Virus record (IMG/VR): IMGVR_UViG_3300009012_000001
Location: 1 to 56,988 of that record
Length of the DNA: 56,988 nt
Direction: 5' to 3' (one strand)
Source: a virus
Lineage: Duplodnaviria; Caudoviricetes
A model generated the notes under the pieces. That model was not told where the DNA came from and searched no databases. It was given only the letters and a program-made list of their open reading frames with translations. How positions within the stretch are numbered: position 1 is the stretch's first letter; every line of letters starts with the position of its first letter. Shown one piece after another: positions 1-56,988 of this stretch. A program made the position numbers and the translations under genes.

Positions 1-123
1 AGCGACTCCATCTCTGCGAGGGTGATGCGCCATTCCACGGCCTGCGTCATCGTCTTCCCCCCTTTTGCGTCGTCCCCCGCGGGGACCATGGTGACTTTTC
101 CTCGGACCCCGTCGCCGAGTTCG
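1..123. repeat. Terminal direct repeat (circular assembly overlap), copy 1
   Basis: 1-123 is identical to 56866-56988, and a reading frame continues across the junction. Confidence 0.97.
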
Positions 124-803
124 TAGTGTTTCGCGGCCTTCCAGGTCGCGTGCTGCACGAGGCTGTCGCGCGCGTGCGGCAGGTGGGCCACGGCGGGGAT
201 TTCCCCGCCCAGCAGCGCCACCGCGCCGAGCACGCGCGGGAACGTCTTCCCGTCGCGTTCGAAGTCCCAGAAAATTTCCGCGCTGGGCGGCCCGTACTTG
301 TGGTCGAGGATGCCCGCGCAGACCTCCGGCGCCACGTCGCGGATGTCCGCGACGAGCGCGCCGTCCTGCACGCGCAAATCCTTCACCCAGCCGACGGCCG
401 GGGCGCCCGTGTCGGAAACGTGCCCCAGTTTGAACGGTGGCTCGAACCCGACCTCGCGAAACGCGGCCGCCATGGCCGCGAGGTCCTCGACGGAATAGGG
501 GTCGCCGTTCCACGTCCCGGGCCGGAAGATGGGCCAGCCTTCGATGGCGCAGGCGTAGGGTTTGGCTGTCGCCGCGTCGGTCGCGTGTTTGTTCGCCTCG
601 ATGGCGCGCAGTTGCGCTTCGGCGTCCCCCTGCGTGGGGTGGCAGCCCAGCGTCTTCGTGCGCGTCGAATCGACCACGCACCACTGGTTCCCCCGTTTCT
701 CGACGAAGTAGTTGCGCGCGACGGTCAGCGGGCCGTCGCCGTGCGCGTCGCGCCCGGTCGGCGTCGTTTGCTGCGTCCTAACCGCGCTCGAATTCCCGTC
801 CAA
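1..803 (-). CDS. Mu gpI-like prohead protease/scaffold, 5' part (continues into 56865-55902; about 588 aa total)
   Basis: Manual translation, absent from the ORF track because it crosses the origin: IFRPGTWNG..PPFKLGH..PAVGWV..SAEIFWDF..PRVLGAVALLGGEIPAV. Likely TTG start at 803 after GGGGAGGG. Confidence 0.85.
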   Translation of the reverse strand, partial: MDGNSSAVRTQQTTPTGRDAHGDGPLTVARNYFVEKRGNQWCVVDSTRTKTLGCHPTQGDAEAQLRAIEANKHATDAATAKPYACAIEGWPIFRPGTWNGDPYSVEDLAAMAAAFREVGFEPPFKLGHVSDTGAPAVGWVKDLRVQDGALVADIRDVAPEVCAGILDHKYGPPSAEIFWDFERDGKTFPRVLGAVALLGGEIPAVAHLPHARDSLVQHATWKAAKHYELGDGVRGKVTMVPAGDDAKGGKTMTQAVEWRITLAEMES

Positions 804-1539
804 AGGCAATCCCTCCCCGCAATATCATCGTCGCGGGCCACAGCGGGCTGCGTCCCCACTTCTGCACGAACAGGGCGTGGGCCGATTCCTCCATCTTCTT
901 GTAGGCGGCGCCGTCCCGGTCGTGCGTCTGCGTGTTCAGGTGCAGGACGACGACTTTGTGGTTGCGGTAGGCACGCAGCCCGGCCTGGTATAGGCGCATG
1001 ATGAGGTCGTTGTCGCTGGCCAGGGACTGGTAGGCTTCGTCCAGACGCCACCCTTTGCGGAACAGGACCAGCGGTCCGTACCAGCCCTCCGTGATGAAAT
1101 CGCTGGGCGCGTGGTTAAGCATCGCCCCGACTTCCTGCGCGGCGAGTGACGCGATGCCGCAGTCCCGGTAGCGGTCGAAGCACTCCAGCAGCGCCTCCAG
1201 CCAGCCGGGCTTCGTGATGATGTCGTTTCCGGTCCAGCCGATGAAGTCGCCCGTGGCCGCGTCGATGCCGGCGTTGATGTCCTTCGCCAACGTCGTGCGA
1301 TTTGGAGAATACAGGTACTTCATGTGGTCCATGTCGTGCGCGACCTTGAAACTTTCCGGTTCTAACTCCTTCGATTCTGTTTCCACCACGATGAGTTCGA
1401 ACGGCACCTGCGTCGTGTCGCGCAGAATCTTGATGGCCGCTTCGGTCAGGTGCCGTTGCCACGGGTGGGAGATAAGGACCGGCAAAACAATGGAAACACT
1501 AGGCGTCACGATTTTTATGCCACCGTTCCAGTGATTCAA
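778..1539 (-). CDS. GT2 family glycosyltransferase (start possibly GTG 1509)
   Basis: VSIVLPV, FELIVVE, INAGIDAATGDFI..GND, DNDLIMRL..AG motifs of the GT-A fold. Confidence 0.85.
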   Translation of the reverse strand: MNHWNGGIKIVTPSVSIVLPVLISHPWQRHLTEAAIKILRDTTQVPFELIVVETESKELEPESFKVAHDMDHMKYLYSPNRTTLAKDINAGIDAATGDFIGWTGNDIITKPGWLEALLECFDRYRDCGIASLAAQEVGAMLNHAPSDFITEGWYGPLVLFRKGWRLDEAYQSLASDNDLIMRLYQAGLRAYRNHKVVVLHLNTQTHDRDGAAYKKMEESAHALFVQKWGRSPLWPATMILRGGIAFGREFERG

Positions 1540-1705
1540 TCCGTGCGGTCAATTCGTCGATTCTGTCGCACAATTTCTGAATCACGCGCCTCGACATCGG
1601 GTCGTTGAAAACCCATCGTGTCGGGTCTTTAACCTCAATCCCTAACCGTTCCGCAATCTTCGCGTCTATCCCCATCAGTTCGCGGAATTTCTCCTGATTC
1701 GTCAT
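1499..1705 (-). CDS. Hypothetical coiled-coil protein
   Basis: GGAGGGG RBS; sits in the operon. Confidence 0.6.
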   Translation of the reverse strand: MTNQEKFRELMGIDAKIAERLGIEVKDPTRWVFNDPMSRRVIQKLCDRIDELTARIESLERWHKNRDA

Positions 1706-1720
1706 TCAACCCCTCCCCAT

Positions 1721-3991
1721 CTATTTGAACCCTGGAGCCGCGAGCATTTCCGCGCGCCCGAGTTGTTCGGGCGTGATGAGGTCCGCTTCGTCGACCTGCA
1801 CGCCGACGGTGACGGGCACCAGCACGCTGCGGCAGTTGAAGTGGTTCGGCGGCGTGAGGCGGTCCAGTTCCGGCTCGTCCAGCGGGAAGACCTTGCCGTC
1901 CAAGAAGCGGCAGACCTCGGTGGTGCGGTCGTCAATGACGGCCGAATACATCATGCCGCGCACGAACCCCGCCAGTTCCGGGGCGCGCGCGGTCACGAGG
2001 CGCCCTTGGTTGAACGCCTCGGTCGCGTTCGTGCGTAGGATGGTTTCCAAGCGGAACGGGTCGACCACGTCGCCGTCGCGGATGAGGGTCGGGTCGCCAA
2101 TGTACGGCTCGAAAATATCGTGCAGTTTATGCATCGTATCGGATTGAGGTTCGCCAATTTTCAGCGCGTTGAGCAACACTTCCCGTGCTTGACCCAGCAA
2201 GCGGTTACTCAGTACGCCGGAAATATGGAGCACTTTCTGCGATAGCCAACGCAGGGCCTCGACTGGGACGAACCCGACGTCACCTTGAAACGTGCGCGGC
2301 AGTTCGGCACGCGCGGTGCCCTCGCCCAACCGATAGAGGGTTCGGACGAATTCGCGCAGGGTATCTTGGATGTCCCCGAAGCCCGACAATGCGAGGTCGG
2401 TTATGAACTTGCGGTTATCGGGACGGAAATTTCGTTCAACGGTAGCGAGCAGTTTGTCGCGCACGGCCCGGAACAGCGGGACGAGCGCCTGGCGCGTGCG
2501 CTCCTCCGACTGCGACAAGCCCGCCTCGATGCGGGCGTAGTTCGTGGCGCGGTCGTAGCGATACGGTTTTGCCACAATGGCCTTCGTGGCGGTGGCGGTG
2601 GCCTTGGCCGCGGCGGCGACCTCGGCCGGGACCGTGACGGTGGCGGCGTCGCCCTGGCCGTTCCCTCCCCCCGGCGCGGCCACGGGGGCGGCGGCGGCCT
2701 CCGCCTTGGCCGCGGCGGGCAGGGGCACGGTGCTGTCCGCCAGCGGCGGGAACTTCAGGATTTCGCGGATGTGCGTTTCGTCCTCGTCCTGCGGCCGGAC
2801 GACGCCGGCGCCGACGGCGGCGAGCCAGGCGTCCATCATCGCCTTGCGGTCGTATTCCGTGAGCGGGATGAACTGGAACCGCGGGTAGTCGTCGACGACG
2901 TAGTTCGCGTCCACCAAAGGCCGCACGACCTGCTCCGCCATGACGCGCTCCTCGATGTCGCGGCGGATTTTTTCGACGACGAGCATGAACACGTCGAAGT
3001 TGACCTTGGCCCGGGCGTAGGACCCCTGCGCCACGTCGGCGGTCAGGCCTAGGTGGCCCGGCATGAGGATGGCCCGGGCGATGGCCTGGTCGAAATGCTC
3101 CAGCGCGGGCACGAACTCCGACTGCGTCCGGCCCTGCACCGGGCTGCTCCAGATGTCCAGCGCATCCGCGCCGCCGGGGCGCGGCAGCAGGCCGTGCGTA
3201 GCCGCCTGCCAGTTCGTCACGACGGTCTTCATTTGCTCGACCTGCTCCGGCGTGTACCGCGCCGGGTCGTACTCGAAGAACAGCCCGGGCACGGCGTGGC
3301 GTTCCAGGTACATCAGGAACCACTTCACGACGTTGTCCTTGGCCCACCACCAGCGGTAGGCGGCCTCCAAGTCGGACCGACCGTAGATGTTGCTGAATTC
3401 CATGTCGTGGCTGTAGAGCACGAAGCGGTCGCGCGGCAGGCGCTTGGGGGCGTAGCCGACCTGCATCTGCAGGACGCCGTCCGGTTTGAGGTTGCCGAAT
3501 TCGTCCATGTCGAACAGGAAACTGTCCGGCCGCCGCGTTTTCAGCGCGCCGTACCAGACCTTCCCCGCGAAGTCGCCCGGCGGCGCGGGCGCCCAGACTT
3601 TCTCGGTGACGGAGAACCCGTAAATGAGCGCGCCCAGGATTTCCAGCAGGTCGTCCTCGACGGTCCCTTCCAGGTTGCGCAGGCACGCGTCGACGAACCG
3701 CGTGACCTCCCAGTCCTCGGCGAAGTCGCGCGGGCTTTCCACCGTCCAGCCCGACGCCATGACGGCGTGCTGCTTAAACGCGACGGCCGCCTTGACCTGG
3801 TCGTCCTGGCGCATCTGGTCAAACACGCGCAGGCCCTGGCGCGTGACAAGGATGGACGGGTTGTATTGCAGCCACGTCACGCCCGGCCAGATGCGGCGCG
3901 GGTCGGCGAGCGCGACCTCGCCCGTCGGCGGCGTGGGCGGGCGCTGGAACGTCCGCCACGCCAGGGACACCCGTTCGGCGAGGGTCGGCAT
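1721..3991 (-). CDS. Portal protein (Mu gp29/DUF935-like) fused to a Mu gpF-like minor head domain
   Basis: N-part ALIYGFSVTEKVW, YGRSDLEAAY, GSYARAKV; Ala-rich linker; C-part RLETILRTN, YSAVIDDRTTEVC, PPNHFNCRS; follows the terminase. Confidence 0.9.
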   Translation of the reverse strand: MPTLAERVSLAWRTFQRPPTPPTGEVALADPRRIWPGVTWLQYNPSILVTRQGLRVFDQMRQDDQVKAAVAFKQHAVMASGWTVESPRDFAEDWEVTRFVDACLRNLEGTVEDDLLEILGALIYGFSVTEKVWAPAPPGDFAGKVWYGALKTRRPDSFLFDMDEFGNLKPDGVLQMQVGYAPKRLPRDRFVLYSHDMEFSNIYGRSDLEAAYRWWWAKDNVVKWFLMYLERHAVPGLFFEYDPARYTPEQVEQMKTVVTNWQAATHGLLPRPGGADALDIWSSPVQGRTQSEFVPALEHFDQAIARAILMPGHLGLTADVAQGSYARAKVNFDVFMLVVEKIRRDIEERVMAEQVVRPLVDANYVVDDYPRFQFIPLTEYDRKAMMDAWLAAVGAGVVRPQDEDETHIREILKFPPLADSTVPLPAAAKAEAAAAPVAAPGGGNGQGDAATVTVPAEVAAAAKATATATKAIVAKPYRYDRATNYARIEAGLSQSEERTRQALVPLFRAVRDKLLATVERNFRPDNRKFITDLALSGFGDIQDTLREFVRTLYRLGEGTARAELPRTFQGDVGFVPVEALRWLSQKVLHISGVLSNRLLGQAREVLLNALKIGEPQSDTMHKLHDIFEPYIGDPTLIRDGDVVDPFRLETILRTNATEAFNQGRLVTARAPELAGFVRGMMYSAVIDDRTTEVCRFLDGKVFPLDEPELDRLTPPNHFNCRSVLVPVTVGVQVDEADLITPEQLGRAEMLAAPGFK

Positions 3992-4377
3992 CAGATGGCC
4001 ACGGCGTAGCCGCCCGCGATGAGGACGCCAGCCAAGTCGCGCCCGTCGGGCAGCGTGACGCTGGCCACGTAGCGGCCGAATGTGGTCACGTCGGGCACCG
4101 TCCGGACGACGCAGGGCGCGCCGACGGGGAGCACGGTCATCACGTAGGCTTTGCTGGCCAGCCCCGCCTCCTTCGTGGCGCCGGTGACTTCGGGCGCGTT
4201 CACGCCGAGCAACCGCACGGTCGCGTAGCGGTATTCGTTGAACCCCAAGTCGACCAAGAAATCATAGGTGTCCCCGTCCACGACGTGCCGGCAAATGGCG
4301 CGGTACGGCCCGAAGGCGTACAGGCCCGCCAACGACGGCGGGAACGCGGCGAATTCGGCGGGGAGGCGGTCGCTCAT
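3991..4377 (-). CDS. Thermonuclease (SNase-like)
   Basis: VVDGDT, VDLGF, VRLLGVNAPE, FGRYVA motifs; ATG 4377. Confidence 0.85.
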   Translation of the reverse strand: MSDRLPAEFAAFPPSLAGLYAFGPYRAICRHVVDGDTYDFLVDLGFNEYRYATVRLLGVNAPEVTGATKEAGLASKAYVMTVLPVGAPCVVRTVPDVTTFGRYVASVTLPDGRDLAGVLIAGGYAVAI

Positions 4378-4763
4378 GCCAGCAGCAGCATCAGGCGCCG
4401 CAGCGTGTCCTCGGTGGGCGGGCCGCTCGTGTCGTCGAGCAGCCGGCGGAGCCGTTCCTGGCTCCGGGCCCGCCGGCGTTGCGCCATTTCCGGTTGTCGG
4501 GCGGCCGCCCCCCGCAGGACCCCCGCCTGTGAACAGCGCAGGCCACAAAACCGCCGACGGTCTGGCGTCCGGTAGAACGGTTTGTGGCAGACAGGGCACT
4601 GGGCAATCTCCGCGGGCCGTCCGCAGAGCGGGCAGCGACGGCGGACGCCGCCGCTCACCACAGGAATCCGCTGGCGGTCTTCCACACCAGGCTCAGGGTA
4701 AGCATTCCGGTCGTCCGCCGTCACGGAGTGGTCGTCGGGACGGGCATCCGCCCAGAAATCCAT
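4374..4763 (-). CDS. Zinc-finger protein (TRASH-like)
   Basis: CPLC, CPVCHKPF..RRFCGLRC. Confidence 0.55.
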   Translation of the reverse strand: MDFWADARPDDHSVTADDRNAYPEPGVEDRQRIPVVSGGVRRRCPLCGRPAEIAQCPVCHKPFYRTPDRRRFCGLRCSQAGVLRGAAARQPEMAQRRRARSQERLRRLLDDTSGPPTEDTLRRLMLLLA

Positions 4764-4957
4764 TCCTGCACCAACTGGTGCGCTTGGACCTCGCCGAGCA
4801 CGCATTCTGCCACCACGGTGCCGGGTTGCTGGGCGGCGACCGTCGCCCGCACAGAACACGCTTTATCGTCCATGCCGAACGCGAGGGTGTACGCCCCGCG
4901 GCGGCCCGCCAAGTCGCTGGTGGGCACCGCCAACATCAGCACGACCAGGAACCACAT
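4721..4957 (-). CDS. Small hypothetical protein with a hydrophobic N-terminus
   Basis: GGAGGTGG RBS; MWFLVVLMLAV. Confidence 0.5.
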   Translation of the reverse strand: MWFLVVLMLAVPTSDLAGRRGAYTLAFGMDDKACSVRATVAAQQPGTVVAECVLGEVQAHQLVQEWISGRMPVPTTTP

Positions 4958-4961
4958 GTCG

Positions 4962-6248
4962 TCACCACCTCCAGGGCGCGTCCTGGGCCACGCGGTCGCC
5001 CAACAGGACGGGCGTGTGCGCCTCCGTTCCGACCGGTCCGCACAGTTGCCACGCCAGCCCGAGCGCCATCACGCAGTCGTCGTGCAGCCCCTCGGGCGCG
5101 GCGTAGCGGAAGCCCGCGCGCGTGACCTCGTAGCCGAACGATTCCAGTTCGCCGACCAATTCGGGGATGTCGGGGAACGTCATTTGCCGTTGCTCAATGC
5201 CCACGGCCAGAAACTCGACAAGACGCTGTTTAGTTTGCGCCGTGAATACGAACGGAGCCACGGGGGCGCCCATGCGCTGGAGGTCTTCGACCACAGCATC
5301 CTGCGCGCCCGTTGCATCCACGTAGGCCGCGGCTCGATAACGCAGCAATACATGGGCAATGCGGTCCTTTTGGAGGTGCCAGTCGATGCGAGTGAAACGG
5401 TCGAACGCCACCACCGACCGCGCCATCCGGTCCATGACACATACGACCGTGAAGTCTTCATGTCGTCCGAGGTCCACACCCGCCACATAATGTCGGCGAG
5501 CCAGTTCGTCGACGCTGGGGAATCGTTGGTCGAGTGCTCCATCGATGCACGCCCTCACATTCCGGAAGACCGACGCTTCGTCGTCCTGCGCCTCCGCCTC
5601 GAACAGTTCCCGATACACGCGGGCGGGCAGGTTCCGCTTCGCGTCGTCCAGTTTCTCGCGCGGCACGGCGGGGTTGTCGGCCGACCGCATGAACACGTAG
5701 TCATAGCCGCGCTCGCCCGCCTTGGCGCGCTGGCATAACTTCCAGAACCAATTGCGTCGGCCGCGCGGGGTCGACAGCACCAGCAGCCGACCGCGCGTCG
5801 CGGTCAGCGTGGTCTGGACCGCGAACAGAACCTCCTCGCGCATGCCCTGCGTGGCCTCGTCCAACACCGCGCCGTGGACGTCCTCGCCGTACAGCGTCTG
5901 CGGCTTCTCGCCGCTACGGAATTCCAGGACGCTGCCGTTCGGCAGCGGGACGCGCATCGCGGACTGGTTCGGTTCAATGGCCATGCCGGCGCGCAACAGC
6001 ATGCGCACGATGCGGCCGAACGCGATTTCCGTCTGGCGGTAGATGGGCGCCACCCACCACCACCGCGTCCCGGGCCGCTCCCAGGCCTGGCGCAGCAACC
6101 ACAGAATGGCGCCACTGGTCTTGCCCGACTTCGTGCCCGCCTCCACCAAGACGATGGACGCGCCGGACTCAATGAGCCTTCGTTGGCCCGCCGAGTTCGG
6201 GCTGGGTAGTGTCAGGGTGAACTCCGCCCGGCTCGAAGACGGCGACAT
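4962..6248 (-). CDS. terL: Terminase large subunit
   Basis: Walker A GTKSGKT, Walker B AVLDEA, STPRG, nuclease GVDLG..D and HDDCVMALGLA. Confidence 0.95.
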   Translation of the reverse strand: MSPSSSRAEFTLTLPSPNSAGQRRLIESGASIVLVEAGTKSGKTSGAILWLLRQAWERPGTRWWWVAPIYRQTEIAFGRIVRMLLRAGMAIEPNQSAMRVPLPNGSVLEFRSGEKPQTLYGEDVHGAVLDEATQGMREEVLFAVQTTLTATRGRLLVLSTPRGRRNWFWKLCQRAKAGERGYDYVFMRSADNPAVPREKLDDAKRNLPARVYRELFEAEAQDDEASVFRNVRACIDGALDQRFPSVDELARRHYVAGVDLGRHEDFTVVCVMDRMARSVVAFDRFTRIDWHLQKDRIAHVLLRYRAAAYVDATGAQDAVVEDLQRMGAPVAPFVFTAQTKQRLVEFLAVGIEQRQMTFPDIPELVGELESFGYEVTRAGFRYAAPEGLHDDCVMALGLAWQLCGPVGTEAHTPVLLGDRVAQDAPWRW

Positions 6249-6528
6249 AGTGGCGATGGATGACCTCGGAGTCCCCGGACATGTGGATGTCCCACGCGGC
6301 GCGGCCGTGCAGGCGGTCCAGCACGTCCCGCGCCGCCGCCAGCCGCACGGAATCCTGGTTAGAGGCTTGCATGGCCCGGATGAGCGTCGCGATGGCCAGC
6401 GGTTCCAATTGCCGCAGCGCCTCGCGGTAGGCCAAGCGCGGGCGGCCGCCTCGTTCCCCGCCCCGGCCGGACGGGTTCAGCGTGCCGTGGACCACGCGCC
6501 CCTGCTTGTCGCGCTGCACCGGGGTCAT
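6169..6528 (-). CDS. terS: Terminase small subunit
   Basis: RDKQGR..NPSGR..GRP, VRLAAARDVLDR..G; directly upstream of terL. Confidence 0.75.
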   Translation of the reverse strand: MTPVQRDKQGRVVHGTLNPSGRGGERGGRPRLAYREALRQLEPLAIATLIRAMQASNQDSVRLAAARDVLDRLHGRAAWDIHMSGDSEVIHRHYVAVFEPGGVHPDTTQPELGGPTKAH

Positions 6529-7598
6529 GGCGCCGCCGCGAGTTCCGCCTGCTGGCCCGTGTAGGATTCCCAGCGCGCGATGGCCACCGCGCACCAGCGG
6601 GGTTCAATATCCATGGCGTAGCAGGTGCGGCCCATCATCTGCGCGGCGATGAGCGTCGTGCCCGTGCCCACGAACGGGTCGTAGACGTCCCCGCGGTGGT
6701 TGCGCAGCGGGAACAGCATGCATTCCACGGGCTTCTGCGCGCTGTGGCCGCCGTCCACGTTCGGGTCGAGCGCAATCTCGCGCACCGTCGTTTCGGTGTG
6801 GTCGCCTATCCAGCCCGCGTCGTGCCCGTGCCGCACGGCGTACCAGTCCACGCGGTTGTCGGCCGTCACGGGCGCCACACGGCGGGCCGCGTACCATAAC
6901 GCCCCCTTCGCCGCCGCCTCGTTGCGCCAGCCGGCGTCGTACTCAACCCCGTAGGGCGGGTCGGTCACCATCAACGTCGGCACGGCCCCGTCGAGCAGTC
7001 GCGCCACGTCGGAGGCCGCCGTGGCGTCACCGCAGAACAGCCGATGCGGCCCCAACCGCCACAACTGCCCGACCTGCACGTCCGGGCCGACCCCGTCCGG
7101 GTTGGCCAGTTCGGGCGGCGGCGGCGTGAGTTGGCGCAGCAATTTGTCGATGTCATCGGCGGAGAACCCCGACAGCGTTTCGTCGATGTCCGACGCGCGC
7201 AGTTGCCTGAGGACCTCGCCCAACTTCGGCAGGTCCCATTCCCCCTGAATTTTGTTGAGCGCGACGTTGAGCGCCTGCTCCTGCGCCGGCGCGAGGTCGA
7301 CCACGCTGACGTCGACTTCACGGGCGCCCTGCTCCCGCAGAACCTTCAGACGCTGGTGGCCGCCGATGAGGCGGTTCGTGCGCTGGTTCCAGACCAACGG
7401 CTCCACGAACCCGAACGCCTCGATGCTGCGTTTCAGCGCGTCGTAGGCTGGGTCGCCGGGGCGCAGGTCCTTGCGCGGGTTGTAGGCGGCCGGGACGAGC
7501 GCGTCCAGCGGCATGCGCCGCAATTCGACCGTCCCCCAGGCTTTTGCCATGGTATTTGCTTTGGGATGCGGTTCCGTCACAGGTTGCGGTTCGCCCAT
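6525..7598 (-). CDS. ParB-like domain fused to an N6A/N4C DNA methyltransferase, apparently with an internal deletion
   Basis: YNPRK, IGGHQRL, HRLFCGD, TDPPYG, HSAQKP, DPFVGTGTT. Confidence 0.85.
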   Translation of the reverse strand: MGEPQPVTEPHPKANTMAKAWGTVELRRMPLDALVPAAYNPRKDLRPGDPAYDALKRSIEAFGFVEPLVWNQRTNRLIGGHQRLKVLREQGAREVDVSVVDLAPAQEQALNVALNKIQGEWDLPKLGEVLRQLRASDIDETLSGFSADDIDKLLRQLTPPPPELANPDGVGPDVQVGQLWRLGPHRLFCGDATAASDVARLLDGAVPTLMVTDPPYGVEYDAGWRNEAAAKGALWYAARRVAPVTADNRVDWYAVRHGHDAGWIGDHTETTVREIALDPNVDGGHSAQKPVECMLFPLRNHRGDVYDPFVGTGTTLIAAQMMGRTCYAMDIEPRWCAVAIARWESYTGQQAELAAAP

Positions 7599-7653
7599 TT
7601 CACGGCGGCCCAGACGAGCACCGCGACCACGGCGGCCAGGAGCCACCACCACG

Positions 7654-7881
7654 TCAGGGCTCGTCGTGCCCCTTGTGCTTGCCCTTGTCTTTGCCCTGCC
7701 CGTGGTCGTCGGATGCGTCGCCCGCCGTTGGGGCGCCGGGTTCGGTCCCGATGCGTGCGCGGCCCGTTTCGGCGAGGATGACGTTCGCCACGCCGGGTTC
7801 AGCGGCCCAGCGCGTCGCGTCGTCCTCGCTGCCGTCCCGCGTTTCCGTCCTGCCGTCGGTCATCGTCACGGTCCAATACAT
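7654..7881 (-). CDS. Hypothetical protein, first gene of the late arm
   Basis: GAGGTG RBS before ATG 7881. Confidence 0.55.
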   Translation of the reverse strand: MYWTVTMTDGRTETRDGSEDDATRWAAEPGVANVILAETGRARIGTEPGAPTAGDASDDHGQGKDKGKHKGHDEP

Positions 7882-8384
7882 GGCATCACCTCGTGGTGGA
7901 TTTGGGGACGGGACGGGCCCGCAGTCCTTGAACGGGGCGGGGCGGGGACAAGGGGTTCCCCGGACACGCGCCCACCGCGGGCCGTCCGACGTCCCCACGG
8001 AACACAAAACGCGCCCGAAGGCGCGCACAGGATGCACCGATTTCCATTCTAGAGTACCAGACGTGTCAAGCGTTCGCAGGTTCCGCCCAGGATAGGCGCA
8101 GGTTTCGCGCAGTTTGTCCCCCTAATGTGTGCGGGTTGTCCACAGCAACCGAACAGAAATTCCGTACCAGGGGTTGATTGTTCTACCGCTACATCTTGCG
8201 GTAGGAGAATCGATGGCGGCAGGGAAGACTGAAGGCAACAAAATAGCCCGGCGTCTGGGAGTGGAACGCCGGGCAGGAACTGCGGTGATGCCCCAAGGCC
8301 CTTCACCTGCATTATTACCCAGCCACACCGCAAATTCCTGCCTCCCTCCCCAAAAATCCGGGCAACCTTTTAGGAGGGCTTCCC

Positions 8385-8876
8385 ATGGTCGCTCAGTATA
8401 GGCAGTCCTTCATAACTGCTAAAGAAACTACAAAAGAACAAGACAATGCCTATACTGAAACACCCCGTCGGTACGCCGAGCCGCGATGGCGGACGTCGGG
8501 CAAGCAGCGGGCGGCCAGCGCGGTGGCGTGGCGGTTCCGGGCGCTGTTCTATCCGACCAGCTGGGTGCCGTTGCCGAGCCTGCGCCTGCAGGCGTTCCGG
8601 CTGTTCAAGGCGGGCTGGACGGAACGGGACCTAACTGGAGCCATGGACGAGGCCGCCAAGGCCCCCTGGCGGCGGGAACGGCCCAAAACCCTATGGTTTT
8701 TCCTGGGATGGGTCAAACGCGCTCGGGCGCGCGCGGCGGCGCAAGCCGACCGCGAACACGAGGAACGCGTCAGACAGAATGCCCTGGAACCAAGGTCCCA
8801 GGGGATGGGGATTCAGTGGGAGAAAGTGCTGCCGTGGTGGACCCCAACGAAGGAACCAAACCCAAGTCCGCCGTGA
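8385..8876 (+). CDS. Hypothetical protein, possibly a replication-initiator-like C-terminal domain
   Basis: AGGAGG RBS; isolated + strand gene beside iteron-like repeats; function is a guess. Confidence 0.45.
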   Translation: MVAQYRQSFITAKETTKEQDNAYTETPRRYAEPRWRTSGKQRAASAVAWRFRALFYPTSWVPLPSLRLQAFRLFKAGWTERDLTGAMDEAAKAPWRRERPKTLWFFLGWVKRARARAAAQADREHEERVRQNALEPRSQGMGIQWEKVLPWWTPTKEPNPSPP

Positions 8877-8972
8877 CGCCGCCGTGGGTCCTGGGAGGGA
8901 TGGCGCAAGGCGTGGGAAGAAATCCGCGACCTGTCCTATGCATTGCACCATCCTTCATCCCATGACCCCCAG

Positions 8973-9362
8973 TTAGTGAAACAGTTTAGTCTGTTTGGCC
9001 CGTCGCATCCGTCGGTCCGACGGGTCGTTTCCCTCCTCGTCCATCAGTTCGTGCAGCCTGTCGTGGCACCACGCGCACACGGCGATGCAGTCGTTCATCT
9101 CCTGGTCGTCACCGCCGAACACCGCTTCGTAACTGCGGTGGTGAACGTGCAGCGGGCCGTCATGGTCGGCGTTGATTTGGCACCTCCCCCCCGCCCGTGC
9201 GATGACCTGGGCGCGTACGTCCCGCCACTGCGGGGACTTCAGATACTCTTCGTACACCAACATGCGGAAGTCACCGTCCTCGACGATGGATTCCGCAACC
9301 GGTTGCGGTGAAGATATTCTCATCCCTGATGCGATTTCTCCGCAAACTTCATCGCCAGCCAT
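8973..9362 (-). CDS. HNH endonuclease
   Basis: YEEYLKSPQW, RCQ, LHVHHRSY, VCAWCH. Confidence 0.75.
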   Translation of the reverse strand: MAGDEVCGEIASGMRISSPQPVAESIVEDGDFRMLVYEEYLKSPQWRDVRAQVIARAGGRCQINADHDGPLHVHHRSYEAVFGGDDQEMNDCIAVCAWCHDRLHELMDEEGNDPSDRRMRRAKQTKLFH

Positions 9363-9430
9363 GAGGGACGATTTTTGAGGGTTCACTCCGTACGAATCCC
9401 CCCCTGCCGAAGCGCAGACGGCGAGAACGG

Positions 9431-9480
9431 GAAGGACAGGGAGGGACAGGGAGGGACGGGGAGGGACAGGGAAGGACGCC
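9431..9480. repeat. Five tandem 10-bp repeats (GARGGACRGG), iteron-like
   Basis: gaaggacagg gagggacagg gagggacggg gagggacagg gaaggacgcc. Confidence 0.8.
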
Positions 9481-9564
9481 ATGAAAAAGTGCAGTCCGTT
9501 GGAATCGGGGTCCTATTCAATGCAAATCTCTTCAGGACGCACGATTGCGGGGTGTTGCTACGTT

Positions 9565-9786
9565 TTACGCCAATTTTCGCCAGCAGGCCGCGTAGACGGC
9601 GTCGTCCCGACAGCCCGCCAAACAATGCAGGTACACCTTCCCCCGCTGCGTTCGCACCATCAGCGACGGAATGCGGTCGTCGTGCGCGGGGCAGTGCAGC
9701 ATATGCCCGCGCGCACAAGCGCATTGTGTCTTGCCGCACCGCAGGCTGCGCAGGACCTTGTCGGTGATTCGGGTTTTCGCCGTCAC
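9565..9786 (-). CDS. Stand-alone CHC2 primase zinc-binding domain
   Basis: HCPAHDDRIPSL..YLHCLAGC; stop right after the domain. Confidence 0.7.
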   Translation of the reverse strand: MTAKTRITDKVLRSLRCGKTQCACARGHMLHCPAHDDRIPSLMVRTQRGKVYLHCLAGCRDDAVYAACWRKLA

Positions 9787-10310
9787 GCCGTCCCCAGTAT
9801 CGCGCGCTCCAGGTCCGTCAGGTCCCAGGCCGCCACGAGTTCGTAGACGTCCCCGTCGAACGGGCGCAGCAGGACCGGGTCGCGCGCCACGACGTCGCGC
9901 CATTCCGCCTCCCACAAGATGAGGTCGTCCTTGGCGGCCAGCGTGCGCACCGCCGGCGGCATGGGCGGCACCAGCGCCCTACCGGCACACCCGCCAATCA
10001 AGAGAACGCCGCGCAACAGCGTGTCGGTGTGCTTGTCGTCGGGATTTTCGTACGCGCTGACATCCGGATTCCAACGGACGCGCGCCCATGTGATTCGCGC
10101 CACCGCCAGTTTCGGGAGATGGGACGTGTTGCGACCTCCCTTGATGACGGCGTCGCGCACGTCGAGGAGCCGCGCCCCGCGCAGAATCGCCTCCGCCGCG
10201 CGCACCACGCGCCGTTCGGCCTCCGTCTCGGCCGTCGCGGGACCGCGTTCCGTCACGTACCGCCGTACCACCGATTCCGCGTCCGATACTGCAAACGTCT
10301 TCAGGTCCAT
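9783..10310 (-). CDS. Phage hypothetical protein
   Basis: PKLAVAR, ALVPPMPP, ILWEAEW, DPVLL, AAWDLTDLER. Confidence 0.7.
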   Translation of the reverse strand: MDLKTFAVSDAESVVRRYVTERGPATAETEAERRVVRAAEAILRGARLLDVRDAVIKGGRNTSHLPKLAVARITWARVRWNPDVSAYENPDDKHTDTLLRGVLLIGGCAGRALVPPMPPAVRTLAAKDDLILWEAEWRDVVARDPVLLRPFDGDVYELVAAWDLTDLERAILGTA

Positions 10311-10339
10311 CGCCCTCACCTCTCCCCTTGGATTGTGGT

Positions 10340-10861
10340 TCAGTCAACGATGTGCAACAACGTCGGCTTGCCCATCTTCGCCGCCTGCTTTGCCGTCCAG
10401 CACGCGCCGCTTTTCACATGGTCGGTGCGCCCGTCGTGGTAACAGAACGGGAACCGTCGGCCACGGTAGCCCGGCGGGTAGTCCTTGGCGACGACGACGT
10501 GGACTTCGTCGGACGCGCGGGCGATGTCCATGTCTCGGGCCTTGTAGCCGTAGTCGCGGGACCCTGGCACCGCGTCCACCTTGCCCCACGAATGAAGCAT
10601 TGGAGCCTTGATGTCCAGCGCCAGACCATATTCGCGTGCGATGTCTTCCGCCCAGATGTCCACGCCGCCCAGCGGGCTGTGGCCGGAGACGACGACAAGA
10701 CCATCGGGCGGCAGGACACGTGGGCATGCCCCAGTCAAAATTGCCACCGCGATTTTTTGCGCCGCGTCGGCGAGGATGTCCCGGATGGTCTGCTTCGCCT
10801 TCGCCGCGCGTTCCGGCGTGAACTTGTCCGCCCCGTTGCCGACGATGCCGATGGCGCGCAT
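10340..10861 (-). CDS. SLOG superfamily (YspA/DUF2493-like) protein
   Basis: IGIVG, VVSG..GGVDIWAE, GYKARD..IA, SGACWT..A..MGKP. Confidence 0.65.
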   Translation of the reverse strand: MRAIGIVGNGADKFTPERAAKAKQTIRDILADAAQKIAVAILTGACPRVLPPDGLVVVSGHSPLGGVDIWAEDIAREYGLALDIKAPMLHSWGKVDAVPGSRDYGYKARDMDIARASDEVHVVVAKDYPPGYRGRRFPFCYHDGRTDHVKSGACWTAKQAAKMGKPTLLHIVD

Positions 10862-10863
10862 GG

Positions 10864-11205
10864 TTATTCCGCGCGTTTCCCCGCCGCGATTTTCGCGTGC
10901 CATTTGGCGACCATGGCCTCGTGCCCCGCTCGGGCTTCCGCTTCCGTGGCGTAGCGGTCTATGTCCAGTTCCGTCATGTCAGTCTTGCTACGGAACACCA
11001 TCGTCTCAAAAATAATCGGCCGACTTGCCCCGCACATGAACCCGTGGTCAATCCCCAGCCAGACCGTCGAAATCCATGTCCCGTCAGGCAGGGTTGTCTG
11101 TGCGACCCGTTTGTACGTCACGTCGTGCAAGCACTTTTCAATGTCTGCGTACGCGCCGTCCGGGAATGGCGTCCCGTCGCGTCGATACCATAACGGACGA
11201 TGCAT
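10864..11205 (-). CDS. Phage hypothetical protein
   Basis: ISTVWLGIDH..PIIFETMVF..RYATEAEARAGH, a recurrent phage motif. Confidence 0.75.
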   Translation of the reverse strand: MHRPLWYRRDGTPFPDGAYADIEKCLHDVTYKRVAQTTLPDGTWISTVWLGIDHGFMCGASRPIIFETMVFRSKTDMTELDIDRYATEAEARAGHEAMVAKWHAKIAAGKRAE

Positions 11206-11209
11206 GCGG

Positions 11210-11377
11210 TCACTCCGTGTGCGGCCAGGATTGGCGGCACGCTGGGCAGACCCACGACCACCTTCGCCAGCCGCCGTGTTCTGGCCACAGGTAATGGAGA
11301 AACTCCGCCACGGTCCCGCAGGACGGGCAAACGTGCGTGGTGCGGTAGACCGCGTCGGGCAGGTCAGTCGGGGTCAT
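11210..11377 (-). CDS. Small zinc-ribbon protein
   Basis: CPSC..CPAC; ATGA overlap. Confidence 0.55.
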   Translation of the reverse strand: MTPTDLPDAVYRTTHVCPSCGTVAEFLHYLWPEHGGWRRWSWVCPACRQSWPHTE

Positions 11378-12633
11378 GGGAACAACGCCAGTTGTCCTTC
11401 CGGCCATGTAGGTGGCCGCTGGTTTTCCTCCGGCTCCGCCAAAATAGGGGTCGGGCCGCCTGCGACGACCGCGCCGTGGACGGCGGCGTCAACGGGCACG
11501 TCGGTGGCCGACTTTATGACAACCTCCAGTGGCTGCACCAAGTCTGCTTCCAGCGGCGCCAGACGTTGACGCATCAACGGGATGTAATCCGGCTGCAGGT
11601 CGATACCGATGGAGTTCCTGCCATTCTTCGCCGCAACGAGGAGCGTGGTCCCGCTGCCGGCGAATGGGTCGAGCACCGTCCCGCCAATCGGACACCCTGC
11701 GAGGATGCATGGGAAGACCAACGCTTGGGGGAATGTGGCGAAGTGCGCGTGGGAGAAGGCTTCCGTGGGAATCTCCCAGACGGTGCGTTTGTTGCGCACA
11801 TTCTGTACCTCGTCTGGATGATGGGTCCCGAATCCACGAGTACGCATCAGTTCCCTGTCCGCGCCCATAGTCAATTCGGGAGCCGTCAAGTTTTCTCGCG
11901 CTGCCCATGATTCGGATGAGTTCCACTCGCCAACCGACGGTTCCTGAATTGCCTCCGTATCGTAGTAGTATCTCTCCGCCTTCGCCAGCAAGAACAAGTA
12001 TTCGTGCGCCTTTGTCGGCCGGTCCGTCACGCTCTCCGGCATGGGGTTGGGCTTACTCCAAATGATGTCTGAGCGGAGCCACCAGCCATCCGCCTGGAGG
12101 GCGAAGGCCACGCGCCAGGGGATACCGACGAGGTCCTTTGGTTTGAGCCATGCATCGTGCTGTCCAGACGATACGGTTGAGGCGTACGAATCGCCCAGAT
12201 TGAGCCACAGTGTCCCGTCATCCCGCAGCACTCGCCGCACTCCCCTGAAAACCTCGACGAGATGATGGACGTAGAGGTCGAACGTGGGTTCGAGACCGAG
12301 GGAACCACGCCACGCATCGCATTTTTGGCAGCACGACGACGGGACGACAAACCGTTGATGCTCGTGGGGTTTCCCGCCTTCTAGCGTGCTTCCCTCGACA
12401 CCACCACCAGCCGATACTTTCTCGACATTGTCTTCCCATTGGTGGGAACATTCCATCTCCCCATCCCATATCTGCGCGACGAGTTTGTAGTCGCGCAATC
12501 CCCAGTACGGCGGCGAAGTCACCACGCAGTGGACCGATTCGTCAGGGATGGTTTTTAGTACGTCTAACACATGCCCGACGCAAATCGTGGCGCGAGAAAC
12601 AGTCTGGGAGAAGTCAGTCGGGTTCGATGCCAT
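11374..12633 (-). CDS. Beta-class N4-cytosine/N6-adenine DNA methyltransferase
   Basis: VTSPPYW, WLNLGDSY, IIWSKPNPMPESV, HFATFP, DPFAGSGTT. Confidence 0.92.
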   Translation of the reverse strand: MASNPTDFSQTVSRATICVGHVLDVLKTIPDESVHCVVTSPPYWGLRDYKLVAQIWDGEMECSHQWEDNVEKVSAGGGVEGSTLEGGKPHEHQRFVVPSSCCQKCDAWRGSLGLEPTFDLYVHHLVEVFRGVRRVLRDDGTLWLNLGDSYASTVSSGQHDAWLKPKDLVGIPWRVAFALQADGWWLRSDIIWSKPNPMPESVTDRPTKAHEYLFLLAKAERYYYDTEAIQEPSVGEWNSSESWAARENLTAPELTMGADRELMRTRGFGTHHPDEVQNVRNKRTVWEIPTEAFSHAHFATFPQALVFPCILAGCPIGGTVLDPFAGSGTTLLVAAKNGRNSIGIDLQPDYIPLMRQRLAPLEADLVQPLEVVIKSATDVPVDAAVHGAVVAGGPTPILAEPEENQRPPTWPEGQLALFP

Positions 12634-12916
12634 ATTCGTCCGTGCGATATTCGCCGTTGATGACGTCCAGCAGCAGATGCATGCGGCGGACCGCCACCGT
12701 CCCGGGCGCGACGGCCGGCGTACGCGCCGCCGTCAGGTAGACCCCGCGGCGGCTGTCCCGGCACAGCCACGCCACGGAGGACGGGGCCTGCGCATTGTAG
12801 GCCCGGATGCGTACGCATTCCAATAGGTGCGGCCGCGCGAAATCGACCAGGAAGAAGACGGCCAGAACCACTCCCAGCCACCAGCGCCGCGCGCCATCGG
12901 GGTCCAGCGGTATCAT
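12614..12916 (-). CDS. Hypothetical membrane-anchored protein
   Basis: WWLGVVLAVFFLV; ATGA coupling. Confidence 0.5.
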   Translation of the reverse strand: MIPLDPDGARRWWLGVVLAVFFLVDFARPHLLECVRIRAYNAQAPSSVAWLCRDSRRGVYLTAARTPAVAPGTVAVRRMHLLLDVINGEYRTDEYGIEPD

Positions 12917-13350
12917 AAAAATTTGGTAAGCACATGGAGACCAGATTTTGTTACCCCCGCAGAACGCCACCCCGCCTTCTTGAAACAATAACCTGGGTTC
13001 GGACTCTTGATTTTACGCGCGTCCACGAATGTCCACGCAGTGTTCTGGCCCCATTTGTCAACGGCGGCCTGCTCTGCTTCGAGGATGATATCGGATGACA
13101 GCCGCGGCGATTCGTTACGGAAAATCGTGCAATGATACCCAGCGCGGTCGTCCATCCGCAATTCTGGCCGTGGATACATCCAAACGAAGAGGACCAATCC
13201 GCTCACATCGCGTAGGACGAGTTTGCGTCCCGAGTATGCGAACTGCCGAGCTCCAACCGTGCGCCGCGAATAATGACGGTCGGCCAACTGCGCCATTTCC
13301 GCATCGAAATGGGTCGTTTTGACCAATCCCTCAAACAATGGTAATAGCAT
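12913..13350 (-). CDS. Mom-like GNAT-fold putative DNA-modifying enzyme
   Basis: ADRHYSRR, FRNES..SSDII, TFVD..K..NPGYCFKKAGW..G. Confidence 0.6.
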   Translation of the reverse strand: MLLPLFEGLVKTTHFDAEMAQLADRHYSRRTVGARQFAYSGRKLVLRDVSGLVLFVWMYPRPELRMDDRAGYHCTIFRNESPRLSSDIILEAEQAAVDKWGQNTAWTFVDARKIKSPNPGYCFKKAGWRSAGVTKSGLHVLTKFL

Positions 13351-13352
13351 TG

Positions 13353-13550
13353 TCAGGCGAGTTCATCAGGGTGGACCTCGATGACCGTGCGCTGTTCGAC
13401 GCGGTGGACGACGTTCTCGCGGCCGCCCGCATTGAAGTTCCCGAAATGCATCCCCGCCCGCCGCAGCGCGTCCGCTTCCGTGTCCGCCTCGGCGGTCCAC
13501 CCGCAGCCCTCGTGCAGGCAGGCCAACAGGTACAGGCGGCGGATTCTCAT
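13353..13550 (-). CDS. Small hypothetical protein
   Basis: ATGA coupling; CLHEGCGW..H. Confidence 0.5.
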   Translation of the reverse strand: MRIRRLYLLACLHEGCGWTAEADTEADALRRAGMHFGNFNAGGRENVVHRVEQRTVIEVHPDELA

Positions 13551-13837
13551 TCCGCGGCGGTCAAGTACCGTTGCCACGCCGCCGTGAGGGCGTCCAAATC
13601 GTCTGCCATCTTGACGGCCGACAAGTCGTAGGACGTCGTGAACCCGTACTGCCGCGCGTCCCCGTCCAGGCCCAGGACAGCCTTGCCGGTGGGATAATCC
13701 CCGTAGAGTTGGCCCAGGACGCAGCGCCAGCCGGAATGGATGTCCAACGACGCCGCGTCCACCTCCGCCCGCCACCCCGGCCGCCGCGCGTCCAGCAACG
13801 CCGCCCCCGCCCGCACCCGTTCCTCGACCGTCTTCAT
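13547..13837 (-). CDS. Phage hypothetical protein (paralog of 25571-25876)
   Basis: RVRAGAALLD..PGW..CVLGQLYG..LGL..YGF..AW. Confidence 0.7.
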   Translation of the reverse strand: MKTVEERVRAGAALLDARRPGWRAEVDAASLDIHSGWRCVLGQLYGDYPTGKAVLGLDGDARQYGFTTSYDLSAVKMADDLDALTAAWQRYLTAAE

Positions 13838-14004
13838 CGTCGTTCCCCCTTGTCGCCCGGTTTGTCCAACGTCAGCATCACCAACGCGCCCGGGATGGCG
13901 TCCTCCCGCGCGACGACCACGACGCCCCGCGCGGCGCACTGGCGGATGAACTCGTCCACGTCGACCGTCCGCGTGTCCACGGCCACCTTCATCGGGAATT
14001 TCAT
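13834..14004 (-). CDS. Small hypothetical protein
   Basis: ATGA coupling to the Ro60 stop. Confidence 0.5.
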   Translation of the reverse strand: MKFPMKVAVDTRTVDVDEFIRQCAARGVVVVAREDAIPGALVMLTLDKPGDKGERR

Positions 14005-15443
14005 TCCGCCGCGACGACCGGGGCTGCCATGTCCGTGCCATCCTTCGCCGCCGCGTAATCGCCCTCGGCCTCCTCCACGCGAATCCAATCTACGATACGG
14101 TCGCTGAACCCGTTCACGCGCGTCCAGCCCTGCCGCGTGTCCAGCGCGGGCGCGTAGGGCGCCACGTTGACCACGTAGGCGGCCCGGGTCCACGCCTTCC
14201 GGATGCCGTCATGCGCCTGTTCGTCCGTCACGACAACAACGCGGTCGAACCCAGCGGTCTTCGGCGCGATGGCCTCCAATGCCGCGTCCAGGTACGTCGC
14301 GCCGTGCCCCTGGCTGCGGTGGATGCCTTCCAGCAGGCCGAACCCGCGCAGGTTCGCCACCTCGACCGCCGCGTTGCTGAACGTCCAGACCCGGCATTCC
14401 TCGCACAGTTCGCGCAGCAGGATGGCGAGCGCCCCCGCCGTGTCGATGCGGGTCGGGACGAAGGACGGGGCGTAGCCGTGGCGCAGGCGCGCCCGCAGGC
14501 CGCCCGTGGCCATGGGGGAATCCATCGACTCGGACACGTCGACGACCAGCGCGGTGCGGCCCGCCAATGTCGGCCGTCCGGCCAGCGTCGCCACCATCGC
14601 TCGGTCCAAGGCGTCCGCGAACTTCGGGACCGCCCGGTACGCCGACACGAACTGGAACGGCAACGCCCGCGCCGTGCGGACCCGTGCCGGGTTGGTCAGC
14701 GCCTCCTCGACGATGGGCGTCGGGACGTCAGCGGCTTCCATGTTGCGCAGGTTGCGCAGCAAAGCCAGGTAGCCCAGCGACCGCTCGCGCAGCAGGCGTT
14801 CCCATGTCGCCTTCTTGTCCGCCCCGCCCGACAGCGCGACCTCCCAGGTATCCGGCGGCTCCAGTTCGCCCGCGAGCAGCGACTTCCACAGCGCCGACTG
14901 TGCCTCGTCGGCTGGCTTCGGGTGCGCCAGGCGCAGCACGTCGCGCAGCCGCACGACGCCCTCGCCGCCGCGGTCGTACTTCGCCAACTGGTAGGCGTCG
15001 AACTTGCCGAACGCCAGCGCCAAGCCGCGCTTGACCTGCGCGCTCAGTTTGGCCGGGGCGTTCGGCGTCTTGCCGTCGCCCCAGTAGAGGGCCAGGAATT
15101 CGGTGAGTTCGTCCGCGCGCCGGACGACCTGGGCCAAGGTGTCCCCGACCAGCCGCCCGCGGGACAGGCGCGCCAACTGCCGGACCAGCCACAGCGGGAC
15201 GTGGCGCAAGGAGAGGTCCGTCCGCGCCGACACCGCGATGGCCGCGACCGCGGCGGGGTCGACCCGCTCGCACAAATCCGCGATGCGGGTCGCGATGTCC
15301 GCGCCCGATTCATAGTAGGTGTCTTCCCAGAGCAGGCAGGACGCGACGGCGCGCCGCAGTTCCAGTTCTGGGGATTGCGCCATCGCCCGCCCGCCTTCGT
15401 GCGTCCGCGGCCGCGCCGCGGTCGGTCGGTTCGTCTTGGCCAT
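14001..15443 (-). CDS. rsr: Ro60/TROVE-domain RNA-binding protein with C-terminal vWA domain (480 aa)
   Basis: THEGG, CLLWEDTYYESG, VRRADELTEFLA, FDAYQLAKY, LRDVLRLAHPKP, TWEVALS, ALLRNLRN, MIDAS DVSES and TDEQ; AAGGGGG RBS. Confidence 0.93.
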   Translation of the reverse strand: MAKTNRPTAARPRTHEGGRAMAQSPELELRRAVASCLLWEDTYYESGADIATRIADLCERVDPAAVAAIAVSARTDLSLRHVPLWLVRQLARLSRGRLVGDTLAQVVRRADELTEFLALYWGDGKTPNAPAKLSAQVKRGLALAFGKFDAYQLAKYDRGGEGVVRLRDVLRLAHPKPADEAQSALWKSLLAGELEPPDTWEVALSGGADKKATWERLLRERSLGYLALLRNLRNMEAADVPTPIVEEALTNPARVRTARALPFQFVSAYRAVPKFADALDRAMVATLAGRPTLAGRTALVVDVSESMDSPMATGGLRARLRHGYAPSFVPTRIDTAGALAILLRELCEECRVWTFSNAAVEVANLRGFGLLEGIHRSQGHGATYLDAALEAIAPKTAGFDRVVVVTDEQAHDGIRKAWTRAAYVVNVAPYAPALDTRQGWTRVNGFSDRIVDWIRVEEAEGDYAAAKDGTDMAAPVVAAE

Positions 15444-15468
15444 GTCGTTTACGCCCCCTTGAATTTTT

Positions 15469-15556
15469 GCTGGCGGGGGAAAGGCGGACGGGGGTATCCG
15501 GGTGTCACCCCGGACCCTTCTGCGACGAAGTATCCCCGGCCTGCGCCACCGCCAAC
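15469..15556 (-). ncRNA. Putative Y RNA (YrlA-like, no tRNA-like domain), copy 2
   Basis: Terminal helix GUUGGCGG-U-GG/CC-CCGCCAGC; shares GUGGCGCAG, GGAUACUUCGUC and CGCCUUU(U)CCC with copy 1; directly upstream of Ro60. Confidence 0.75.
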
Positions 15557-15573
15557 GTTGGCCTGCGATGAAA

Positions 15574-15665
15574 ACCACCCGACGGGAAAAGGCGAACCCG
15601 GAGCGCCCCTTGCGGGGCATCGCGGTCAAGACGAAGTATCCGAATTCTGCGCCACGGCGGATGGC
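15574..15665 (-). ncRNA. Putative Y RNA (YrlA-like, no tRNA-like domain), copy 1
   Basis: Terminal helix GCCAUCCGCCG-U-GG/CC-CGUCGGGUGGU, inner stem GAAUUCGG/CCGGGUUC, GCCCC-GCAA-GGGGC hairpin; begins at the predicted TSS. Confidence 0.75.
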
Positions 15666-15672
15666 AGGTAGA

Positions 15673-15701
15673 ATATTACCTTATCTACCACGGGGCGTCA
15701 A
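15673..15701 (-). promoter_or_regulatory. Sigma70-type promoter of the Y RNA-Ro60 operon
   Basis: TTGACG-N17-TAATAT, overlapped by an inverted GGTAGA..TCTACC pair. Confidence 0.75.
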
Positions 15702-16039
15702 GAGGGGTCGTACCACCGCCGCCACCAGGGGATGGGTCTGGGGCGCGGGCGCCGGCGCCGCTTCCCCGACGCGCGGTTCTGGTAGGGCGGTGGGGGCATC
15801 CCCAGCGGCGGGTCGCGGAAGGCGGCCCACACCTCCGGGTCGACGCCCCACAGGCGGGCCAGGGCGTCGCGTTCCGCGCGCGCGCCGTCGAACTCGCGCG
15901 CCATTTGCTGGCGCAGCCCGTCCGGCGCCCCGGCCTCCAGCACACAGAGCAGCGCGACTTCCTCCATCGTGTACGAAGGTTTGTCCGCCAGCGGGAGCGC
16001 GGCGCGGAACAACCGCCACCACCGGCCGCGCGCGGGCAT
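15698..16039 (-). CDS. Hypothetical protein
   Basis: TAATG coupling to the recombinase stop. Confidence 0.5.
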   Translation of the reverse strand: MPARGRWWRLFRAALPLADKPSYTMEEVALLCVLEAGAPDGLRQQMAREFDGARAERDALARLWGVDPEVWAAFRDPPLGMPPPPYQNRASGKRRRRPRPRPIPWWRRWYDPS

Positions 16040-16872
16040 TAGAATGGCAACGCCTCCACCGCCGCGCGCGTCATGCGCGCCGACACGTGCGTGTAGATTT
16101 GGGTCGTAGCGATGCTGGCGTGCCCGAGTAGTTCCTGCACCACGCGGATGTCCGCCCCGCCCTCCAACGCGGCCGTGGCGAACGCGTGCCGCAGACTGTG
16201 CGGGTTCCACCGCCGCCCCAGCGCGCGCAGGGTGGCGCGGTAGCAGACCGCCTTGACCGTGGACGGGGACATCAACCGTGGCCGACCCACGCCGCGTCGA
16301 CCGGGGAACAATGGCCCGTCCGTGCGCCCCAGCGCGGCGATATGGTCCTCCAGCACCGCCAACGTGTCGCCGCTCACCGGCACGAGCCGTTCCCGGTTGC
16401 CTTTCCCCAGGACGCGCAGTTGCCGCTGCCCGCGCAGGACGTCCGCGACCTGCAGGCTGCGCGCCTCGGACGCGCGCAGGCCGCAGCGGGCCAGCAGCGT
16501 CAGCAACGCGCGGTGCCACGGGTTCTTCGTCCGGTCCAGCAGGGTCTTCACGTCGTCTGACGACGGGCAGCGCGGCAGGCGACGCGGCACGCGCGGGGCC
16601 TCCACGGCGGCGAACGGGTTGGAGGGGAACGCGGACGACGCGGCGAGGAATTTGCCGAACGACCGCAGGCAGGCGACGCGACGGGCCACCGACGACGCGG
16701 CGTTCCCGCGCGCGCGCTGCGACGCGACCCAGGACGCGGCCGCCTCCGGCGCGGCCCGGCGCCGGGCGTGCCGCACGAACTCCAGCAGGTCGCGTCGGTA
16801 TTCCGCGATGGTGCGCGGGCTCGCACCCCGCACCCCCAGCCACGCGAGGTAGGACCGGATGTGCCGCCGCAT
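16039..16872 (-). CDS. XerC/D-like tyrosine recombinase/integrase
   Basis: SAM-like N-domain; GLRASE, GKGNRERLVP, HSLRHAFAT, LLGHASIATTQIYTH. Confidence 0.93.
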   Translation of the reverse strand: MRRHIRSYLAWLGVRGASPRTIAEYRRDLLEFVRHARRRAAPEAAASWVASQRARGNAASSVARRVACLRSFGKFLAASSAFPSNPFAAVEAPRVPRRLPRCPSSDDVKTLLDRTKNPWHRALLTLLARCGLRASEARSLQVADVLRGQRQLRVLGKGNRERLVPVSGDTLAVLEDHIAALGRTDGPLFPGRRGVGRPRLMSPSTVKAVCYRATLRALGRRWNPHSLRHAFATAALEGGADIRVVQELLGHASIATTQIYTHVSARMTRAAVEALPF

Positions 16873-16889
16873 CGCCGCGGCCCCCTTTT

Positions 16890-16921
16890 AACAACGAAGG
16901 GCCGCCGTCTGGGGCGGCCCT
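16890..16921 (-). terminator. Possible intrinsic terminator just upstream of the recombinase
   Basis: AGGGCCGCC/GGCGGCCCT hairpin followed by a weak TCGTTGTT tail. Confidence 0.4.
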
Positions 16922-17003
16922 GGGCCAACGCGCGCCCGCTCTCAGGGTCCGCCGGGTCCATTGGATGCCCGTCCCCGTGGTTCCTCCTCCTCTGGGGCGG
17001 GGG

Positions 17004-17059
17004 TTGACGAGCCTTTCTACCTGTGGTATAATAGTAGGGTGGGTAGAACCCAGGGGAGG
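17004..17059 (+). promoter_or_regulatory. Consensus promoter with operator-like inverted repeat and conserved leader
   Basis: TTGACG-N17-TATAAT with TG extension; TTCTACC-N20-GGTAGAA; CCCAGGGGAGG. Confidence 0.85.
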
Positions 17060-17066
17060 CCCGACA

Positions 17067-17498
17067 ATGCCGAACCGCCATACGTTCCCCAACCCGTTTC
17101 CGGAGAAACACTGCGCCGTGCTCGCGTTCGCGTACGCCGCCGGCATGGACGAATCCCACGCCGTCAACTTGGCGAACCAGATGAAAGCGCGAAGAGGTCC
17201 CACCGGTCGCCCGTACCTGACGGCCTGCGGGGCGGCGTACAACATGCAGGCGACAACCGTCTTTCAGGAGTGGTGCATGGCGTCTGGGCTCCGGGTCGTG
17301 TCGGAACTCTGGCGCCCGCACTGCACAGTGGCCACGTTCGCCCGCCGCTACCCGGAGGGCCGATGGATTGTGTGCAGCCGCACCCACGCGGTCGCCTGCT
17401 TGGACGGCGTCTTGCACGGGTTCTGGCTGGACGGCGCCCGCGTCGTGTTCGCGCGCCGCGTGGAGCAAGTAGACGCGGGCGCGGCGAGCGTGGTATAA
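17067..17498 (+). CDS. Early protein, possible papain-like Cys-His-Asp fold
   Basis: HCAVLAFAYA..TVATFARRYPEGRWIV..HAVACLDG. Confidence 0.65.
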   Translation: MPNRHTFPNPFPEKHCAVLAFAYAAGMDESHAVNLANQMKARRGPTGRPYLTACGAAYNMQATTVFQEWCMASGLRVVSELWRPHCTVATFARRYPEGRWIVCSRTHAVACLDGVLHGFWLDGARVVFARRVEQVDAGAASVV

Positions 17499-17513
17499 TG
17501 CTAGCGGAGGTAG
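17470..17513 (+). promoter_or_regulatory. Promoter of the RHH gene
   Basis: TAGACG-N18-TATAAT (TG extension), then TAGCGGAGGTAG. Confidence 0.6.
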
Positions 17514-17521
17514 CACACCAC

Positions 17522-17725
17522 ATGGGACCGGCGACGTTGGAACGCCCGCGGACACCAAGCAGCGGGCTCCAACTCAACATCAAAGGCGTGCCGCCAGACC
17601 TGATGCGGGCCATGCGCATCGCCGCCGCCACCGAGGGACGGTCGATGAGCAAGGTCGTGGTCGGGCTGATTGACCATTACCTGCAGGAGCGCCACCCGGA
17701 CATCCTGCGCAAGACGAAACGGTAG
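17522..17725 (+). CDS. Ribbon-helix-helix (Arc-like) DNA-binding protein
   Basis: QLNIKGVPPDLMRAMRIAAATEGRSMSKVVVGLI. Confidence 0.8.
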   Translation: MGPATLERPRTPSSGLQLNIKGVPPDLMRAMRIAAATEGRSMSKVVVGLIDHYLQERHPDILRKTKR

Positions 17726-17751
17726 GGGTCCGGACCAAGGGGGGAACGCGA

Positions 17752-18519
17752 ATGCGATACGGGTCCGCCGTGCGCTCCGCCGTACGCAAACAGGGGTTCG
17801 TGCCGGGGGGTCGGCCCGCGCCGCCCGACCTGTCGGCGATGGAAGGACGGCACGAAGTCGCCACCGCCCTGGTCAAGGAATGGGGGTTCAACCCATCCAA
17901 GCGCCAGCGCATCAGCGACGCCGCGCTGGAAGAATCCATCGCCCGCGCGAACATCATCTACCCGCTCGCCGTGGTCCGGCTGGAGCTGCGGACGGACGGC
18001 GGGCCCGCGTGGCTGTGCGTGGACGGCAATCGCCGCCTGCGCATCGCCCAGCGCCTCGGGCTCGCGCGCGTCCCCGTCGTGGAGGTCCCCGGCGAACGCG
18101 TCGTCGTCGAATTGAACAGCACCGGGAAGACGTGGGACACGCAGACCTGGGCGCAGTACGTGGCCCTGGTGCCCAGGGCGCTGCCGCACGTCCCCGAACA
18201 CGCCCGCCTGCAAATCGAGCGCGCCATCGTCGTGCTGGGCAAGGCCGCGTACACCACCTACGTCGTGGACAACACACTGACCGCCATCGACTACGGCGCG
18301 CGTGTGGCCGGCTACCTCGGCCGCAGCGGCGACATCGCCTTCATCCGGACGGCGGCGTTCTGGATTGCCCGGCACCGCCTGACCCGCGCCGTGGACACCG
18401 CCCTGCGCGGCGGGTTCCGCAAGGACGCGCTCGCGGAGGCCATCGCCGCCGACACGCCCATCGCCGTCTTCGCCGCAGACACGCACGATGACCCCGTCAA
18501 ACTCCACGGAGGGCGGTGA
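17752..18519 (+). CDS. ParB/Srx N-terminal domain protein
   Basis: LEESI..IIYPLAV..CVDGNRRLRIA..LGL..VPV. Confidence 0.7.
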   Translation: MRYGSAVRSAVRKQGFVPGGRPAPPDLSAMEGRHEVATALVKEWGFNPSKRQRISDAALEESIARANIIYPLAVVRLELRTDGGPAWLCVDGNRRLRIAQRLGLARVPVVEVPGERVVVELNSTGKTWDTQTWAQYVALVPRALPHVPEHARLQIERAIVVLGKAAYTTYVVDNTLTAIDYGARVAGYLGRSGDIAFIRTAAFWIARHRLTRAVDTALRGGFRKDALAEAIAADTPIAVFAADTHDDPVKLHGGR

Positions 18520-18944
18520 CCATGGACGCGACCGCGACCGGCATCAGGATTTGGCTGTACGAACGCCAGAACAGCAAGCGCCCGTTCCGCGACGTGGCGT
18601 TCCCGACGTGGGCGGACGCACCGTTCGCCACGTACCAGTTCACCGGCCCGCAGAGAACGGCGGGCTGGGTCATCGACGCGGAAGGAAAGCGGTGGTTCTG
18701 GCGCGACCGCCCGTACGAGAAGAAACGGTCCGCACGGCGGCCCGACGTGAAGCGGTTCGCGTTATGGCTGCGCCCGTGGCAACGGGCGCTGTTGCTGCGC
18801 GTCATCGACGCCGCGTTGGTGGATGTGCATGACGGCGCGCTAGTGGACGCTGTGTTGCCTCCCGCCGAACGGGAATGGCTGGAGCACGCCCGCGCCATCG
18901 TCGCGGGGACCACGGCCGAGGAAGGCGCGGAAGACGACACATGA
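18516..18944 (+). CDS. Hypothetical protein
   Basis: GTGA coupling and RBS. Confidence 0.55.
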   Translation: MTMDATATGIRIWLYERQNSKRPFRDVAFPTWADAPFATYQFTGPQRTAGWVIDAEGKRWFWRDRPYEKKRSARRPDVKRFALWLRPWQRALLLRVIDAALVDVHDGALVDAVLPPAEREWLEHARAIVAGTTAEEGAEDDT

Positions 18945-19213
18945 CCCGCTTGGACGCCCTCAAAGCCCGCTTGGCGGTCGTCCTCGCTGAAGATAAGGAA
19001 GGTGTGGCTGTGAGTCCAGAGTGTCCATATTCTGATGCGGAATTGGACTTACTCGACCATGCCCGCGAGGACATCGAGCGGCTGGTGGCGGTGGTGGAAA
19101 CGGCACAGGCTTTGACCAAAATACCGGAGAGCGAAATGTCACTCCGTGATTTCAAGGAAGACCGATTGATGGATGCCCTCGCCTACTGGCTGGAACCGGA
19201 GGAGCAGGGATGA
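18941..19213 (+). CDS. Hypothetical protein
   Basis: ATGA coupling; DAELDLLDHAREDIERLV. Confidence 0.6.
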   Translation: MTRLDALKARLAVVLAEDKEGVAVSPECPYSDAELDLLDHAREDIERLVAVVETAQALTKIPESEMSLRDFKEDRLMDALAYWLEPEEQG

Positions 19214-19602
19214 ACAAGATGGATTTGGAAACGTGGCGACAACAGGAAGCAGACCTCGCCACCCTCCGCGCCGAGTTGGATGCGAAGACCGCTGAGGCCG
19301 TGCGGTTGCGGGAGGCCGCATTAGACGTGGTGACGGTGCATGCTGATGTGGTCGGCGACAATCCTGGTGGAGCGATTGGAAGACTTCATGCAGCCCTCTC
19401 CTCCATGCCTGCCACCCAGAAGGAAGTCGAACGGGTGCGGGCGATGGAACGGATAGCGGAGGCAGCGAAGGAAGTCCGTGCGTGGGGTGTCGCGTTCAGC
19501 GACTCCAGGCTAGAGTACGATGAAGTGCAAGTCACAAAAGCGGCAGTGAAGGAACTGGACGATGCCCTCGCCGCCTACGAGCATCTATCGGACAAGCGAT
19601 GA
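19210..19602 (+). CDS. Hypothetical coiled-coil protein
   Basis: ATGA coupling; GGAGGAG RBS. Confidence 0.6.
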   Translation: MNKMDLETWRQQEADLATLRAELDAKTAEAVRLREAALDVVTVHADVVGDNPGGAIGRLHAALSSMPATQKEVERVRAMERIAEAAKEVRAWGVAFSDSRLEYDEVQVTKAAVKELDDALAAYEHLSDKR

Positions 19603-20015
19603 CCACACAAACTGAACTGGCATGGCTAGCAGGATTCGCAGATGGCGAAGGGAGCATTCAAATCAACTACAATCGGGCGCGAGATTTCTACGCCCTACGG
19701 TTCACGCTCACGCAAAAAGACCAAACCGTACTCATCAATATCCAGAACCAATTCGGTGGAGTGTTGGCGATTTCTGGCAAAGGTCCCCACGTCTGGTATC
19801 GTTTGGTCTGGAGTACGCGCCAAGCTGCTGAACTCTTGCGGTTATTGATGCCGTTCCTTGTCGTGAAGCGCACACAGGCGGAATTGGCGTTGCGGTTCCA
19901 AGAAGTATCTGGACGACAGCGTAAGTGGGCACGCGCATCACCCGAAAGACGAAAGATGATGCGACAAATGGCTGAGGAGATGAAGGACCTCAGACGCGAG
20001 CAGGTGGTCAAGTGA
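19599..20015 (+). CDS. Free-standing single-motif LAGLIDADG endonuclease
   Basis: LAWLAGFADGEGSI, TQKD, FGG, PFLVVKRTQA. Confidence 0.88.
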   Translation: MTTQTELAWLAGFADGEGSIQINYNRARDFYALRFTLTQKDQTVLINIQNQFGGVLAISGKGPHVWYRLVWSTRQAAELLRLLMPFLVVKRTQAELALRFQEVSGRQRKWARASPERRKMMRQMAEEMKDLRREQVVK

Positions 20016-20278
20016 TTGGCACCCCGCCCGTCCCGCTGCGGTTGATGTTGAAAGCCGCGCTGCGGCAGAAGGCCACGCACCTCCGCTGGTTCCTGCGCGA
20101 CGCCCTCTTTGACGCAGCATTCGCCCGCCGCCACCTGCTGGACCTGGACCCCGCCGCCGCGCGCGCCTACCTGCGCTGGCGGGCCATGCGCGACGCGTGG
20201 GTCAGGGCGGGCTGCCCCGCCCCGCCGCCCTGGTCCATGCTGGACTGGGGTTGGCACAGGGTTCTACCTGTGCTATAA
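20012..20278 (+). CDS. Hypothetical protein
   Basis: GTGA coupling. Confidence 0.45.
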   Translation: MIGTPPVPLRLMLKAALRQKATHLRWFLRDALFDAAFARRHLLDLDPAAARAYLRWRAMRDAWVRAGCPAPPPWSMLDWGWHRVLPVL

Positions 20279-20307
20279 TGATAGCGTAGGTAGATTCCCA
20301 GGGGAGG
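20251..20307 (+). promoter_or_regulatory. Promoter cassette with TTCTACC motif
   Basis: TTGGCA-N17-TATAAT; TTCTACC-N20-GGTAGAT; CCCAGGGGAGG. Confidence 0.8.
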
Positions 20308-20315
20308 CGAGACGG

Positions 20316-20522
20316 ATGTACGTCAGCCCGAATTTCAAGACGAAGAAGCAGTTGAAGGAAGCCCTCGCTACAGGACACCGCGTTGAAGTGTTCTCGCCAG
20401 GCCCGTTCCCAGCAAAGCAAGACGGCGAGGAAACGGTCGAAGGCCCGCATTTCCCGCAGCCCCACACATGGTACGCGCGGGTGTTGGTGGAACACGGCCG
20501 CGTGGTCAAGGTGCTCGCATGA
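20316..20522 (+). CDS. Small phage protein
   Basis: MYVSPNFKTKKQLKEA..EGPHFPQPHTWYA; strong RBS. Confidence 0.75.
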   Translation: MYVSPNFKTKKQLKEALATGHRVEVFSPGPFPAKQDGEETVEGPHFPQPHTWYARVLVEHGRVVKVLA

Positions 20523-20749
20523 GCCCCACCCAGGACGCGGCCAAGCGGATGCACGCGGCGTCGGATTTCGCGCGGAGCCTGCGCGGCAAACGCGCGGCGG
20601 TGCGTGCCACGGCAGATAAGGACGGCGTCAAGCGGTACGAGTTCGGCCTGATGGACGCGGCGGGCAAGTTCGTGCCGTTGGCCAGCGGGCCGACGTGGGA
20701 AGAGGCGGAACGCGCGCTGGTGCTGGCCACGAAGGAGCCTCGACGATGA
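20519..20749 (+). CDS. Hypothetical protein
   Basis: ATGA coupling. Confidence 0.55.
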   Translation: MSPTQDAAKRMHAASDFARSLRGKRAAVRATADKDGVKRYEFGLMDAAGKFVPLASGPTWEEAERALVLATKEPRR

Positions 20750-20928
20750 CACACCTCGACACGATGTTCGAAACTTGGCGAACCCTCGGCGAGAAGCCAT
20801 GTACCTGCGGTCATCGGCTGGAACATCATGCCCGCGGCGGCTGCTTGGTCAGTTACTGCCGCTGCGAATCGTTCACGTTGGCGGAAGGCGACCCCGTGTC
20901 CATCCAAGAGGAAATCGACCGTGCCTAA
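20746..20928 (+). CDS. Small Cys/His zinc-binding protein
   Basis: CTCGHRLEHH..C....CRC. Confidence 0.6.
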   Translation: MTHLDTMFETWRTLGEKPCTCGHRLEHHARGGCLVSYCRCESFTLAEGDPVSIQEEIDRA

Positions 20929-20951
20929 CGCCTGGATTCGAACGCCACCCG

Positions 20952-20981
20952 TTGACGGGCAGCCTTCTACTAAGGTAGAAT
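20952..20981 (+). promoter_or_regulatory. Promoter of the beta-barrel gene, with palindrome
   Basis: TTGACG-N18-TAGAAT; TTCTAC-N4-GTAGAA overlaps the -10. Confidence 0.65.
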
Positions 20982-21014
20982 CGGTAGGCACGTAACTTTC
21001 CGGGGGAGGACTCC

Positions 21015-21584
21015 ATGAGGAAAACGCAATGGTTCGCGATGGTCTTGGCGCTGGCCGTGTCGGCGTCGTTCGCGCCCCAGGCCGCAGCCGCGCAGGCGGC
21101 TGGGGTGAAGGGCGAATCCAGTTTCGAGGTCTTGGTCCCGTTCACGTCTGGTGGCAGCGAGGTGGACTTCACGCTCCGCTACCGCGCCACGCCATCCTGG
21201 GCGTTGGGCATCGGGCTGGCGGCGTTTAGCGGCGGCGGCATCACGGGCCGAGCGTTCGGCGTCGGCGCCGCGTATTACCCCGCCACGGCCAGCCCGACGG
21301 TCGAACCGTACCTGTTCGGCGAGTTCGTGTCGCTGTCGGCCAGCAGCGGGACGGCGAGCGGCAGCGCCAGCGGCATCGTCCTGGGCGTCGGCGCGTCCCG
21401 GAAGACCAACGAGCAGGTGACGTTCCGCGGCAGCCTCGGCTGGGCGAGCATCGGCGGCGCGTCGGAACTCGTCTACACCGCCGGGTTGGACTACGCGTTC
21501 GCCCGCAACGAATACGTGACGCTGGGCGTCACCGGGGGCGGCGGGTCCAGCGCGTTCTTCGCGGGGCTGGGGTTCAAGTTCTAG
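21015..21584 (+). CDS. Outer-membrane beta-barrel protein with signal peptide
   Basis: Sec signal ending in an Ala-rich cleavage region, alternating amphipathic strands, terminal beta-signal AGLGFKF. Confidence 0.8.
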   Translation: MRKTQWFAMVLALAVSASFAPQAAAAQAAGVKGESSFEVLVPFTSGGSEVDFTLRYRATPSWALGIGLAAFSGGGITGRAFGVGAAYYPATASPTVEPYLFGEFVSLSASSGTASGSASGIVLGVGASRKTNEQVTFRGSLGWASIGGASELVYTAGLDYAFARNEYVTLGVTGGGGSSAFFAGLGFKF

Positions 21585-21586
21585 CC

Positions 21587-21799
21587 ATGGCGAGTTTGGC
21601 CGGGCAGGACGCAATCGGTGGACGCGCTCACGCGGGCGCGAACGGACAGTTCGACTCTCCCGTCCGGCAAGCCCGGCCATCGCTTCCCTTCACGGTCTGC
21701 GGCAGTTGCGGCCACACGCGCGCGGAGCACGTCACGCCGACGTGGTGCGCGGCCGACGGCGACCGCTGCACCTGCGGAGCGTATGAGGAGCAACCATGA
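21587..21799 (+). CDS. Small Cys/His zinc-binding protein (same motif as 20746-20928)
   Basis: CGSCGHTRAEH..C..CTC. Confidence 0.55.
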   Translation: MASLAGQDAIGGRAHAGANGQFDSPVRQARPSLPFTVCGSCGHTRAEHVTPTWCAADGDRCTCGAYEEQP

Positions 21800-21847
21800 A
21801 ACGGTTGCGCGCGATTTGGCGATTCCTTCGCGGCTGGTGGTTGGTCT

Positions 21848-22897
21848 ATGAATGGGACCGATACGAAAACTGGATTGCCTATTCATCCCATGGGAATGGA
21901 CGTCATGCCTAGTAAGACAGCACCACGCGGCGCACCTGCGTTGCAGGCACCGTTGCTGCCCGTCGAGGCTGCGTCCTCGGAAGAAGCCGAAGACAAGGCC
22001 TTGGCCACCGCCTTCGCGGGCGGCCAGGAATTCGCCGAATCGTACCTCTACTGCTACCGCGACGAGCGATTGAACAAACTGGTCGTCGGCCCGAACGTCG
22101 ATTTCGTGCGGCAGTTGGTGGACCGCGTCGTGAACCGTGCCGGCCGCGCGGACCTGGACATTTCCGAGCAGCAGCCCGTCGTCGAACACTTCCAGCGGGA
22201 GGGGAAAGCTTGGGTGCGCGTCGTGACCTGCGCCGTCGACCGGAAGACGGACAAACGGAAATGGGCGGTCGTGGAGGAACCCTACGTCAATCGCCACACG
22301 GCCTACGCCGCGCTGCAGAAGGCGGAACGGCGCGCGCTGGAGGGTCACCAAGCCTACGACCGCAAGCGCGTGGCCCGCGAAATCCAGCGGATGCTGCGGC
22401 GGTCCGGTCTGGACCCAACGGACTTCGTCGTCGCCGGCAGCATGGGCCGCAGCGAATGGGCCGCGTTGTTCGCGCGCGCCCGGGCGAACGGTGTGGCGCC
22501 GGAGGCGGTGCGGGCGGCAGTGCGGGACAAGGTGGGCAAAGGGTTATCGGAATTGGGCAATCCGGAAGAGGTCGCGGCGGCCGCAGCGGCCGTGGATGCG
22601 CTCGTGGCCACGGTGGCGGCGGACCAGCAATCCCCTGGGGAAAGCCGCGCCGAGGCGGGGGCTCCACCCCCCAACGACGCGGACCGGCTGCTCGCGGTCT
22701 GCCGCGACTATATCGCCAAATTAGGCCTCGCGCGGGAGTCGACCGCGTGGCTGTGGGCGCGCGTGGGCAGCCCCCAGAAGACGGTGGGGGACTATTCGCG
22801 GATGGCGCGCGCCCTGCAGTACCTCGCCGTCGGCTACACCAAAGAACGCGCGGTCGAGCATGCGATATTGGAAGTGCCGCGGACGGTGGCGCCGTGA
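21848..22897 (+). CDS. Hypothetical protein (possibly recombination or annealing related)
   Basis: Long ORF with phage-like codon use; AYAALQKAERRA; function not established. Confidence 0.6.
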   Translation: MNGTDTKTGLPIHPMGMDVMPSKTAPRGAPALQAPLLPVEAASSEEAEDKALATAFAGGQEFAESYLYCYRDERLNKLVVGPNVDFVRQLVDRVVNRAGRADLDISEQQPVVEHFQREGKAWVRVVTCAVDRKTDKRKWAVVEEPYVNRHTAYAALQKAERRALEGHQAYDRKRVAREIQRMLRRSGLDPTDFVVAGSMGRSEWAALFARARANGVAPEAVRAAVRDKVGKGLSELGNPEEVAAAAAAVDALVATVAADQQSPGESRAEAGAPPPNDADRLLAVCRDYIAKLGLARESTAWLWARVGSPQKTVGDYSRMARALQYLAVGYTKERAVEHAILEVPRTVAP

Positions 22898-23058
22898 ACG
22901 GGTTCAAGGGCTTGACGGGCGCGCTGCGCGCGGAGGTCCTGCTGGACGAAGCGGACGCGCTCGCGGCCAACATCGCCGCGGCGGACCGGGACGACCTGCC
23001 GGGCATCCAGGCGCGGCTGCAGGACATCATCGGCGAACTGCGGGGGATGGTCGCATGA
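22894..23058 (+). CDS. Small hypothetical protein
   Basis: GTGA/ATGA coupling on both sides. Confidence 0.5.
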   Translation: MNGFKGLTGALRAEVLLDEADALAANIAAADRDDLPGIQARLQDIIGELRGMVA

Positions 23059-23468
23059 ACCCGAAACCGAAATTCGAGAAGATGGAAGCGGTGGTGCGGG
23101 GCGACGCGGCGTTGCGGTTCCGGTATTTCAGCGCGGATGGCACACGCCAATGCGTCATCGGCGGGCTGGTGGCGGCGATGCCGCGGTCCGCGCGCCTGCG
23201 GCGGCTATTGAGCGGGGTCCAGGCCGATGGCGTGTCGATTCGGGCCATGGAGTTGCGCGACGCGCGGCGGCGGTTGGAACGATTCTACGGCGTGGGGGAC
23301 GGCGTGCTCGTCGACTTGCAATACATCAACGACAACATCCCCCGGCTGGCGGCGCGTCGGCGATTCCTGCTGCGGTTCCTCGCCTTGTTGGCGAAAGGCG
23401 GGGACTCGAACGCCGCCTATACGCAGACGCGCGTGGAAGCCGTGGGCCAGGGCGCGTGGAAAACGTGA
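23055..23468 (+). CDS. Hypothetical protein
   Basis: ATGA coupling; CVIGGL..LQYINDN. Confidence 0.6.
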   Translation: MNPKPKFEKMEAVVRGDAALRFRYFSADGTRQCVIGGLVAAMPRSARLRRLLSGVQADGVSIRAMELRDARRRLERFYGVGDGVLVDLQYINDNIPRLAARRRFLLRFLALLAKGGDSNAAYTQTRVEAVGQGAWKT

Positions 23469-23734
23469 CGGCGCGCAACAACGGCGGGCCGACGCGGCGG
23501 CAGCGCGAGGTCCTGCGCGCCATCCGGGACCACCTCCGGGCCAACGGTTACCCGCCGACGGTGCGCGAACTGTCGCGGATGCTCGGCCTGCGGTCCACGG
23601 CGACGACGCAACAACACCTCGTCGCGCTCGCGCGCAAGGGCTACTTGGAGCACGACCCCGTGAAGGCGCGGGCGTTGCGGGTGGTCTGGCAGGACCCAGA
23701 CGCCCCTGGAGTCGTGGGGGAAGCAGGGTCTTGA
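23465..23734 (+). CDS. LexA N-terminal DNA-binding domain only
   Basis: TRRQREVLRAI..NGYPPTVREL..LGLRSTATTQQHLVALARKGYL..KARAL; no S24 peptidase domain. Confidence 0.85.
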   Translation: MTARNNGGPTRRQREVLRAIRDHLRANGYPPTVRELSRMLGLRSTATTQQHLVALARKGYLEHDPVKARALRVVWQDPDAPGVVGEAGS

Positions 23735-23770
23735 CAAGGGTGGTAGAATCATAGCGGAGGTAGAAACGCG

Positions 23771-24265
23771 ATGGGTGACGCCGTGGACGAAAAACGCACC
23801 GAGTCATTGCCGGACGCGTTGGACATCCCGAAAGTGAAGGACCTGCCCGCGCCGCATTTCTCCATGAGGGCCGGGAAACAGTACGTGGACTGGAAGGACC
23901 CCCACAACGCGGCGTTCATGCCAGTGCTGCAACGCATGCGGGCGCGGTATGGGAGCGAACGGGAGATGTTGAAAGCGGTGACCACCCACTGGAAGTTGCC
24001 GACGTCGAGCGCGGTCCAAAACGCTTATTACACGTGGAAAAAGACTGGGTCCCCATCCGGGAAATGGCCGTCCGACAATGGCGAGCGTCGCTCCTCCGCG
24101 CGGAAAGCGCCGAAGTTCGCGGACGTGGCGGCGGCGTCTTCTGACGCGGTCGTGGCGCCCTACGGGTCGGACGGGTCGGTGCTCATCGTCGCGACGGTGG
24201 ACGGGGTGCGACGGACGTACATCGGCTATCCCGCCGACGTCACCGTGAGAGGGAAACAGGGATGA
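23771..24265 (+). CDS. Hypothetical protein
   Basis: GGAGG RBS after an extended -10 TGGTAGAAT. Confidence 0.6.
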   Translation: MGDAVDEKRTESLPDALDIPKVKDLPAPHFSMRAGKQYVDWKDPHNAAFMPVLQRMRARYGSEREMLKAVTTHWKLPTSSAVQNAYYTWKKTGSPSGKWPSDNGERRSSARKAPKFADVAAASSDAVVAPYGSDGSVLIVATVDGVRRTYIGYPADVTVRGKQG

Positions 24266-24735
24266 CCGTCGCGGAACGTTTTTGGACGAAAGTCGAACGG
24301 CACGGAGCGAATGCGTGCTGGTTATGGCATGGCGCGGTGATGAGCAAGGGATATGGGGAATTGAATCTTGACGGCCGCCCGACGCTCGCCCATCGCCTAT
24401 CGTTCATGTTGCACGGAGGCATCGTGCTTCCGGGATTTTTCGTATGCCATACTTGCGACAACAGGCTGTGCGTCAATCCTAGACATTTGTTCCTCGGCAC
24501 CGTCGCCCACAACCAAGCGGACATGGCGGCAAAAGGCAGAAGTGCCAATGGAGAACACCACCCACAAGCGAGGTTGACGTGGGAGATGGTCCGCAGCATT
24601 CGGGCAGCGGCGGCGACGGGGAGAACCTCGCGCACGATTGCTCTCCAATTCGGATTGCCAGCGAATGGCCGACATGTCCGAAGAATCGTCGCGGGCACTA
24701 TTTGGAAAGAGAGGAGCCACACATGCCTGGGTTGA
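24262..24735 (+). CDS. HNH endonuclease with a C-terminal HTH-like region
   Basis: RFWTKV, CWLWHGA, AHRLSF, CHTCDNRLCVNPRHL..GT..N..DM..KGR. Confidence 0.88.
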   Translation: MTVAERFWTKVERHGANACWLWHGAVMSKGYGELNLDGRPTLAHRLSFMLHGGIVLPGFFVCHTCDNRLCVNPRHLFLGTVAHNQADMAAKGRSANGEHHPQARLTWEMVRSIRAAAATGRTSRTIALQFGLPANGRHVRRIVAGTIWKERSHTCLG

Positions 24736-25010
24736 CGGATTACCCATTGAAGTACGCTGCTTGTCGCGATTTAGGACATAACTGGTGGTATTTGGAATGG
24801 CGCAACGGCACGCGCACAGTGCGGTGCAACCAATGCACGACCGAACGCAAGGACACGTTGAACAACGCCTTTCGCGTCCAGAAACGGCGCTACAACTACC
24901 CGAAGGGCTACACGGTCAGCGGGCGATTGCGCATCGAGGCCGCGCTGGAGGTGCGGGCGCGCCTCGCGCGGCTGGCCAAGACGCAGCACATCCGGTGGGC
25001 CGGGGCATGA
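24723..25010 (+). CDS. Zinc-binding phage protein
   Basis: CRDLGHNW..CNQCTTERKD..YNYPKGY. Confidence 0.65.
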   Translation: MPGLTDYPLKYAACRDLGHNWWYLEWRNGTRTVRCNQCTTERKDTLNNAFRVQKRRYNYPKGYTVSGRLRIEAALEVRARLARLAKTQHIRWAGA

Positions 25011-25363
25011 ACACTATCACGGCGGACATCCAGACACTCCTCGTCGTCATCCGCGACAACCGAACCAAGCACCGCGCCGTCTTCGAGGAAGCCCTGGAGG
25101 GATTCCGGGCCAAGGCCGTCGAGGAATTGGACCGCATCGTCGCGGACCTGCGGGCCGGGCGGATGCCAGCGCACCTGTACGTGTCCTGGCCGCGGCCGGA
25201 AGACCATACCAAGGATTACGACCGCGTCATCCGGATGCTCACGATGCACACTGGACCGACCATCGACATGACAGAATCGGATTTCGCCATGTACGTCATG
25301 GACGACTGGGCATGGAAGGCGCAGTTCATGGCCACGGCGTCCAACTACACGAGGACGGCGTGA
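25007..25363 (+). CDS. Phage hypothetical protein
   Basis: NRTKH..PEDHTKDYDRVIRML..YVMDDWAWK. Confidence 0.7.
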   Translation: MNTITADIQTLLVVIRDNRTKHRAVFEEALEGFRAKAVEELDRIVADLRAGRMPAHLYVSWPRPEDHTKDYDRVIRMLTMHTGPTIDMTESDFAMYVMDDWAWKAQFMATASNYTRTA

Positions 25364-25385
25364 ACGAAGACAAGGTCAACCGCTG

Positions 25386-25574
25386 GTGGGCTGGGGCGTG
25401 AATTGGCTGTTGCTGTCCCGCGTGATGATGCTCGTGGCGTTTGGCATGTTGGTGGGCGTGACGGCACACGAACGCCAAGTGGTCGCGGCCGTGGTGTTAG
25501 TGGCGGCGTGGACGTTCACGGTGGTTGCGGTGGCGTTCCATTTGGGCGCCACCGACAAGGGGGCGAAACGGTGA
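25386..25574 (+). CDS. Small membrane protein
   Basis: Two hydrophobic segments; start uncertain. Confidence 0.45.
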   Translation: MGWGVNWLLLSRVMMLVAFGMLVGVTAHERQVVAAVVLVAAWTFTVVAVAFHLGATDKGAKR

Positions 25575-25876
25575 AGACCAAGGAAGACCGGATGGCCGAA
25601 CGCGGCGCGAAGTTCCTGGACCGTCGCATCCCGCACTGGCGGAAACTCGTCGTGCGGGCGGACTTCAACATCGGCGATGGCGAGTTCTGCATCCTGGGCC
25701 ATATCTTTGGGCGGGCGCCCACGGACACCCTCACGGCACCGTTGTACGGATATGAACGGGGGCTCCGGGCGTTGGGATTGACGGAGCGCGCGGCGGAAAC
25801 GCTGGGATTCCAACCGGACGGGGACGAGGACGGCCTGCAGCGCGCCTGGCGGCGGCTCCTGCGGAGGCGGGGCTGA
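25571..25876 (+). CDS. Phage hypothetical protein (paralog of 13547-13837)
   Basis: RGAKFLD..PHW..CILGHIFG..LGL..LGF..AW. Confidence 0.65.
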   Translation: MKTKEDRMAERGAKFLDRRIPHWRKLVVRADFNIGDGEFCILGHIFGRAPTDTLTAPLYGYERGLRALGLTERAAETLGFQPDGDEDGLQRAWRRLLRRRG

Positions 25877-26127
25877 TGTGGGACGCCATCGCGAAGTGCG
25901 ACGCCATCGTCGGGGACTACGTGCAGCGCCTTGACCCCGTGCTCGTCTACGCCAAGAACCTGCCGTTCCTCTGCACGCAGCAATACCTGGGCCAGCGCAC
26001 GCTATGGGTGGCGCTAGCCATCCTCGGTATCGCATTGGTTGGTGTGACGTGGGCGCTGGTATGGATGGACGTGACCAACCAGCGGACGGAACGGGACCGA
26101 CAACTCGGGCATCCGAGTGTTCGGTAA
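25876..26127 (+). CDS. Membrane protein
   Basis: TGATG coupling; one TM helix. Confidence 0.55.
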   Translation: MWDAIAKCDAIVGDYVQRLDPVLVYAKNLPFLCTQQYLGQRTLWVALAILGIALVGVTWALVWMDVTNQRTERDRQLGHPSVR

Positions 26128-26170
26128 TGTGCCGCTAATGATAGTTAGGGGTACATGAAAAGAGGGGGGA

Positions 26171-26398
26171 ATGGAGATGCTGGGCAAACTGTTCGAGTTC
26201 GCCATCCTGCACCACAGCCAGCCGACCAAGGCGGAGGAAGAGGCGGGCAAGAAGCCCATGACCACCGTGCTGGTGGACCCGAAGCGCATCGTCGCCGCCG
26301 ACGACAGCAAGGCGCTGCTCATCGCCGCGCGGGAAATCCCGCAAGAATACCTGGACGGGCGGCTGGACGAAATTGAGGTCATCATCCGGCCTTTCTGA
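26171..26398 (+). CDS. Small phage protein ending RPF, with a possible -1 frameshift extension to 26664
   Basis: KLFEFAILHH..AAREIP..IEVIIRPF; the -1 frame stays open to 26664. Confidence 0.75.
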   Translation: MEMLGKLFEFAILHHSQPTKAEEEAGKKPMTTVLVDPKRIVAADDSKALLIAAREIPQEYLDGRLDEIEVIIRPF

Positions 26399-26724
26399 AG
26401 GCGCCTCTCCCGGTCCCGCAAGGGAAACGGGCGGAGGCGAAGCCGACGATAGGGGAAGAGCCGTCCGTGCGGGAATTGCTGAAGTCCCAACCGAACTTCC
26501 CGCAAAGGCGGAAACAATACCAACCCGCGTGGTCGATGTCGGACTCGTCAACATCGGCCTTCACGAATTTGGCGGTTACGGCGGGCAGCACGGCATCGAG
26601 CACGTCCTACCGCGGCGCGACATTGTCCGACGCCGTGACGGGAGGTGACACGCCGCACGGATAGGCGGCATCTGGCACGCGGCACCACCCATCCGCACGA
26701 CCCGACAAGGGGAGGGGAACCCAG

Positions 26725-26943
26725 ATGAAGACAGGACGGCTCATCGTACTCGACCGCAGCGGGCACACCACGGTGGAATACAACCGCGCTGACCCTGCGG
26801 ACGTGGCGCGCGCGGACAAGGTCCTGGCCGACGCGCTCGCCCAGGGGCGCCTCGCCTACCGCGAGGACACCCAACAGGTCGTCAGGACCATCGACCCGGA
26901 GGCGGAGGAAATCGTAGTCCTGCCGCGGCTGGTGGGCGGGTAA
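26725..26943 (+). CDS. Small protein with C-terminal di-glycine (putative ubiquitin-like)
   Basis: 72 aa ending EIVVLPRLVGG-stop, a ThiS/MoaD-type tail; strong RBS. Confidence 0.7.
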   Translation: MKTGRLIVLDRSGHTTVEYNRADPADVARADKVLADALAQGRLAYREDTQQVVRTIDPEAEEIVVLPRLVGG

Positions 26944-26950
26944 ACAGTCT

Positions 26951-27334
26951 GTGCCGTATCTGTTCACCGACACGCCCGACGGGCGTGCCACCGAATTCCT
27001 GAAGACGCGGATGGGGACGGACGCGTTCGACGCGCTCGTCGAGCGCGGCTACGTGGACGTCCCCATCCCGGACGACCAGTACCGTCTGGGCGGTCCGATG
27101 GGCGGCGTGCGCCTGGTGCAGCATGGGGCCATCCGCGTCACGGCTGGCGGCACCGTCAACATCGTGCATCAGGGGACCAACAACCTGTGCGTTTCGTTGT
27201 GCGTCTACGTCGTGCTGGGGACGCCGACGGATGAGAACTTCCTTCGGTCCATCCCGCTGGCCGACCGCGTGTTCACGTTCTGGTTCCTGGCGCGCGTCGA
27301 CCCCCAGGCCTTGCTTCGGGCGGCGAACGCATGA
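26951..27334 (+). CDS. Ubl-associated Cys protein, paralog 1
   Basis: RATEFL..RMG..GYVDVPIPD..LCVYVV..IPLADRVF..FLARVDP..LLRAAN. Confidence 0.7.
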   Translation: MPYLFTDTPDGRATEFLKTRMGTDAFDALVERGYVDVPIPDDQYRLGGPMGGVRLVQHGAIRVTAGGTVNIVHQGTNNLCVSLCVYVVLGTPTDENFLRSIPLADRVFTFWFLARVDPQALLRAANA

Positions 27335-27735
27335 CGGCCGATGAAGAAACGGCGGAAGCGCGGGCCGCCGCGTTTTTGGAGCGTCGGATGGGAGACGTTG
27401 CGTGGCGGGCGTTTCTCGCGTCCGGCCATGTCGACATCCCCCTCCCAGACGGCCGCTATGCCAGCGGCGGAGGATGCCCATGCCCGGTGTGTTCGCGCCC
27501 GCGTCGGTTGGTGAACGCGGCGCTGCGCGTCACTCATGGCGCGAAATTGACCGTCGTCATCCGCGACACCGGAGTTTGCCTCGGCGACTGTTGCGTCTAC
27601 GTCGTTGGGGAACGGGATAATGATGGCGACCGATGGCTTCCGGTAGGCGACAAGATTTACGCGCTATGGGCCATCGCGCGCGTGAATGCCAAAGTCCTGT
27701 TCCAAAAAGGCCGATGGACCTGGGCAGCACCATGA
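27331..27735 (+). CDS. Ubl-associated Cys protein, paralog 2 (extra CPCPVC insert)
   Basis: RAAAFL..RMG..GHVDIPLPD..GDCCVYVV..LPVGDKIYALWAIARVN. Confidence 0.7.
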   Translation: MTADEETAEARAAAFLERRMGDVAWRAFLASGHVDIPLPDGRYASGGGCPCPVCSRPRRLVNAALRVTHGAKLTVVIRDTGVCLGDCCVYVVGERDNDGDRWLPVGDKIYALWAIARVNAKVLFQKGRWTWAAP

Positions 27736-28346
27736 TGCCTACTATCCCGTGGCTCGCGGACCTGCGGGCCGAACGGTTCCTACGGAAACGGATGGGGACG
27801 GCCGCCTACGCCACGTTCCAACTGCGCGGCTTCGTGGACGTCCCCATCCCCGATGGCACCTACAAAACCTTCCTCGGCCAAACCGCGCTCGCGCGGGCGG
27901 CCGTCCGCGTGGCCGCGAACGCGAAGATGTCGGTCGTCAGTCAAGACGACGGCCGGCCCATCGGCGACTGCTGCGTCTACGCCGTCGACGACCGCGCGGA
28001 TTTTCTGACGGACGGCCGTTCGCGGCTCCCGGTGGCCGACCAAATCTACGCGCTGTGGTTCCTGGCGCGCGTCGACCCGCATCGGCTCTTGGCGAACGCC
28101 AACTACGCCGCGCGGGCGGCCGTCGCCCCCATGACGGTCAATCCCCAATGGGCGGTCACCGTCGCCCCCATGACGGTCACCGTCAGCACGGCGAACATCG
28201 TCAGCACGGCGAACATCATCAGCACGGCGAACATCGTCAGCACGGCGAACATCAACGATATCACCATCACCATCATCGCCGACGGGCGGCAGTGGCGCAT
28301 CAACAACGGCGCATGGCGCGTCATCGACACGGGCGGCGGGACGTGA
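27732..28346 (+). CDS. Ubl-associated Cys protein, paralog 3, with a repetitive C-terminal tail
   Basis: RAERFL..RMG..GFVDVPIPD..GDCCVYAV..LPVADQIYALWFLARVDP..LLANAN. Confidence 0.7.
   Translation: MMPTIPWLADLRAERFLRKRMGTAAYATFQLRGFVDVPIPDGTYKTFLGQTALARAAVRVAANAKMSVVSQDDGRPIGDCCVYAVDDRADFLTDGRSRLPVADQIYALWFLARVDPHRLLANANYAARAAVAPMTVNPQWAVTVAPMTVTVSTANIVSTANIISTANIVSTANINDITITIIADGRQWRINNGAWRVIDTGGGT
28182..28253 (+). repeat. Four tandem 18-bp coding repeats encoding (V/I)STANI
   Basis: RTCAGCACGGCGAACATC x4; a 21-bp direct repeat also lies at 28120-28140 and 28159-28179. Confidence 0.9.
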
Positions 28347-28446
28347 CCCATGCGGCTGTTCGAAATCCTCGTCGCGGCCGCGGTCCTGGTGAGCAGCCTG
28401 GTCTACATCGTCAACACGCTGGTCCAATGGAAGGAGCGGAAATCCC

Positions 28447-29340
28447 ATGTGGGCGATTCAACTGCTGATATTCCTGGCGGGGACGGCGGTGGCGGTGGCC
28501 ATCGGCCTCCGCGCCTACCGCGTTGAGCCGCGGCATCACATCAACCCGACCCTGCTGGTGCTGGCCGTCGTGGTCTGGGTCGGCGCGGTTTCGTTGGTGT
28601 CGGCGTTCGGGCAGGTGCCGGCGGGCTACCGCGGCGTCGTGTTGCGGTTCGGCGCGCCGACGGGGCAGGTGCTGGACCCCGGCCTATTCGCCATCATGCC
28701 CGCCGTGACGAGCGTGGCCATTATGAGCATCCAGACCGAGGCGTACGAAACGGACGCGGCGGCCGCCAGCAGCGACCTGCAGGACGTCCACACCAAGGTC
28801 ACGCTGAACTTCGCGCTCGACCCCGCGGCGGTCGTGACCGTCTACCAGAACCTGCGGCACGACTACATCGCGCGCATCGTCAAGCCGGCCATCCAGGAGG
28901 CCGTGAAGGCGGCCACGGCGGAATACACGGCGGAAGAACTCATTACCAAGCGGCCAGCCGTCCGCGACCGCATCGAGCGCATCCTGGAGCAGCGGCTGTC
29001 CAAGTTCGGCATCGCCGCACAGGCGCTGTCCATCACCGACTTCGAGTTCAGCAAATCCTTCAACGACGCCATCGAGGCCAAGGTGACCGCGCAGCAACGC
29101 GCGCTGGAGGCGCAGCGGACCCTGGAACGGGTGAAGTTCGAAGCCCAGCAGCGCATCGAGCAGGCCAAGGCCCAGGCCGAAGGGCTGCGCCTGCAGCAGG
29201 CCGTCGTCACCCCCGAACTCATCCAACTGCGCCGCGTCGAGGCGTTGCTGGCCGCCATCGAGAAATGGGACGGCAAGATGCCGACCGTCGTGACGGGGTC
29301 CGGACCCGTGCCGCTGCTGGATGTCTTCCGGCAGCCCTAA
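28447..29340 (+). CDS. SPFH/Band-7 (prohibitin-like) membrane protein
   Basis: Two TMs, VPAGYRGVVLRFG, SSDLQDV, QEAVKAATA..AEELITKR, FNDAIEAKV, IEKWDG..P. Confidence 0.92.
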   Translation: MWAIQLLIFLAGTAVAVAIGLRAYRVEPRHHINPTLLVLAVVVWVGAVSLVSAFGQVPAGYRGVVLRFGAPTGQVLDPGLFAIMPAVTSVAIMSIQTEAYETDAAAASSDLQDVHTKVTLNFALDPAAVVTVYQNLRHDYIARIVKPAIQEAVKAATAEYTAEELITKRPAVRDRIERILEQRLSKFGIAAQALSITDFEFSKSFNDAIEAKVTAQQRALEAQRTLERVKFEAQQRIEQAKAQAEGLRLQQAVVTPELIQLRRVEALLAAIEKWDGKMPTVVTGSGPVPLLDVFRQP

Positions 29341-29396
29341 ACCCAAAAACCTCAGAAAACCCGCCAAAACGCGGGGAATGTGATGGGTGGGACCCC

Positions 29397-29455
29397 TTGA
29401 CAGGGGGTTCTACCTATGCTATCTTTATACCAGAGAGGGAAGCACCCAGGGGAGG
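29397..29455 (+). promoter_or_regulatory. Promoter cassette with TTCTACC motif
   Basis: TTGACA-N17-TATCTT (TG extension); TTCTACC at the same offset; CCCAGGGGAGG. Confidence 0.8.
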
Positions 29456-29464
29456 GAACAGACG

Positions 29465-29683
29465 ATGGCAACCATACCCGAGTACCTGACCAGCACCCAC
29501 CCCGGCGACATCTGCCGGAACCAGCATTGCCAGGAAGCAGTGAAGCAGAACGCGGAAACGCACCGCTACTTCATCACGATGGGTCACGCGGGATTCAACA
29601 GCATCAGGAACAATGGAATCGGATACGCGACGTGGGACCGGGCGCACGCAGCCTTCAGGTTCTACCTCCAAGGTGGTCGATGA
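29465..29683 (+). CDS. Small phage protein
   Basis: Strong RBS; YFITMGHAGFNS..NN..GY. Confidence 0.65.
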   Translation: MATIPEYLTSTHPGDICRNQHCQEAVKQNAETHRYFITMGHAGFNSIRNNGIGYATWDRAHAAFRFYLQGGR

Positions 29684-29826
29684 TGGACCCAGACATCCAG
29701 AAGGGTATCCTCGCCGCCCTGGAACGCATCGCGGCCGCGCTCGAAGGGCTGGCCAACACGGTCAGCGAACCACGCGAGGGGTTCCCCAGCATCCGCGTCA
29801 CGGACTACCCGAAGACGCGGCCATAA
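29680..29826 (+). CDS. Small hypothetical protein
   Basis: ATGA coupling; ALERIAAALE. Confidence 0.5.
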   Translation: MMDPDIQKGILAALERIAAALEGLANTVSEPREGFPSIRVTDYPKTRP

Positions 29827-29853
29827 TGCCGACCGGCCTTCCGCAGGTGCGGT

Positions 29854-30162
29854 TCATCGCGGCGGCAACGGGGTCGGGGCGGGTGACGGCTTGAAGTCAA
29901 TCCATTCGTGGATGCCAGAACTGGCGAACCCCTGCGTCACCGCCGCGACGAGCGTCACCAGCGCCGCCCGCAGGTCCCCCGGCAACTGCTGAAACAAGGC
30001 TTCCCCCACGACGGCGCCCGCGAGGTTGAGCAGCATCGCGGTCGTGCGCGGGTTGCGCTTGACCCACGGGTTGACCTTCAGCCAGTTCACGATGGCCTGC
30101 ACCACAAACGGCTGGCCAATCAGCCACAGCGCGATGGCGTAGGGGACTTGGCCAGGGTCCAT
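29854..30162 (-). CDS. Holin-like membrane protein (paralog of 36999-37277)
   Basis: About 3 TMs next to the endolysin; GFASSGIHE. Confidence 0.65.
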   Translation of the reverse strand: MDPGQVPYAIALWLIGQPFVVQAIVNWLKVNPWVKRNPRTTAMLLNLAGAVVGEALFQQLPGDLRAALVTLVAAVTQGFASSGIHEWIDFKPSPAPTPLPPR

Positions 30163-30534
30163 CTAACTCACGACGTAGGCGTGCGGGTCAAACTCCACAT
30201 GCACGTGCGGTTGCGGGCTTGGCCAATAGAGGCTCTGCGGCAACGCGGGCGGTTTCGTCGGGGCTTCGTAGAGCACGTCGTAGCCTGGCAGCGCGGCGGC
30301 GATGGCGACGATGAGCGCGGGCAGGACGGCGGCGTCGACGTGAAACGTCTTGTAGTCGTGCGCCAGCCCCAGGTAGTGTTTGGAGCCGACCATGTGCGCG
30401 CCGTCGGTGCCAGACGTGATTTGGCAGTCGTAGCCGCGGGCGGCGAACAGGGCGGCCACGACGAGGTCGGCGAGGACCATGCGCGGGTCGAGCGCCTTCA
30501 ACTGGACGTCGGACTTCAACGTCACCAGAGTCAT
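30163..30534 (-). CDS. Peptidase M15-like endolysin
   Basis: ITSGTDGAH..SKHY.GLAHD..HVHVEFDP zinc motifs. Confidence 0.8.
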   Translation of the reverse strand: MTLVTLKSDVQLKALDPRMVLADLVVAALFAARGYDCQITSGTDGAHMVGSKHYLGLAHDYKTFHVDAAVLPALIVAIAAALPGYDVLYEAPTKPPALPQSLYWPSPQPHVHVEFDPHAYVVS

Positions 30535-30839
30535 GGCCGCCGCCGCGTGGTCCACCAGAACAGGCCCAGCAACCACCACGACCCCAGGGCCGCCAGCGCG
30601 CGGGCGCCCTGCGACGCCCATAGCAACCAGGGACTGATGACCGTCACATCAATGGCGCGAATGGCGGGATGCTGGACCAGGAGAATGGTGGCGACGCCGT
30701 CCATAATGGTCACGCCCGCGAGGCCGCGCAGGAAAATCTGCCATGGACCGAGCAGGCGGCCACGGTAGCCGATGAGGAACGCCGACATCGGCAGGATGCG
30801 CGCCACGGCCAAGGTCGCCGAAACTTCGAAGGCCGTCAT
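30531..30839 (-). CDS. Membrane protein of the lysis region
   Basis: Three hydrophobic segments; ATGA coupling. Confidence 0.6.
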   Translation of the reverse strand: MTAFEVSATLAVARILPMSAFLIGYRGRLLGPWQIFLRGLAGVTIMDGVATILLVQHPAIRAIDVTVISPWLLWASQGARALAALGSWWLLGLFWWTTRRRP

Positions 30840-31045
30840 TCGTCCCGAAGGGCCTTCCGCAGCCCGTCGGCCAAGGCGTTCTCGTCCAGTTTCTTTTCCA
30901 GGTCCTCGCGCGATTTCTTCGCGTCGTTGAGCGTCTGGATGACGTCATCAGGTAACGTCACGGGCACGGGTTCGTCCTCCTTCTTCCCTCGGCGTCTTAC
31001 CATCTGCATACTCCGCCCCTTCTGCGCGGCGGTATCATCCCCCAC
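30836..31045 (-). CDS. Small hypothetical protein
   Basis: In the operon; likely start near 31009. Confidence 0.5.
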   Translation of the reverse strand: MGDDTAAQKGRSMQMVRRRGKKEDEPVPVTLPDDVIQTLNDAKKSREDLEKKLDENALADGLRKALRDE

Positions 31046-31325
31046 CCGACGTTTCCCGCATCACGGTCCGGGCCACCTCGCGCATCTTGTCCGCCATGGT
31101 CGCGGCCTGCGCGTTGACCCGGATTTGCTCGGTTAGTTCTTTCTGCAGCGCGTCCACGGACGCGCGCAAGACGGCGATGTCCTGGTCTTTCTGCTTACTG
31201 ATGTAGCCGGGGACAATCCATCCCATCAGGAACGCGATGACGGCGGCGGCGAGCACGCCGGCCGCTCCGTAGCGGGTCAGCCAATCGAACAGTTGCGGTT
31301 CGGGGATTTGGAGCAGCCACGGCAT
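31035..31325 (-). CDS. Membrane protein with coiled-coil (holin-like)
   Basis: TM YGAAGVLAAAVIAFLMGWIVP followed by a coiled coil. Confidence 0.6.
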   Translation of the reverse strand: MPWLLQIPEPQLFDWLTRYGAAGVLAAAVIAFLMGWIVPGYISKQKDQDIAVLRASVDALQKELTEQIRVNAQAATMADKMREVARTVMRETSGGG

Positions 31326-31344
31326 CCATCCACCCCATGGCGAA

Positions 31345-31710
31345 TCAGTCGGCCATCCCGCCGTCACGCAGCAGCGCGATGAGCCGCGCCACGGCGTCGG
31401 TGAGGTCGTTGGTGCGGTTGACGATGCTGACCATCGCTTGGCCCAGCGGGGGCAGCAGGAAACTGTTGATGTAGGTGGGCATCAACGCGGCGCTGTCCGG
31501 GGCCGCCGGCGGCCGGGGCGGCAGGTCCAGTGGCGGCGGCTGCAGGGCCGGGACCGTCGCGGCGTGGGCGAGGCGCGCCCACAGCGCGGGGTTTGCTGAC
31601 CGCAGCATGCGCAGCGTCGGTGGCGTCGTGGACGTGTCCTGCCACAGGTCGCCCGGGCCGCGCATGAACCGCAGCGCGTCCGCCGAATCCGTGCCCGTGT
31701 AGCGAATCAT
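31345..31710 (-). CDS. Hypothetical virion-associated protein
   Basis: GDLWQDTS; C-terminal LIALLRDGGM. Confidence 0.55.
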   Translation of the reverse strand: MIRYTGTDSADALRFMRGPGDLWQDTSTTPPTLRMLRSANPALWARLAHAATVPALQPPPLDLPPRPPAAPDSAALMPTYINSFLLPPLGQAMVSIVNRTNDLTDAVARLIALLRDGGMAD

Positions 31711-31843
31711 ATCGTGCTGTTGACCGTGAAGGTCATGTCATAGACCGTCATGGTCGGGGTCAATCCATAGTTCCCGCTGGACATCATTTCCACCACGCCG
31801 GTCAACCAGCGCGTCGAATAATCACCCAAGCCAGCAGACCGAA

Positions 31844-32639
31844 TCACGATGATGAGACCTTGAACCGCGCGTACTCGAGCAGGATATCGCTTTGGGCGGC
31901 CCCGAGCACGCGGGACACGTGCGTCATCCCGAGCACGGCACGGCTGACGATATTTGTCGTCAGCGTTTGCTGCAACGACCCATTGAAATAATAGTCAATA
32001 CTGTTCGGCTTGGCGATCACCTTGAATTGATGGAATGTATTGACGGCCACGTTAATGTCAGACCCATCGGTACCCGTCCCTTCCTTTTTCTGTTGGGGTC
32101 GCAACTTCCCGCTGTTCACCATGGTCCAAGCGGCGAAATCCGAGAGCAATGTCGTCAGCAGTCCGCCCGCTTGCGCCAACCCGATGAGAATGCCCGCCGA
32201 ATTCGCGCGCCAGTTGGTGTCGAGGGTAGGGAAGAAGACCCACGCTTCGTAACTGATGCTGCCCCATTCCCCGACATGCGCCGTCTTTTTGGTGATGAGA
32301 TCAGCACTGTCGCCGCCATCGGCGATGAGGTCCACAATCCCTCGGCTCACGGGGGAAGTCCGAACTAAACTCGTCCCGACGATCCCAGCCCGCATCGTCC
32401 AATATGTGTCGATGTCGGCCAACGCGCCGCCGGTCACGTTCGCACTGGCCACGATGAACGTATTCGCGATATCCCGGTCGCCCGGCGTGTCGGGTAGGTT
32501 GCTAATATTCCCCGTATCCGCGTAGATGGTCCGCCACGTCAGCGCTGACGTCCCCAAATCATAGGTACTCGCCGCCTGCGGTTTGAGTGTCTGCGGGTCG
32601 AGCACACCCGCCACGCCATGGATGTGGTCGCGGATATTG
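31844..32639 (-). CDS. Tail fibre/receptor-binding protein, exon 2 (lectin-like C-terminus)
   Basis: The frame NIRDHIHGVAGV..TYDLGTSALTWRTIYAD continues exon 1 (QMNQVEV) after splicing. Confidence 0.75.
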
Positions 32640-32836
32640 CTGGAAAATCCTCGTTATCGCTAACGAGATTGGACTATATCTTACTGCGAGATTCCGCAGC
32701 CCCCGCATGTAGTCTCTGAGGGGTCCCGATGGACTTCCCTGCTGATTGGCCGCACCCGACGATTGTCACCGACTCCGGTACGTCGGGATACCCGGCTGTT
32801 CCAGCATATAGCGGGGTTACGAGGCCAACTTATCCG
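32640..32836 (-). ncRNA. ORF-less group I self-splicing intron (197 nt)
   Basis: P UAUAUGCUGGAA, Q AAUCAGCAGG, R UCAGAGACUACA, S AAGAUAUAGUCC; P1 CGAGGU/GCCUCG with a U-G pair at the splice site; P9 CUCGUUA-GCGA-UAACGAG; terminal G at 32640. Confidence 0.93.
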
Positions 32837-32908
32837 ACCTCGACCTGATTCATTTGGGCCGCCGTGAGCACTTGGCCCACGCTAGAAAGTCTGGAATGAA
32901 TACGCCAT
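32837..32908 (-). CDS. Tail fibre exon 1 (MAYSFQTF/SVGQVLTAAQMNQVEV), broken by one extra nucleotide
   Basis: ATG 32908 after GGAGG; TTC TAG at 32887-32882 needs a +1 shift to reach the spliced frame. Confidence 0.6.
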
Positions 32909-32914
32909 CCCAGG

Positions 32915-33451
32915 TCAACGCCTCCATCCCCACGCAAACTCCGCGGCGGTCTTGGCGTGTTTTCGAAGGTTGCACGACGAACAGGCGCAGCAGATGTTGT
33001 CTGGCCAATTCGTCCCGCCGCGGGCCAATGGAATCTTGTGGTCTACATGAAAACGCCCATGCAATTGCCGCCAACAATAGAAACACTGTGCGCGTTGTGT
33101 CGCGTAGATACGCGCGACATCGTGGATTCCGTACCAACCAATCGCCTGCGCCTTGCGGGCTCGCCGATAGCGACGACGCGCACGCAGGCGCGATTCAACA
33201 CGCAACCTCGTGGCATACCGCCTTCGGTAACGACGTTGACTTTCCAATCGGCGACGAGGATACCGCTGACGGTATCGTGCCGAAGCCATCCTATTCGCAG
33301 CGCGGATTTGTTCTGGATGTCGTGCCTTCAACAATCGCCATGCCTTGCGTCCACAGGCGCGGCATGATGGGCATAATCCGTCGTACCTCTGTCTGTCGCG
33401 GGAATATGCGACAAATGGTTTCCAACGGCGGCATTTCGTGCAACGTTTCAT
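32915..33451 (-). CDS. Free-standing HNH homing endonuclease with N-terminal zinc finger
   Basis: KRCTKC..CRAC; CFYC..HVDHKIPLARGGTN..N..ACSSCNLRK. Confidence 0.9.
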   Translation of the reverse strand: MKRCTKCRRWKPFVAYSRDRQRYDGLCPSCRACGRKAWRLLKARHPEQIRAANRMASARYRQRYPRRRLESQRRYRRRYATRLRVESRLRARRRYRRARKAQAIGWYGIHDVARIYATQRAQCFYCWRQLHGRFHVDHKIPLARGGTNWPDNICCACSSCNLRKHAKTAAEFAWGWRR

Positions 33452-33720
33452 TCGATGGCCACATATGTTCCTTCGACAAGGCGCGTGATTCTTCCGTCTG
33501 GTTCGATGCGGTATTCACCTGCCGCCGGGTCAAGATGGTGATTCCGCAGAATCTGTTCCCCATCGGCCCGCTCGATGTCCTCAGATTTCTCAATACGCTC
33601 TTCGGCCAATCGCACTAATCGTCGCCACTCCGCCGTCGCCACACCAATCATATAGGCATCGTGGTCGCGCCGCTTGCGCTGTTCAAGAATCTTGGCCAGT
33701 TCCTCATCCGTGATTCTCAA
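33448..33720 (-). CDS. Hypothetical protein
   Basis: Probable TTG start coupled to the upstream stop; GGGGAG RBS. Confidence 0.55.
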   Translation of the reverse strand: MRITDEELAKILEQRKRRDHDAYMIGVATAEWRRLVRLAEERIEKSEDIERADGEQILRNHHLDPAAGEYRIEPDGRITRLVEGTYVAIE

Positions 33721-35195
33721 AATGCCAGCTCTCTCCCCGAATCTAGTTTCCCGAGCGTGGCGTGGTCGAGCACCAGCCACGGCCCTGTTTCCTGCAGGTG
33801 CGCCGCGTAGGTCGTCGTGTGCTCCAGGCCACGCACCAGGGCGATGTCGTGCGCCAATCCCGTGACCACAAACCCCGTGCCCACCGCCGTGTTCGATTCC
33901 ACGAGGTAGACGAGGTCCCCCAACTCCCGCGCCAGGACGTCTGGGAAGACGTTCTTCAGCGCGAACGTCACGTCAGGAACCGGGTCCTTGCGCTGCAGCA
34001 CCAGGAAATCGGCGTAGTCCTGGGCGTGTTGGAACTTGCCGATGAAGTCGCTTTGCAGCGACAGGTTCCGGACGCCGTAGAGGGTTTGGCTACTGGCGGT
34101 CGCCGATTGTCGCAGGATGTCGGGCTGGCGCTGGATGCTGTAGCCGCGGACCTGGAATTTGTTGAGGTAGGTCTGGTCCGACGACCCATTGAAGACCGTC
34201 GCCACCGCCGTGGTGCCGAAAAACGTGACGCTGGCGGACGCCGTCGCCGTGCGGTCGAACGAGAACAACCCGAAAAACGGGTCGGTCGGCACCAAATACC
34301 CGCTAATCGTGCTCAGGATGTAATCCGCGCTCCGCGTCACCGACACGCTTTGCGCGGGCGTGTCGCGTTCCAACGAGTCCGGGTCGAGGTAGGTGAGCCA
34401 GAATCCCACGGATGACGACGCGGAGATTGTGGGAACCTCCTGCAGCCACGCCACCGTCTGCACGGACGAGGCGATGCGCCGCGGGGTCCCCTGGACCTTG
34501 ATGGCGTTGACGACTTGGTCGTCGGACAGGGTGTAGCCGAACCCGAAAAAGTCATTGACGTAACTGGCCACCGCCGAACTGCCCAGGTCCAGGTAGCGCG
34601 TGCGCAGGTTGACCCGACCGGCGCCGTCGACCCACAGGTGGGAATACCCGAACCGGGCGATGTCTTCCAGCGCGCGCACGGGCTCGTATTCGCGGAACCA
34701 CGCGAACGGGATGAGGTCCCACGGCGGCAACACATCCACGCTGCGGTCGGCCGCCGCCACCCCCGCCGCCGACAGCACGTCGGTGGCGAGGCTGCTGGGG
34801 GCGATGTCGACCGCGATGGACGTGTCGATGCGCCGGCGGGCGAGGTCCTTCACGCGGTCGGTGGCCTGCATCCGCGCCGTGCGCCGTGCCAATTCTGGGT
34901 CGGGCGCCCACGCGTCGACAAACCCAGCGAACAGTTGGTAGGTGGTGACGTTGTGGATGGCGAGGATGCGGACCCGCTTGTTCGGTTTCAGGTTCGGCGC
35001 GTACGGCGAGGCGGCGTTCTCCGGGCTGAACAACCCCGCGTTGTTGTCCAGGAGCAGGTCGCACCGCCCGGGGGACAGGGAGTCGAAGATGGTCGCGCGG
35101 TCGCGTGTGACGCCGACGCGCAGGCAATAGGACGACAGGTTCGTGTAACTCCCCGCGACGAATTCGACGCCGACTTCGTAGGTGGGCGTGGCCAC
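33717..35195 (-). CDS. Tail tip/baseplate hub-like minor tail protein
   Basis: Follows the tape measure; LDNNAGLFSPEN..SPY, LFAGFVD, ELGDLV, LVLDHATLGKLD. Confidence 0.8.
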   Translation of the reverse strand: MATPTYEVGVEFVAGSYTNLSSYCLRVGVTRDRATIFDSLSPGRCDLLLDNNAGLFSPENAASPYAPNLKPNKRVRILAIHNVTTYQLFAGFVDAWAPDPELARRTARMQATDRVKDLARRRIDTSIAVDIAPSSLATDVLSAAGVAAADRSVDVLPPWDLIPFAWFREYEPVRALEDIARFGYSHLWVDGAGRVNLRTRYLDLGSSAVASYVNDFFGFGYTLSDDQVVNAIKVQGTPRRIASSVQTVAWLQEVPTISASSSVGFWLTYLDPDSLERDTPAQSVSVTRSADYILSTISGYLVPTDPFFGLFSFDRTATASASVTFFGTTAVATVFNGSSDQTYLNKFQVRGYSIQRQPDILRQSATASSQTLYGVRNLSLQSDFIGKFQHAQDYADFLVLQRKDPVPDVTFALKNVFPDVLARELGDLVYLVESNTAVGTGFVVTGLAHDIALVRGLEHTTTYAAHLQETGPWLVLDHATLGKLDSGRELAF

Positions 35196-35196
35196 G

Positions 35197-36591
35197 TCAG
35201 CCCACGCGCCCGACCGGGCCGGCCGTCAGGAGGCGCCCCACGCGGCGGGCGAAGTTGTCGAACGTGTATTCGTCCCAGAACTGCGGCGCGTTGAAATTGA
35301 CCGTCAGCCCGGCCCCGCCCGCAGCGGACGCCCCGGCCAGCGGGCTGACCGTGACGCGTTCCGCGCCCGCTTCGCCGACCATTATCGGCGTCGGGCGCGT
35401 GGCGATAAACGACCCGCCTCGCTGCAGGAACAAAAACGGGAAGATACCGCCGAGGATGCCGGTGATGAACGACGCCGCCGCCTGCACGAGCGCGAGTTGT
35501 TCGATGGCCGCGTTCGCCGCCGCCACCCACAGTTGGCTGAAGAGGTCGGTCCCTTGCGTCGTCACCTTCAAGACGCCCGCCAACATCGTTTCCACGCCGG
35601 CCTGGATGCGCTGCTGTGCATCCAGCGCCGCGTCCGCCTGCGCGTTCTGCGATTCGACCCACGAGTTTTTCGCCATCAGCGCCGCGTCCGCCGCCGACAA
35701 CGCCTGCACGTCCGCCGCGTCGGATGCCGCGTTCTGTGTTTCCGTGTAGGTGTTCAGGGCCTGGATGCCGATGTCGAACAGGGCTTTCTCGCTGTCCACG
35801 CCGACCTGTTTCTGCTTGCGCGCGGCGTCCTCCGCCGCCTTGCCGATGGCCACCCAGCGGTCCGTCATGGCCTGCTGCCCGCGCAGCACCGGGACGCTGT
35901 TGATGAGCCACTGCTGCATTTCATGTTCCTGTGCGGCGGCGGCAGCAGCCCGATTTGCCGCTTCTTCGGCCAAACGGTCGCGCAGGTCCGCGCTGCGCGC
36001 CGCTTGTTCCGCCCAGAAGCGGTTCACCCCACGCATGACAAGTGCGAGGCGTTCCTGGGCAGACATCGTCAGGTCGAGCGCTTGGCCCGTGTTGACAATG
36101 GCTAATGCGTTTTGTTCCTGCGCCGTGGTGGTGTCTTTCAGGGCCTGTTGCGTCCGGCGGAGGTGTTCCTCATACGCTAAATAGGCGGCGACGACGCCGC
36201 CCACCGCGAGCAACGTCAACCCCATCGGGGACAGAATGGCGGCCGTCGCCGTATTCAAGGCAAGCGTCGCTGCCGTCACGGCTTTGGTAATCAATTCCTG
36301 GCTTTGCAGCACGCCGCGGTAGGCCGCGACCGCGCCGCGGGCCGTGGACACCGCGACGAATGCCGTTTCGAGGCTGTCCGCGAATTCCTTGCCGGCCGTC
36401 CCCCCGGTCATCCGCGCGATGCGCGCCATGTCGAACAACACGAAATTGAACGCCTGCGTGGCGACGCGGGCCTGGGTCAGGGTCTGCGACGAGGTCGACG
36501 CGAACCGCTGACTGGACTGCGCGACTTGGTTGAAGGACTGGATGGCTTCCGCCGCGCCGGTCGTGGTGAACCGGAGGGCTACGTCCGCCAT
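35197..36591 (-). CDS. Tape measure protein (short, 464 aa)
   Basis: Ala-rich helical protein with TM segments; C-terminal GGSFIATRPT..VGEAGAERV. Confidence 0.85.
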   Translation of the reverse strand: MADVALRFTTTGAAEAIQSFNQVAQSSQRFASTSSQTLTQARVATQAFNFVLFDMARIARMTGGTAGKEFADSLETAFVAVSTARGAVAAYRGVLQSQELITKAVTAATLALNTATAAILSPMGLTLLAVGGVVAAYLAYEEHLRRTQQALKDTTTAQEQNALAIVNTGQALDLTMSAQERLALVMRGVNRFWAEQAARSADLRDRLAEEAANRAAAAAAQEHEMQQWLINSVPVLRGQQAMTDRWVAIGKAAEDAARKQKQVGVDSEKALFDIGIQALNTYTETQNAASDAADVQALSAADAALMAKNSWVESQNAQADAALDAQQRIQAGVETMLAGVLKVTTQGTDLFSQLWVAAANAAIEQLALVQAAASFITGILGGIFPFLFLQRGGSFIATRPTPIMVGEAGAERVTVSPLAGASAAGGAGLTVNFNAPQFWDEYTFDNFARRVGRLLTAGPVGRVG

Positions 36592-36702
36592 CGCTCCGCA
36601 TCCTTGCGGATTTTCATCAGCAGGTAGTTGAGGTCCTCGGGCGTGTGCGCCCGCATGTCGTCGCGCGTCCAGCCATAGACGGATGCGAACACATGCAGGG
36701 CG

Positions 36703-36996
36703 TCAAGCCGGGACGACCGGAGCGGCGGCGGCCTGAAATTTGTTGATGGCCGCCGCGACGGCGCCGATATCGGCCTGTGTCATGGCGCGAACGTCGTCGC
36801 GCGTGACCTCCGGGTTCGCGGCGCGCAGGATGATATGCAGGTAGGTCCCGACCTGCTTGATGGTCATGCGCTGCCCGTCGAACGGGACGCCGGCGTCCTC
36901 CAAATCCTCCAGCGTCCCCTGCCGCAGCGGCAAGGCCTGACGCAGGTCCACGCGCTTGCCGTTGACGTCGAACACGATGTCGAACTCAGTGGCCAT
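36703..36996 (-). CDS. Tail assembly chaperone, with a probable +1/-2 frameshift extension to 36579
   Basis: Lies between tail tube and TMP; the downstream +1 frame encodes LHVFASVYGWTRDDMR.. Confidence 0.7.
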   Translation of the reverse strand: MATEFDIVFDVNGKRVDLRQALPLRQGTLEDLEDAGVPFDGQRMTIKQVGTYLHIILRAANPEVTRDDVRAMTQADIGAVAAAINKFQAAAAPVVPA

Positions 36997-36998
36997 GG

Positions 36999-37277
36999 TC
37001 AGGCGGCGGGCTTGGTGGCCTCGTAAACGCCCGTGCTGGCCAGCCCCGCGATGACGGCGGCGACGAATTGCGCGAACGCGGCCGCCACGCTCGTCGGCAC
37101 GGTCCGCAACACGTAATCGCCGACGAGGATGCCGACGATGTTGACGACGCCGGCCGCGATGGTCGGGCCGTGCGGGGTGTTCCCGATGAACGCGAGCGCT
37201 TTCAGTTTGTTCACCACCCAGGTGACGGCGGCGGCCTGTCCGAGCAGCCACACCGCGATTTGCCAGGGGATGTCCAT
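36999..37277 (-). CDS. Holin-like membrane protein inside the tail module
   Basis: IAVWLLGQ..VVNKLK..AAVIAGLASTGVYE matches 29854-30162. Confidence 0.65.
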   Translation of the reverse strand: MDIPWQIAVWLLGQAAAVTWVVNKLKALAFIGNTPHGPTIAAGVVNIVGILVGDYVLRTVPTSVAAAFAQFVAAVIAGLASTGVYEATKPAA

Positions 37278-37290
37278 GGGTGACGCCTCC

Positions 37291-38253
37291 TCAGAAGGAT
37301 GACTTCGGGAGCGTGGTGAGGTCAATCCAGTACGCGGTGGCCGAACTCACTAAGTACCGCGCCCGGCCTTCGAACGCCACCGTCAGCCGCTCGCGCCCTG
37401 GCATGCCCAAGGGGAACGCGGTGTAGACCACCCGTGGCCATTCGAACGTGAGGGCGAACGACGACGCCTTGAAGAACGACAGTTTGAACACCTGCTCAGT
37501 CTGCGACACAAAATTTGCATATTCGGTCTGGTTGTCGAACCCGATGGTGCCCGTGAGGCGCGCGGTCTGCGGGCCGCGGGCGCGCATGAACGCGACTTCC
37601 GCCGTATTGTTCAGCGCAGGGACGCCCTCGACCTGCCCGTCCAGCACGAACGTGAACGCCTCGATGTTCGCCACCGCCGCCCCGGCGATTTGTAGGCTCG
37701 CGCTGTCCCAGGTGAACGGGTCGGTGGGCGAGGCGGGGAACGTCGGCGCGCTTTTGGCGATGACACTGGTGGTCTTCGCCACGACGCCCAGCGTCAGGCG
37801 CAGGTCCTGGTTGGGCTGCACGGCGAATGTACCGCGTCCGAACTGCGCCCCGGCGTACCGCTGGGATGAGGTGACGTCCCGGAAAATTTCCAGCGTGTAG
37901 GACGGGAATGGCGCGCTCGTGCTGGCGTCTCCGGTCGGGGACAGGAACGTAAACTTGTGCAGGACCCCAGACAGGACAGCGGTGACCGACCCAGAGTTCG
38001 TCAGCCCGCGCAGGGCCTGGCGCAGGAATTCTGGGTGCCCCTGCGCGACGAGGTCGCCTTCCACGCGCCGCAAGCCGGCGGTGTCGTCCGGTTCGGCCCG
38101 GGTGCCGACGATGTTCTCCGTGTCGAAGCGGTCGATGGCCAGCGTGACGTTCTCCGACATCGCGTAGGCGAAGTCGCCGCTGGCCACGGCGACCGGCGTG
38201 CCCCAGGTCGTTTCCCTCGCAATCCCAACATGTCCAGCGGCCCCATAGGGCAT
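37291..38253 (-). CDS. Major tail tube protein
   Basis: GIARETTWGT, VEGDL, SYTLEI; position; no sheath gene. Confidence 0.85.
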   Translation of the reverse strand: MPYGAAGHVGIARETTWGTPVAVASGDFAYAMSENVTLAIDRFDTENIVGTRAEPDDTAGLRRVEGDLVAQGHPEFLRQALRGLTNSGSVTAVLSGVLHKFTFLSPTGDASTSAPFPSYTLEIFRDVTSSQRYAGAQFGRGTFAVQPNQDLRLTLGVVAKTTSVIAKSAPTFPASPTDPFTWDSASLQIAGAAVANIEAFTFVLDGQVEGVPALNNTAEVAFMRARGPQTARLTGTIGFDNQTEYANFVSQTEQVFKLSFFKASSFALTFEWPRVVYTAFPLGMPGRERLTVAFEGRARYLVSSATAYWIDLTTLPKSSF

Positions 38254-38266
38254 CGCAGTCTACCTC

Positions 38267-38713
38267 CTATGCCGTGGTCGCCCGCACGTCGGCGACGAGG
38301 TCGACCGTGCCGCCGCGCAGGGTGTCTTGGTCCGATTCCAGGAACGTGCCGCCCGCCAGCCACGATTCGGTGACGGTTTGGTTGAGCGACGAGTTCCCCA
38401 GCAACGCAACTTCCACATCGGCGAGCAGTTCGTCGCGCAACTGCGCGGCCTTGGCCATGCCGTCTAGGCTGAACTCCCAGCATTCCAGCGTGTAGGTCAC
38501 CAGGAACCGCGCCACGGTATGCGCCGCGATGGGCTGGATGGCGACGGGCAATTCACGGCGCGCTGGGCGGACGTTGACGAACGGGCATAGTTCCGGGCCG
38601 AGCGCGTTCCCTTCATCGACGACCACGCGGATGGCCCGCGCGGCCAAGGTCGGGTCGGCGAGCAGGATATTGGCGATGGCTTCGGCGACGGCGTGGTAGG
38701 CCACCCTACCCAC
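38267..38713 (-). CDS. Tail terminator-like protein
   Basis: Lies between the gpG-like gene and the tail tube. Confidence 0.65.
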   Translation of the reverse strand: MGRVAYHAVAEAIANILLADPTLAARAIRVVVDEGNALGPELCPFVNVRPARRELPVAIQPIAAHTVARFLVTYTLECWEFSLDGMAKAAQLRDELLADVEVALLGNSSLNQTVTESWLAGGTFLESDQDTLRGGTVDLVADVRATTA

Positions 38714-39296
38714 GGCGGCGGACCACCTCGTCGACGTACGCCTGCAGCGTGTCTTCGGCCAGTTGCCGCGCGAGTGGTTCAGACGGTAGCATCGGCCGCG
38801 CGGGAATGCCGGGGTGGTGGACTTCCCGCGCGAACGCATAGAACCCGCGCCGCGCCTTACGTGGTTTCCCACGGCCTGCGCCCTGCGGGGCGGCCGTGAT
38901 GAACCGCAAGAACTTCCGGGCCTTCGGCCGGATGACATACGGCCGCGTCCCGAACTGGTGGAAGACGGCCTTCTGGTCGTTGGTCCCGACCGTGACGTCG
39001 TTCACGCCGAGCGCGTAGGCCGAATCGGGCGCCCCCGGGACGAACGATTGTGCCATGCGGCCCGTGTCGCGCAGGGGCTGCGCCGTCCCGGCCCCGCGGC
39101 CTTTGCGACGCGCGGCAACGGTGTTGGGCGACAGCGGCGCCCAGGGGCGTTCCAGGCCGCCTGCGCGGAAGTTCTGGTCTATCCACGCGACGACCCGCTG
39201 TCCGACCAAGTCCATCATCACGCGGCCGTCCACGGCGGCCCCCAGGGCGGTCAGGCGGCGCACGGCGTCGGCAGCATCAACGTGGACCTCTATCAT
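38706..39296 (-). CDS. Mu gpG-like virion morphogenesis protein
   Basis: WAPLSPNT, LRDTG, VGTN..HQFG, IPARPML. Confidence 0.88.
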   Translation of the reverse strand: MIEVHVDAADAVRRLTALGAAVDGRVMMDLVGQRVVAWIDQNFRAGGLERPWAPLSPNTVAARRKGRGAGTAQPLRDTGRMAQSFVPGAPDSAYALGVNDVTVGTNDQKAVFHQFGTRPYVIRPKARKFLRFITAAPQGAGRGKPRKARRGFYAFAREVHHPGIPARPMLPSEPLARQLAEDTLQAYVDEVVRRRG

Positions 39297-39817
39297 CGGT
39301 TGTCCAGCAGCCGACTCTTGGTCGTGATGTCGCGTTTGTCCAGTTCATCCGTGACCTTGTTCGGGTCCTGGACCTGCCACGTGCTTGGGCCTTCGTGGAA
39401 CGTCGGCGTATAGTTCATGGTCGTGCTGAAAATGTCCGCGATGTCCGTGCGGCCGCCGATGACCGCGCCGCTGCTGGTCACTAGCGGGATGAGCCCGCTG
39501 GCGATGGCGGCGATTTCCTCGTCGACCGTCCGGTATTGGTCCAGCAGTTCCGTGAGGCGCGGCCCCGGCAGCGGGATGAGCCGCCGCGACAGCAGCAACA
39601 GCAGGGCCTTCGTGGTCGCGACGGTGGTGAGGTACGGCACGTCTGACGTGAACGGGATGTTGTAGGCCCGGCTGATGCGCGCGTTGATGTCGGCTTCCGC
39701 CATGCCGGCGAAGTTCGCGATGGACGCCGACGTCAGCGTGGACGCGGAACCAATGTCGGGGAGAGTAAGCATCATAAGCGAAACGCTCGAATAACTCACT
39801 GGCAACGTCGGAGGCAT
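39293..39817 (-). CDS. Head-tail adaptor (Mu gp36-like)
   Basis: AEADINARI..YNIPF..VP, IASGLIPL; position. Confidence 0.7.
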   Translation of the reverse strand: MPPTLPVSYSSVSLMMLTLPDIGSASTLTSASIANFAGMAEADINARISRAYNIPFTSDVPYLTTVATTKALLLLLSRRLIPLPGPRLTELLDQYRTVDEEIAAIASGLIPLVTSSGAVIGGRTDIADIFSTTMNYTPTFHEGPSTWQVQDPNKVTDELDKRDITTKSRLLDNR

Positions 39818-39818
39818 G

Positions 39819-40751
39819 TCAGCCCGTCACTCCCTCTCGCACGAGGCCGACTTGTTCGGCGACCAATTCCGTGAACCCGACCAATGGATGCCATCCCGTC
39901 GCGGTCATAAACTTCCGCGGGGCGGCGACTAACGCGGGCGGGTCGTTCGGCCTGGCCAGCGCTGGGTCCGTCCTGACCTTCGCCACGTCGACGCCGAGCA
40001 GGCCGCACGCCGTCCGCACGACGTCCCAGACACGGCGACCGTCACTAGAACCGATGACCCAGTCGTCTGGCGGCTGCAGCAACGCCACACGCATGGCGCG
40101 GACCATGTCGTCCGCATGGCACCAATCCCGGACGATTTCCTGGTCACCCAGGACCAATTCGTCCACCCGCCCGTCCTTGATGGCCCGCACGCCCGCGCAG
40201 ACCTTGTAGAACACGCCGTACCGCTTGCGTGGCGATTCGTGCTGGTACAGGATGCCGCAGGTCACGGGCAGTCCGTACTGCAGGCGGTACATCCGCGCCA
40301 GATGGTAAGCGGCGAGTTTGCTGCCATCGTAGGGCGTCAGCGGATGCATCGGCGTACCTTCGTGCTGTGGGGCGGGCGCGAGCCCAAACATGCCGCTGCT
40401 CGCCGCGACGAAGACCTTCGGCGGTTTGGGCATCGTCCGCGCCGCCTCCAGCACGGCCAGTGTCCCGCCGACATTGACGTGGTGGTAACGCCACGGCGCG
40501 TCCCAACTGTCCGTGACGAGGTTGAGCGCGGCGAGGTGGTAGACTTCGTCGGGGGCGCGTTCCCCGAGGAGTTGGCGTACCAGCCACGCGTCCGTCACGT
40601 CACCCTTCGTCACGAACCCAGCCGACGGGGCGGCGTCCCGCAGCGACGGCGTCGCCGCGTCCATGCCGGATACCTCGTAGCCCATCCCGGCCAAATGCCG
40701 CGCCAGATACCACCCGTCCTGTCCCGCGATGCCCGTGATGAAGGCTTTCAT
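39819..40751 (-). CDS. GDP-mannose 4,6-dehydratase-like SDR
   Basis: AFITGIAGQDGWYLA, PDEVYHLAA, PYDGSK, GILYQHESP, RDWCHA; ASSGMFG lacks the usual Glu. Confidence 0.85.
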   Translation of the reverse strand: MKAFITGIAGQDGWYLARHLAGMGYEVSGMDAATPSLRDAAPSAGFVTKGDVTDAWLVRQLLGERAPDEVYHLAALNLVTDSWDAPWRYHHVNVGGTLAVLEAARTMPKPPKVFVAASSGMFGLAPAPQHEGTPMHPLTPYDGSKLAAYHLARMYRLQYGLPVTCGILYQHESPRKRYGVFYKVCAGVRAIKDGRVDELVLGDQEIVRDWCHADDMVRAMRVALLQPPDDWVIGSSDGRRVWDVVRTACGLLGVDVAKVRTDPALARPNDPPALVAAPRKFMTATGWHPLVGFTELVAEQVGLVREGVTG

Positions 40752-41506
40752 GCTGGCAGAATCACCGCCCCCAAGAATTCCTCGCCTTTCCCGATATATT
40801 GGCATCGTTCGACGCGGCCGAACCCCTCGACCCGCAGGGCGAGTTTGGCTGGCGAGTACCAATCGGCAAAGTCCCCGACCTCGTCGCAGGCGCGCACAAA
40901 CCGCTGGAATGCCGTGTGCGTGCTGATGTCCATGTCAATCGGCGGTAGGGGGATGCCCAGCGCCGTCCAGCGTCGGTCGGAATACACGAGGATGCGGGCC
41001 TCCTCACACCAGCCCAACGCCTCGCGGAGAATGTCCCGTATCTGCGGCGTGTGGTGAAGCGTCCCGGACGAATAGAAAATTTCCATGTCGGACCATGTCG
41101 GTGTTCCGTCCATCATCACCGACGCCTTGCAATTCGCGTAGCCGTGGAGTTCCAATACGCGGATGGCCAGCGCAACGTTGTCCGGCACGATGTCGGTGAC
41201 CATGACGTCGTTCCCCGCCCGCGCGAACTGCAGGGCCTCCAGCCCGACGCCGCACCCGAAATCCAGGATGCGTTTGCCGTGCGTCGTGTCCAGCCCGAAG
41301 AACTCGCGCCATCCGTTGTGCCAGTTGCGCCAGCCGTTGACGTCGTAGCGGGTCCGTTCCATCTGCGCGATGGTGGCCCGCAGGTGGTCGTCGGACCACT
41401 GGAGCATGTGCGCCGAGGAGATGTAGCCCACGTCGTCCACGGGCGGGCGCGCCCATTCCGCCTTGGCCCGCACGGCGTCATAGCCCACGGTCGTAACGCC
41501 ATTCAT
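40748..41506 (-). CDS. Class I SAM-dependent methyltransferase
   Basis: ILDFGCGVG, TDIV, YSSGTLHH. Confidence 0.8.
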   Translation of the reverse strand: MNGVTTVGYDAVRAKAEWARPPVDDVGYISSAHMLQWSDDHLRATIAQMERTRYDVNGWRNWHNGWREFFGLDTTHGKRILDFGCGVGLEALQFARAGNDVMVTDIVPDNVALAIRVLELHGYANCKASVMMDGTPTWSDMEIFYSSGTLHHTPQIRDILREALGWCEEARILVYSDRRWTALGIPLPPIDMDISTHTAFQRFVRACDEVGDFADWYSPAKLALRVEGFGRVERCQYIGKGEEFLGAVILPA

Positions 41507-41647
41507 TCATGGCGGCGCGCCACCACGCCGTGGCCCACCCGTCTTCTACCACGGATTCTTGCGACACCACCAACCCTTCGAACAAAAACGCCTGCATGTC
41601 GGGCATCCACATTGGCGTCCCCAGTTGTTGCGACCACGCGTACAGGT

Positions 41648-42064
41648 TCATCGGAACACGCCATCAATCGCGTGCGGGCTGTAGGGCGGGTCCCAATGCT
41701 GGGTCGGGAAATGTGCCGCATCGTCGCGTTCGTCCACGGCGAGCATCCACAGCGCGCCGACGTAGCCCAGCCAACTCTCGAAGGCCTGCCGTCGGTCCGC
41801 GACGGGCCGCCGCGGGTCATAGCATTTCGCGCGGTGGACGCGCAGATACCACAGCGCCAGCACGTGCGACAGCACGGCGGCCAGCCGCATGTTCCCGTCA
41901 TACCGCCCGTGTGTGGGAAACGTGCGGATGACTTCCCGCATGACCTGCACGAGCCACTTGTCTTCCCGCGTCCGGTCGTGGCGCGGGTCGGGGGAGGGCC
42001 GCGATGCCCGCTTGATTTCTTGCTGCACGAACGCGACCCACCAGACCGGGGAATGCCCCGTCAT
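41648..42064 (-). CDS. Hypothetical protein in the sugar cluster
   Basis: Fills the gap in the operon; start uncertain. Confidence 0.5.
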   Translation of the reverse strand: MTGHSPVWWVAFVQQEIKRASRPSPDPRHDRTREDKWLVQVMREVIRTFPTHGRYDGNMRLAAVLSHVLALWYLRVHRAKCYDPRRPVADRRQAFESWLGYVGALWMLAVDERDDAAHFPTQHWDPPYSPHAIDGVFR

Positions 42065-42086
42065 CCGGTGAATCCACTGCGCCGCC

Positions 42087-43271
42087 TCATTGGACGTGCG
42101 GCTGCGGGAGCGGGACAATCCACCGCCCCCGGTAGTCTGGTTCGCGCGCCTGGAACGCTTCAATGAAGTGGAACGGCAGGCAGAACAACCACGCCGGCTT
42201 CCGCCGCCGCATCTCCTCCTCGCTGATAATGGGGATTCCGCTTCCGACGGTCCGTTTCCCCCATTTGTCGGGGTTGCGGTCGGCGATGTACGGAACGAGG
42301 TCGGGCCCGATGCCGTACGCCTGCAGGATGGTGTTCCCCCGCGTGCTGGCGCCGTAGCCCGCGATGGTTTCCCCGGCGGCCGCACGGCTGCGCAGCATCT
42401 GCAGCGTCGTCTTCTTGTTCCACGCCACGCGCCGCGCGAACGCGGGCCAGTCGGCTGCGACGGGGTCCGTGCTGATGCCGCCGCGCCCATGCGTGATGAA
42501 GCAGCGGAACGACCCGCCGTTGACGTCGTTGAACTGCACTTTCGCGATGTGCAGGGCGTGTTTTTCCACCAGTGCCGCGAAGGACTGCACGTCGTAATAG
42601 CACAGGTGTTCGTGGCTGACGTTGCCCACGTCGTTGGTGCGGACCATGGCGGGCGCGTAGGCCATCTGCACCACGAAAACGCCGTCGGTGGCGAGGCACG
42701 CCTTGACCGCGCGCAGGAACGCGTTCGGGTCGTCCAGGTCGTAGAACATGGCGACGGCGAAAACGGCCTTCGCTTTACCGTAGGTGCTGACGAACGACCC
42801 GACGCCACGCGCGGGCGGGAAGAAGTCGCAGACGATGGTGTTCCCGCCGTCTTCCGCCGCCGTCCGCAGGTTGGTGGCTGGGTCGAATCCGATGCGCCGT
42901 GCCTGCGGCGGGAGCATCCGCAGCAGCGTCCCGTCGTTGCTGCCGATGTCCACGACCACGTCGCCCGCTCGCAGGTCCACCATCCGGCCCGCGTCGTCCA
43001 CCACGTCGCGCAGGGCGCGGACCATCTGTTCGTTCGTGCCGCTGCGATACCAGTAGCCGCGTTCGTAATGCCACGCCTGGGGCACGGTGTGCGTCAGTTG
43101 CACCAGCCCACACCCGTCGCAGCGCACCAGGGCGAGCGGCGCGCGGTGCCCGTCCTGGTCCGCGTCGACGAACGTGCTGACGTAGTGCTCGCCCAGGCGC
43201 AGGACGTCAATGAGCCGCGGGCTGCCGCAGGCGCGGCACGCCCGGATTTCTCTGACCGAGTCGATGGACGT
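42087..43271 (-). CDS. NDP-sugar C3-methyltransferase (Zn-finger + SAM + C-terminal domain); non-canonical start
   Basis: CRACGS..CDGCGLVQL, YWYRSG, DIGSNDGTLL, HEHLCYY, NGGSFR, GYGASTRGNT. Confidence 0.88.
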   Translation of the reverse strand, partial: TSIDSVREIRACRACGSPRLIDVLRLGEHYVSTFVDADQDGHRAPLALVRCDGCGLVQLTHTVPQAWHYERGYWYRSGTNEQMVRALRDVVDDAGRMVDLRAGDVVVDIGSNDGTLLRMLPPQARRIGFDPATNLRTAAEDGGNTIVCDFFPPARGVGSFVSTYGKAKAVFAVAMFYDLDDPNAFLRAVKACLATDGVFVVQMAYAPAMVRTNDVGNVSHEHLCYYDVQSFAALVEKHALHIAKVQFNDVNGGSFRCFITHGRGGISTDPVAADWPAFARRVAWNKKTTLQMLRSRAAAGETIAGYGASTRGNTILQAYGIGPDLVPYIADRNPDKWGKRTVGSGIPIISEEEMRRRKPAWLFCLPFHFIEAFQAREPDYRGRWIVPLPQPHVQ

Positions 43272-44397
43272 CTACCCCTTCCTGGTCCGGCACGATGCGC
43301 CAGGGGTCGTACACCACCGACCCTGGGGCGAACGGCGTGGTCTGCCACCGTCGGTCGTTCGTGCCGATGAGGACGACGGCGGGGCCCAACGGCGTGGCGT
43401 CGTCGAACGTAGCGACGTCCTCGCCGCGGTCTTCGAGGATGGTCTTGACCAGCAGCGCGTGGCTGCCCGTCGTGATGTCCGTGCCCGCCTTGTACGCCAC
43501 CCCGCAGATGGCCTTCGGCAGGTCGTGCGCGCACATCAGGTCGGCCAGCCATTCCGCCTGCCGTTCCCGCGCGAGCATCACGGCCTCGAACAGGTCGTAG
43601 GACAGGCCCGCCTGGCGCGCCAGATGTGACAGGGCGATGTTGTCGCGGGGGTGGCAACCCCCGCCGTCGCCCATGCCGGCGGACAGGTAGGCGGGGCTCG
43701 TGAGCCGTTTGTTGGCCATCCGGAGCGCGCCGAGCACGGCGTCCACGTCGCAGCCCGTCTTGTGGCACAGTTCCAACATCGTGTTGGCGAACGCGAGTTT
43801 GAGGCCGATGAACGTATTGTAAGCGACCTTCGTCAATTCGGCGTCGCGCACCGACATTTTGATGATGGGCGCCTCCACGGTCTGGCGGTAGAACGATTCG
43901 GCCACCCATTCCGCCTTCAGGCTGTCGCAGCCGAGCAACACGAATTCCGGATGGAGGTAGTCGCGTTCCACCGTGCCCATGGCGATGAACGACGGGTTGT
44001 AGACGTACGGCACGCCGCCCAACACCGGCTTCAGGTCGCGGTCCGACGTCCCCGGCAGGACGGTGCTGACGACCGCGACGCAGGTGTCCGACCCGGGCCG
44101 GACGTGCTCGACGAGCCGTGCTACCGCGTGCCGGAGGTGGCCGTAAAAGAAGTCCGCTCGGTCGGCGGGCAGGCGCGTCACGCCCTCATATTCCGGGCCG
44201 TGCGGCGTCTGCACCGCGACGAACACCAACTCCTGCCGGGCCACGTCGGCGAGGGCGCCCGTGGCCAGCCCGGCCGCGCGCGCGGCGTCCATGCGGTCCT
44301 GGGCCAGGTCGTGCCCGACCACGGCGTGGCCCTTGCCCCGCACGGCCAACGCCACGGGCAGGCCGAGTTTCCCGAGCCCGACGAACCCGACGTTCAC
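43207..44397 (-). CDS. UDP-glucose/GDP-mannose 6-dehydrogenase family protein
   Basis: GFVGLGKLG, VQTP, STVLPGT, AELTKVAYN, catalytic GGGCHPRD. Confidence 0.92.
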   Translation of the reverse strand: MNVGFVGLGKLGLPVALAVRGKGHAVVGHDLAQDRMDAARAAGLATGALADVARQELVFVAVQTPHGPEYEGVTRLPADRADFFYGHLRHAVARLVEHVRPGSDTCVAVVSTVLPGTSDRDLKPVLGGVPYVYNPSFIAMGTVERDYLHPEFVLLGCDSLKAEWVAESFYRQTVEAPIIKMSVRDAELTKVAYNTFIGLKLAFANTMLELCHKTGCDVDAVLGALRMANKRLTSPAYLSAGMGDGGGCHPRDNIALSHLARQAGLSYDLFEAVMLARERQAEWLADLMCAHDLPKAICGVAYKAGTDITTGSHALLVKTILEDRGEDVATFDDATPLGPAVVLIGTNDRRWQTTPFAPGSVVYDPWRIVPDQEGVDVHRLGQRNPGVPRLRQPAAH

Positions 44398-44406
44398 CGA
44401 ATCCCC

Positions 44407-44435
44407 TTGACGGCAGGGTGGTATCTTGGTATAAT
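44407..44435 (+). promoter_or_regulatory. Consensus promoter opposing the late operon
   Basis: TTGACG-N17-TATAAT with TG extension. Confidence 0.75.
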
Positions 44436-44440
44436 GCTAC

Positions 44441-44570
44441 CTGGATGGGGCGGCGCGGACGGCGGGACGCGCGAAACCGTCACAGGGAAGCCCGCCATGC
44501 GAACCACAAGCGCGTAGCCAGGCCGGGGCACAACCCGGTCACGAGTGGAAACCAACGCCGCCCCGCCCGG
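44441..44570 (+). ncRNA. Putative structured small RNA of unknown class
   Basis: Begins at the predicted TSS; closing helix GGGGCGGCG/CGCCGCCCC; internal hairpins. Confidence 0.55.
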
Positions 44571-44578
44571 CCGTAATT

Positions 44579-47524
44579 TCACCAGTACGCCCCCACGAAC
44601 GGCGCGGCGGCGTCCTTGGCGCGCCAGGTCAATTCCGCTTCCAGGTCCTCCATCGTGGCGAACCGGAAGGTCTGGGGGCCGACCCCGTTGGGCGGGACGG
44701 TGTAGTCCCTCGACGCGGCGAGTTCGAACTTGAAGTCGAACCCCTGGCCCAGGATTTTGTTCGCGTCGGAGGCGTAGGTCAACGTGTCCGCGTTCATGTA
44801 CCCCGGTTTGCCGCGGAAGTATTGCCGCCACGTGTCCAGCACGGTCTGGCACCGCTGGCGGACCTGGTCGGTCACGCGCATCCCGTTTTGCTGCAGTTCG
44901 TAATTGGCCAGCAGCAACTGGTCGCGGCAGATGAAGTGTTTCTGCAGCAGGCGGTCCGGGTAGGCGGCGATGTCGCGCTGCAGCAGCGGCCAGTTCCGCC
45001 AGAACCGTCGGCGGCGCACGGCCTCGGTCAGGTAGCCCGTGTGGGCGATGGCCGCGTCGGACAGCACGACCGTCAGGCCCGGCCCCTCGTTGAGCCCTAG
45101 TTCTGGGTGCTCGTGAATCATGCCGAAGAAGCGCATCGTCTTCCCGCCCTGCGGGGCGCGGCGGAACAGGCGCACGGGCAGGTCGGGCTTGAAGGTCGTG
45201 TCGCAGGCGAAATGATGCTGGCGGATGGAATACCCGTTGAAGATGTTCGCGCGCAGGTACTTGGGGACGCGTTCCGGGTCCATCAGCCGCTCGTCCGTGT
45301 CAATCCACAGCACCCAGTCCATCGCGCAGGCGCCGAGCGCGTCGTTGCGCGGGGCCTCGAACCCGTGCGCGACGGCGTCGCGGGCCGGGACGACGCGGGC
45401 ACGGAACGAGTCGGCGATGCGCCGCCCCTCCGGGGACAGGCCGGTGTCGGCGACCACGAATTCGTCGACCACATCCACCAGCGACCGCAGGCACCAGCGC
45501 ATCTGGTCCTCCGCGCCCGCCCCCGCGATGACCGCGGCGGACACGGTCTGCCGCGGCCGCTGCAGCCGCAGTTTGCGGCCCATGTCGATGGGCCGGACGG
45601 GGGTCTGGTCGGCTTCGTAGGACACGAGGTGCCAGCCCAGGGCCTCGCCCGTGCGTTCCTCCAGCGTGAACGGCATGGTCTGGACCGAAAACCGCGGCTT
45701 GTGGCCGAACATGTCGTGCAGGTCGTGCGGGTCGAATTCCCAGACATGCGCGCGGTGCGGATAGAACCCGTCGGCCAGCGGGTTCGCGCTGAGGTATTCC
45801 CACGGCCCGTACGGCACGGTCAGGAACACGGCGCCGCCGGGCTTCACCCATCGTTCGAGTTTGGTGACGGTCGTCCACGGTTCGGGCAGGTGCTCCAGCG
45901 TTTCGCCCATGAACAGCAGGTCGAACGGAGCGTCCGCAGCCAGGTCCGCGTCCTCGTCGCCCACGCGGAATTCCAGGTTCGCGGGACGGACGGCGCGTTC
46001 GGCGCGGAATCGGTTGGCCCAATCCACGCCGTGCTTGTCGACGTCCACGCCCAGGAATTGCCGCTCAGGAAATTGGTTGCTGAAACCCACCGTGTAGCAG
46101 CCGTGCGCGCAGCCGTAGTCGAGGACCCGGACGGCCGTGGGCCGCTCGCGGAGGGACTGGACGCAGGCGGCGAACCGTTGCTGGTTCGTTTCCGCGTCGA
46201 AGTCCGGCGCGTGCGTCTGCCCGATTTTCTCGTACTGCGCCGTGTAGTCATCCGGCCCTCCGTCGGTGAACGCCCACTGCTCGCGCAACAGCGCCCGGAT
46301 GCGGCGGGCGGGTTCGTCGTCCAGGCCCGCGACCGCTCGCTTCGCGGCAAGGATGTCGCTGTGGCGGATGAAGTGGTAGGCGAGCCGATGCGGGCTGTCG
46401 TTGTTCGCGGCGATGAGCCGGTCGAACCCCGCCGCCCAGTCCGCGGCGACGCCGGACCAGTCCAGCGCCTTGGCGCGTTCCAGGCCAGCGCGGCTGGCCG
46501 CGTCCCACGCCGCGTCGTCGCGCACATAGCGCAGCACGGCCTGCACGAACGGAGCGACATAGTCCGGGTTGACACGCGCACCCGTCCCCTCGCCCACGAC
46601 GGCGGGGATGTCCACCAGCGTCCCGGCGCCTGGGGCCAGCGTTTCCGGGAGCGCCCCGCGCGCGCTGCTGACGACGGGCAGACCGCACGCCTGCGCCTCC
46701 ATCGCGCTGATGCAGGACACCTCCGCGAACGCCGGCTGCATCGGGGACGGCGTCGGATAGACGTACACGCCGCCCGTGAGGTAGTGCGCGTAGAGTTGGT
46801 CCTTCGTCAAATGCCCCAGCCATTCGACGCGGTCGCCGAACGCGCGCATCCGCTCGTCGATGGACTGGTAGAACGGCCGCATCTCCTGGACGGTGTTGTC
46901 GTACCCGCAGACGCACACCCGCAGGGCCGGGTCGGCGGCGAGCAGCGCCGGGAACACGGCGCCGAGCAGGACGTCCAGCCCGCGCTCCGGCCGGGCCGCG
47001 AACAGCAGCTTCTTGCGGTCGCGCGCCGCGCCAGGAGCGATGTGCGCCCGGACCCGCGCCAGGTCCACGCCGTTGCGCGTTGTCCACAGGGCGTCGTCCG
47101 GCAGCGCGTACACCTCCCGGTACTGCGCCCGCATGAACTCGCTGAGGACCATCACGCGGTCCACGTTCCACATGGTGCCGCGGAAGCGGGCGGCCTGGCG
47201 GCCCAGGGCGAGGTCGTGGCACCACAGCAGGTTGAGGCGGCTGGCCATCCGCTGCCCCAGGGCGTCGGGCGTGCGCTGGACGACGCAGACGTCGTGCGGC
47301 ACCGTCTGCGCGTAGACGCCGAACTGGTCGGCGGGGAAATAGGGGACGCCGTCGTACTCGCCCGGGCGGCCGTGGCTGAAGACGCGGACCCGCAGGCCCA
47401 GTTTGGCGAGTTCCCGGGCCACGCACAACGCGGCGGTTTCGGACCCGCCGAGGGCCGCGTGGTCCAGCGTGTCGCCCTGGAAGGGCATGCCAGGCGCGAA
47501 CATGAGGACGTCCAGCCCAGTCAT
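44579..47524 (-). CDS. GT4-methyltransferase-GT2 fusion (981 aa)
   Basis: GT4: GGSETA, PERGLDVLL, EVSCISAMEAQACG; MTase: VLDYGCAHG, ETLEHL; GT2: WIDTDE, IHEHP, AHTGYL. Confidence 0.9.
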   Translation of the reverse strand: MTGLDVLMFAPGMPFQGDTLDHAALGGSETAALCVARELAKLGLRVRVFSHGRPGEYDGVPYFPADQFGVYAQTVPHDVCVVQRTPDALGQRMASRLNLLWCHDLALGRQAARFRGTMWNVDRVMVLSEFMRAQYREVYALPDDALWTTRNGVDLARVRAHIAPGAARDRKKLLFAARPERGLDVLLGAVFPALLAADPALRVCVCGYDNTVQEMRPFYQSIDERMRAFGDRVEWLGHLTKDQLYAHYLTGGVYVYPTPSPMQPAFAEVSCISAMEAQACGLPVVSSARGALPETLAPGAGTLVDIPAVVGEGTGARVNPDYVAPFVQAVLRYVRDDAAWDAASRAGLERAKALDWSGVAADWAAGFDRLIAANNDSPHRLAYHFIRHSDILAAKRAVAGLDDEPARRIRALLREQWAFTDGGPDDYTAQYEKIGQTHAPDFDAETNQQRFAACVQSLRERPTAVRVLDYGCAHGCYTVGFSNQFPERQFLGVDVDKHGVDWANRFRAERAVRPANLEFRVGDEDADLAADAPFDLLFMGETLEHLPEPWTTVTKLERWVKPGGAVFLTVPYGPWEYLSANPLADGFYPHRAHVWEFDPHDLHDMFGHKPRFSVQTMPFTLEERTGEALGWHLVSYEADQTPVRPIDMGRKLRLQRPRQTVSAAVIAGAGAEDQMRWCLRSLVDVVDEFVVADTGLSPEGRRIADSFRARVVPARDAVAHGFEAPRNDALGACAMDWVLWIDTDERLMDPERVPKYLRANIFNGYSIRQHHFACDTTFKPDLPVRLFRRAPQGGKTMRFFGMIHEHPELGLNEGPGLTVVLSDAAIAHTGYLTEAVRRRRFWRNWPLLQRDIAAYPDRLLQKHFICRDQLLLANYELQQNGMRVTDQVRQRCQTVLDTWRQYFRGKPGYMNADTLTYASDANKILGQGFDFKFELAASRDYTVPPNGVGPQTFRFATMEDLEAELTWRAKDAAAPFVGAYW

Positions 47525-47805
47525 GCGCGCGTCTGCCGCACCACGAACCGCTCGCGCCGCACGAAATTGTAGGCGCTCCCGGCCACGGTCTTCAGCGCGA
47601 ACCATTCCCACAGGTACAATTCGCTTTCGCTGGTCGGCATCGTGAACAACGCGTAGTAATGGGTGGTGTCGGACTGCTGCGCCGTGATGGACGCGACGAC
47701 CGTGCCCGCCACGCCCGTGACCTTGAAGATGGGCGCGGAATCCGGCGCCACCGAACTGACGAACGTGAACTGGACCGTGTCGTTCGTTTCGAAGACGTCG
47801 GTCAC
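47521..47805 (-). CDS. Small beta-rich virion protein
   Basis: GTGA/ATGA coupling; DTVQFTF..YYALFT..YLWEW. Confidence 0.6.
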   Translation of the reverse strand: MTDVFETNDTVQFTFVSSVAPDSAPIFKVTGVAGTVVASITAQQSDTTHYYALFTMPTSESELYLWEWFALKTVAGSAYNFVRRERFVVRQTRA

Positions 47806-49007
47806 TGCGTCGTCCGGACCGCCCCGACCTGGATGCCGACGGGGTCCGTAGCCTCCAGCCGCCGTCCGACGACGTCCGCCGCGCCCGTGAACCGCCCCAA
47901 GGCGTCCGCCGCCGCCGCCCGCCGCCCGAGCGCGTCCGCCGCCCCGACCGCGCGCCCGAGGTAGTCCATCGCGTCCACGCGGGCGAACATCACGCGGATG
48001 AGCACCGTGATGACGCTGGTCACCACGCTGTCCAGGAGCAGCGTGCCGTCGCGGACGAACAGTTCCCGCAACTCGCGCATCAGGTCGGAGATGAACAGAC
48101 GCTCCTGGCGCGTCAAGTCCACGGTCGAAAACCGCCAATCCAACAGGTAGACGCCATCGGTGAGAAGCCGCTGCCGTACTGTCTGCGGATACGCCGCATC
48201 AGTGAGAAACATCTTGTCCAGAAAGCCGTGCAGTGCGTCTCGGATGGCACGGTCGGAGAGGAACAACCCGTCTTGAATCAGATGGTCTTGGGCACGGATG
48301 GCGCGGTCGTCGAGGTAGAGATAGTCCGTCACGGCGCGGAGGATGACGCCGACTGCCCCGCGTTCGACGGCCGTCGCCACCGTATCGAGGAGATACATCC
48401 CCTCGCGACGCGCCATCTCCAGCGTCTTCGTCGCGCGGTCGGAAAGGAACAGTCCTTCGAGGAACTGCCGCGCCAATTCCGATTTCCGCATATCGGACAG
48501 GAAGACGCCTTCACGCAGGAACCGTTCGAGTGCGCGCACGGCGGTGTCGGCGAGGTACACGCCGTCGGCGGCGAACCGCTGGCGGATGGCCTGGACCAGC
48601 GCGCTCTCGCCGAGCAGAAGCGCGTCGACAAACGGCCGCGCCAATTCCGACCGCCGGACGTCGGACAGGTACGCCCCGTCCCGCAGGAATTTCTCCAGGA
48701 GTTTGACCGTCGCGTCGCCCATCAACGGGGCATCTCGCGTCAGTTTCTCTTGGATGCGAGACAACACATCGCTGAGGAAGAATCCCTCGCGGAACGGTTT
48801 TTCTTGCGCGCTCGTGCGCGGGTCGGCCATCAGGAACGTATCGAGAAACTTGCGCTCGATAATCTTCGCGACAAAGTCCGCGAGATAGAGTCCGTCGCGG
48901 GTCGTAATCCCGAACTGTTTGGGGAACGCCGCCGTCCACGAGTCCGAGGGCGCCAACTTGGGCGGGCGACGATAGACCCCGCGCCCCCGCCCGACGGGTT
49001 GCGTCAT
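47802..49007 (-). CDS. Repeat-rich fibre-like virion protein
   Basis: Many repeats of about 19 aa with a (D/E)GxxLxD core. Confidence 0.7.
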   Translation of the reverse strand: MTQPVGRGRGVYRRPPKLAPSDSWTAAFPKQFGITTRDGLYLADFVAKIIERKFLDTFLMADPRTSAQEKPFREGFFLSDVLSRIQEKLTRDAPLMGDATVKLLEKFLRDGAYLSDVRRSELARPFVDALLLGESALVQAIRQRFAADGVYLADTAVRALERFLREGVFLSDMRKSELARQFLEGLFLSDRATKTLEMARREGMYLLDTVATAVERGAVGVILRAVTDYLYLDDRAIRAQDHLIQDGLFLSDRAIRDALHGFLDKMFLTDAAYPQTVRQRLLTDGVYLLDWRFSTVDLTRQERLFISDLMRELRELFVRDGTLLLDSVVTSVITVLIRVMFARVDAMDYLGRAVGAADALGRRAAAADALGRFTGAADVVGRRLEATDPVGIQVGAVRTTQ

Positions 49008-49462
49008 GCTTCCTCCAGCACGACGACGGCGGACACGGTCAACGCGGCGGCGGGTGCGGTCGGAAACTGGATGGCAATCCGCGAGCTGGTGACCGCCGAG
49101 ACCGTGATGCGCGTTTCGGGCGTCGGCAGATAATGCCAGCCGTTAATGATGTTCTGACTGTCCCGCCAGAGCGTGGCCAACACGGTGGACGCGCTGCCGG
49201 TCGCGCCCCGCACAATGCCGCCGAAGACGACCGTGTTGCCATCCAGCAGGTTTTGCGGGGTGATGGAGGTCCCCAGCGCGGAAAAACTCTGCGCGGTGCG
49301 GATGATGGCCACCGGCAACTGGGTGCTCGTGGTGCTCGCGTCCTGGCTGACCTTGACTTCGTGGATGGTGAAGCCCGCGATGGATGACGGCTGAATGAAG
49401 AGCAAGTCCGACGCGACGCTGACCGATGTCCCAGACAGGACCGCTGTGTAGAGTCTGCCCAT
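49004..49462 (-). CDS. Ser/Thr-rich virion protein
   Basis: GAGG RBS; WHYLPTPETRI; beta-rich. Confidence 0.65.
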   Translation of the reverse strand: MGRLYTAVLSGTSVSVASDLLFIQPSSIAGFTIHEVKVSQDASTTSTQLPVAIIRTAQSFSALGTSITPQNLLDGNTVVFGGIVRGATGSASTVLATLWRDSQNIINGWHYLPTPETRITVSAVTSSRIAIQFPTAPAAALTVSAVVVLEEA

Positions 49463-49466
49463 GGGC

Positions 49467-50717
49467 TTACATCCTCAGTTGGGTGCGTTCGCGGTTTCGG
49501 AAAATGAATGTCGGTGCCGCGACAACCGTATCGCCAAACGCGAGATAGCCGATTTGGCTCAGGACGGAATCCTGGGCAGTCCACGTGACATTGAATCCGG
49601 ATGCCACGCGGCCAGTCAAGCTTCCAGTCCAGAGGGCGATGAGGCCATCGGCGCTGGAAACTTGCAACACTGCCACGATATCATTCCGTCGATTCGCATT
49701 CGAGAGATTGAGGTCTTCCACGCCTTGCCAGACCGTCCCCGCCCGAGCAAAATCGCCCGCCCCGATGCCACACATCGCATGGGCGGTGATGGTCGTCGCA
49801 CTCGCATCCTGCCACGTCGCCAACAGGAGCCCCGCGGCGGAAAACCCCACCGTCACGGCCTGGCTATTTGCGCCCACGATACCACTTTTCGCGAACACGT
49901 CGACGGCGTAGGTGCCGCCCCGCAAGGCAAGATACGCGATTTGGTAGGCACTCGCCGGGGCGTCAATGATATTGAGGCTAAACCCATCCGTCAGCATGGC
50001 CGTATGGTCCACTTGGAAATCAATGGCGGCAGTATCAGTCAATCCCACCAAGCAGGAGTCCGCCCGCTGATGACGCATCGCGTCCACCCCGGTGGTCATG
50101 GTTTGATTGTCTGCCGCCGTCAGCGCCCACGCCCAACGTTTGGTCGCGGATTGCGCCGCCCCCAAGGTCCACTTGAGGTTCGCCAAACTGTTCCCGAGTT
50201 GGCTCGCGAGCACGTTCGCGGCGAGGAACAACACGGTATCAGGTTGGAATCCGACGCCGCCAATAGTCTGTGTCCCCGTGACCGCCGCCAACGAAAACAC
50301 ACCGACTTTGGCATTCGTCAAATCCGTCCCACCCAACGCCAAGTAATGAATCCAGAGGCTCGTGGCGGTGGTGGACCAATTGAGATTGAAGCCATCGGAC
50401 CACAACGTCGAACAATCACAGTCGTATTGGACGCTGCCCGTACCATCAAGCAACACCTGAAGTGCCTTGGTGGACATGCGATGCGCCGTATTCGTCGTCG
50501 CGACCGCATCATCGGCACCGACCCCCACCGTGAATTGCGCATCCGATGATGTCGCGAATCCAAACCCCCACGCCACGCCGGCGACCGTCCCGCTCCCAGT
50601 GGTCATCCGGTCCGACCACAAGAGCAGGGCTTTGGGCTGGAATCCAAGCCCGCCCGTCGATTGAACACCCGTGGCCACGGGCGACCGGAGAATATCTTTG
50701 CGCACGGAGAAGGCCAT
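49467..50717 (-). CDS. Virion protein with three internal repeats (paralog of 50725-52350)
   Basis: Repeat units with G(L/V)GFQP..DGFxLx..YLAL. Confidence 0.75.
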   Translation of the reverse strand: MAFSVRKDILRSPVATGVQSTGGLGFQPKALLLWSDRMTTGSGTVAGVAWGFGFATSSDAQFTVGVGADDAVATTNTAHRMSTKALQVLLDGTGSVQYDCDCSTLWSDGFNLNWSTTATSLWIHYLALGGTDLTNAKVGVFSLAAVTGTQTIGGVGFQPDTVLFLAANVLASQLGNSLANLKWTLGAAQSATKRWAWALTAADNQTMTTGVDAMRHQRADSCLVGLTDTAAIDFQVDHTAMLTDGFSLNIIDAPASAYQIAYLALRGGTYAVDVFAKSGIVGANSQAVTVGFSAAGLLLATWQDASATTITAHAMCGIGAGDFARAGTVWQGVEDLNLSNANRRNDIVAVLQVSSADGLIALWTGSLTGRVASGFNVTWTAQDSVLSQIGYLAFGDTVVAAPTFIFRNRERTQLRM

Positions 50718-50724
50718 CAGGTCG

Positions 50725-52350
50725 TCACAGAATGTTGGTCCACGTCCGGTCCTCTTTCGCGCCGTTGTAGATGGCGTAGAACGACCCGTCATCAATCACC
50801 ACGGCGGTCGCCTTGGCGTAGCCCGCCGGCAACATCGCGGGGACATCGGACGCAAATCCCGCGGCCCAGGCATCGCTGCGCGGGTCGAACCAGATGTACG
50901 TGCAGGCTTGAGGGTCCAAGAGATGGAATTGGCGCGCGTAGTTTTCGACGAACGCACTGCCCCGGTCGATGCTATAGGATGACGGCTCGTAGGCGGTCAC
51001 CATGACGACATCCGTCCCCGTCACAGCGGCCCAGGGCCGGAAGTTGTTCACCTGCGAATTATCAATCGCCGCATCCACCACATACCAGACCTTCCATGAC
51101 TGCTGGTCCGGCGAAATGGGCAGGATGTCGACCGTGCAAATCTGGGACGCGACGGCGGGGTTCGGCGACCACGTCAATTCCCAGGTCGCGACCGCCGCCG
51201 TCAAACTACTCGTCGCCGCGGCCGTCACTGAATTCGGCGCGGTCGCCATCCGCATGGCCTGCGATTGCGTGACCGAGGACGCGGCCATGCCCAACACGGC
51301 GTCACGCGCCTCAACCCAGACCGCGCCTTGATTCCCCATGAGGTCCGCCGCGCCGAGACTGAATTCGCAATCCCCCTGGATGGTCGTCGCCGACGCCAGC
51401 CCCCAGGAGCACCACAGCATCGCCAGCGGCGAGGTCGGCGCGGACTCGGTGTAGACTTGCGGGGCCGGATTGGTCGGTTTCTCAGACGTGCGGACCATGT
51501 CGCGGTGCAGAGCGGCGTTTTGGTTGACCGCGTCGACGTGCTTCCACGCCAGGTAGCCGAACTGGTAGCCCGTCGCAGGGGCGGTGACATAGTTCAACTC
51601 GAACCCCGTCGGTTGAATCGTGTTGAACGCCGCGCGGTATTCCAACGCCCCTGTGTCGGTCAGGCCGAGCAGCAATGAATCCGCCCGCTGCGTCCGTACC
51701 GCGTCAACTAACGTGGTCATCGTCTGGCCCGACCGCGCCCCGACGGCCAACGCCCATTGCTGCAGTTGCGACACCGCCCCCAATGAATACTTCGCGTGCT
51801 CCAACCCACCGCCCACCGCCGCCGTCGCGGACAGCAGGCACATCGCCGTGGGGGAATAGCCGACGCTGGTCACCTTCGTCCCGGCCGTCGTGCGCATGGT
51901 GTCCACGCCGGACGTGACCTGTTCATAGTCCGTCCCGCCGACCGCCAGATAATGCACCTGCGCCCCGCTCACGACGGCGGTCCAGTCCAAGACGAACCCG
52001 TCCGCCCCGAAACTGTTCGCCGCCGCGCCCATGAGGAGCGCCCCAGACGAATCGGGGAGGTTGATGGCGCGCGCCGTGGACCAGTGCCGCGCCGCCTGCG
52101 TCGTCGTGCGACTGGCGACCGCGAACCCGGCCGCGCACTGATTCGACGCGGTGGCGAACCCGTACGTCAGCGAGGCGTTCGGCACGAATCCGTCGTCGGT
52201 CTGGCCTGTCCCGAAACAAATCAGGAATTTCGGCGGGAACCCCAGTCCGGTAATGGCCTGCGGCCCAGTGGTGCCTGGGCAGAGTGCGACGCCTTTGGTC
52301 GTAAAGGCACTTATGGCGGTACGCGCGGCGTGGCACGCACCGCGTCCCAC
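50725..52350 (-). CDS. Virion protein with three repeats and an extra C-terminal domain
   Basis: TGPQAITGLGFPPK..DGFVLDW..HYLAVGG; start ambiguous. Confidence 0.75.
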   Translation of the reverse strand: MGRGACHAARTAISAFTTKGVALCPGTTGPQAITGLGFPPKFLICFGTGQTDDGFVPNASLTYGFATASNQCAAGFAVASRTTTQAARHWSTARAINLPDSSGALLMGAAANSFGADGFVLDWTAVVSGAQVHYLAVGGTDYEQVTSGVDTMRTTAGTKVTSVGYSPTAMCLLSATAAVGGGLEHAKYSLGAVSQLQQWALAVGARSGQTMTTLVDAVRTQRADSLLLGLTDTGALEYRAAFNTIQPTGFELNYVTAPATGYQFGYLAWKHVDAVNQNAALHRDMVRTSEKPTNPAPQVYTESAPTSPLAMLWCSWGLASATTIQGDCEFSLGAADLMGNQGAVWVEARDAVLGMAASSVTQSQAMRMATAPNSVTAAATSSLTAAVATWELTWSPNPAVASQICTVDILPISPDQQSWKVWYVVDAAIDNSQVNNFRPWAAVTGTDVVMVTAYEPSSYSIDRGSAFVENYARQFHLLDPQACTYIWFDPRSDAWAAGFASDVPAMLPAGYAKATAVVIDDGSFYAIYNGAKEDRTWTNIL

Positions 52351-52682
52351 AACGTCCGCCAGACATCATCCGTCACCACGGTCCCGGTTTTCTGATTGAG
52401 CACCGCGAACCCGACAGGCGCCAGCGCCCCCGCTCCGTAGTCTCCCGTCACGGGGTCATACCAGTAGACATCCGCGGTGCCCCAGCGCGGGTCAGTGCCG
52501 TGGACATAATCGACATACGCCTCCACGGTACTACTCCCCACCACACTGGCATAGGGACGCTGGCGGTCGGAATAGAACGCGATGATTTGCACGCCCGTTG
52601 CCGGGGCGAGGGTCCACGGCAGTTGTGCGGACGTGACCATACTCTTATCCGCATACCAGATACGCCACCCCACAATCGCCAT
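52311..52682 (-). CDS. Hypothetical virion protein
   Basis: GWRIWY..PW..GVQII..YWYDP, similar to the C-terminus of 50725-52350. Confidence 0.6.
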   Translation of the reverse strand: MAIVGWRIWYADKSMVTSAQLPWTLAPATGVQIIAFYSDRQRPYASVVGSSTVEAYVDYVHGTDPRWGTADVYWYDPVTGDYGAGALAPVGFAVLNQKTGTVVTDDVWRTLWDAVRATPRVPP

Positions 52683-52728
52683 GGCTCGTCGTCCGCGGTC
52701 GCGGCGGGTGCCTGACGCATCAACTCCT

Positions 52729-53235
52729 TTACGAACTGCCGACGTTGGTTTCCAGCGTGATTTTCAGCAAATCCGAATCGGCCAGCGTCACGGACGCGAA
52801 CGTGACGCGCTGGAATTCCGCGCCCTGGCCGCTGCCGACGTGGTTGAAAATCCCGGACTCGCGGATGGCGACGGACTGAATGGACTCCGCCGCCCCGCCG
52901 AAGGTCGCCACGGCGGTGTAGACGTTGACCGTCGTGAGGCCGGCCGTGTTCGTGGACAGCGCCTTGCGCTTGATTTCCCCGTATAGCCCCGGCGTGCTGC
53001 CGTCCGTCAGGGCCTCGGCCGTGGTCCCGGTGCCGACGGCCATCCACGCCATGATGGACCCCGGCGCGGTCTGGTTTGAGTCGCCCGCCACGCGCCGGGC
53101 CAGGAATTGGCGGCCGCTGGTGGGGTTGAGGTTCTGGTATTCGGCGTGTTCGTCGGGTTCGTCCAGGTAGTAGCCGCGCCACCCGCGGTAGACGTCCACA
53201 TAGACGCGGCCCCAAATGACGAGCGGTTCGGCCAT
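52729..53235 (-). CDS. Collar/fibre anchor-like protein (DUF3751-like)
   Basis: NL..SGR, MAVGTGTTA, EIKRK, IRESGIFN, RVTFASV. Confidence 0.7.
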   Translation of the reverse strand: MAEPLVIWGRVYVDVYRGWRGYYLDEPDEHAEYQNLNPTSGRQFLARRVAGDSNQTAPGSIMAWMAVGTGTTAEALTDGSTPGLYGEIKRKALSTNTAGLTTVNVYTAVATFGGAAESIQSVAIRESGIFNHVGSGQGAEFQRVTFASVTLADSDLLKITLETNVGSS

Positions 53236-53323
53236 CGGAATCCCCCCTACCTCCGCGTATTGGTGCCGACTGGACGCAGGATGGTGGTGACGGTTTGCCC
53301 AGATGATTTCGCCTTGGGTGTCG

Positions 53324-53656
53324 TCATCGCATTTTCACCACGAGTTGGAAGTCGCGCTGGGCGCCCTGCGCGGCGCTCGATTCCAGGCGCAGGTAGGGGA
53401 ACGGGAAGGCGATGTCCTGCAGCGTGACGGCCGCCGACCCCGTGCCGACCAACCACCCCCAGGGGCCGGTGCCGTCCGATTTCCCCAGGCGCACGAAGTT
53501 CGCGGACGTCTGGTCCACGTTCCCCTGGATGAACAGGGAACACGCCGTGAGGACGGGCGCCCACAGGCCGAACAGGGTGCCGTTCGGCACGGCGACCGTG
53601 CTGCTGACCGTGGCGCCGTTGGCGATGGTGACCGTCGTAACCGTGACCGCTGGCAT
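53324..53656 (-). CDS. Small beta-rich virion protein
   Basis: VTIANGATVSS, FPYLRLES..Q..RDF; AGGGGGG RBS. Confidence 0.65.
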   Translation of the reverse strand: MPAVTVTTVTIANGATVSSTVAVPNGTLFGLWAPVLTACSLFIQGNVDQTSANFVRLGKSDGTGPWGWLVGTGSAAVTLQDIAFPFPYLRLESSAAQGAQRDFQLVVKMR

Positions 53657-53669
53657 AGGCGGCCCCCCT

Positions 53670-53993
53670 TTATTGGGTCCGGAAAATCAGGCCCATGATG
53701 TGGTATGTCGCGGCCGGGGCGGCCCCATCGGTGGTCTGCAGCGTGATGCCGACGCCAGGGTTGATGCTGGTGACGATGTACGACCGCGACGCCAACGACG
53801 CGGCGGCGGTCGGCCCCTGGATGCTCAGGAAGATGAGCGAATCGGAGTCGACCACGGTGGTGGCCACGCTCGTCGTGGCCGTGGTGACGCTGAGGAGTTT
53901 GAACGCCCACGGGTTCGTGTTGCCGATGACCGTGGTGACGGGCCCGCGGAGCATCCCGCGGAAAATCTGTTCCGCTGTCTGTCGACCGGGCAT
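53670..53993 (-). CDS. Ser/Thr-rich small virion protein
   Basis: GGGAGG RBS; VTTATTSVATTVVDSDS. Confidence 0.65.
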   Translation of the reverse strand: MPGRQTAEQIFRGMLRGPVTTVIGNTNPWAFKLLSVTTATTSVATTVVDSDSLIFLSIQGPTAAASLASRSYIVTSINPGVGITLQTTDGAAPAATYHIMGLIFRTQ

Positions 53994-54069
53994 GATGGTG
54001 TCCTCCCGTGCCCGGCGGCGTGTCCGTCAGGGACCGCCGCCGGCGTGATGCCGGCGCCAGGCCGGGGGG

Positions 54070-54270
54070 TTACGGTGCGGTGGTGTCTTTCAACACTTTG
54101 CCGAGCGCGGCTTCCACCCCGGCGCGGACCACGTCCTCGTTCGGCTGGCTGAACGCGTCCATCTTCCGGCGCGCGACGCGTTCGATGTCACGCCAGACCG
54201 TGATGGGGTAGTCCTTGATGTCGCCCTTGTGGAAGTTCGTGCCCACGTCCTTGGTGAAGACCCGCTGCAT
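54070..54270 (-). CDS. Small hypothetical protein after the capsid gene
   Basis: GGGAG RBS before ATG 54270. Confidence 0.55.
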   Translation of the reverse strand: MQRVFTKDVGTNFHKGDIKDYPITVWRDIERVARRKMDAFSQPNEDVVRAGVEAALGKVLKDTTAP

Positions 54271-54283
54271 GGCGGCTCCCGTG

Positions 54284-54326
54284 AACGAAGGGGAGGGCCG
54301 CATCCTCGCGGGTATCGGCCCTCCCC
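54284..54326 (-). terminator. Probable terminator/attenuator after the capsid gene
   Basis: GGGGAGGGCCG/CGGCCCTCCCC stem followed by TTCGTT. Confidence 0.55.
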
Positions 54327-54350
54327 CGATTCTGCCTACGCCACCGCGCC

Positions 54351-55325
54351 TTACAGCGTGGCGTTGATGAGGTACGCCAGGTTCGGCGCGATGATTTTCT
54401 CCTGTTGCCAGTACCCGGCGGCGATGACCTCGACCTTCGCGCCGGGGTCCGCGCCTTCGTACCGTTCCACGGCCATCGGCCCGGGCAACCCTTCGGGCGT
54501 CCACTGGAACGCCAGCCCGAACGTGGCCGTCTGCAGGCTCAGGCCGGGGACCACGCGCGCCAACAGGGCGTTGTTGCCCCAGATGTTGGTGATGGACGGC
54601 GTGGCCGCTTCCGGGGCGTTGTTCTTGATGCCCCGGCCCAGCAGGAGCGTGTCCACCATGAACACGGCGGACAGTTCCGCGTCGGTGAGGTAGCCGCCGC
54701 GCGAATACTTATACATGTCCAGCAGCAGCGGATGGCGCCGGACAATCATGTAGGTGTCCACGTCCAGCATCAGCGTGTTGGCCATCAATCCGGTGCGCTG
54801 GCGGATGAACGCGTGCCCCGAGGTGATGTCCGCGATGGGGTCGGAGTTGGGGTAGTTCGACCACGCCGTGGCGGACAACACGACGCCGCTGCCGAGGTTG
54901 CTGATGGACGTGACGAGGTTGGCCACGCGCACTTCCATGTCGCGCAGCAGGGCCTCGGTCACGATGCCGGTGGTGTTCTCGCGCAGGCGCAGGGCCGCGT
55001 CCGCGTTGGCGAGGTCTTCCAGGGCGTTCTCCCCAGCCAGCGCGTAGTTGTTGCAGTAGTACGCGTCGGAACTGACCTTCCATTCGACGCGGCGAGGCGA
55101 CGTCTTGGCCTCGCGCAGGGTAACGGGCACCTGGAGCCACGAGTTCGGGTCCAGGACGTAATACTTATTGGAACGGTTGATGACCGGCACGGGCGGGCAG
55201 ATTTTGGTGGCGAGGAAGTCTTCCGTGCTCTGGAACGCCTTCACCGCCACGTTCGTGAGCGGCACGTCCAGATGCGCGTCCCGCCCGGACACGGTGGTTT
55301 GGTAGACCCTCACGTCGCCGGGCAT
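54351..55325 (-). CDS. Major capsid protein
   Basis: HLDVPLTNVAV, PPVPV, WSNYPNSDPIADI, ANTLML, IWGNN, TFGLAF; strong RBS. Confidence 0.9.
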   Translation of the reverse strand: MPGDVRVYQTTVSGRDAHLDVPLTNVAVKAFQSTEDFLATKICPPVPVINRSNKYYVLDPNSWLQVPVTLREAKTSPRRVEWKVSSDAYYCNNYALAGENALEDLANADAALRLRENTTGIVTEALLRDMEVRVANLVTSISNLGSGVVLSATAWSNYPNSDPIADITSGHAFIRQRTGLMANTLMLDVDTYMIVRRHPLLLDMYKYSRGGYLTDAELSAVFMVDTLLLGRGIKNNAPEAATPSITNIWGNNALLARVVPGLSLQTATFGLAFQWTPEGLPGPMAVERYEGADPGAKVEVIAAGYWQQEKIIAPNLAYLINATL

Positions 55326-55406
55326 GTGCGTGTGTGCTCCTCCCTGATGGTGCGCGGTGCTCCCGCTTCGGCTCACGGGGAGGTCGTGCGGACTGCGCGG
55401 TGCGGC

Positions 55407-55793
55407 CTAGATGGCGCCGGCCCACCGGAACGGCGGGAAGATTTCGAACGTGTAGATGTTCCCCGTCGCCGTGGTGACGAGCGGACGCCCGAACACCATG
55501 TCGCCGGACCCCGCAGCCACGGCGCGGCCGGAGCCGTCCGTGGTGGCGAAGGCGTTCGCGGTGATGGTGCCGCCGGCGTAGACCTTGCTGAGGCCCAGGA
55601 TGCCGACGGTGACGTTCTCGCCGGGGTTCCCCGGTTTAGTCTGCGTGACCCCGCACAGGGCGGAGTCGGTCTTCAGCGACGCCACGTTCACGGTGTTCGC
55701 GGCCGCGAACCGGGCGAGGTGATACTGCGCGCCCGAGGCGAACCCGGACTGCACGACGAACGCCTCGGCCCAGATGATGTGCGCTTCGGCCAT
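55407..55793 (-). CDS. Capsid cement/decoration protein (DUF2190-like)
   Basis: GVTQTKP..GENVTV..LGLSKVYAGGTI..TDGSGRAV; lies between scaffold and MCP. Confidence 0.8.
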   Translation of the reverse strand: MAEAHIIWAEAFVVQSGFASGAQYHLARFAAANTVNVASLKTDSALCGVTQTKPGNPGENVTVGILGLSKVYAGGTITANAFATTDGSGRAVAAGSGDMVFGRPLVTTATGNIYTFEIFPPFRWAGAI

Positions 55794-55901
55794 GGTCTAT
55801 GTCCCCTTTCGACTCACGGGGAGTCGATGCGCCCGCGATGTGTGACAGGCACGGCACGGGCGGTTCTGCGTCGCGATGGCCTACGGGGGCGTGGGCGCAG
55901 T

Positions 55902-56988
55902 CTAACTGCGCGCGTAGGCGTCCTTCAACTGCGGGTCGGCCGCGAAGACCGCGGCCTGGATTTCCTTCACCTGCTTGATGGGGTCCATCTTGTGTTCCCG
56001 GGCGTAGTCGGCCATGCGCTTGGCCAGTTCGGCGCGCGCGTTGGCCTCGGGCGGCCGCTCCGGCCGGTCGACCAGGACGGTGGCCAGTTCGCCGTACAGC
56101 CGCCGCTTCTGGCGGTTGTGCCAGTCGGAAAACTCGCGCAGGATGTCCCGGACGTCCACGTCCTCCAGGACCGCGTCGGACCGGCCCTCCAGGTAGCGCG
56201 GGAACTTCTGCACGCGCGGCCCGCCGGTGGCGAAATCGTACAGCGGGACCAGGAACCGCTTCGGGATGGGCGCCTCGACCGTCGCGGCGAAGGACGCCAC
56301 GGCGGCTTGGCGTTCCATTTCTTTCCGCTCGGCTTCCTTGGCGGACAATTCCTTGATACGCGCCTCCTGCTGCTCGTACAGCCGGCGGTCGATGAGTTCG
56401 CTGCCGACGAAACGCGCCTTGAATGCATCCAGCGCCTTAGCCTCCAGCCCGAATTCCCGCTGCATCGCGGCGAGGATGGAGTCCAACACCGGTTCCTTGG
56501 GCTGCTCCTTCACGGGCGGCACGACGGCCGCCGCGGCGGCCGTCGTCGCGGTGGTGTTCGTGGTGCCAGTCGTGACCGTGTGGACCGTCTGGTCCGTCAT
56601 CGTCTTCGAATCCCCCTTCGCCGCGAAACAGGCTTCTTTCAGGCTGTTGCAGATGGCCCCCGGGTCGACCGGGGCGTCCCCGCCCGGTTTGGGCGGGTTG
56701 TCCATGCACCGGGTGCGGAACCCCTCCGCGTCCCCGTACTTGTCGCACAACCCGCGCAACATGGGTTCCGGGATGTTCTCCATCTGGAACGTCCCGTCCG
56801 CGTTGCGCGGCACCTTCAGTTCCGTGTACCGCAATTCCCGCATCTTCGCCGCGCATGGAGGGCACAGCGACTCCATCTCTGCGAGGGTGATGCGCCATTC
56901 CACGGCCTGCGTCATCGTCTTCCCCCCTTTTGCGTCGTCCCCCGCGGGGACCATGGTGACTTTTCCTCGGACCCCGTCGCCGAGTTCG
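55902..56988 (-). CDS. Prohead protease/scaffold, 3' (scaffold) part
   Basis: In frame with 1-803; coiled coil and terminal helix DPQLKDAYARS. Confidence 0.85.
   Translation of the reverse strand, partial: ELGDGVRGKVTMVPAGDDAKGGKTMTQAVEWRITLAEMESLCPPCAAKMRELRYTELKVPRNADGTFQMENIPEPMLRGLCDKYGDAEGFRTRCMDNPPKPGGDAPVDPGAICNSLKEACFAAKGDSKTMTDQTVHTVTTGTTNTTATTAAAAAVVPPVKEQPKEPVLDSILAAMQREFGLEAKALDAFKARFVGSELIDRRLYEQQEARIKELSAKEAERKEMERQAAVASFAATVEAPIPKRFLVPLYDFATGGPRVQKFPRYLEGRSDAVLEDVDVRDILREFSDWHNRQKRRLYGELATVLVDRPERPPEANARAELAKRMADYAREHKMDPIKQVKEIQAAVFAADPQLKDAYARS
56866..56988. repeat. Terminal direct repeat, copy 2
   Basis: Identical to 1-123. Confidence 0.97.

What the first reader, a model, noticed from the sequence alone, without database searches (positions are those of the whole stretch)
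14001..15701. Phage Ro60 with two tandem minimal Y RNAs that lack the tRNA-like module
Seen: promoter, then a 92-nt RNA, an 88-nt RNA and an intact Ro60. Both RNAs share GUGGCGCAG, GGAUACUUCGUC and CGCCUUU(U)CCC. Their terminal helices differ in sequence but both pair and carry a bulged U, which is natural covariation. Where YrlA RNAs have D/T-arm tRNA mimicry there is only a single hairpin. Known: bacterial Ro60 binds Y RNAs encoded beside it, tethers PNPase, is often linked to rtcB, and occurs in some phages. No rtcB is seen here. Inference: a stripped-down phage Ro RNP that may redirect host RNA decay or act as a decoy in RNA-damage defence.
Basis: partly seen in the sequence, partly recalled or inferred. 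Interest (0 to 1): 0.82.

Follow-up and report, generated by a model that had tools for sequence, protein, structure and literature searches.

The report
Phage Ro60 with two minimal Y RNAs
A soil phage carries a Ro60 RNA-binding protein gene preceded by two small Y-RNA genes that lack the usual tRNA-like part; this is real, but it is a new example of an arrangement already described in other phages and bacteria.

Summary
On the minus strand of a complete 56,988-bp phage genome there is a sigma-70-like promoter (15701-15673). It is followed by two tandem structured RNAs (about 15665-15574 and 15556-15469) and an intact 480-aa TROVE/Ro60 gene (15443-14001).

A covariance model built only from 51 units beside Ro60 genes in other genomes finds exactly these two copies (53.2 and 52.9 bits; next best 18.1). 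The shared three-helix structure is about 90% paired across 36 and 51 units, against 31-49% when the partners are slid.

Neither copy has a T arm or D arm. Rfam YrlA and tRNA give no match at E<=10, and no RtcB gene is present.

The novelty is low:
- The closest solved protein is Thermus phage phiLo phiRo60, published in 2025 with two adjacent Y-RNA-like RNAs and host PNPase binding.
- Y RNAs without a tRNA-like module (YrlB, Yrn2) were described in 2014.
- By my motif scan, 9 of 42 related loci lack T/D arms in the sequence upstream, and the trait is scattered on the Ro60 tree.

Expression, RNA ends and Ro60 binding are untested. Verdict: a new member of a known kind, with modest interest.

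The parts
15673..15701 (-). Sigma-70-like promoter TTGACG-17-TAATAT. The predicted start falls at about 15666-15665, which is the first base of Y RNA 1.
   Evidence: 2 overlapping matches against 0.1 expected. Sequence. Function is inferred, not shown.
15574..15665 (-). Y RNA 1 (about 92 nt, ends inferred). Order of elements: terminal helix P1, unpaired U, GGCG:CGCC (P2), CAG, helix P3, UACUUCGUC loop, a weak hairpin, a GCAA-capped GC hairpin, then a UUUUCC bulge on the 3' strand. A run of UUUU follows the RNA.
   Evidence: Model hits at 15660..15579: R1 62.2 bits and the independent R2 52.9 bits. Folds. Alignment.
15469..15556 (-). Y RNA 2 (about 88 nt, ends inferred). It has the same P1/U/P2/CAG/P3/UACUUCGUC layout. 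Its inner domain is a CUUC...GAAG hairpin plus a 7-bp GC hairpin. The 3' bulge is UUUCCC.
   Evidence: Model hits at 15554..15471: R1 63.7 bits and the independent R2 53.2 bits. Folds.
14001..15443 (-). Ro60 (TROVE + vWA) gene, 480 aa. AAGGGGG lies about 10 nt before the ATG. The DVSESM and TDEQ motifs align with the corresponding vWA motifs of phiLo phiRo60.
   Evidence: translation; PF05731, 7.9e-18; phrog_850 RNA-binding protein, 1.1e-38; 9KOP/9L5Y, E=1.5e-32, residues 12-456 aligned to 21-481.
13834..14004 (-). 56-aa ORF whose ATG overlaps the Ro60 stop codon (ATGA). It may belong to the same transcript. Function unknown.
   Evidence: Sequence. No Pfam or PHROG match. No homologue in 45 related loci. 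Whether it belongs to the system is uncertain.
13547..13837 (-). 96-aa ORF whose ATG overlaps the stop of the 56-aa ORF (ATGA). Function unknown.
   Evidence: Sequence. No family match. No homologue in related loci. Whether it belongs to the system is uncertain.

Best explanation
This is a phage-encoded Ro60-Y RNA ribonucleoprotein module.

One promoter would drive a transcript that begins with Y RNA 1. It continues through Y RNA 2 and then encodes Ro60, and perhaps two small overlapping ORFs. Host RNases would release the two ~90-nt RNAs, as happens for the polycistronic Y RNAs of M. smegmatis and D. radiodurans.

Each RNA would be held by Ro60 through its conserved basal module. That module is the terminal helix, an unpaired U, GGYG-NAG on the 5' strand, and a U-rich/UUCC bulge on the 3' strand.

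The distal part is the invariant UACUUC loop plus simple hairpins, standing where YrlA has its T/acceptor/D tRNA mimic. It would contact an effector, most likely the host's PNPase. The phage would thereby change host RNA turnover during infection or lysogeny.

Shown here: the gene order, the family membership of protein and RNAs, the covarying structure, and the absence of a tRNA-like module.

Inferred: transcription, processing, Ro60 binding, the PNPase partner and the biological effect.
For: Protein:
- TROVE domain.
- Full-length match to the solved phiLo phiRo60 at E=1.5e-32.
- 98 phage records hold relatives.

RNAs:
- The independent model R2 finds only these two copies in the genome, at 53.2 and 52.9 bits, with the next hit at 18.1.
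- Model R1 gives 51 hits at E<=0.001 in 19 of 22 bacterial/MAG Ro60 loci. All are upstream of the gene and on its strand.
- R1 gives 36 hits in 14 of 21 further sources.

Structure:
- 88.9% of cells paired in 36 units, against 35.7-48.9% when slid. Covariation score 0.736 against at most 0.144.
- 90.2% paired in 51 units, against 31.5-45.4% when slid. Covariation score 0.761 against at most 0.122.
- P1 and P3 show changes on both sides in 6 of 6 and 8 of 8 pairs.

Invariant positions:
- In the 36-unit alignment, U-GG-G, AG and UACUUC on the 5' side and UUCC on the 3' side are nearly invariant.
- These correspond to the published GNCGAAN0-1G and YUAY motifs (PMC4201824) and to the conserved UA kink (bioRxiv 10.1101/312249).

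Promoter: it abuts RNA1.

Precedent for the mechanism: phiLo phiRo60 binds two Y-like RNAs and forms a ternary complex with host PNPase that slows it (PMC12135203, passages). Y RNAs are processed from polycistronic precursors upstream of rsr in M. smegmatis and D. radiodurans (PMC4201824).
Against: - There are no expression data. No RNA run holds the stretch. The RNA ends are inferred from helices only.
- Thermodynamic stability is unremarkable. RNA1 has z=-1.35, with 21 of 200 shuffles folding as well. RNA2 has z=-2.35, with 4 of 200.
- The family-consensus fold is 2.5-3.8 kcal/mol above the unconstrained MFE.
- Both copies read CGCA where the published motif reads CGAA. In phiLo, changing any CGAA base to U raised KD 3-4 fold. 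This position is variable in the family (U 19, A 9, C 7 of 36).
- Both copies have U where 28 of 36 units have G in the 3' UGUUCC.
- P2 varies on one side only (G:C/G:U, C:G/U:G), so its pairing is less well supported.
- In A4, the count of pairs with changes on both sides is not above shuffles (102 of 500).
- P1 boundaries in the seed alignment were chosen by complementarity, so seed P1 statistics are partly circular. A3 and A4 were fitted to the model.
- There is no terminator between the RNAs and the gene, so a purely cis-acting role is not excluded.
- A promoter-like site next to the first unit was found in only 1 of 4 relatives scanned.
- The host, and therefore its PNPase, is unknown.
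Confidence: 0.78

Rival explanations
1. The two elements are cis-acting parts of the Ro60 mRNA leader. They could be autoregulatory Ro60-binding sites, or 5' structures that stabilise the mRNA. On this reading they are not released as free small RNAs.
For: They lie between the promoter and the start codon with no intrinsic terminator on that strand. The 229-nt leader can also fold as one unit.
Against: - Homologous units occur in arrays of 1-6.
- Some arrays lie more than 1 kb from the gene (L028, L029).
- In phiLo and Microcystis phage Mvi-JY20 the units lie downstream of the gene.
- Related Y RNAs upstream of rsr are processed to discrete Rsr-bound RNAs (PMC4201824).
- The two roles are not mutually exclusive.
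Confidence: 0.12
2. They are decaying remnants of YrlA-type units that lost the tRNA-like module and no longer function.
For: - About four in five related loci keep at least one T/D-arm unit (33 of 42 by the pattern scan).
- Both copies deviate from consensus at two conserved positions: CGCA instead of CGAA/CGUA, and U instead of G in UGUUCC.
Against: - Both copies keep every other near-invariant position and all three helices.
- The two copies differ in P1 and P3 yet stay paired.
- Short units of the same design are common partners of long units in other arrays and score as well or better.
- Arrays made only of minimal units recur on at least 5 separate branches of the Ro60 tree, next to intact Ro60 genes.
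Confidence: 0.06
3. This is a DNA-level repeat, for example integrase or regulator binding sites near the integrase gene, and not an RNA.
For: A tyrosine integrase gene (16039-16872, minus strand) lies about 340 bp upstream.
Against: - Compensatory base-pair changes occur across 87 units.
- The hits are strand-specific and always on the Ro60 strand.
- The association is with Ro60 genes, including in loci where no integrase was noted.
Confidence: 0.02

Closest known systems
Thermus phage phiLo phiRo60 with Yrl1/Yrl2 (PMC12135203, NAR 2025; PDB 9KOP, 9L5Y)
   Same: - It is the closest solved protein: E=1.5e-32 over the full length, and the only two PDB sequences matched at E<=0.01.
- It is a phage with no PNPase and no tRNA-like Y RNA.
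- Two simple stem-bulge-stem Y-like RNAs lie next to the gene.
- Proposed action is through host PNPase (passages).
   Different: - Only about 31% identity by tblastn, and a very long branch on the tree.
- The phiLo RNAs were picked by a CGAA motif upstream of the gene. The window's RNAs read CGCA and belong to the family defined by UACUUC and a UUCC 3' bulge.
- In phiLo my models score that family's units downstream of the gene instead.
- I could not see the phiLo RNA sequences. They are in figures or supplements.
YrlA / YrlB of Salmonella Typhimurium and Mycobacterium smegmatis, and YrlA-like RNAs of more than 250 bacteria and 22 phages (PMC4201824; Rfam RF02553)
   Same: - Encoded within 4 kb of Ro60 on the same strand.
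- A 5' motif like GNCGAAN0-1G.
- A conserved UA (YUAY) after the second helix.
- Tandem genes, with a polycistronic precursor upstream of rsr in M. smegmatis.
- YrlB-type RNAs without a full tRNA mimic are described.
   Different: - No match to RF02553 at E<=10.
- No T arm, D arm or acceptor-like stem.
[quoted passage not shown] This phage has none.
- The paper finds only the 5' strand recognisable. This family also conserves a 3'-strand UGUUCC.
- No rtcB linkage.
Deinococcus radiodurans Rsr-Yrn1/Yrn2-PNPase (RYPER)
   Same: - A Ro60 ring with Y RNAs encoded upstream.
- The Y RNA acts as a tether to PNPase.
- Yrn2 is a long hairpin without a tRNA module (PMC4201824).
   Different: - It is a cellular, stress-induced system.
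- D. radiodurans Rsr (2NVO) was not matched by phmmer at E<=0.01.
- No Rfam Y_RNA match here.
Y RNA arrays of Caulobacter phage CcrColossus and Xanthomonas phages
   Same: - Ro60 at 45-47% identity.
- Same basal RNA module. R1 hits: 6 units in L019 and 5 in L018 at E<=0.001.
   Different: Those arrays mix short units with 124-148-nt units that carry T and D arms. The window has two short units only.

Membership tests
Ro60 / TROVE protein family (phage phiRo60 type) | TROVE domain | tested here: met
   PF05731 at E=7.9e-18, 65.3 bits against a cut-off of 23. phrog_850 RNA-binding protein at 1.1e-38.
Ro60 / TROVE protein family (phage phiRo60 type) | Full-length similarity to a Ro60 of solved ring structure | tested here: met
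   9KOP/9L5Y at E=1.5e-32, residues 12-456 of 480 aligned to 21-481 of 500. Xenopus and Deinococcus Ro60 were not reached at E<=0.01.
Ro60 / TROVE protein family (phage phiRo60 type) | C-terminal vWA domain with a MIDAS-type DxSxS motif | tested here: met
   DVSESM aligns with DVSGSM of phiLo, and TDEQ aligns with TDEQ (alignment). The naming of the motif as MIDAS is recalled, and is also stated in PMC12135203.
Ro60 / TROVE protein family (phage phiRo60 type) | Ring fold; binds Y RNA | not tested
   No structure prediction was run. Binding needs an experiment.
YrlA (Rfam RF02553) | Match to the family covariance model | tested here: not met
   No hit at E<=10 in 15300-15800 or in the whole genome. 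The same model does hit CcrColossus units at 42.3, 30.5 and 29.9 bits, below the gathering score of 69.
YrlA (Rfam RF02553) | T arm, acceptor-like stem and D arm (tRNA-like domain) | tested here: not met
   No tRNA hit (RF00005) at E<=10. ARAGORN found 0 genes. No T-arm or D-arm pattern in the 1.6 kb upstream of the gene.
YrlA (Rfam RF02553) | 5' motif GNCGAAN0-1G | tested here: inconclusive
   Both copies read GGCGCAG, one mismatch. In the 36-unit alignment that position is U 19, A 9, C 7.
YrlA (Rfam RF02553) | Within 4 kb of Ro60 on the same strand | tested here: met
   The RNAs lie 26 and 131 nt upstream of the Ro60 ATG, on the same strand.
Bacterial/phage Y RNAs in the broad sense (YrlB, Yrn2, phiLo Yrl: no tRNA module) | Long stem formed by the 5' and 3' ends that carries the Ro60-binding motif | tested here: met
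   P1/P2 with an invariant U-GG-G...AG. P1 is 92.6-94.4% paired with changes on both sides in 6 of 6 pairs.
Bacterial/phage Y RNAs in the broad sense (YrlB, Yrn2, phiLo Yrl: no tRNA module) | Homologous units recur beside Ro60 genes in other genomes | tested here: met
   51 hits in 19 of 22 genome loci. 36 hits in 14 of 21 other sources. The independent model R2 recovers the window copies.
Bacterial/phage Y RNAs in the broad sense (YrlB, Yrn2, phiLo Yrl: no tRNA module) | Discrete stable RNA bound by Ro60 | not testable with these tools
   No RNA run holds the stretch. Needs RIP or EMSA.
Metazoan-type Y RNA (Rfam RF00019) | Match to the family model | tested here: not met
   The scan of all Rfam families at E<=10 over 15300-15800 gave only three chance-level hits, none to a Y RNA family.

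The most novel reading that the evidence does not exclude
Phage Ro60 systems whose arrays contain only Y RNAs without a tRNA module form a functional subclass. I saw such arrays here, in L031/L041 and in L008, and in L003, L032 and phiLo as far as the sequence in hand shows. In this subclass the invariant UACUUC loop, with a simple GNRA-type hairpin, is the real effector-binding determinant, and the tRNA mimic is dispensable. This would imply either an effector that does not recognise the tRNA elbow, or a purely inhibitory, gate-like role on Ro60 or PNPase.
Probability: 0.25. Interest if true: 0.5.

Novelty: new member of a known kind. Interest (0 to 1): 0.3.

Why it matters
This adds a compact, complete example from a temperate soil phage: one promoter, two ~90-nt RNAs and a 480-aa Ro60.

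The comparison set adds four points:
- One basal Y RNA design is shared by about 87 units beside Ro60 genes in phages, prophages and MAG contigs. It consists of P1, an unpaired U, GGYG-NAG, P3, a UACUUC loop and a 3' UGUUCC bulge.
- The 3' strand of the Ro60-binding module is conserved in this clade. The 2014 survey found only the 5' strand recognisable.
- Arrays with no tRNA-like unit recur on separate branches. The published generalisation that every species has at least one tRNA-like Y RNA therefore has exceptions.
- Several 'tRNA' annotations next to phage Ro60 genes fall inside Y RNA units.

None of this overturns current understanding. It supplies a ready model and a simple test system for asking what the non-tRNA part of a Y RNA does.

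Tried and rejected
- Rfam at gathering score over the whole window gave only a group I intron. At E<=10 over the locus it gave only three chance-level hits to unrelated families.
- blastn of the RNA region against 50,697 phage records gave one 24-nt chance match.
- RNAalifold on the two copies alone gave a poor consensus. I replaced it with a hand-set structure tested on 14, 36 and 51 sequences.
- Sequencing runs: no RNA holder was listed. Four soil-metagenome DNA runs from three studies hold all or part of the stretch, and two of them may be the source of this DNA.
- Laying their contigs gave no variant inside the RNAs and nothing on expression or ends.
- tblastn of six neighbouring ORFs against all fetched loci gave no hit at E<=0.01, so there is no conserved protein partner. 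One of the six (13353-13775) looks spurious by composition.
- Promoter scans of four relatives found a site next to the first unit only in L008. L003, L005 and L031 had none by the scanner's rule.
- The Rfam check of loci with 'all-minimal' arrays at E<=0.05 missed T/D modules that are visible by eye in L006 and L007. I therefore used a pattern scan instead. That scan in turn misses the divergent module of L005.
- I considered a link to the host clade. The closest Ro60 relatives by identity are on Acidobacteriota/Terriglobia MAG contigs. On the tree the window's protein is not nested in that clade, so I name no host.
- No structure prediction, complex prediction or large protein-database search was run. 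The PDB sequence match made them unnecessary for the question.
- Supplements of PMC4201824 (lists of phages and candidates) and of PMC12135203 (Yrl sequences) were not seen. They may bear on whether this RNA design or the phiLo downstream units are already listed.
- Whether the all-minimal state is in print rests on two full-text searches and on the papers read.
Full report
WHAT IS THERE

The window is a complete virus record of 56,988 bp with direct terminal repeats and 66% G+C. It encodes a portal protein, a large terminase, DNA methyltransferases and a tyrosine integrase. It is therefore a temperate tailed phage. Four soil-metagenome DNA runs from three studies hold all or part of it.

The finding lies on the minus strand. 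Reading 5' to 3' on that strand:
- A promoter-like site, TTGACG-17-TAATAT, lies at 15701..15673. The scan gave 2 overlapping matches against 0.1 expected from shuffles.
- RNA1 is 15665..15574, 92 nt, and is followed by UUUU.
- RNA2 is 15556..15469, 88 nt.
- AAGGGGG follows, and then the ATG of a 480-aa ORF at 15443..14001.
- The -10 hexamer ends 8 nt before the first base of RNA1's terminal helix.

The ORF has a TROVE domain (E=7.9e-18). It aligns over residues 12-456 with the solved Ro60 of Thermus phage phiLo (9KOP/9L5Y, E=1.5e-32), including the DxSxS and TDEQ motifs of the vWA domain. The gene is intact.

Two small ORFs of 56 and 96 aa follow it, each with an ATGA stop/start overlap. They have no family match and no homologues in related loci.

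IS IT MORE THAN CHANCE?

The two RNAs share 51 invariant columns of 100.

Related Ro60 loci from IMG/VR (15 loci) carry units of the same design upstream of the gene.

From 14 short units, two of them from the window, I set a three-helix structure:
- P1 is the terminal helix.
- An unpaired U follows.
- P2 pairs GGYG with CGYY.
- NAG follows.
- P3 is a helix of about 8 bp that ends in GG(U/A).
- An invariant UACUUC opens the distal domain.
- On the 3' strand, a UGUUCC bulge sits between P2 and P1.

On the seed alignment, 90.8% of cells pair, against 39.0-49.6% when the partners are slid. The P1 ends of the seed were picked by complementarity, so that part is circular.

The model R1 then found 36 units in 14 of 21 sources. 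It found 51 units in 19 of 22 loci from bacterial genomes and MAGs. All are on the Ro60 strand. Every one of the 51 lies upstream of the gene.

Pairing and covariation on these larger sets:

| Set | Units | Cells paired | Paired when slid | Covariation score | Score when slid |
|---|---|---|---|---|---|
| A3 | 36 | 88.9% | 35.7-48.9% | 0.736 | at most 0.144 |
| A4 | 51 | 90.2% | 31.5-45.4% | 0.761 | at most 0.122 |

P1 and P3 show changes on both sides in all their pairs. P2 changes on one side only. These alignments were fitted to the model, which favours the structure.

The cleanest control is R2. I built it from the 51 genome-derived units alone. In the whole window it finds exactly the two copies, at 53.2 and 52.9 bits (E about 5e-12). 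The next hit scores 18.1 bits.

Thermodynamic stability alone is not impressive, with z of -1.35 and -2.35. The consensus fold is 2.5-3.8 kcal/mol above the MFE.

DO THEY LACK THE tRNA-LIKE MODULE?

Yes.
- Rfam's YrlA model (RF02553) and tRNA model give nothing at E<=10 in the locus.
- YrlA gives nothing at E<=10 in the whole genome.
- ARAGORN finds no tRNA-like gene.
- A T-arm/D-arm pattern scan is empty.

As positive controls, RF02553 does hit CcrColossus units at 42.3, 30.5 and 29.9 bits. R1 does recover long T/D-bearing units in relatives at 41-52 bits. A third, YrlA-type unit with this basal module would therefore have been seen.

The distal domain of each window RNA is the UACUUCGUC stretch, followed by one weak hairpin and one GC-rich hairpin. 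The GC-rich hairpin is GCAA-capped in RNA1.

No RtcB gene is present.

WHAT IT IS

Two motifs correspond to published Y RNA features:
- The 5' motif U-GGCG-CAG corresponds to the GNCGAAN0-1G motif that Chen et al. tie to Ro60 recognition.
- The UA of UACUUC corresponds to their conserved YUAY, and to the conserved UA kink in the YrlA structure (PMC4201824, whole Results/Discussion read; bioRxiv 10.1101/312249, passages).

These are therefore Y RNAs of the bacterial/phage lineage, in the short form. The long form is YrlA.

Short Y RNAs without a full tRNA mimic are known: S. Typhimurium and M. smegmatis YrlB, and D. radiodurans Yrn2. A phage Ro60 with two simple Y-like RNAs that binds host PNPase and slows it in vitro was published for phiLo (PMC12135203, passages).

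The most likely mechanism is therefore a phage Ro60-Y RNA particle. It would be made from one transcript and processed by host RNases. It would act on host RNA decay, probably through PNPase. Only the anatomy is shown here. The rest is inference from those precedents.

HOW UNUSUAL IS THE ALL-SHORT ARRAY?

In 42 sources examined, a strict T-arm/D-arm pattern was absent upstream of Ro60 in 9:
- the window
- L031
- L041
- L008
- L003
- L032
- L012
- L017
- L005

Three qualifications apply. L005 does carry a divergent module. L003 and L032 have only about 400 nt of upstream sequence. L031 and L041 are Terriglobia MAG contigs with the same two-short-unit layout as the window.

On a Ro60 tree of 37 rows, the 7 'all-short' rows need 6 changes, and at least 5 are forced by well-supported branches. 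The label is not clustered, with 172 of 500 shuffles as low. Rows left out were L016 (the window itself), L011, L014 and L015 (duplicates or partials), L009, L041, L042, L044 and L045 (partial matches), and L007 (frame closes after 129 aa).

The state is therefore a recurrent minority. It contradicts the 2014 generalisation that each species has at least one tRNA-like Y RNA. That paper itself notes Ro60-bearing genomes without a YrlA candidate.

POINTS AGAINST, OR OPEN

- There is no evidence of expression or of RNA ends.
- Both copies differ from the family consensus at two conserved positions: CGCA, and U for G in the 3' bulge.
- There is no terminator before the gene, so a cis-acting leader role cannot be excluded.
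- The host is unknown. The best Ro60 identities (50-59%) are on Acidobacteriota contigs, but the window's protein branches outside that clade.

VERDICT

The functional part is plausible by precedent but untested. It is a new member of a known kind. Interest is modest. The comparative by-products may be useful to specialists: the family model, 3'-strand conservation, recurrent all-short arrays, probable tRNA mis-annotations and the phiLo downstream units.

Noticed in passing
L017 (Thermus phage phiLo, MH673673.1) 3984-4047 and 4175-4252: Both family models score Y RNA units immediately DOWNSTREAM of the phiRo60 gene. R1 gives 30.3 and 16.4 bits. R2 gives 25.4 bits for the first unit. They overlap the annotated hypothetical CDS phiLo_25, and neither has a CGAA motif. 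Neither model scores anything upstream, where the 2025 paper places Yrl1/Yrl2. The published RNA sequences were not visible to me, so I cannot say whether they are the same elements.
   Followed up: partly
L018 2292-2359 (Xanthomonas phage 10KY502B 'tRNA-Thr'); L019 1673-1740 (CcrColossus 'tRNA-Gln'): The 10KY502B tRNA annotation just upstream of the phage Ro60 gene falls inside a strong model-defined Y RNA unit (R1 hit 2288-2419). The CcrColossus annotation overlaps only sub-threshold matches (YrlA 1708-1804 at 30.5 bits; R1 1669-1733 at 15.3 bits). They are probably the tRNA-like modules of YrlA-type RNAs rather than tRNA genes.
   Followed up: partly
window 32650-32865 (-) and 32915-33451 (-): A group I intron match (RF00028, 53.5 bits against a gathering score of 50) has an HNH endonuclease ORF (PF01844, 2.9e-11) directly upstream on the same strand. 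This is likely a mobile intron. The interrupted host gene was not identified.
   Followed up: partly
L007 3001-4779: The Ro60 match spans 1,779 nt for 460 query residues, and the frame read from the start closes after 129 aa. The gene appears to hold an insertion of about 400 nt (intron, intein or frameshift). This was not examined.
   Followed up: no
window 14001-14004 and 13834-13837 (-): ATGA stop/start overlaps chain Ro60 to a 56-aa ORF and then to a 96-aa ORF, which suggests translational coupling. Neither has a family match or a homologue beside other Ro60 genes.
   Followed up: yes
window 11374-12633 (-), 6525-7652 (-), 16039-16872 (-): There are two DNA methyltransferases. One is N6_N4_Mtase at 4.4e-47. 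The other matches ParB-like and methyltransferase PHROGs. A tyrosine integrase lies about 340 bp upstream of the Y RNA promoter on the same strand.
   Followed up: no
L021 (Microcystis phage Mvi-JY20) 3892-3959 and 3970-4102; L022 (crAss001) 3948-4029: In these phages the Y RNA units lie downstream of the Ro60 gene. R2 gives 41.8 and 32.0 bits for Mvi-JY20, and a weak 18.7 bits for crAss001. The position of the array relative to the gene is therefore not fixed.
   Followed up: partly
A2 columns 69-81 (units W1, L002b, L003a, L004a, L007a): Many short units carry a second hairpin capped by a GNRA tetraloop (GCAA or GAAA) at the place where long units have the T/acceptor/D module.
   Followed up: no

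What the first reader, a model, noticed from the sequence alone, without database searches (positions are those of the whole stretch)
26725..28346. Phage ubiquitin-like protein followed by three tandem Cys-containing, possibly E2-like paralogs
Seen: a 72-aa protein ending IVVLPRLVGG-stop, then three coupled paralogs sharing RAxxFLxxRMG, GxVD(V/I)P(I/L)PD, an invariant Cys in CVY(V/A)V, PxxD, and WxxARV with LLxxAN in two of them. Known: a free C-terminal GG marks ThiS/MoaD/ubiquitin modifiers, E2s carry the catalytic Cys before C-terminal helices ending LLxxPN, and bacterial Ubl/E1/E2 systems (Bil, CBASS Cap2) act against phage. No E1 or JAB is recognisable in this complete genome. Inference, speculative on fold: a phage-side conjugation module charged by a host E1 or working without one, with diversified paralogs for different targets, or a decoy for host Ubl defence. 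An SPFH gene follows. I do not recognise this as a described system.
Basis: partly seen in the sequence, partly recalled or inferred. Interest (0 to 1): 0.85.

Follow-up and report, generated by a model that had tools for sequence, protein, structure and literature searches.

The report
Phage Gly-Gly protein with cysteine partners
A soil phage carries a small protein ending in a free Gly-Gly, followed by three diverged copies of a partner gene that keep one cysteine; it may be a stripped-down, undescribed protein-tagging or decoy kit, but neither the folds nor any chemistry are established.

The parts
26709..26717 (+). Shine-Dalgarno-like GGGGAGGGG, 7 nt upstream of the start of gene A
   Evidence: read from the sequence
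26725..26943 (+). Gene A: 72-aa acidic protein ending in a free Gly-Gly (…IVVLPRLVGG-stop); the candidate tag or carrier
   Evidence: ORF and translation; GC3 0.88; 5 of 6 members of its 90% cluster end LVGG; AF2 single-sequence model beta-beta-alpha-beta-beta with a disordered tail, pLDDT 72.6; no family hit in 4 libraries
26951..27334 (+). Gene B: paralog 1 (127 aa), invariant Cys84 in LCVYVV
   Evidence: AF2 model pLDDT 67.8 with helix-helix, six strands, loop, helix-helix
27331..27735 (+). Gene C: paralog 2 (134 aa). ATGA overlap with B. Extra CPCPVC insert. The invariant Cys is residue 88 (CCVYVV)
   Evidence: closest metagenome homolog P0005 is 79% identical, dN/dS 0.39
27732..28106 (+). 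Gene D, N-terminal paralog domain (residues 1-125). ATGA overlap with C. The invariant Cys is residue 81 (CCVYAV)
28107..28346 (+). Gene D, variable low-complexity tail ending GGGT-stop; it contains an 18-nt x 4.1 tandem repeat (28181-28253) encoding STANI(V/I) x4
   Evidence: the homolog tail differs and ends GGGA
28350..28526 (+). Small ORF with a hydrophobic N-terminal segment, conserved in metagenome locus L006; it overlaps the SPFH start. Uncertain whether it is a gene
   Evidence: dN/dS 1.10 over 57 codons
28447..29340 (+). SPFH/Band_7 (HflK/prohibitin-like) membrane protein, downstream neighbour, not obligatorily linked
   Evidence: Pfam Band_7 5.9e-34; phrog_200 4.5e-52; weak HflK 6.9e-08, below cut-off; absent from variant L005

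Best explanation
Genes A to D form a real, co-translated accessory cassette at the end of the early (+ strand) gene block of a complete temperate soil phage. I read it as a diverged member of an undescribed phage two-gene module, with the partner gene triplicated. The module is a small protein with a free C-terminal Gly-Gly, followed by a partner whose about 125-residue alpha/beta domain keeps one cysteine. Shown here: the anatomy, the paralogy, the absence of a recognisable E1 or JAB, and the recurrence of 'GG protein directly upstream of a CVY-cysteine partner' in a second, unrelated phage lineage (Atu_ph07, Phosso and metagenome relatives). Inferred: the GG tail of A is presented to, or carried as a thioester on, the invariant Cys of B, C and D, which would make them E2/RWD-like carriers. 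Activation would be borrowed from a host ThiF/MoeB-type adenylating enzyme. The three fast-evolving paralogs would address different targets or hosts. Whether the outcome is tagging of host or phage proteins, or a decoy that soaks up a host Ubl-based defence, is open.
For: (1) Anatomy and coupling.
(2) The Cys is invariant in 6 of 6 family sequences. Those are B, C, D and three metagenome homologs, at 31-65% identity to B.
(3) GG ends 5 of 6 variants of A.
(5) Independent test. The Foldseek BFVD rank-4 hit of the B model was A0A2L0UZL2 of Agrobacterium phage Atu_ph07 (397 aa, prob 0.89, E 0.13). The only unannotated 397-aa CDS in that genome is 181237-182430(-). The gene 4 nt upstream of it encodes 117 aa ending ...FAGG-stop. 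Only 3 of 916 ORFs of >=80 aa in that genome end in GG.
(6) That pair is adjacent and coupled in Sinorhizobium phage Phosso too. Its GG family ends GG in 6 of 6 cluster representatives at 55-62% identity. Its partner family keeps the Cys in 7 of 7 at 31-85% identity.
(7) hhalign of our paralog profile against that partner family aligns 72 columns colinearly. Our residues 9-87 match their 200-270, and our Cys84 falls on their invariant Cys267 in a shared CVY motif. E is 0.0033 for this single comparison; against one sequence it is E 0.014.
(8) Atu_ph07 also has no ThiF or Prok-JAB at E<=1.
(9) The Atu-type GG family's best PDB sequence hit is the BAG6 chain of 2n9p, E 0.019. That this chain is BAG6's ubiquitin-like domain is recalled. 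The alignment shows a ubiquitin-like 'vP.e..kLf..Gkv' segment, but part of the score comes from an acidic tag.
Against: The A model found no ubiquitin, ThiS or MoaD chain in 50 rows, and its C-terminal 18 residues are disordered. It was a single-sequence model.
A to D have no hit to any Ubl, E2, E1 or JAB profile in Pfam, NCBIfam or PADLOC. PHROGs and PADLOC gave only three unrelated weak rows (E 0.044 to 0.34).
The hhalign probability is only 9.6%, and the alignment stops at the Cys. The Atu family's invariant His278, His285 and Cys286 have no counterpart here. Our family has no invariant His or Asn.
A is not significantly similar to the Atu-type GG protein: BLASTP found nothing and hhalign gave E 0.1. 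The part of that family resembling BAG6 (residues 21-81) is not the part that aligns with A (residues 1-39).
The family is tiny. A profile search of 1.84 billion representatives gave 10 hits. Four are the window's own products or near-identical forms and fragments, three are metagenome homologs, and three I dropped as repetitive surface proteins. So the invariance of Cys and GG has little power.
One A variant ends LVAIRIR, and another diverges after residue 46.
The nearest phage by capsid (56% identity) lacks the cassette.
dN/dS is 0.39-0.68, which indicates weak constraint.
No E2 is known to be charged without an E1.
Confidence: 0.4

Rival explanations
1. Lineage-specific, fast-evolving accessory ORFans with no functional connection to ubiquitin-like chemistry. 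In this reading A is a small alpha/beta protein whose GG end is incidental, like the small phage inhibitors and antitoxins its model weakly resembles. B, C and D are a duplicated binding-protein family whose Cys is a buried structural residue in a hydrophobic strand (C-V-Y-V-V). The Atu_ph07 parallel would be coincidence.
For: No family hit in four libraries. Fold matches are all below noise. The A model's weak neighbours include Dmd, Cas2 and AcrIF9. 2 of 75 ORFs in this phage end in GG by chance. dN/dS is 0.39-0.68. The cassette is missing from the nearest capsid relative, and variants with deletions exist. The Cys lies in a hydrophobic strand-like motif.
Against: In Atu_ph07 the structure-guided hit has a GG-ending gene directly upstream, although only 3 of 916 ORFs there end in GG. 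hhalign puts the two Cys motifs in register. GG and Cys are invariant across that second family. UBC/RWD entries make up about a quarter of the VIA rows.
Confidence: 0.3
2. A non-catalytic decoy or adaptor. B, C and D would be RWD/UEV-like binding domains that hold the GG tail of A or of a host ubiquitin-like protein. The cassette would block a host Ubl-based defence (Bil, Bub, or CBASS with Cap2) instead of conjugating anything.
For: RWD and UEV-like rows are as frequent as E2 rows. There is no catalytic His or Asn near the Cys. There is no E1. Three diversifying paralogs fit an arms race. Inactive RWD-like E2-fold proteins that probably bind Ub-like moieties are predicted in bacterial operons (PMC1779556, passages read).
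Against: The Cys is the one residue kept in both phage families, which a pure binder would not need. The host is unknown, so no target system can be named. The folds are unconfirmed.
Confidence: 0.15
3. A is a ThiS/MoaD/TtuB-type sulfur carrier mimic that uses or jams a host ThiF/MoeB-type adenylase. B, C and D would be persulfide- or thiocarboxylate-handling Cys proteins.
For: A has a free GG terminus like ThiS and MoaD (property recalled and stated in PMC1779556). The partners have a single conserved Cys. ThiF-family proteins occur in all 14 control genomes, so a host enzyme is plausible.
Against: A has no Pfam ThiS or MoaD hit at E<=1. No sulfur-metabolism genes were seen in the phage. The fold is not confirmed.
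Confidence: 0.05

Closest known systems
Bil systems (BilABCD; class 6c/6d operons of Iyer et al. 2006)
   Different: All Bil operons encode an E1 and a JAB peptidase (PMC11601603, passage read); this phage has neither. BilB keeps a His next to the catalytic Cys (PMC10557695, passage read); our family has no invariant His. Bil is carried by bacteria, whereas this cassette is carried by a phage and has three partners. There is no profile hit.
Undescribed 'GG protein + CVY-Cys partner' pair of jumbo rhizobiophages (Atu_ph07 MF403008 182435-182788 / 181237-182430; Phosso PV764938)
   Same: The GG-ending small protein lies directly upstream and is coupled to the partner. The partner has an invariant Cys in a CVY motif that hhalign aligns with ours (E 0.0033). 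Atu_ph07 has no ThiF or Prok-JAB. Both are annotated 'hypothetical protein'.
   Different: Their GG protein is 116-120 aa, not 72. Their partner is about 400 aa, with an extra N-terminal half and invariant His278, His285 and Cys286 after the Cys, and there is one partner copy, not three. Similarity to ours is weak: probability 9.6% for the partners and E 0.1 for the GG proteins.
ThiS/MoaD sulfur carriers and E1-only modifiers (Urm1, archaeal SAMPs, Thermus TtuB; recalled)
   Same: A small protein with a free C-terminal Gly-Gly. No E2 of the canonical family. Could be served by a housekeeping ThiF/MoeB-type enzyme.
   Different: Those sit with, or depend on, an E1-like adenylase and have no Cys-partner paralogs. 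A has no ThiS hit in Pfam.
Lambdoid tail assembly protein I (TAPI) Ub-like domain with TAPK JAB/NlpC (Iyer et al. 2006, PMC1779556, passages read)
   Same: A phage-encoded ubiquitin-related protein with a conserved C-terminal glycine of the domain.
   Different: TAPI lies in the tail-assembly cluster with a JAB peptidase and is processed. Here the genes lie in the early/accessory block, with no JAB and with Cys partners.
E2-only CBASS (CdnG-E2; PDB 8hsb, title seen; biology recalled)
   Different: That E2 acts on a CD-NTase in a bacterial defence operon. There is no CD-NTase here, and no PADLOC hit to a defence family for A to D.

Membership tests
UBC/E2 superfamily (Pfam UQ_con and Prok-E2 families) | Sequence match to an E2 profile | tested here: not met
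   No Pfam hit at E<=1 for B, C or D. No NCBIfam hit at all, and no PADLOC hit to an E2 family; the only PADLOC row is a CARF model at E 0.044. The profile against PDB sequences gives only unrelated hits at E>=0.58.
UBC/E2 superfamily (Pfam UQ_con and Prok-E2 families) | UBC/RWD alpha-beta(meander)-alpha fold | tested here: inconclusive
UBC/E2 superfamily (Pfam UQ_con and Prok-E2 families) | Conserved catalytic Cys after the last sheet strand, with a flanking HPN (canonical) or nearby His (BilB-type) | tested here: inconclusive
   A Cys is invariant in 6 of 6 sequences and follows the last predicted strand. No invariant His or Asn exists anywhere in the domain. A residue-level superposition on an E2 was not available.
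UBC/E2 superfamily (Pfam UQ_con and Prok-E2 families) | Forms a thioester with the Ubl C-terminus | not testable with these tools
   Needs biochemistry. The complex predictor was unavailable.
Bil / Bub bacterial ubiquitination-like operons | E1 (ThiF-family adenylating enzyme) encoded in the system | tested here: not met
   No ThiF among 83 ORFs, nor in six frames at E<=10, with positive controls ringing in 14 of 14 genomes.
Bil / Bub bacterial ubiquitination-like operons | JAB/JAMM peptidase (Bil, Type I Bub) or DUF6527 protease (Bub) | tested here: not met
   No JAB family among 83 ORFs. No Prok-JAB in six frames at E<=10. DUF6527 was covered only by the general Pfam scan of ORFs.
Ubiquitin-like beta-grasp modifiers (ubiquitin, ThiS, MoaD, BilA) | Free or exposable C-terminal Gly(-Gly) | tested here: met
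   A ends ...RLVGG-stop. 5 of 6 members of its 90%-identity cluster end the same way and one ends LVAIRIR.
Ubiquitin-like beta-grasp modifiers (ubiquitin, ThiS, MoaD, BilA) | Beta-grasp fold | tested here: inconclusive
   The single-sequence AF2 model gives beta-beta-alpha-beta-beta in the order and spacing of ubiquitin, but the last strand and tail are unmodelled (pLDDT<50 for residues 64-72). 0 of 50 VIA rows and no Foldseek row at E<=0.001 is a Ubl. The weak rows include the UBA3 ubiquitin-fold domain at E 0.85 and GB1.
Ubiquitin-like beta-grasp modifiers (ubiquitin, ThiS, MoaD, BilA) | Sequence match to a Ubl profile | tested here: not met
   No Pfam, NCBIfam, PADLOC or PHROG hit at E<=1. 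phmmer against PDB found no Ubl.
Phage 'GG protein + Cys partner' pair (Atu_ph07/Phosso type; no published name found) | GG-terminated small protein directly upstream of, and coupled to, the partner | tested here: met
   Here: a 7-nt gap between A and B, then ATGA overlaps. Atu_ph07: a 4-nt gap. Phosso: the partner start overlaps the stop.
Phage 'GG protein + Cys partner' pair (Atu_ph07/Phosso type; no published name found) | Partner domain homologous, with the invariant Cys in register | tested here: inconclusive
   hhalign E 0.0033, probability 9.6%, 72 columns, Cys84 on Cys267. Foldseek BFVD prob 0.89, E 0.13. An HMM search of the Atu_ph07 genome with our profile found nothing at E<=10.
Phage 'GG protein + Cys partner' pair (Atu_ph07/Phosso type; no published name found) | GG proteins homologous | tested here: inconclusive
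   BLASTP gave no alignment. hhalign gave E 0.1 over 39 N-terminal columns.
SPFH/Band 7 (downstream gene) | Band_7 domain above the Pfam cut-off | tested here: met
   118.1 bits against a cut-off of 23.6.

The most novel reading that the evidence does not exclude
Phages of unrelated lineages carry a minimal ubiquitin-like tagging kit: a Gly-Gly tag plus an E2-like cysteine carrier, with no E1 and no deubiquitinase. One lineage is this 57-kb soil temperate phage; the other is the 470-490-kb rhizobial jumbo phages. The kit would be charged by a host ThiF/MoeB-type enzyme, or by an unknown E1-independent route. The phage would use it to modify host or phage proteins, or to subvert Ubl-based defence. 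In this phage the carrier has been triplicated and is diversifying to reach different targets.
Probability: 0.25. Interest if true: 0.85.

Novelty: new variant of a known kind. Interest (0 to 1): 0.6.

Why it matters
Ubiquitin-like conjugation in prokaryotes is known so far as a bacterial weapon against phages (Bil, Bub, and CBASS with Cap2), always with an E1. A phage-borne GG tag with cysteine partners and no E1 would be the viral side of that conflict. It would also raise the question of whether an E2-like protein can be charged by a borrowed housekeeping adenylase. My three full-text searches found no description of such a phage pair (no paper with a phrase such as 'phage-encoded ubiquitin-like'). 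The Atu_ph07 and Phosso pair sits in cultured phages with tractable hosts, so the idea can be tested at the bench. If the rival reading is right, this is one more fast-evolving phage ORFan cassette and is of ordinary interest.

Tried and rejected
The tool was then declared unavailable, so no result exists.
- blastn of 26000-30000 against 50,697 phage records found no match. tblastn of A and of D against the same collection found no match at E<=1.
- The search for related loci with B or the paralog profile found no relatives in viral contigs or genome contigs. In metagenome contigs it found three short contigs of close relatives only.
- The ESM Atlas gave only unnamed 'hypothetical protein' clusters for A (score 0.91) and nothing usable for D (0.77).
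- The word-index search for A gave 2 proteins, one of them A itself. The single exhaustive HMMER job went to the paralogs, so A was never searched exhaustively.
- Of the 10 hits of that job I dropped three (P0008, P0010, P0012). They are long repetitive surface-type proteins matching in 3-10 stretches, judged by eye.
- The SPFH context in Burkholderia phage CSP3 showed nothing similar upstream.
- The promoter/terminator scan of 25800-30200 was at the chance level. Repeats upstream of A were unremarkable.
- No RNA holder is listed among the sequencing runs; there are four soil-metagenome DNA holders.
- The top BFVD hit, A0A1P8DIP4 (E 0.015, TMq 0.55), has no name and I could not locate its genome.
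- The partner-family profile A5 against PDB sequences gave nothing relevant.
- The nearest capsid relative, a contig in a Proteobacteria MAG, has no A, B/C/D, SPFH or endolysin match with these queries.
Full report
**1. What is there**

The window is a complete virus record of 56,988 bp with direct terminal repeats and about 66% GC. It looks like a temperate tailed phage. It has:
- a tyrosine integrase and a protein with a LexA-type DNA-binding domain;
- a Mu-like portal fused to a Mu-F domain, a large terminase, a major head protein and a tail tube.

Genes on the + strand from about 17.7 to 29.7 kb form an early/accessory block, which ends at the finding. Gene A (26725-26943) encodes 72 aa ending IVVLPRLVGG-stop and has a strong Shine-Dalgarno-like sequence 7 nt upstream. 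B (26951-27334), C (27331-27735) and D (27732-28346) follow, with a 7-nt gap and then two ATGA overlaps.

B, C and the first about 125 residues of D are paralogs. They share 34-40% identity, and the six-frame search gave E 2.8e-21 and 4.8e-19. D has a low-complexity tail that contains an 18-nt x 4.1 tandem repeat. A small hydrophobic ORF and an SPFH/Band_7 gene follow.

**2. How far the family reaches**

None of A to D has a usable hit in Pfam, PHROGs, PADLOC or NCBIfam at E<=1. The only rows are three unrelated weak ones (E 0.044 to 0.34).

A profile of the three paralogs was searched against 1.84 billion representative proteins and gave 10 hits at E<=0.001:
- four are the window's own products or near-identical forms and fragments;
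- three are homologs from soil metagenomes (P0005, P0006, P0007);
- three are long repetitive surface proteins, which I discarded by eye.

Three short metagenome contigs keep the order B-C-D. One continues into the small ORF and SPFH. In another, the D homolog runs straight into the homolog of the gene after SPFH, so SPFH is not an obligatory partner.

Across the six available sequences the invariant residues are D36, P38, P40, Y44, A60, R62, V72, C84, Y86, P102, D105, W111, A114 and L121. There is no invariant His or Asn.

A has one diverged relative, which departs from A after residue 46. It also has five variants at >=93% identity; four of them end LVGG and one ends LVAIRIR.

dN/dS against the metagenome homologs is 0.68 (B), 0.39 (C) and 0.62 (D). 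These are real genes, but weakly constrained. The nearest phage by capsid (56% identity, a contig in a Proteobacteria MAG) shows no A, B/C/D or SPFH match. With so narrow a family, conservation of GG and Cys says little by itself. In this phage 2 of my 75 ORFs end in GG.

**3. Folds**

B was modelled with a three-sequence alignment (pLDDT 67.8, pTM 0.60). The order of elements is two helices, six short strands, a poorly modelled loop that starts right after the invariant Cys, and two helices.

The A-B complex prediction could not be run.

**4. No E1 and no JAB**

No ThiF or JAB family appears among 83 candidate ORFs. Neither appears in six-frame searches at E<=10, while the control genomes ring. 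By the passages I read, every Bil operon encodes a Ubl, an E2, a JAB and an E1. Bub operons encode an E1 and E2, plus DUF6527 (PMC11601603). BilB also keeps a His next to its catalytic Cys (PMC10557695). This cassette therefore fails membership of Bil and Bub.

**5. A second lineage with the same arrangement**

After my own reading was fixed, the scan's earlier notes described a 'GG protein plus Cys partner' pair seen in other phage windows. None of those windows is a sequence look-alike of this one. I treated the notes as a lead only and tested the idea from my own data.

- The rank-4 Foldseek BFVD hit of the B model was a 397-aa uncharacterised protein of Agrobacterium phage Atu_ph07 (prob 0.89, E 0.13, TM 0.42).
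- I scanned the genome for 397-aa ORFs and found two annotated CDSs. One is an RNA ligase; the other is a hypothetical protein at 181237-182430(-).
- The gene 4 nt upstream of that protein encodes 117 aa ending FAGG-stop. Only 3 of 916 ORFs of >=80 aa in that genome end in GG.
- The partner contains ...KICVYSPNV... .
- Word-index searches gave six clusters for the GG protein, all ending GG at 55-62% identity. They gave seven clusters for the partner, with the Cys invariant at 31-85% identity. His278, His285 and Cys286 are invariant too.
- In Sinorhizobium phage Phosso the two genes are again adjacent and coupled.
- hhalign of our paralog profile against the partner family aligns 72 colinear columns, from the N-terminal helix to the Cys motif, and places C84 on C267 (E 0.0033, probability 9.6%).
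- The GG proteins are not significantly similar: BLASTP found nothing and hhalign gave E 0.1.
- Atu_ph07 also lacks ThiF and Prok-JAB at E<=1.
- The Atu-type GG family's best PDB sequence match is the BAG6 chain of 2n9p (E 0.019). By recall that chain is BAG6's ubiquitin-like domain. The alignment has a ubiquitin-like signature, but an acidic tag in the PDB chain contributes to the score.

**6. Reading**

The recurrence of a GG-ended protein directly upstream of a partner with a CVY cysteine, found through a structure hit and unlikely by chance, makes a functional GG-Cys coupling the best single explanation. I put it at about 0.4. On this reading the present cassette is a diverged member with the partner triplicated.

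The chemistry is inference. It would involve a thioester on an E2/RWD-like carrier, charging by a host ThiF/MoeB-type enzyme, and then either tagging or a decoy role. The main rival (0.3) is that these are unrelated fast-evolving accessory ORFans and the parallels are coincidental. A non-catalytic decoy or adaptor (0.15) and a sulfur-carrier mimic (0.05) remain possible.

**7. Literature**

I read the following:
- passages of Iyer, Burroughs and Aravind 2006 (PMC1779556);
- passages of the bacterial E1-E2-Ubl structure preprint (PMC10557695);
- passages of the bacterial Ubl diversity preprint (PMC11601603).

I saw only the listing and the start of the abstract of the Bil preprint (10.1101/2023.09.04.556158) and of the cGAS conjugation paper (PMC10097602).

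Three full-text searches returned no paper describing a phage-encoded Ubl plus E2-like pair without an E1. Subscription-only papers and supplements were not searched.

Noticed in passing
window 32650-32865 (-), with 32915-33451 (-): Rfam group I intron (RF00028, 53.5 bits, gathering score 50) lies next to an HNH endonuclease ORF (Pfam HNH 2.9e-11), inside the tail-gene region between ORFs 33717-35195(-) and 31844-32614(-). It is a likely mobile intron splitting a tail gene.
   Followed up: no
window 14001-15629 (-): Ro60/TROVE-domain protein (Pfam TROVE 1.2e-17; phrog_850 'RNA-binding protein' 1e-38). No Y-RNA-like family reached the Rfam gathering score and no tRNA was found.
   Followed up: no
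window 39819-47611 (-): A sugar-modification cluster sits among the structural genes. It comprises a GDP-mannose 4,6-dehydratase-like gene, two methyltransferases (one of C-methyltransferase type), a UDP-glucose/GDP-mannose dehydrogenase, and a 1010-aa fusion of GT4, methyltransferase and GT2 domains. A further GT2 lies at 778-1539(-). This suggests virion or host-surface glycan modification.
   Followed up: no
window 28107-28346 (+); L006 and P0006/P0020: The tail of D is a hydrophobic, repeat-rich segment (STANI(V/I) x4, encoded by an 18-nt tandem repeat) ending GGGT-stop. The homolog's tail is unrelated in sequence but ends GGGA-stop. Whether a Gly-rich end matters here too is open.
   Followed up: partly
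L005 (metagenome contig), P0002: There are population variants. In L005 the D homolog runs directly into the homolog of window ORF 29387-29683, so the D tail, the small ORF and SPFH are missing. P0002 is an A homolog that diverges after residue 46 into a T/I/S-rich tail. These are either deletions or assembly chimeras at repeats.
   Followed up: partly
window 8973-9482(-), 19599-20012(+), 24262-24735(+), 32915-33451(-): Four homing-type endonuclease ORFs (HNH or LAGLIDADG by Pfam/PHROGs) are scattered through a 57-kb genome.
   Followed up: no
MF403008 180955-181233(-): In Atu_ph07 the gene just downstream of the Cys partner encodes 92 aa ending ...LSLKGGRK. This is a second small protein with a near-terminal GG, possibly a precursor-type tail.
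   Followed up: no

Follow-up and report, generated by a model that had tools for sequence, protein, structure and literature searches.

A 197-nt group I intron without an open reading frame beside a free-standing HNH gene in a tail-fibre-like gene of a soil phage

We found that a tail-fibre-like gene of a soil phage is split by a group I intron of 197 nt (32640..32836, minus strand), which contains no ORF and has no P2, and that a free-standing HNH endonuclease gene of 178 aa (32915..33451, minus strand) lies directly upstream of the interrupted gene. A match to an Rfam model, comparison with intron-less homologues, the RNA fold and covariation together show that the 197-nt sequence is a genuine group I intron. 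With regard to its mobility, we lean towards the reading in which intron and HNH gene are linked and travel together as a mobile pair, moved by homing. The 56,988 bp of DNA that were analysed, here called the window, make up an entire IMG/VR virus record, which has direct terminal repeats, an estimated completeness of 100% and a GC content of 0.66; its source is a complete 57-kb soil phage genome.

The intron and the HNH gene map to the distal end of the tail module. Genes of the Mu-type portal (1721-3991), large terminase (4962-6248), tail-completion (38706-39296) and tail tube (37291-38253, Pfam Phage_tube_2) types are encoded on the minus strand of the genome, and they are followed by a tape-measure-like ORF of 464 aa and a gene for a tail protein of 492 aa with matches to tail PHROGs (33717-35195). 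After these come, in order, a small ORF (33448..33780, minus strand, start uncertain), the HNH gene, the interrupted gene and further small genes, one of which has an Rz-like match that hints at a spanin. The small ORF gave no matches in Pfam and PHROG profile searches; a homologue of it lies directly 5' of the fibre gene in the related contig L003, described below. The stretch 31700..33800, which spans the fibre gene, the intron, the HNH gene and the upstream ORF, has a GC content of 0.55-0.62, compared to 0.66 for the genome and 0.63-0.73 for the flanks. This lower GC was counted in favour of mobility.

The boundaries of the intron were set by homology, independently of the RNA model. Exon 1 ends in ...CGAGGT at 32837, the intron runs from 32836 to 32640, and exon 2, which starts with CAATATCC at 32639, continues for 264 codons and a stop (31844..32639, minus strand). 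When the exon-2 translation was compared with a 90%-clustered protein database, two matches were obtained among 1337 candidates, and the one that was not the window's own protein was P0002 (259 aa; 104/263 residues identical; E 1e-48), in which N25 aligns with the first residue of exon 2. When the window was aligned with L003, the contig that encodes P0002, the two flanks ..GAGGT and CAA.. stood exactly 197 nt apart, with a gap of that length in L003. A HMMER search with P0002 returned 874 proteins at E<=0.001, and 11 of these were examined. Seven of the 11 share the N-terminus (P0012, P0054, P0085, P0071, P0072, P0006 and P0136), while P0011, P0088, P0091 and P0101 have the repeat motif alone in common with it. 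In all eight N-terminal homologues, that is, these seven and P0002, the sequence runs uninterrupted through the junction as ..NQ(E/V/T/L)(E/V)(V/I/D)-N(I/T/V/D)RDH.., and exon 1 agrees with residues 9-23 of intron-less P0054 at 13 of 15 positions. Splicing is predicted to give ..MNQVEV-NIRDHIHG.. in frame, with no residue gained or lost, which bears out the in-frame QVEV-NIRDH junction proposed in an earlier note made from the sequence. By this comparison, the intron lies in codon 24, where it splits a Val codon.

Other searches for alleles of the fibre gene returned little. Protein-pattern scans of IMG/VR found none, a degenerate exon-2 pattern scan had no matches, tblastn of P0002 against GenBank phages likewise had none, and the seven loci that contain the exon-1 17-mer were all chance matches in unrelated contexts. 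L003 was the sole result of one metagenome scan for such alleles. The database protein for the window locus itself (P0001) begins within exon 2, which shows that gene callers mis-annotate intron-split genes.

The covariance model of Rfam family RF00028 matched 32650-32865 of the minus strand over model positions 1-253 with 53.5 bits (gathering score 50; E 8e-11); no other Rfam group I match was found in the genome at the gathering threshold or at E<=0.1. P1 (32820..32842, minus strand) is a hairpin of 7 bp in which exon nucleotides 32842-32837 (CGAGGU) and the first intron nucleotide, C1, pair with the internal guide at 32826-32820 (intron nt 11-17, GGCCUCG), placing the U-G wobble pair at the 5' splice site, its U being 32837. 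Both the guide for P10 (32835-32826) and an in-frame TAA (32832-32830) lie in the loop of P1. P10 joins intron nt 2-11 to the first 8 nt of exon 2 (32632..32639, minus strand) through eight pairs, seven Watson-Crick and one G-U, with a 2-nt AA bulge. Nothing except UAA separates P1 from P3, so P2 is absent, and the 3'-terminal base of the intron is G (32640). When the exon reading frame is followed into the unspliced intron, it gives ...VEVG*, the TAA lying two codons in. Such an early in-frame stop is described as common among phage and bacterial group I introns in the cited sections of PMC3984707.

The core of the intron, which comprises P3, P4, P5 with P5a and P5b, P6, the 5' strand of P7 and P3', spans 32701..32816 on the minus strand. 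We located P3 at 32816-32811/32706-32701, P4 at 32806-32801/32745-32740, P5 at 32796-32793/32752-32749, P5a at 32787-32781/32761-32755, P5b at 32779-32776/32771-32768 and P6 at 32739-32731/32726-32719, all on the minus strand. The P7 pseudoknot (32672..32714, minus strand) is formed by GACUA at 32714-32710 and UAGUC at 32676-32672 and encloses P3' and P8 (32700-32694/32689-32683), and P9 is a hairpin of 7 bp closed by a GCGA tetraloop (32650..32667, minus strand). The R and S elements align to the Rfam consensus, and all of the classical P, Q, R and S elements were found. An unconstrained MFE fold of the intron reached -73.8 kcal/mol (z -2.74), a value equalled by 1 of 200 shuffled sequences, and recovered every nested helix, namely P3, P4, P5, P5a, P5b, P6, P8 and P9. 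P7.1 and P7.2 are lacking, which we take to argue against the T4-type IA2 class for this intron.

The 17-nt word that covers the Q/P6 core occurs at 21 IMG/VR loci and at least 123 genome loci. The closest relatives by blastn, among the matches listed, were L039 (75% over 153 nt), L023 (81% over 109 nt) and L028 (72% over 158 nt). Eight related loci were run through Rfam. The introns of L039, L028 and L075 sit in bacterial 23S rRNA genes, from candidate-phyla and actinobacterial MAGs, and L075 has two of them; L084 contains 23S and 5S rRNA genes with no intron at the Rfam gathering score, and L018 gave no Rfam match. The remaining three, L023, L008 and L013, are viral. In L023 the intron splits an HK97-type capsid gene (PF05065, E 4.9e-28, profile positions 1-249 of 280) that lies beside a scaffold gene. 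Against GenBank phages, blastn of the intron found just a 44-nt core match in two Lactococcus phages (four records).

An RNAalifold consensus of the window intron and seven relatives contained 52 pairs, and in 29 of these both partners change while the pairing persists; P4 and P6 hardly vary across the eight aligned introns. The window intron shares its core and helices with the 23S rRNA introns and that of L023, but the host genes differ. Most relatives carry extra sequence between P1 and P3, whereas the window intron carries none, and on this comparison it looks like a P2-less derivative. Since P2 is missing here and most relatives have that extra sequence, protein-free self-splicing of the window intron is not guaranteed. 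The Azoarcus tRNA-Ile intron, at about 205 nt a very small bacterial group I intron with minimal periphery, retains P2 and lies in the anticodon loop; the window intron is likewise very small and minimal at its periphery, but it lacks P2, has a P5a/P5b extension and lies in coding sequence.

Collectively, these results uphold the account of the intron in the earlier note, which had described a compact 197-nt group I intron without an ORF: the model match that it had named as a check was obtained, the complete P/Q/R/S core is supported by the MFE fold and by the compensatory pairs, and the exact gap against L003 fixes the splice site, and with it the U-G pair of P1, by a route that does not depend on the RNA. 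The absence of P2 and the terminal G were read directly, and the P10 that the note had called possible was found, together with the bulge that it had not mentioned.

The splicing pathway would be expected, by analogy, to follow the standard group I route. Once the RNA had adopted the usual P1-P9 core fold, an exogenous G would attack after the U of the P1 U-G pair, and P10 would align exon 2, such that the exons would be ligated and the terminal G released. On unspliced RNA, ribosomes would stop at the in-frame TAA within the intron. No RNA datasets containing the locus were found. In the RNA run X5, contigs matched just the intron core at 32701-32761, with five differences and one gap followed by a different P8; these contigs represent a related intron of another, abundant organism.

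The gene that the intron interrupts was examined by profile, motif and fold. Exon 2 encodes an N-terminal NIRDHIHG.. sequence followed by a YDLG..W..Y motif and, at the C-terminus, a predicted lectin-like beta-sandwich. The profile matches of the protein were to phrog_36881 (unknown function, 8.9e-5) and to Laminin_G_3, the latter at 18.8 bits, under the cut-off of 27.6. The YDLG..W..Y motif corresponds to about residues 40-68 of P0002 and is what most of the 874 HMMER matches align to; often there are 3-31 copies of it in one protein, and the lengths of these proteins reach 5294 aa. Among 10 proteins scanned, P0011, P0003, P0005 and P0091 (sub-cut-off) matched the stalk end of PF12219, the endosialidase tail spike family, and P0011, P0088 and P0091 match several tail fibre and tail spike PHROGs. 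An AlphaFold model of the host-gene protein was of low confidence, with a mean pLDDT of 51.9 and values below 50 over the N-terminal 100 residues; the beta-sandwich occupies about residues 100-264, with a pLDDT of 60-85 over 170-230. Foldseek placed the C-terminal part among ConA-like glucanase, lectin and carbohydrate-binding folds (best E 5.8e-8, TM about 0.5). The Foldseek matches include lectin-like binding domains of several unrelated proteins, and the fold class alone was used.

When the fibre gene was compared with that of L003, 141 of the first 180 nt were identical and the identity then fell to about 50%, and the gene downstream is conserved again (231/288 nt, 80%). Judged from these sequences, a conserved N-terminal anchor joined to a variable C-terminus is the usual mosaic pattern of receptor-binding proteins. 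We conclude with moderate confidence that the host gene is tail-fibre-like, given its position, the motif shared with fibre and spike proteins and the lectin-like C-terminal fold, and its product would probably bind a receptor. The earlier note had called it a tail-fibre and receptor-binding gene; its place in the tail module, the motif and the fold speak for that designation, and membership in a named family is weak.

The HNH gene is intact. Its product matches Pfam HNH (PF01844) over residues 123-167 with 43.8 bits (cut-off 21.4; 2.9e-11), HNH_5 with 3.2e-8, and, over its full length, phrog_1035, 'endonuclease VII', with 6e-25. The protein has a Cys-rich N-terminal segment and a CxxC..HVDH..N..CxxC core (CFYC..HVDH..N..CSSC). 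The HNH gene starts with an ATG that overlaps the stop of the ORF before it and ends with a TGA 6 nt 5' of the ancestral ATG of the fibre gene; 79 nt lead from its last stop base to the first base of the intron. Among 583 candidates, 94 database relatives were found at E<=0.001. GenBank phage matches cover the catalytic third of the protein only, at about 42% identity, and in the one IMG/VR relative whose surroundings were searched (L002, 31% identity) there was no group I intron nearby at E<=0.01.

L003 represents an empty allele of the locus. There, the homologue of the upstream ORF is followed by 20 nt and then by the fibre gene, with neither the HNH gene nor the intron. The window thus differs from L003 by two insertions 79 nt apart, the HNH gene of about 540 nt in the spacer and the 197-nt intron in codon 24. 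Since both elements are absent from L003, the pattern is the one expected of mobile insertions, as judged from one comparator. These data agree with the earlier description of the HNH gene as free-standing and as ending 79 nt upstream of the 5' splice site. In three DNA runs no contigs joined across the intron or the HNH gene, so no polymorphism was seen in those populations.

Free-standing endonucleases can mobilise adjacent introns that lack an ORF or are defunct, according to the cited parts of PMC3984707 and PMC2790892; the earlier note had stated this for introns without an ORF. These sources distinguish two routes. In collaborative homing, the endonuclease cuts empty alleles at the site where the intron inserts, and a genome that has the intron is protected by it; in trans homing, the cut falls close by and the intron follows through co-conversion. 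In the window, the HNH gene would have entered the short gap that immediately precedes the fibre gene. In a mixed infection, its enzyme would cut or nick a relative that lacks both elements, either at the intron site (collaborative) or nearby (trans), and repair from the donor would copy the HNH gene and the intron together. The 79-nt spacing means that either pathway would move the two as a unit. HNH-driven homing is plausible by analogy with the known systems, and the activity of the HNH protein, its target and the linked transfer are what we infer for this locus.

A less probable, though possible, explanation is that the two elements were inserted independently. The HNH enzyme would then home to its own intergenic site, as in intron-less homing, and the intron would have arrived separately, for example via reverse splicing or an earlier homing event, and would be immobile, at most hitch-hiking with its neighbour. 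The HNH gene does sit exactly in an intergenic spacer, which is typical of free-standing homing genes, with examples in the Cluster J phages (sections cited of PMC3706429), and the closest relatives of the intron, among the matches listed, lie in unrelated genes, those for 23S rRNA and a capsid protein, with no requirement for an HNH enzyme. L003 differs from the window in both elements at once, so that this single comparator fits independent insertions equally well and cannot separate two events. However, at a distance of 79 nt, a conversion initiated by the HNH enzyme would almost certainly co-convert the intron, a principle set out in the cited part of PMC2790892, at which point this explanation merges with trans homing.

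We consider it quite improbable that the HNH protein is not a homing enzyme at all, having another phage role, such as one associated with packaging or recombination, and standing next to the intron by chance. Phage HNH proteins do have several roles, and the closest named relatives of this one carry generic labels (McrA-like or HNH endonuclease). However, the gene lies within the tail module, far from the terminase gene at 4962-6248; a second, weaker HNH-like ORF (9048-9185, 21.8 bits) is closer to that gene; and the HNH gene is absent from L003, which is otherwise collinear.

The 5' end of the interrupted gene differs from that of its family, and here the earlier note has to be corrected, as the conserved start is out of frame in the window through a 1-nt insertion in exon 1. 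Family members begin MAYSFQ(T/V)YSVGQ..; in the window, the ATG that follows the HNH stop opens a remnant of eight codons, MAYSFQTF, that ends in TAG (32882..32908, minus strand), and the remaining exon 1 (..SSVGQVLTAAQMNQVEV) is in the +1 frame relative to the family start. One extra T (TTC-T-AGC) explains the shift, and L003 is one base shorter at the same place. The TAG is followed by a C and then by GTG at 32880, which opens the in-frame part of exon 1 (32837..32880, minus strand; ..GQVLTAAQMNQVE) that runs into the split Val codon. Contigs from three studies are identical to the window, with no differences and no gaps: X3 (1468 nt, 32272-33739), X4 (359 nt, 32701-33059) and X1 (7914 nt). 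X1 may be the source of the record, which leaves two independent observations. A sequencing or assembly error was considered as the cause of the frameshift and rejected, the same sequence being present in the contigs of all three studies.

We favour termination at the TAG followed by reinitiation at the GTG, which would yield a protein that lacks 9-10 N-terminal residues. No Shine-Dalgarno sequence precedes GTG 32880, and the ancestral ATG retains GGAGG 12 nt upstream. A programmed +1 frameshift at TTC-TAG is unlikely, since after the slip the Phe tRNA would sit on UCU, and conservation lends it no support, as all homologues examined have an uninterrupted start. The frameshift may impair the host gene. 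That the locus is decaying, with an inactivated fibre gene and an intron that is a relic and need not splice, is the least probable explanation, and a very improbable one: the insertion ends the ancestral frame after eight codons and is reproduced in the contigs of three studies, but exon 2 is open for 264 codons, nothing is missing from the core helices, and the U-G pair and terminal G are likewise intact; the GTG lies 1 nt past the TAG so that reinitiation could restore nearly all of the protein, and in the homologue P0006 the called protein begins no earlier than MNQEEV.

To our knowledge, the virion genes of phages seldom contain introns, and studies of natural pairs in which an intron without an ORF neighbours a free-standing endonuclease gene are few. 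For an intron in a phage tail gene there is known precedent in BAKA and Optimus, and for introns mobilised by neighbouring endonucleases there is precedent in S-PM2 and T4 mobE. According to the relevant sections of PMC3706429, the Cluster J mycobacteriophages BAKA and Optimus have a minor tail gene interrupted by a 265-bp group I intron that lacks an ORF and whose splicing was demonstrated by RT-PCR, and capsid-gene group I introns are present in Tuc2009 and LittleE. The window intron resembles that of BAKA and Optimus in being small and endonuclease-less, in lying in a tail structural gene of a high-GC phage, in the final U of exon 1 and the final G of the intron, in having been recognised against intron-less relatives, and in that the BAKA and Optimus genomes are rich in free-standing HNH genes (PMC3706429, same sections). 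The window intron is shorter, 197 nt against 265 bp, and its splicing is predicted whereas that of BAKA was demonstrated; furthermore, the sections cited describe no HNH gene directly beside the BAKA tail intron, in contrast to the window (PMC3706429). Apart from this Cluster J work, literature searches on the theme, limited to open-access papers, listed no report of a tail-fibre gene whose intron has an HNH gene next to it.

In cyanophage S-PM2, as related in the cited portions of PMC3984707 and PMC2790892, the psbA intron is a case of collaborative homing with the free-standing F-CphI, which cuts the intron insertion site. That target was shown for F-CphI, whereas the one proposed for the window HNH protein is putative; F-CphI uses an Endo VII-type motif (cited part of PMC6083498), whereas the window protein is a Pfam HNH; and the host gene in S-PM2 is photosynthetic, that in the window structural (tail-fibre-like). 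Trans homing is exemplified in the cited part of PMC2790892 by the T4 nrdB intron, which is moved by the free-standing HNH enzyme MobE. The likeness lies in an HNH-family free-standing enzyme adjoining a gene with an intron unable to move alone, and in the dependence on proximity. As described in the same part of PMC2790892, MobE makes its nick at a distance from the insertion site, and a defunct endonuclease ORF persists in the T4 intron, whereas the window intron has no ORF.

The features of modest interest in this locus are the small size of the intron without P2, its location in the anchor region, which is conserved although the fibre gene is variable, and a tolerated frameshift in exon 1. 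Pairs of ORF-less introns and endonucleases are proposed intermediates in the origin of mobile introns. The present locus offers a compact, sequence-defined candidate, made up of a 197-nt ribozyme without P2, an HNH protein of 178 aa and the natural 'empty' allele L003, which is testable with synthetic DNA. Going further, one might read the HNH gene and the intron jointly as a composite homing cassette in the fibre anchor, upstream of the hypervariable part, whose homing would co-convert the fibre flanks and act as a selfish drive of host-range exchange in co-infecting soil phages, with the exon-1 insertion, tolerated via reinitiation at the GTG, being perhaps a scar of immunity or repair; we regard this as speculative and rather unlikely as a whole. 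Because the pair lies where the conserved part of a receptor-binding-type gene gives way to the variable part, it is relevant to the question of how nucleases influence the exchange of host-range modules.

The tail-fibre-like gene that the group I intron interrupts is represented in the database by a public protein, P0001 (256 aa; window positions 31844-32614, minus strand), whose start is a GTG codon within exon 2. The call begins at this GTG and therefore misses exon 1 as well as the first eight codons of exon 2.

The closest viral relative of the window intron was observed in an IMG/VR contig, L023 (2419-2635, minus strand), with 81% identity over 109 nt. There, the intron splits an HK97-type major capsid gene towards its 3' end, such that positions 1-249 of the 280 in profile PF05065 precede the intron, and a scaffold gene adjoins the split capsid gene. 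Lactococcus phages LW81 (70035-70078) and P1048 (63259-63302) each carry a 44-nt stretch matching the P4'-P6-P7 region of the intron at 84%. The matching stretches lie without an annotated feature in both phages and may be unannotated group I introns.

Outside viruses, the actinobacterial MAG locus L075 harbors two group I introns (2411-2649 and 2677-2914, minus strand), about 30 nt apart, in a single 23S rRNA gene. In sequencing runs X1, X3, X4 and X5, short contigs match the intron core (window 32701-32761) with 1-5 differences and then continue into a different P8; one of these contigs comes from a soil metatranscriptome. Their depth was 32-115, as compared to 3.5-10 for the phage. The probable source of these high-depth contigs is abundant soil bacteria whose 23S rRNA introns resemble those in L075 and in L084, a locus with 23S and 5S rRNA genes.

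Elsewhere in the window, a second HNH-like ORF (8973-9482, minus strand) matches PF01844 at 21.8 bits, barely above the cut-off. Terminase and DNA methylase genes lie nearby, and the ORF may encode a packaging-associated HNH. The two DNA methylase genes (N6_N4_Mtase; 6525-7652 and 11374-12633) are both on the minus strand, and one includes a ParB-like N-terminal domain. Directly past the lysis/tail region, on the opposite strand, lies an SPFH/Band 7 family gene (28447-29340, plus strand; 5.9e-34).

Flanked by head and tail genes, a sugar-modification cluster occupies 39819-47611 on the minus strand. It comprises, all on that strand, genes for a GDP-mannose 4,6-dehydratase (39819-40862; 8.5e-69) and a UDP-glucose/GDP-mannose dehydrogenase-like protein (43207-44397), along with a gene at 44579-47611 whose 1010-aa product fuses glycosyltransferase with methyltransferase domains. 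The cluster might serve in glycosylation of virion or host surface components.
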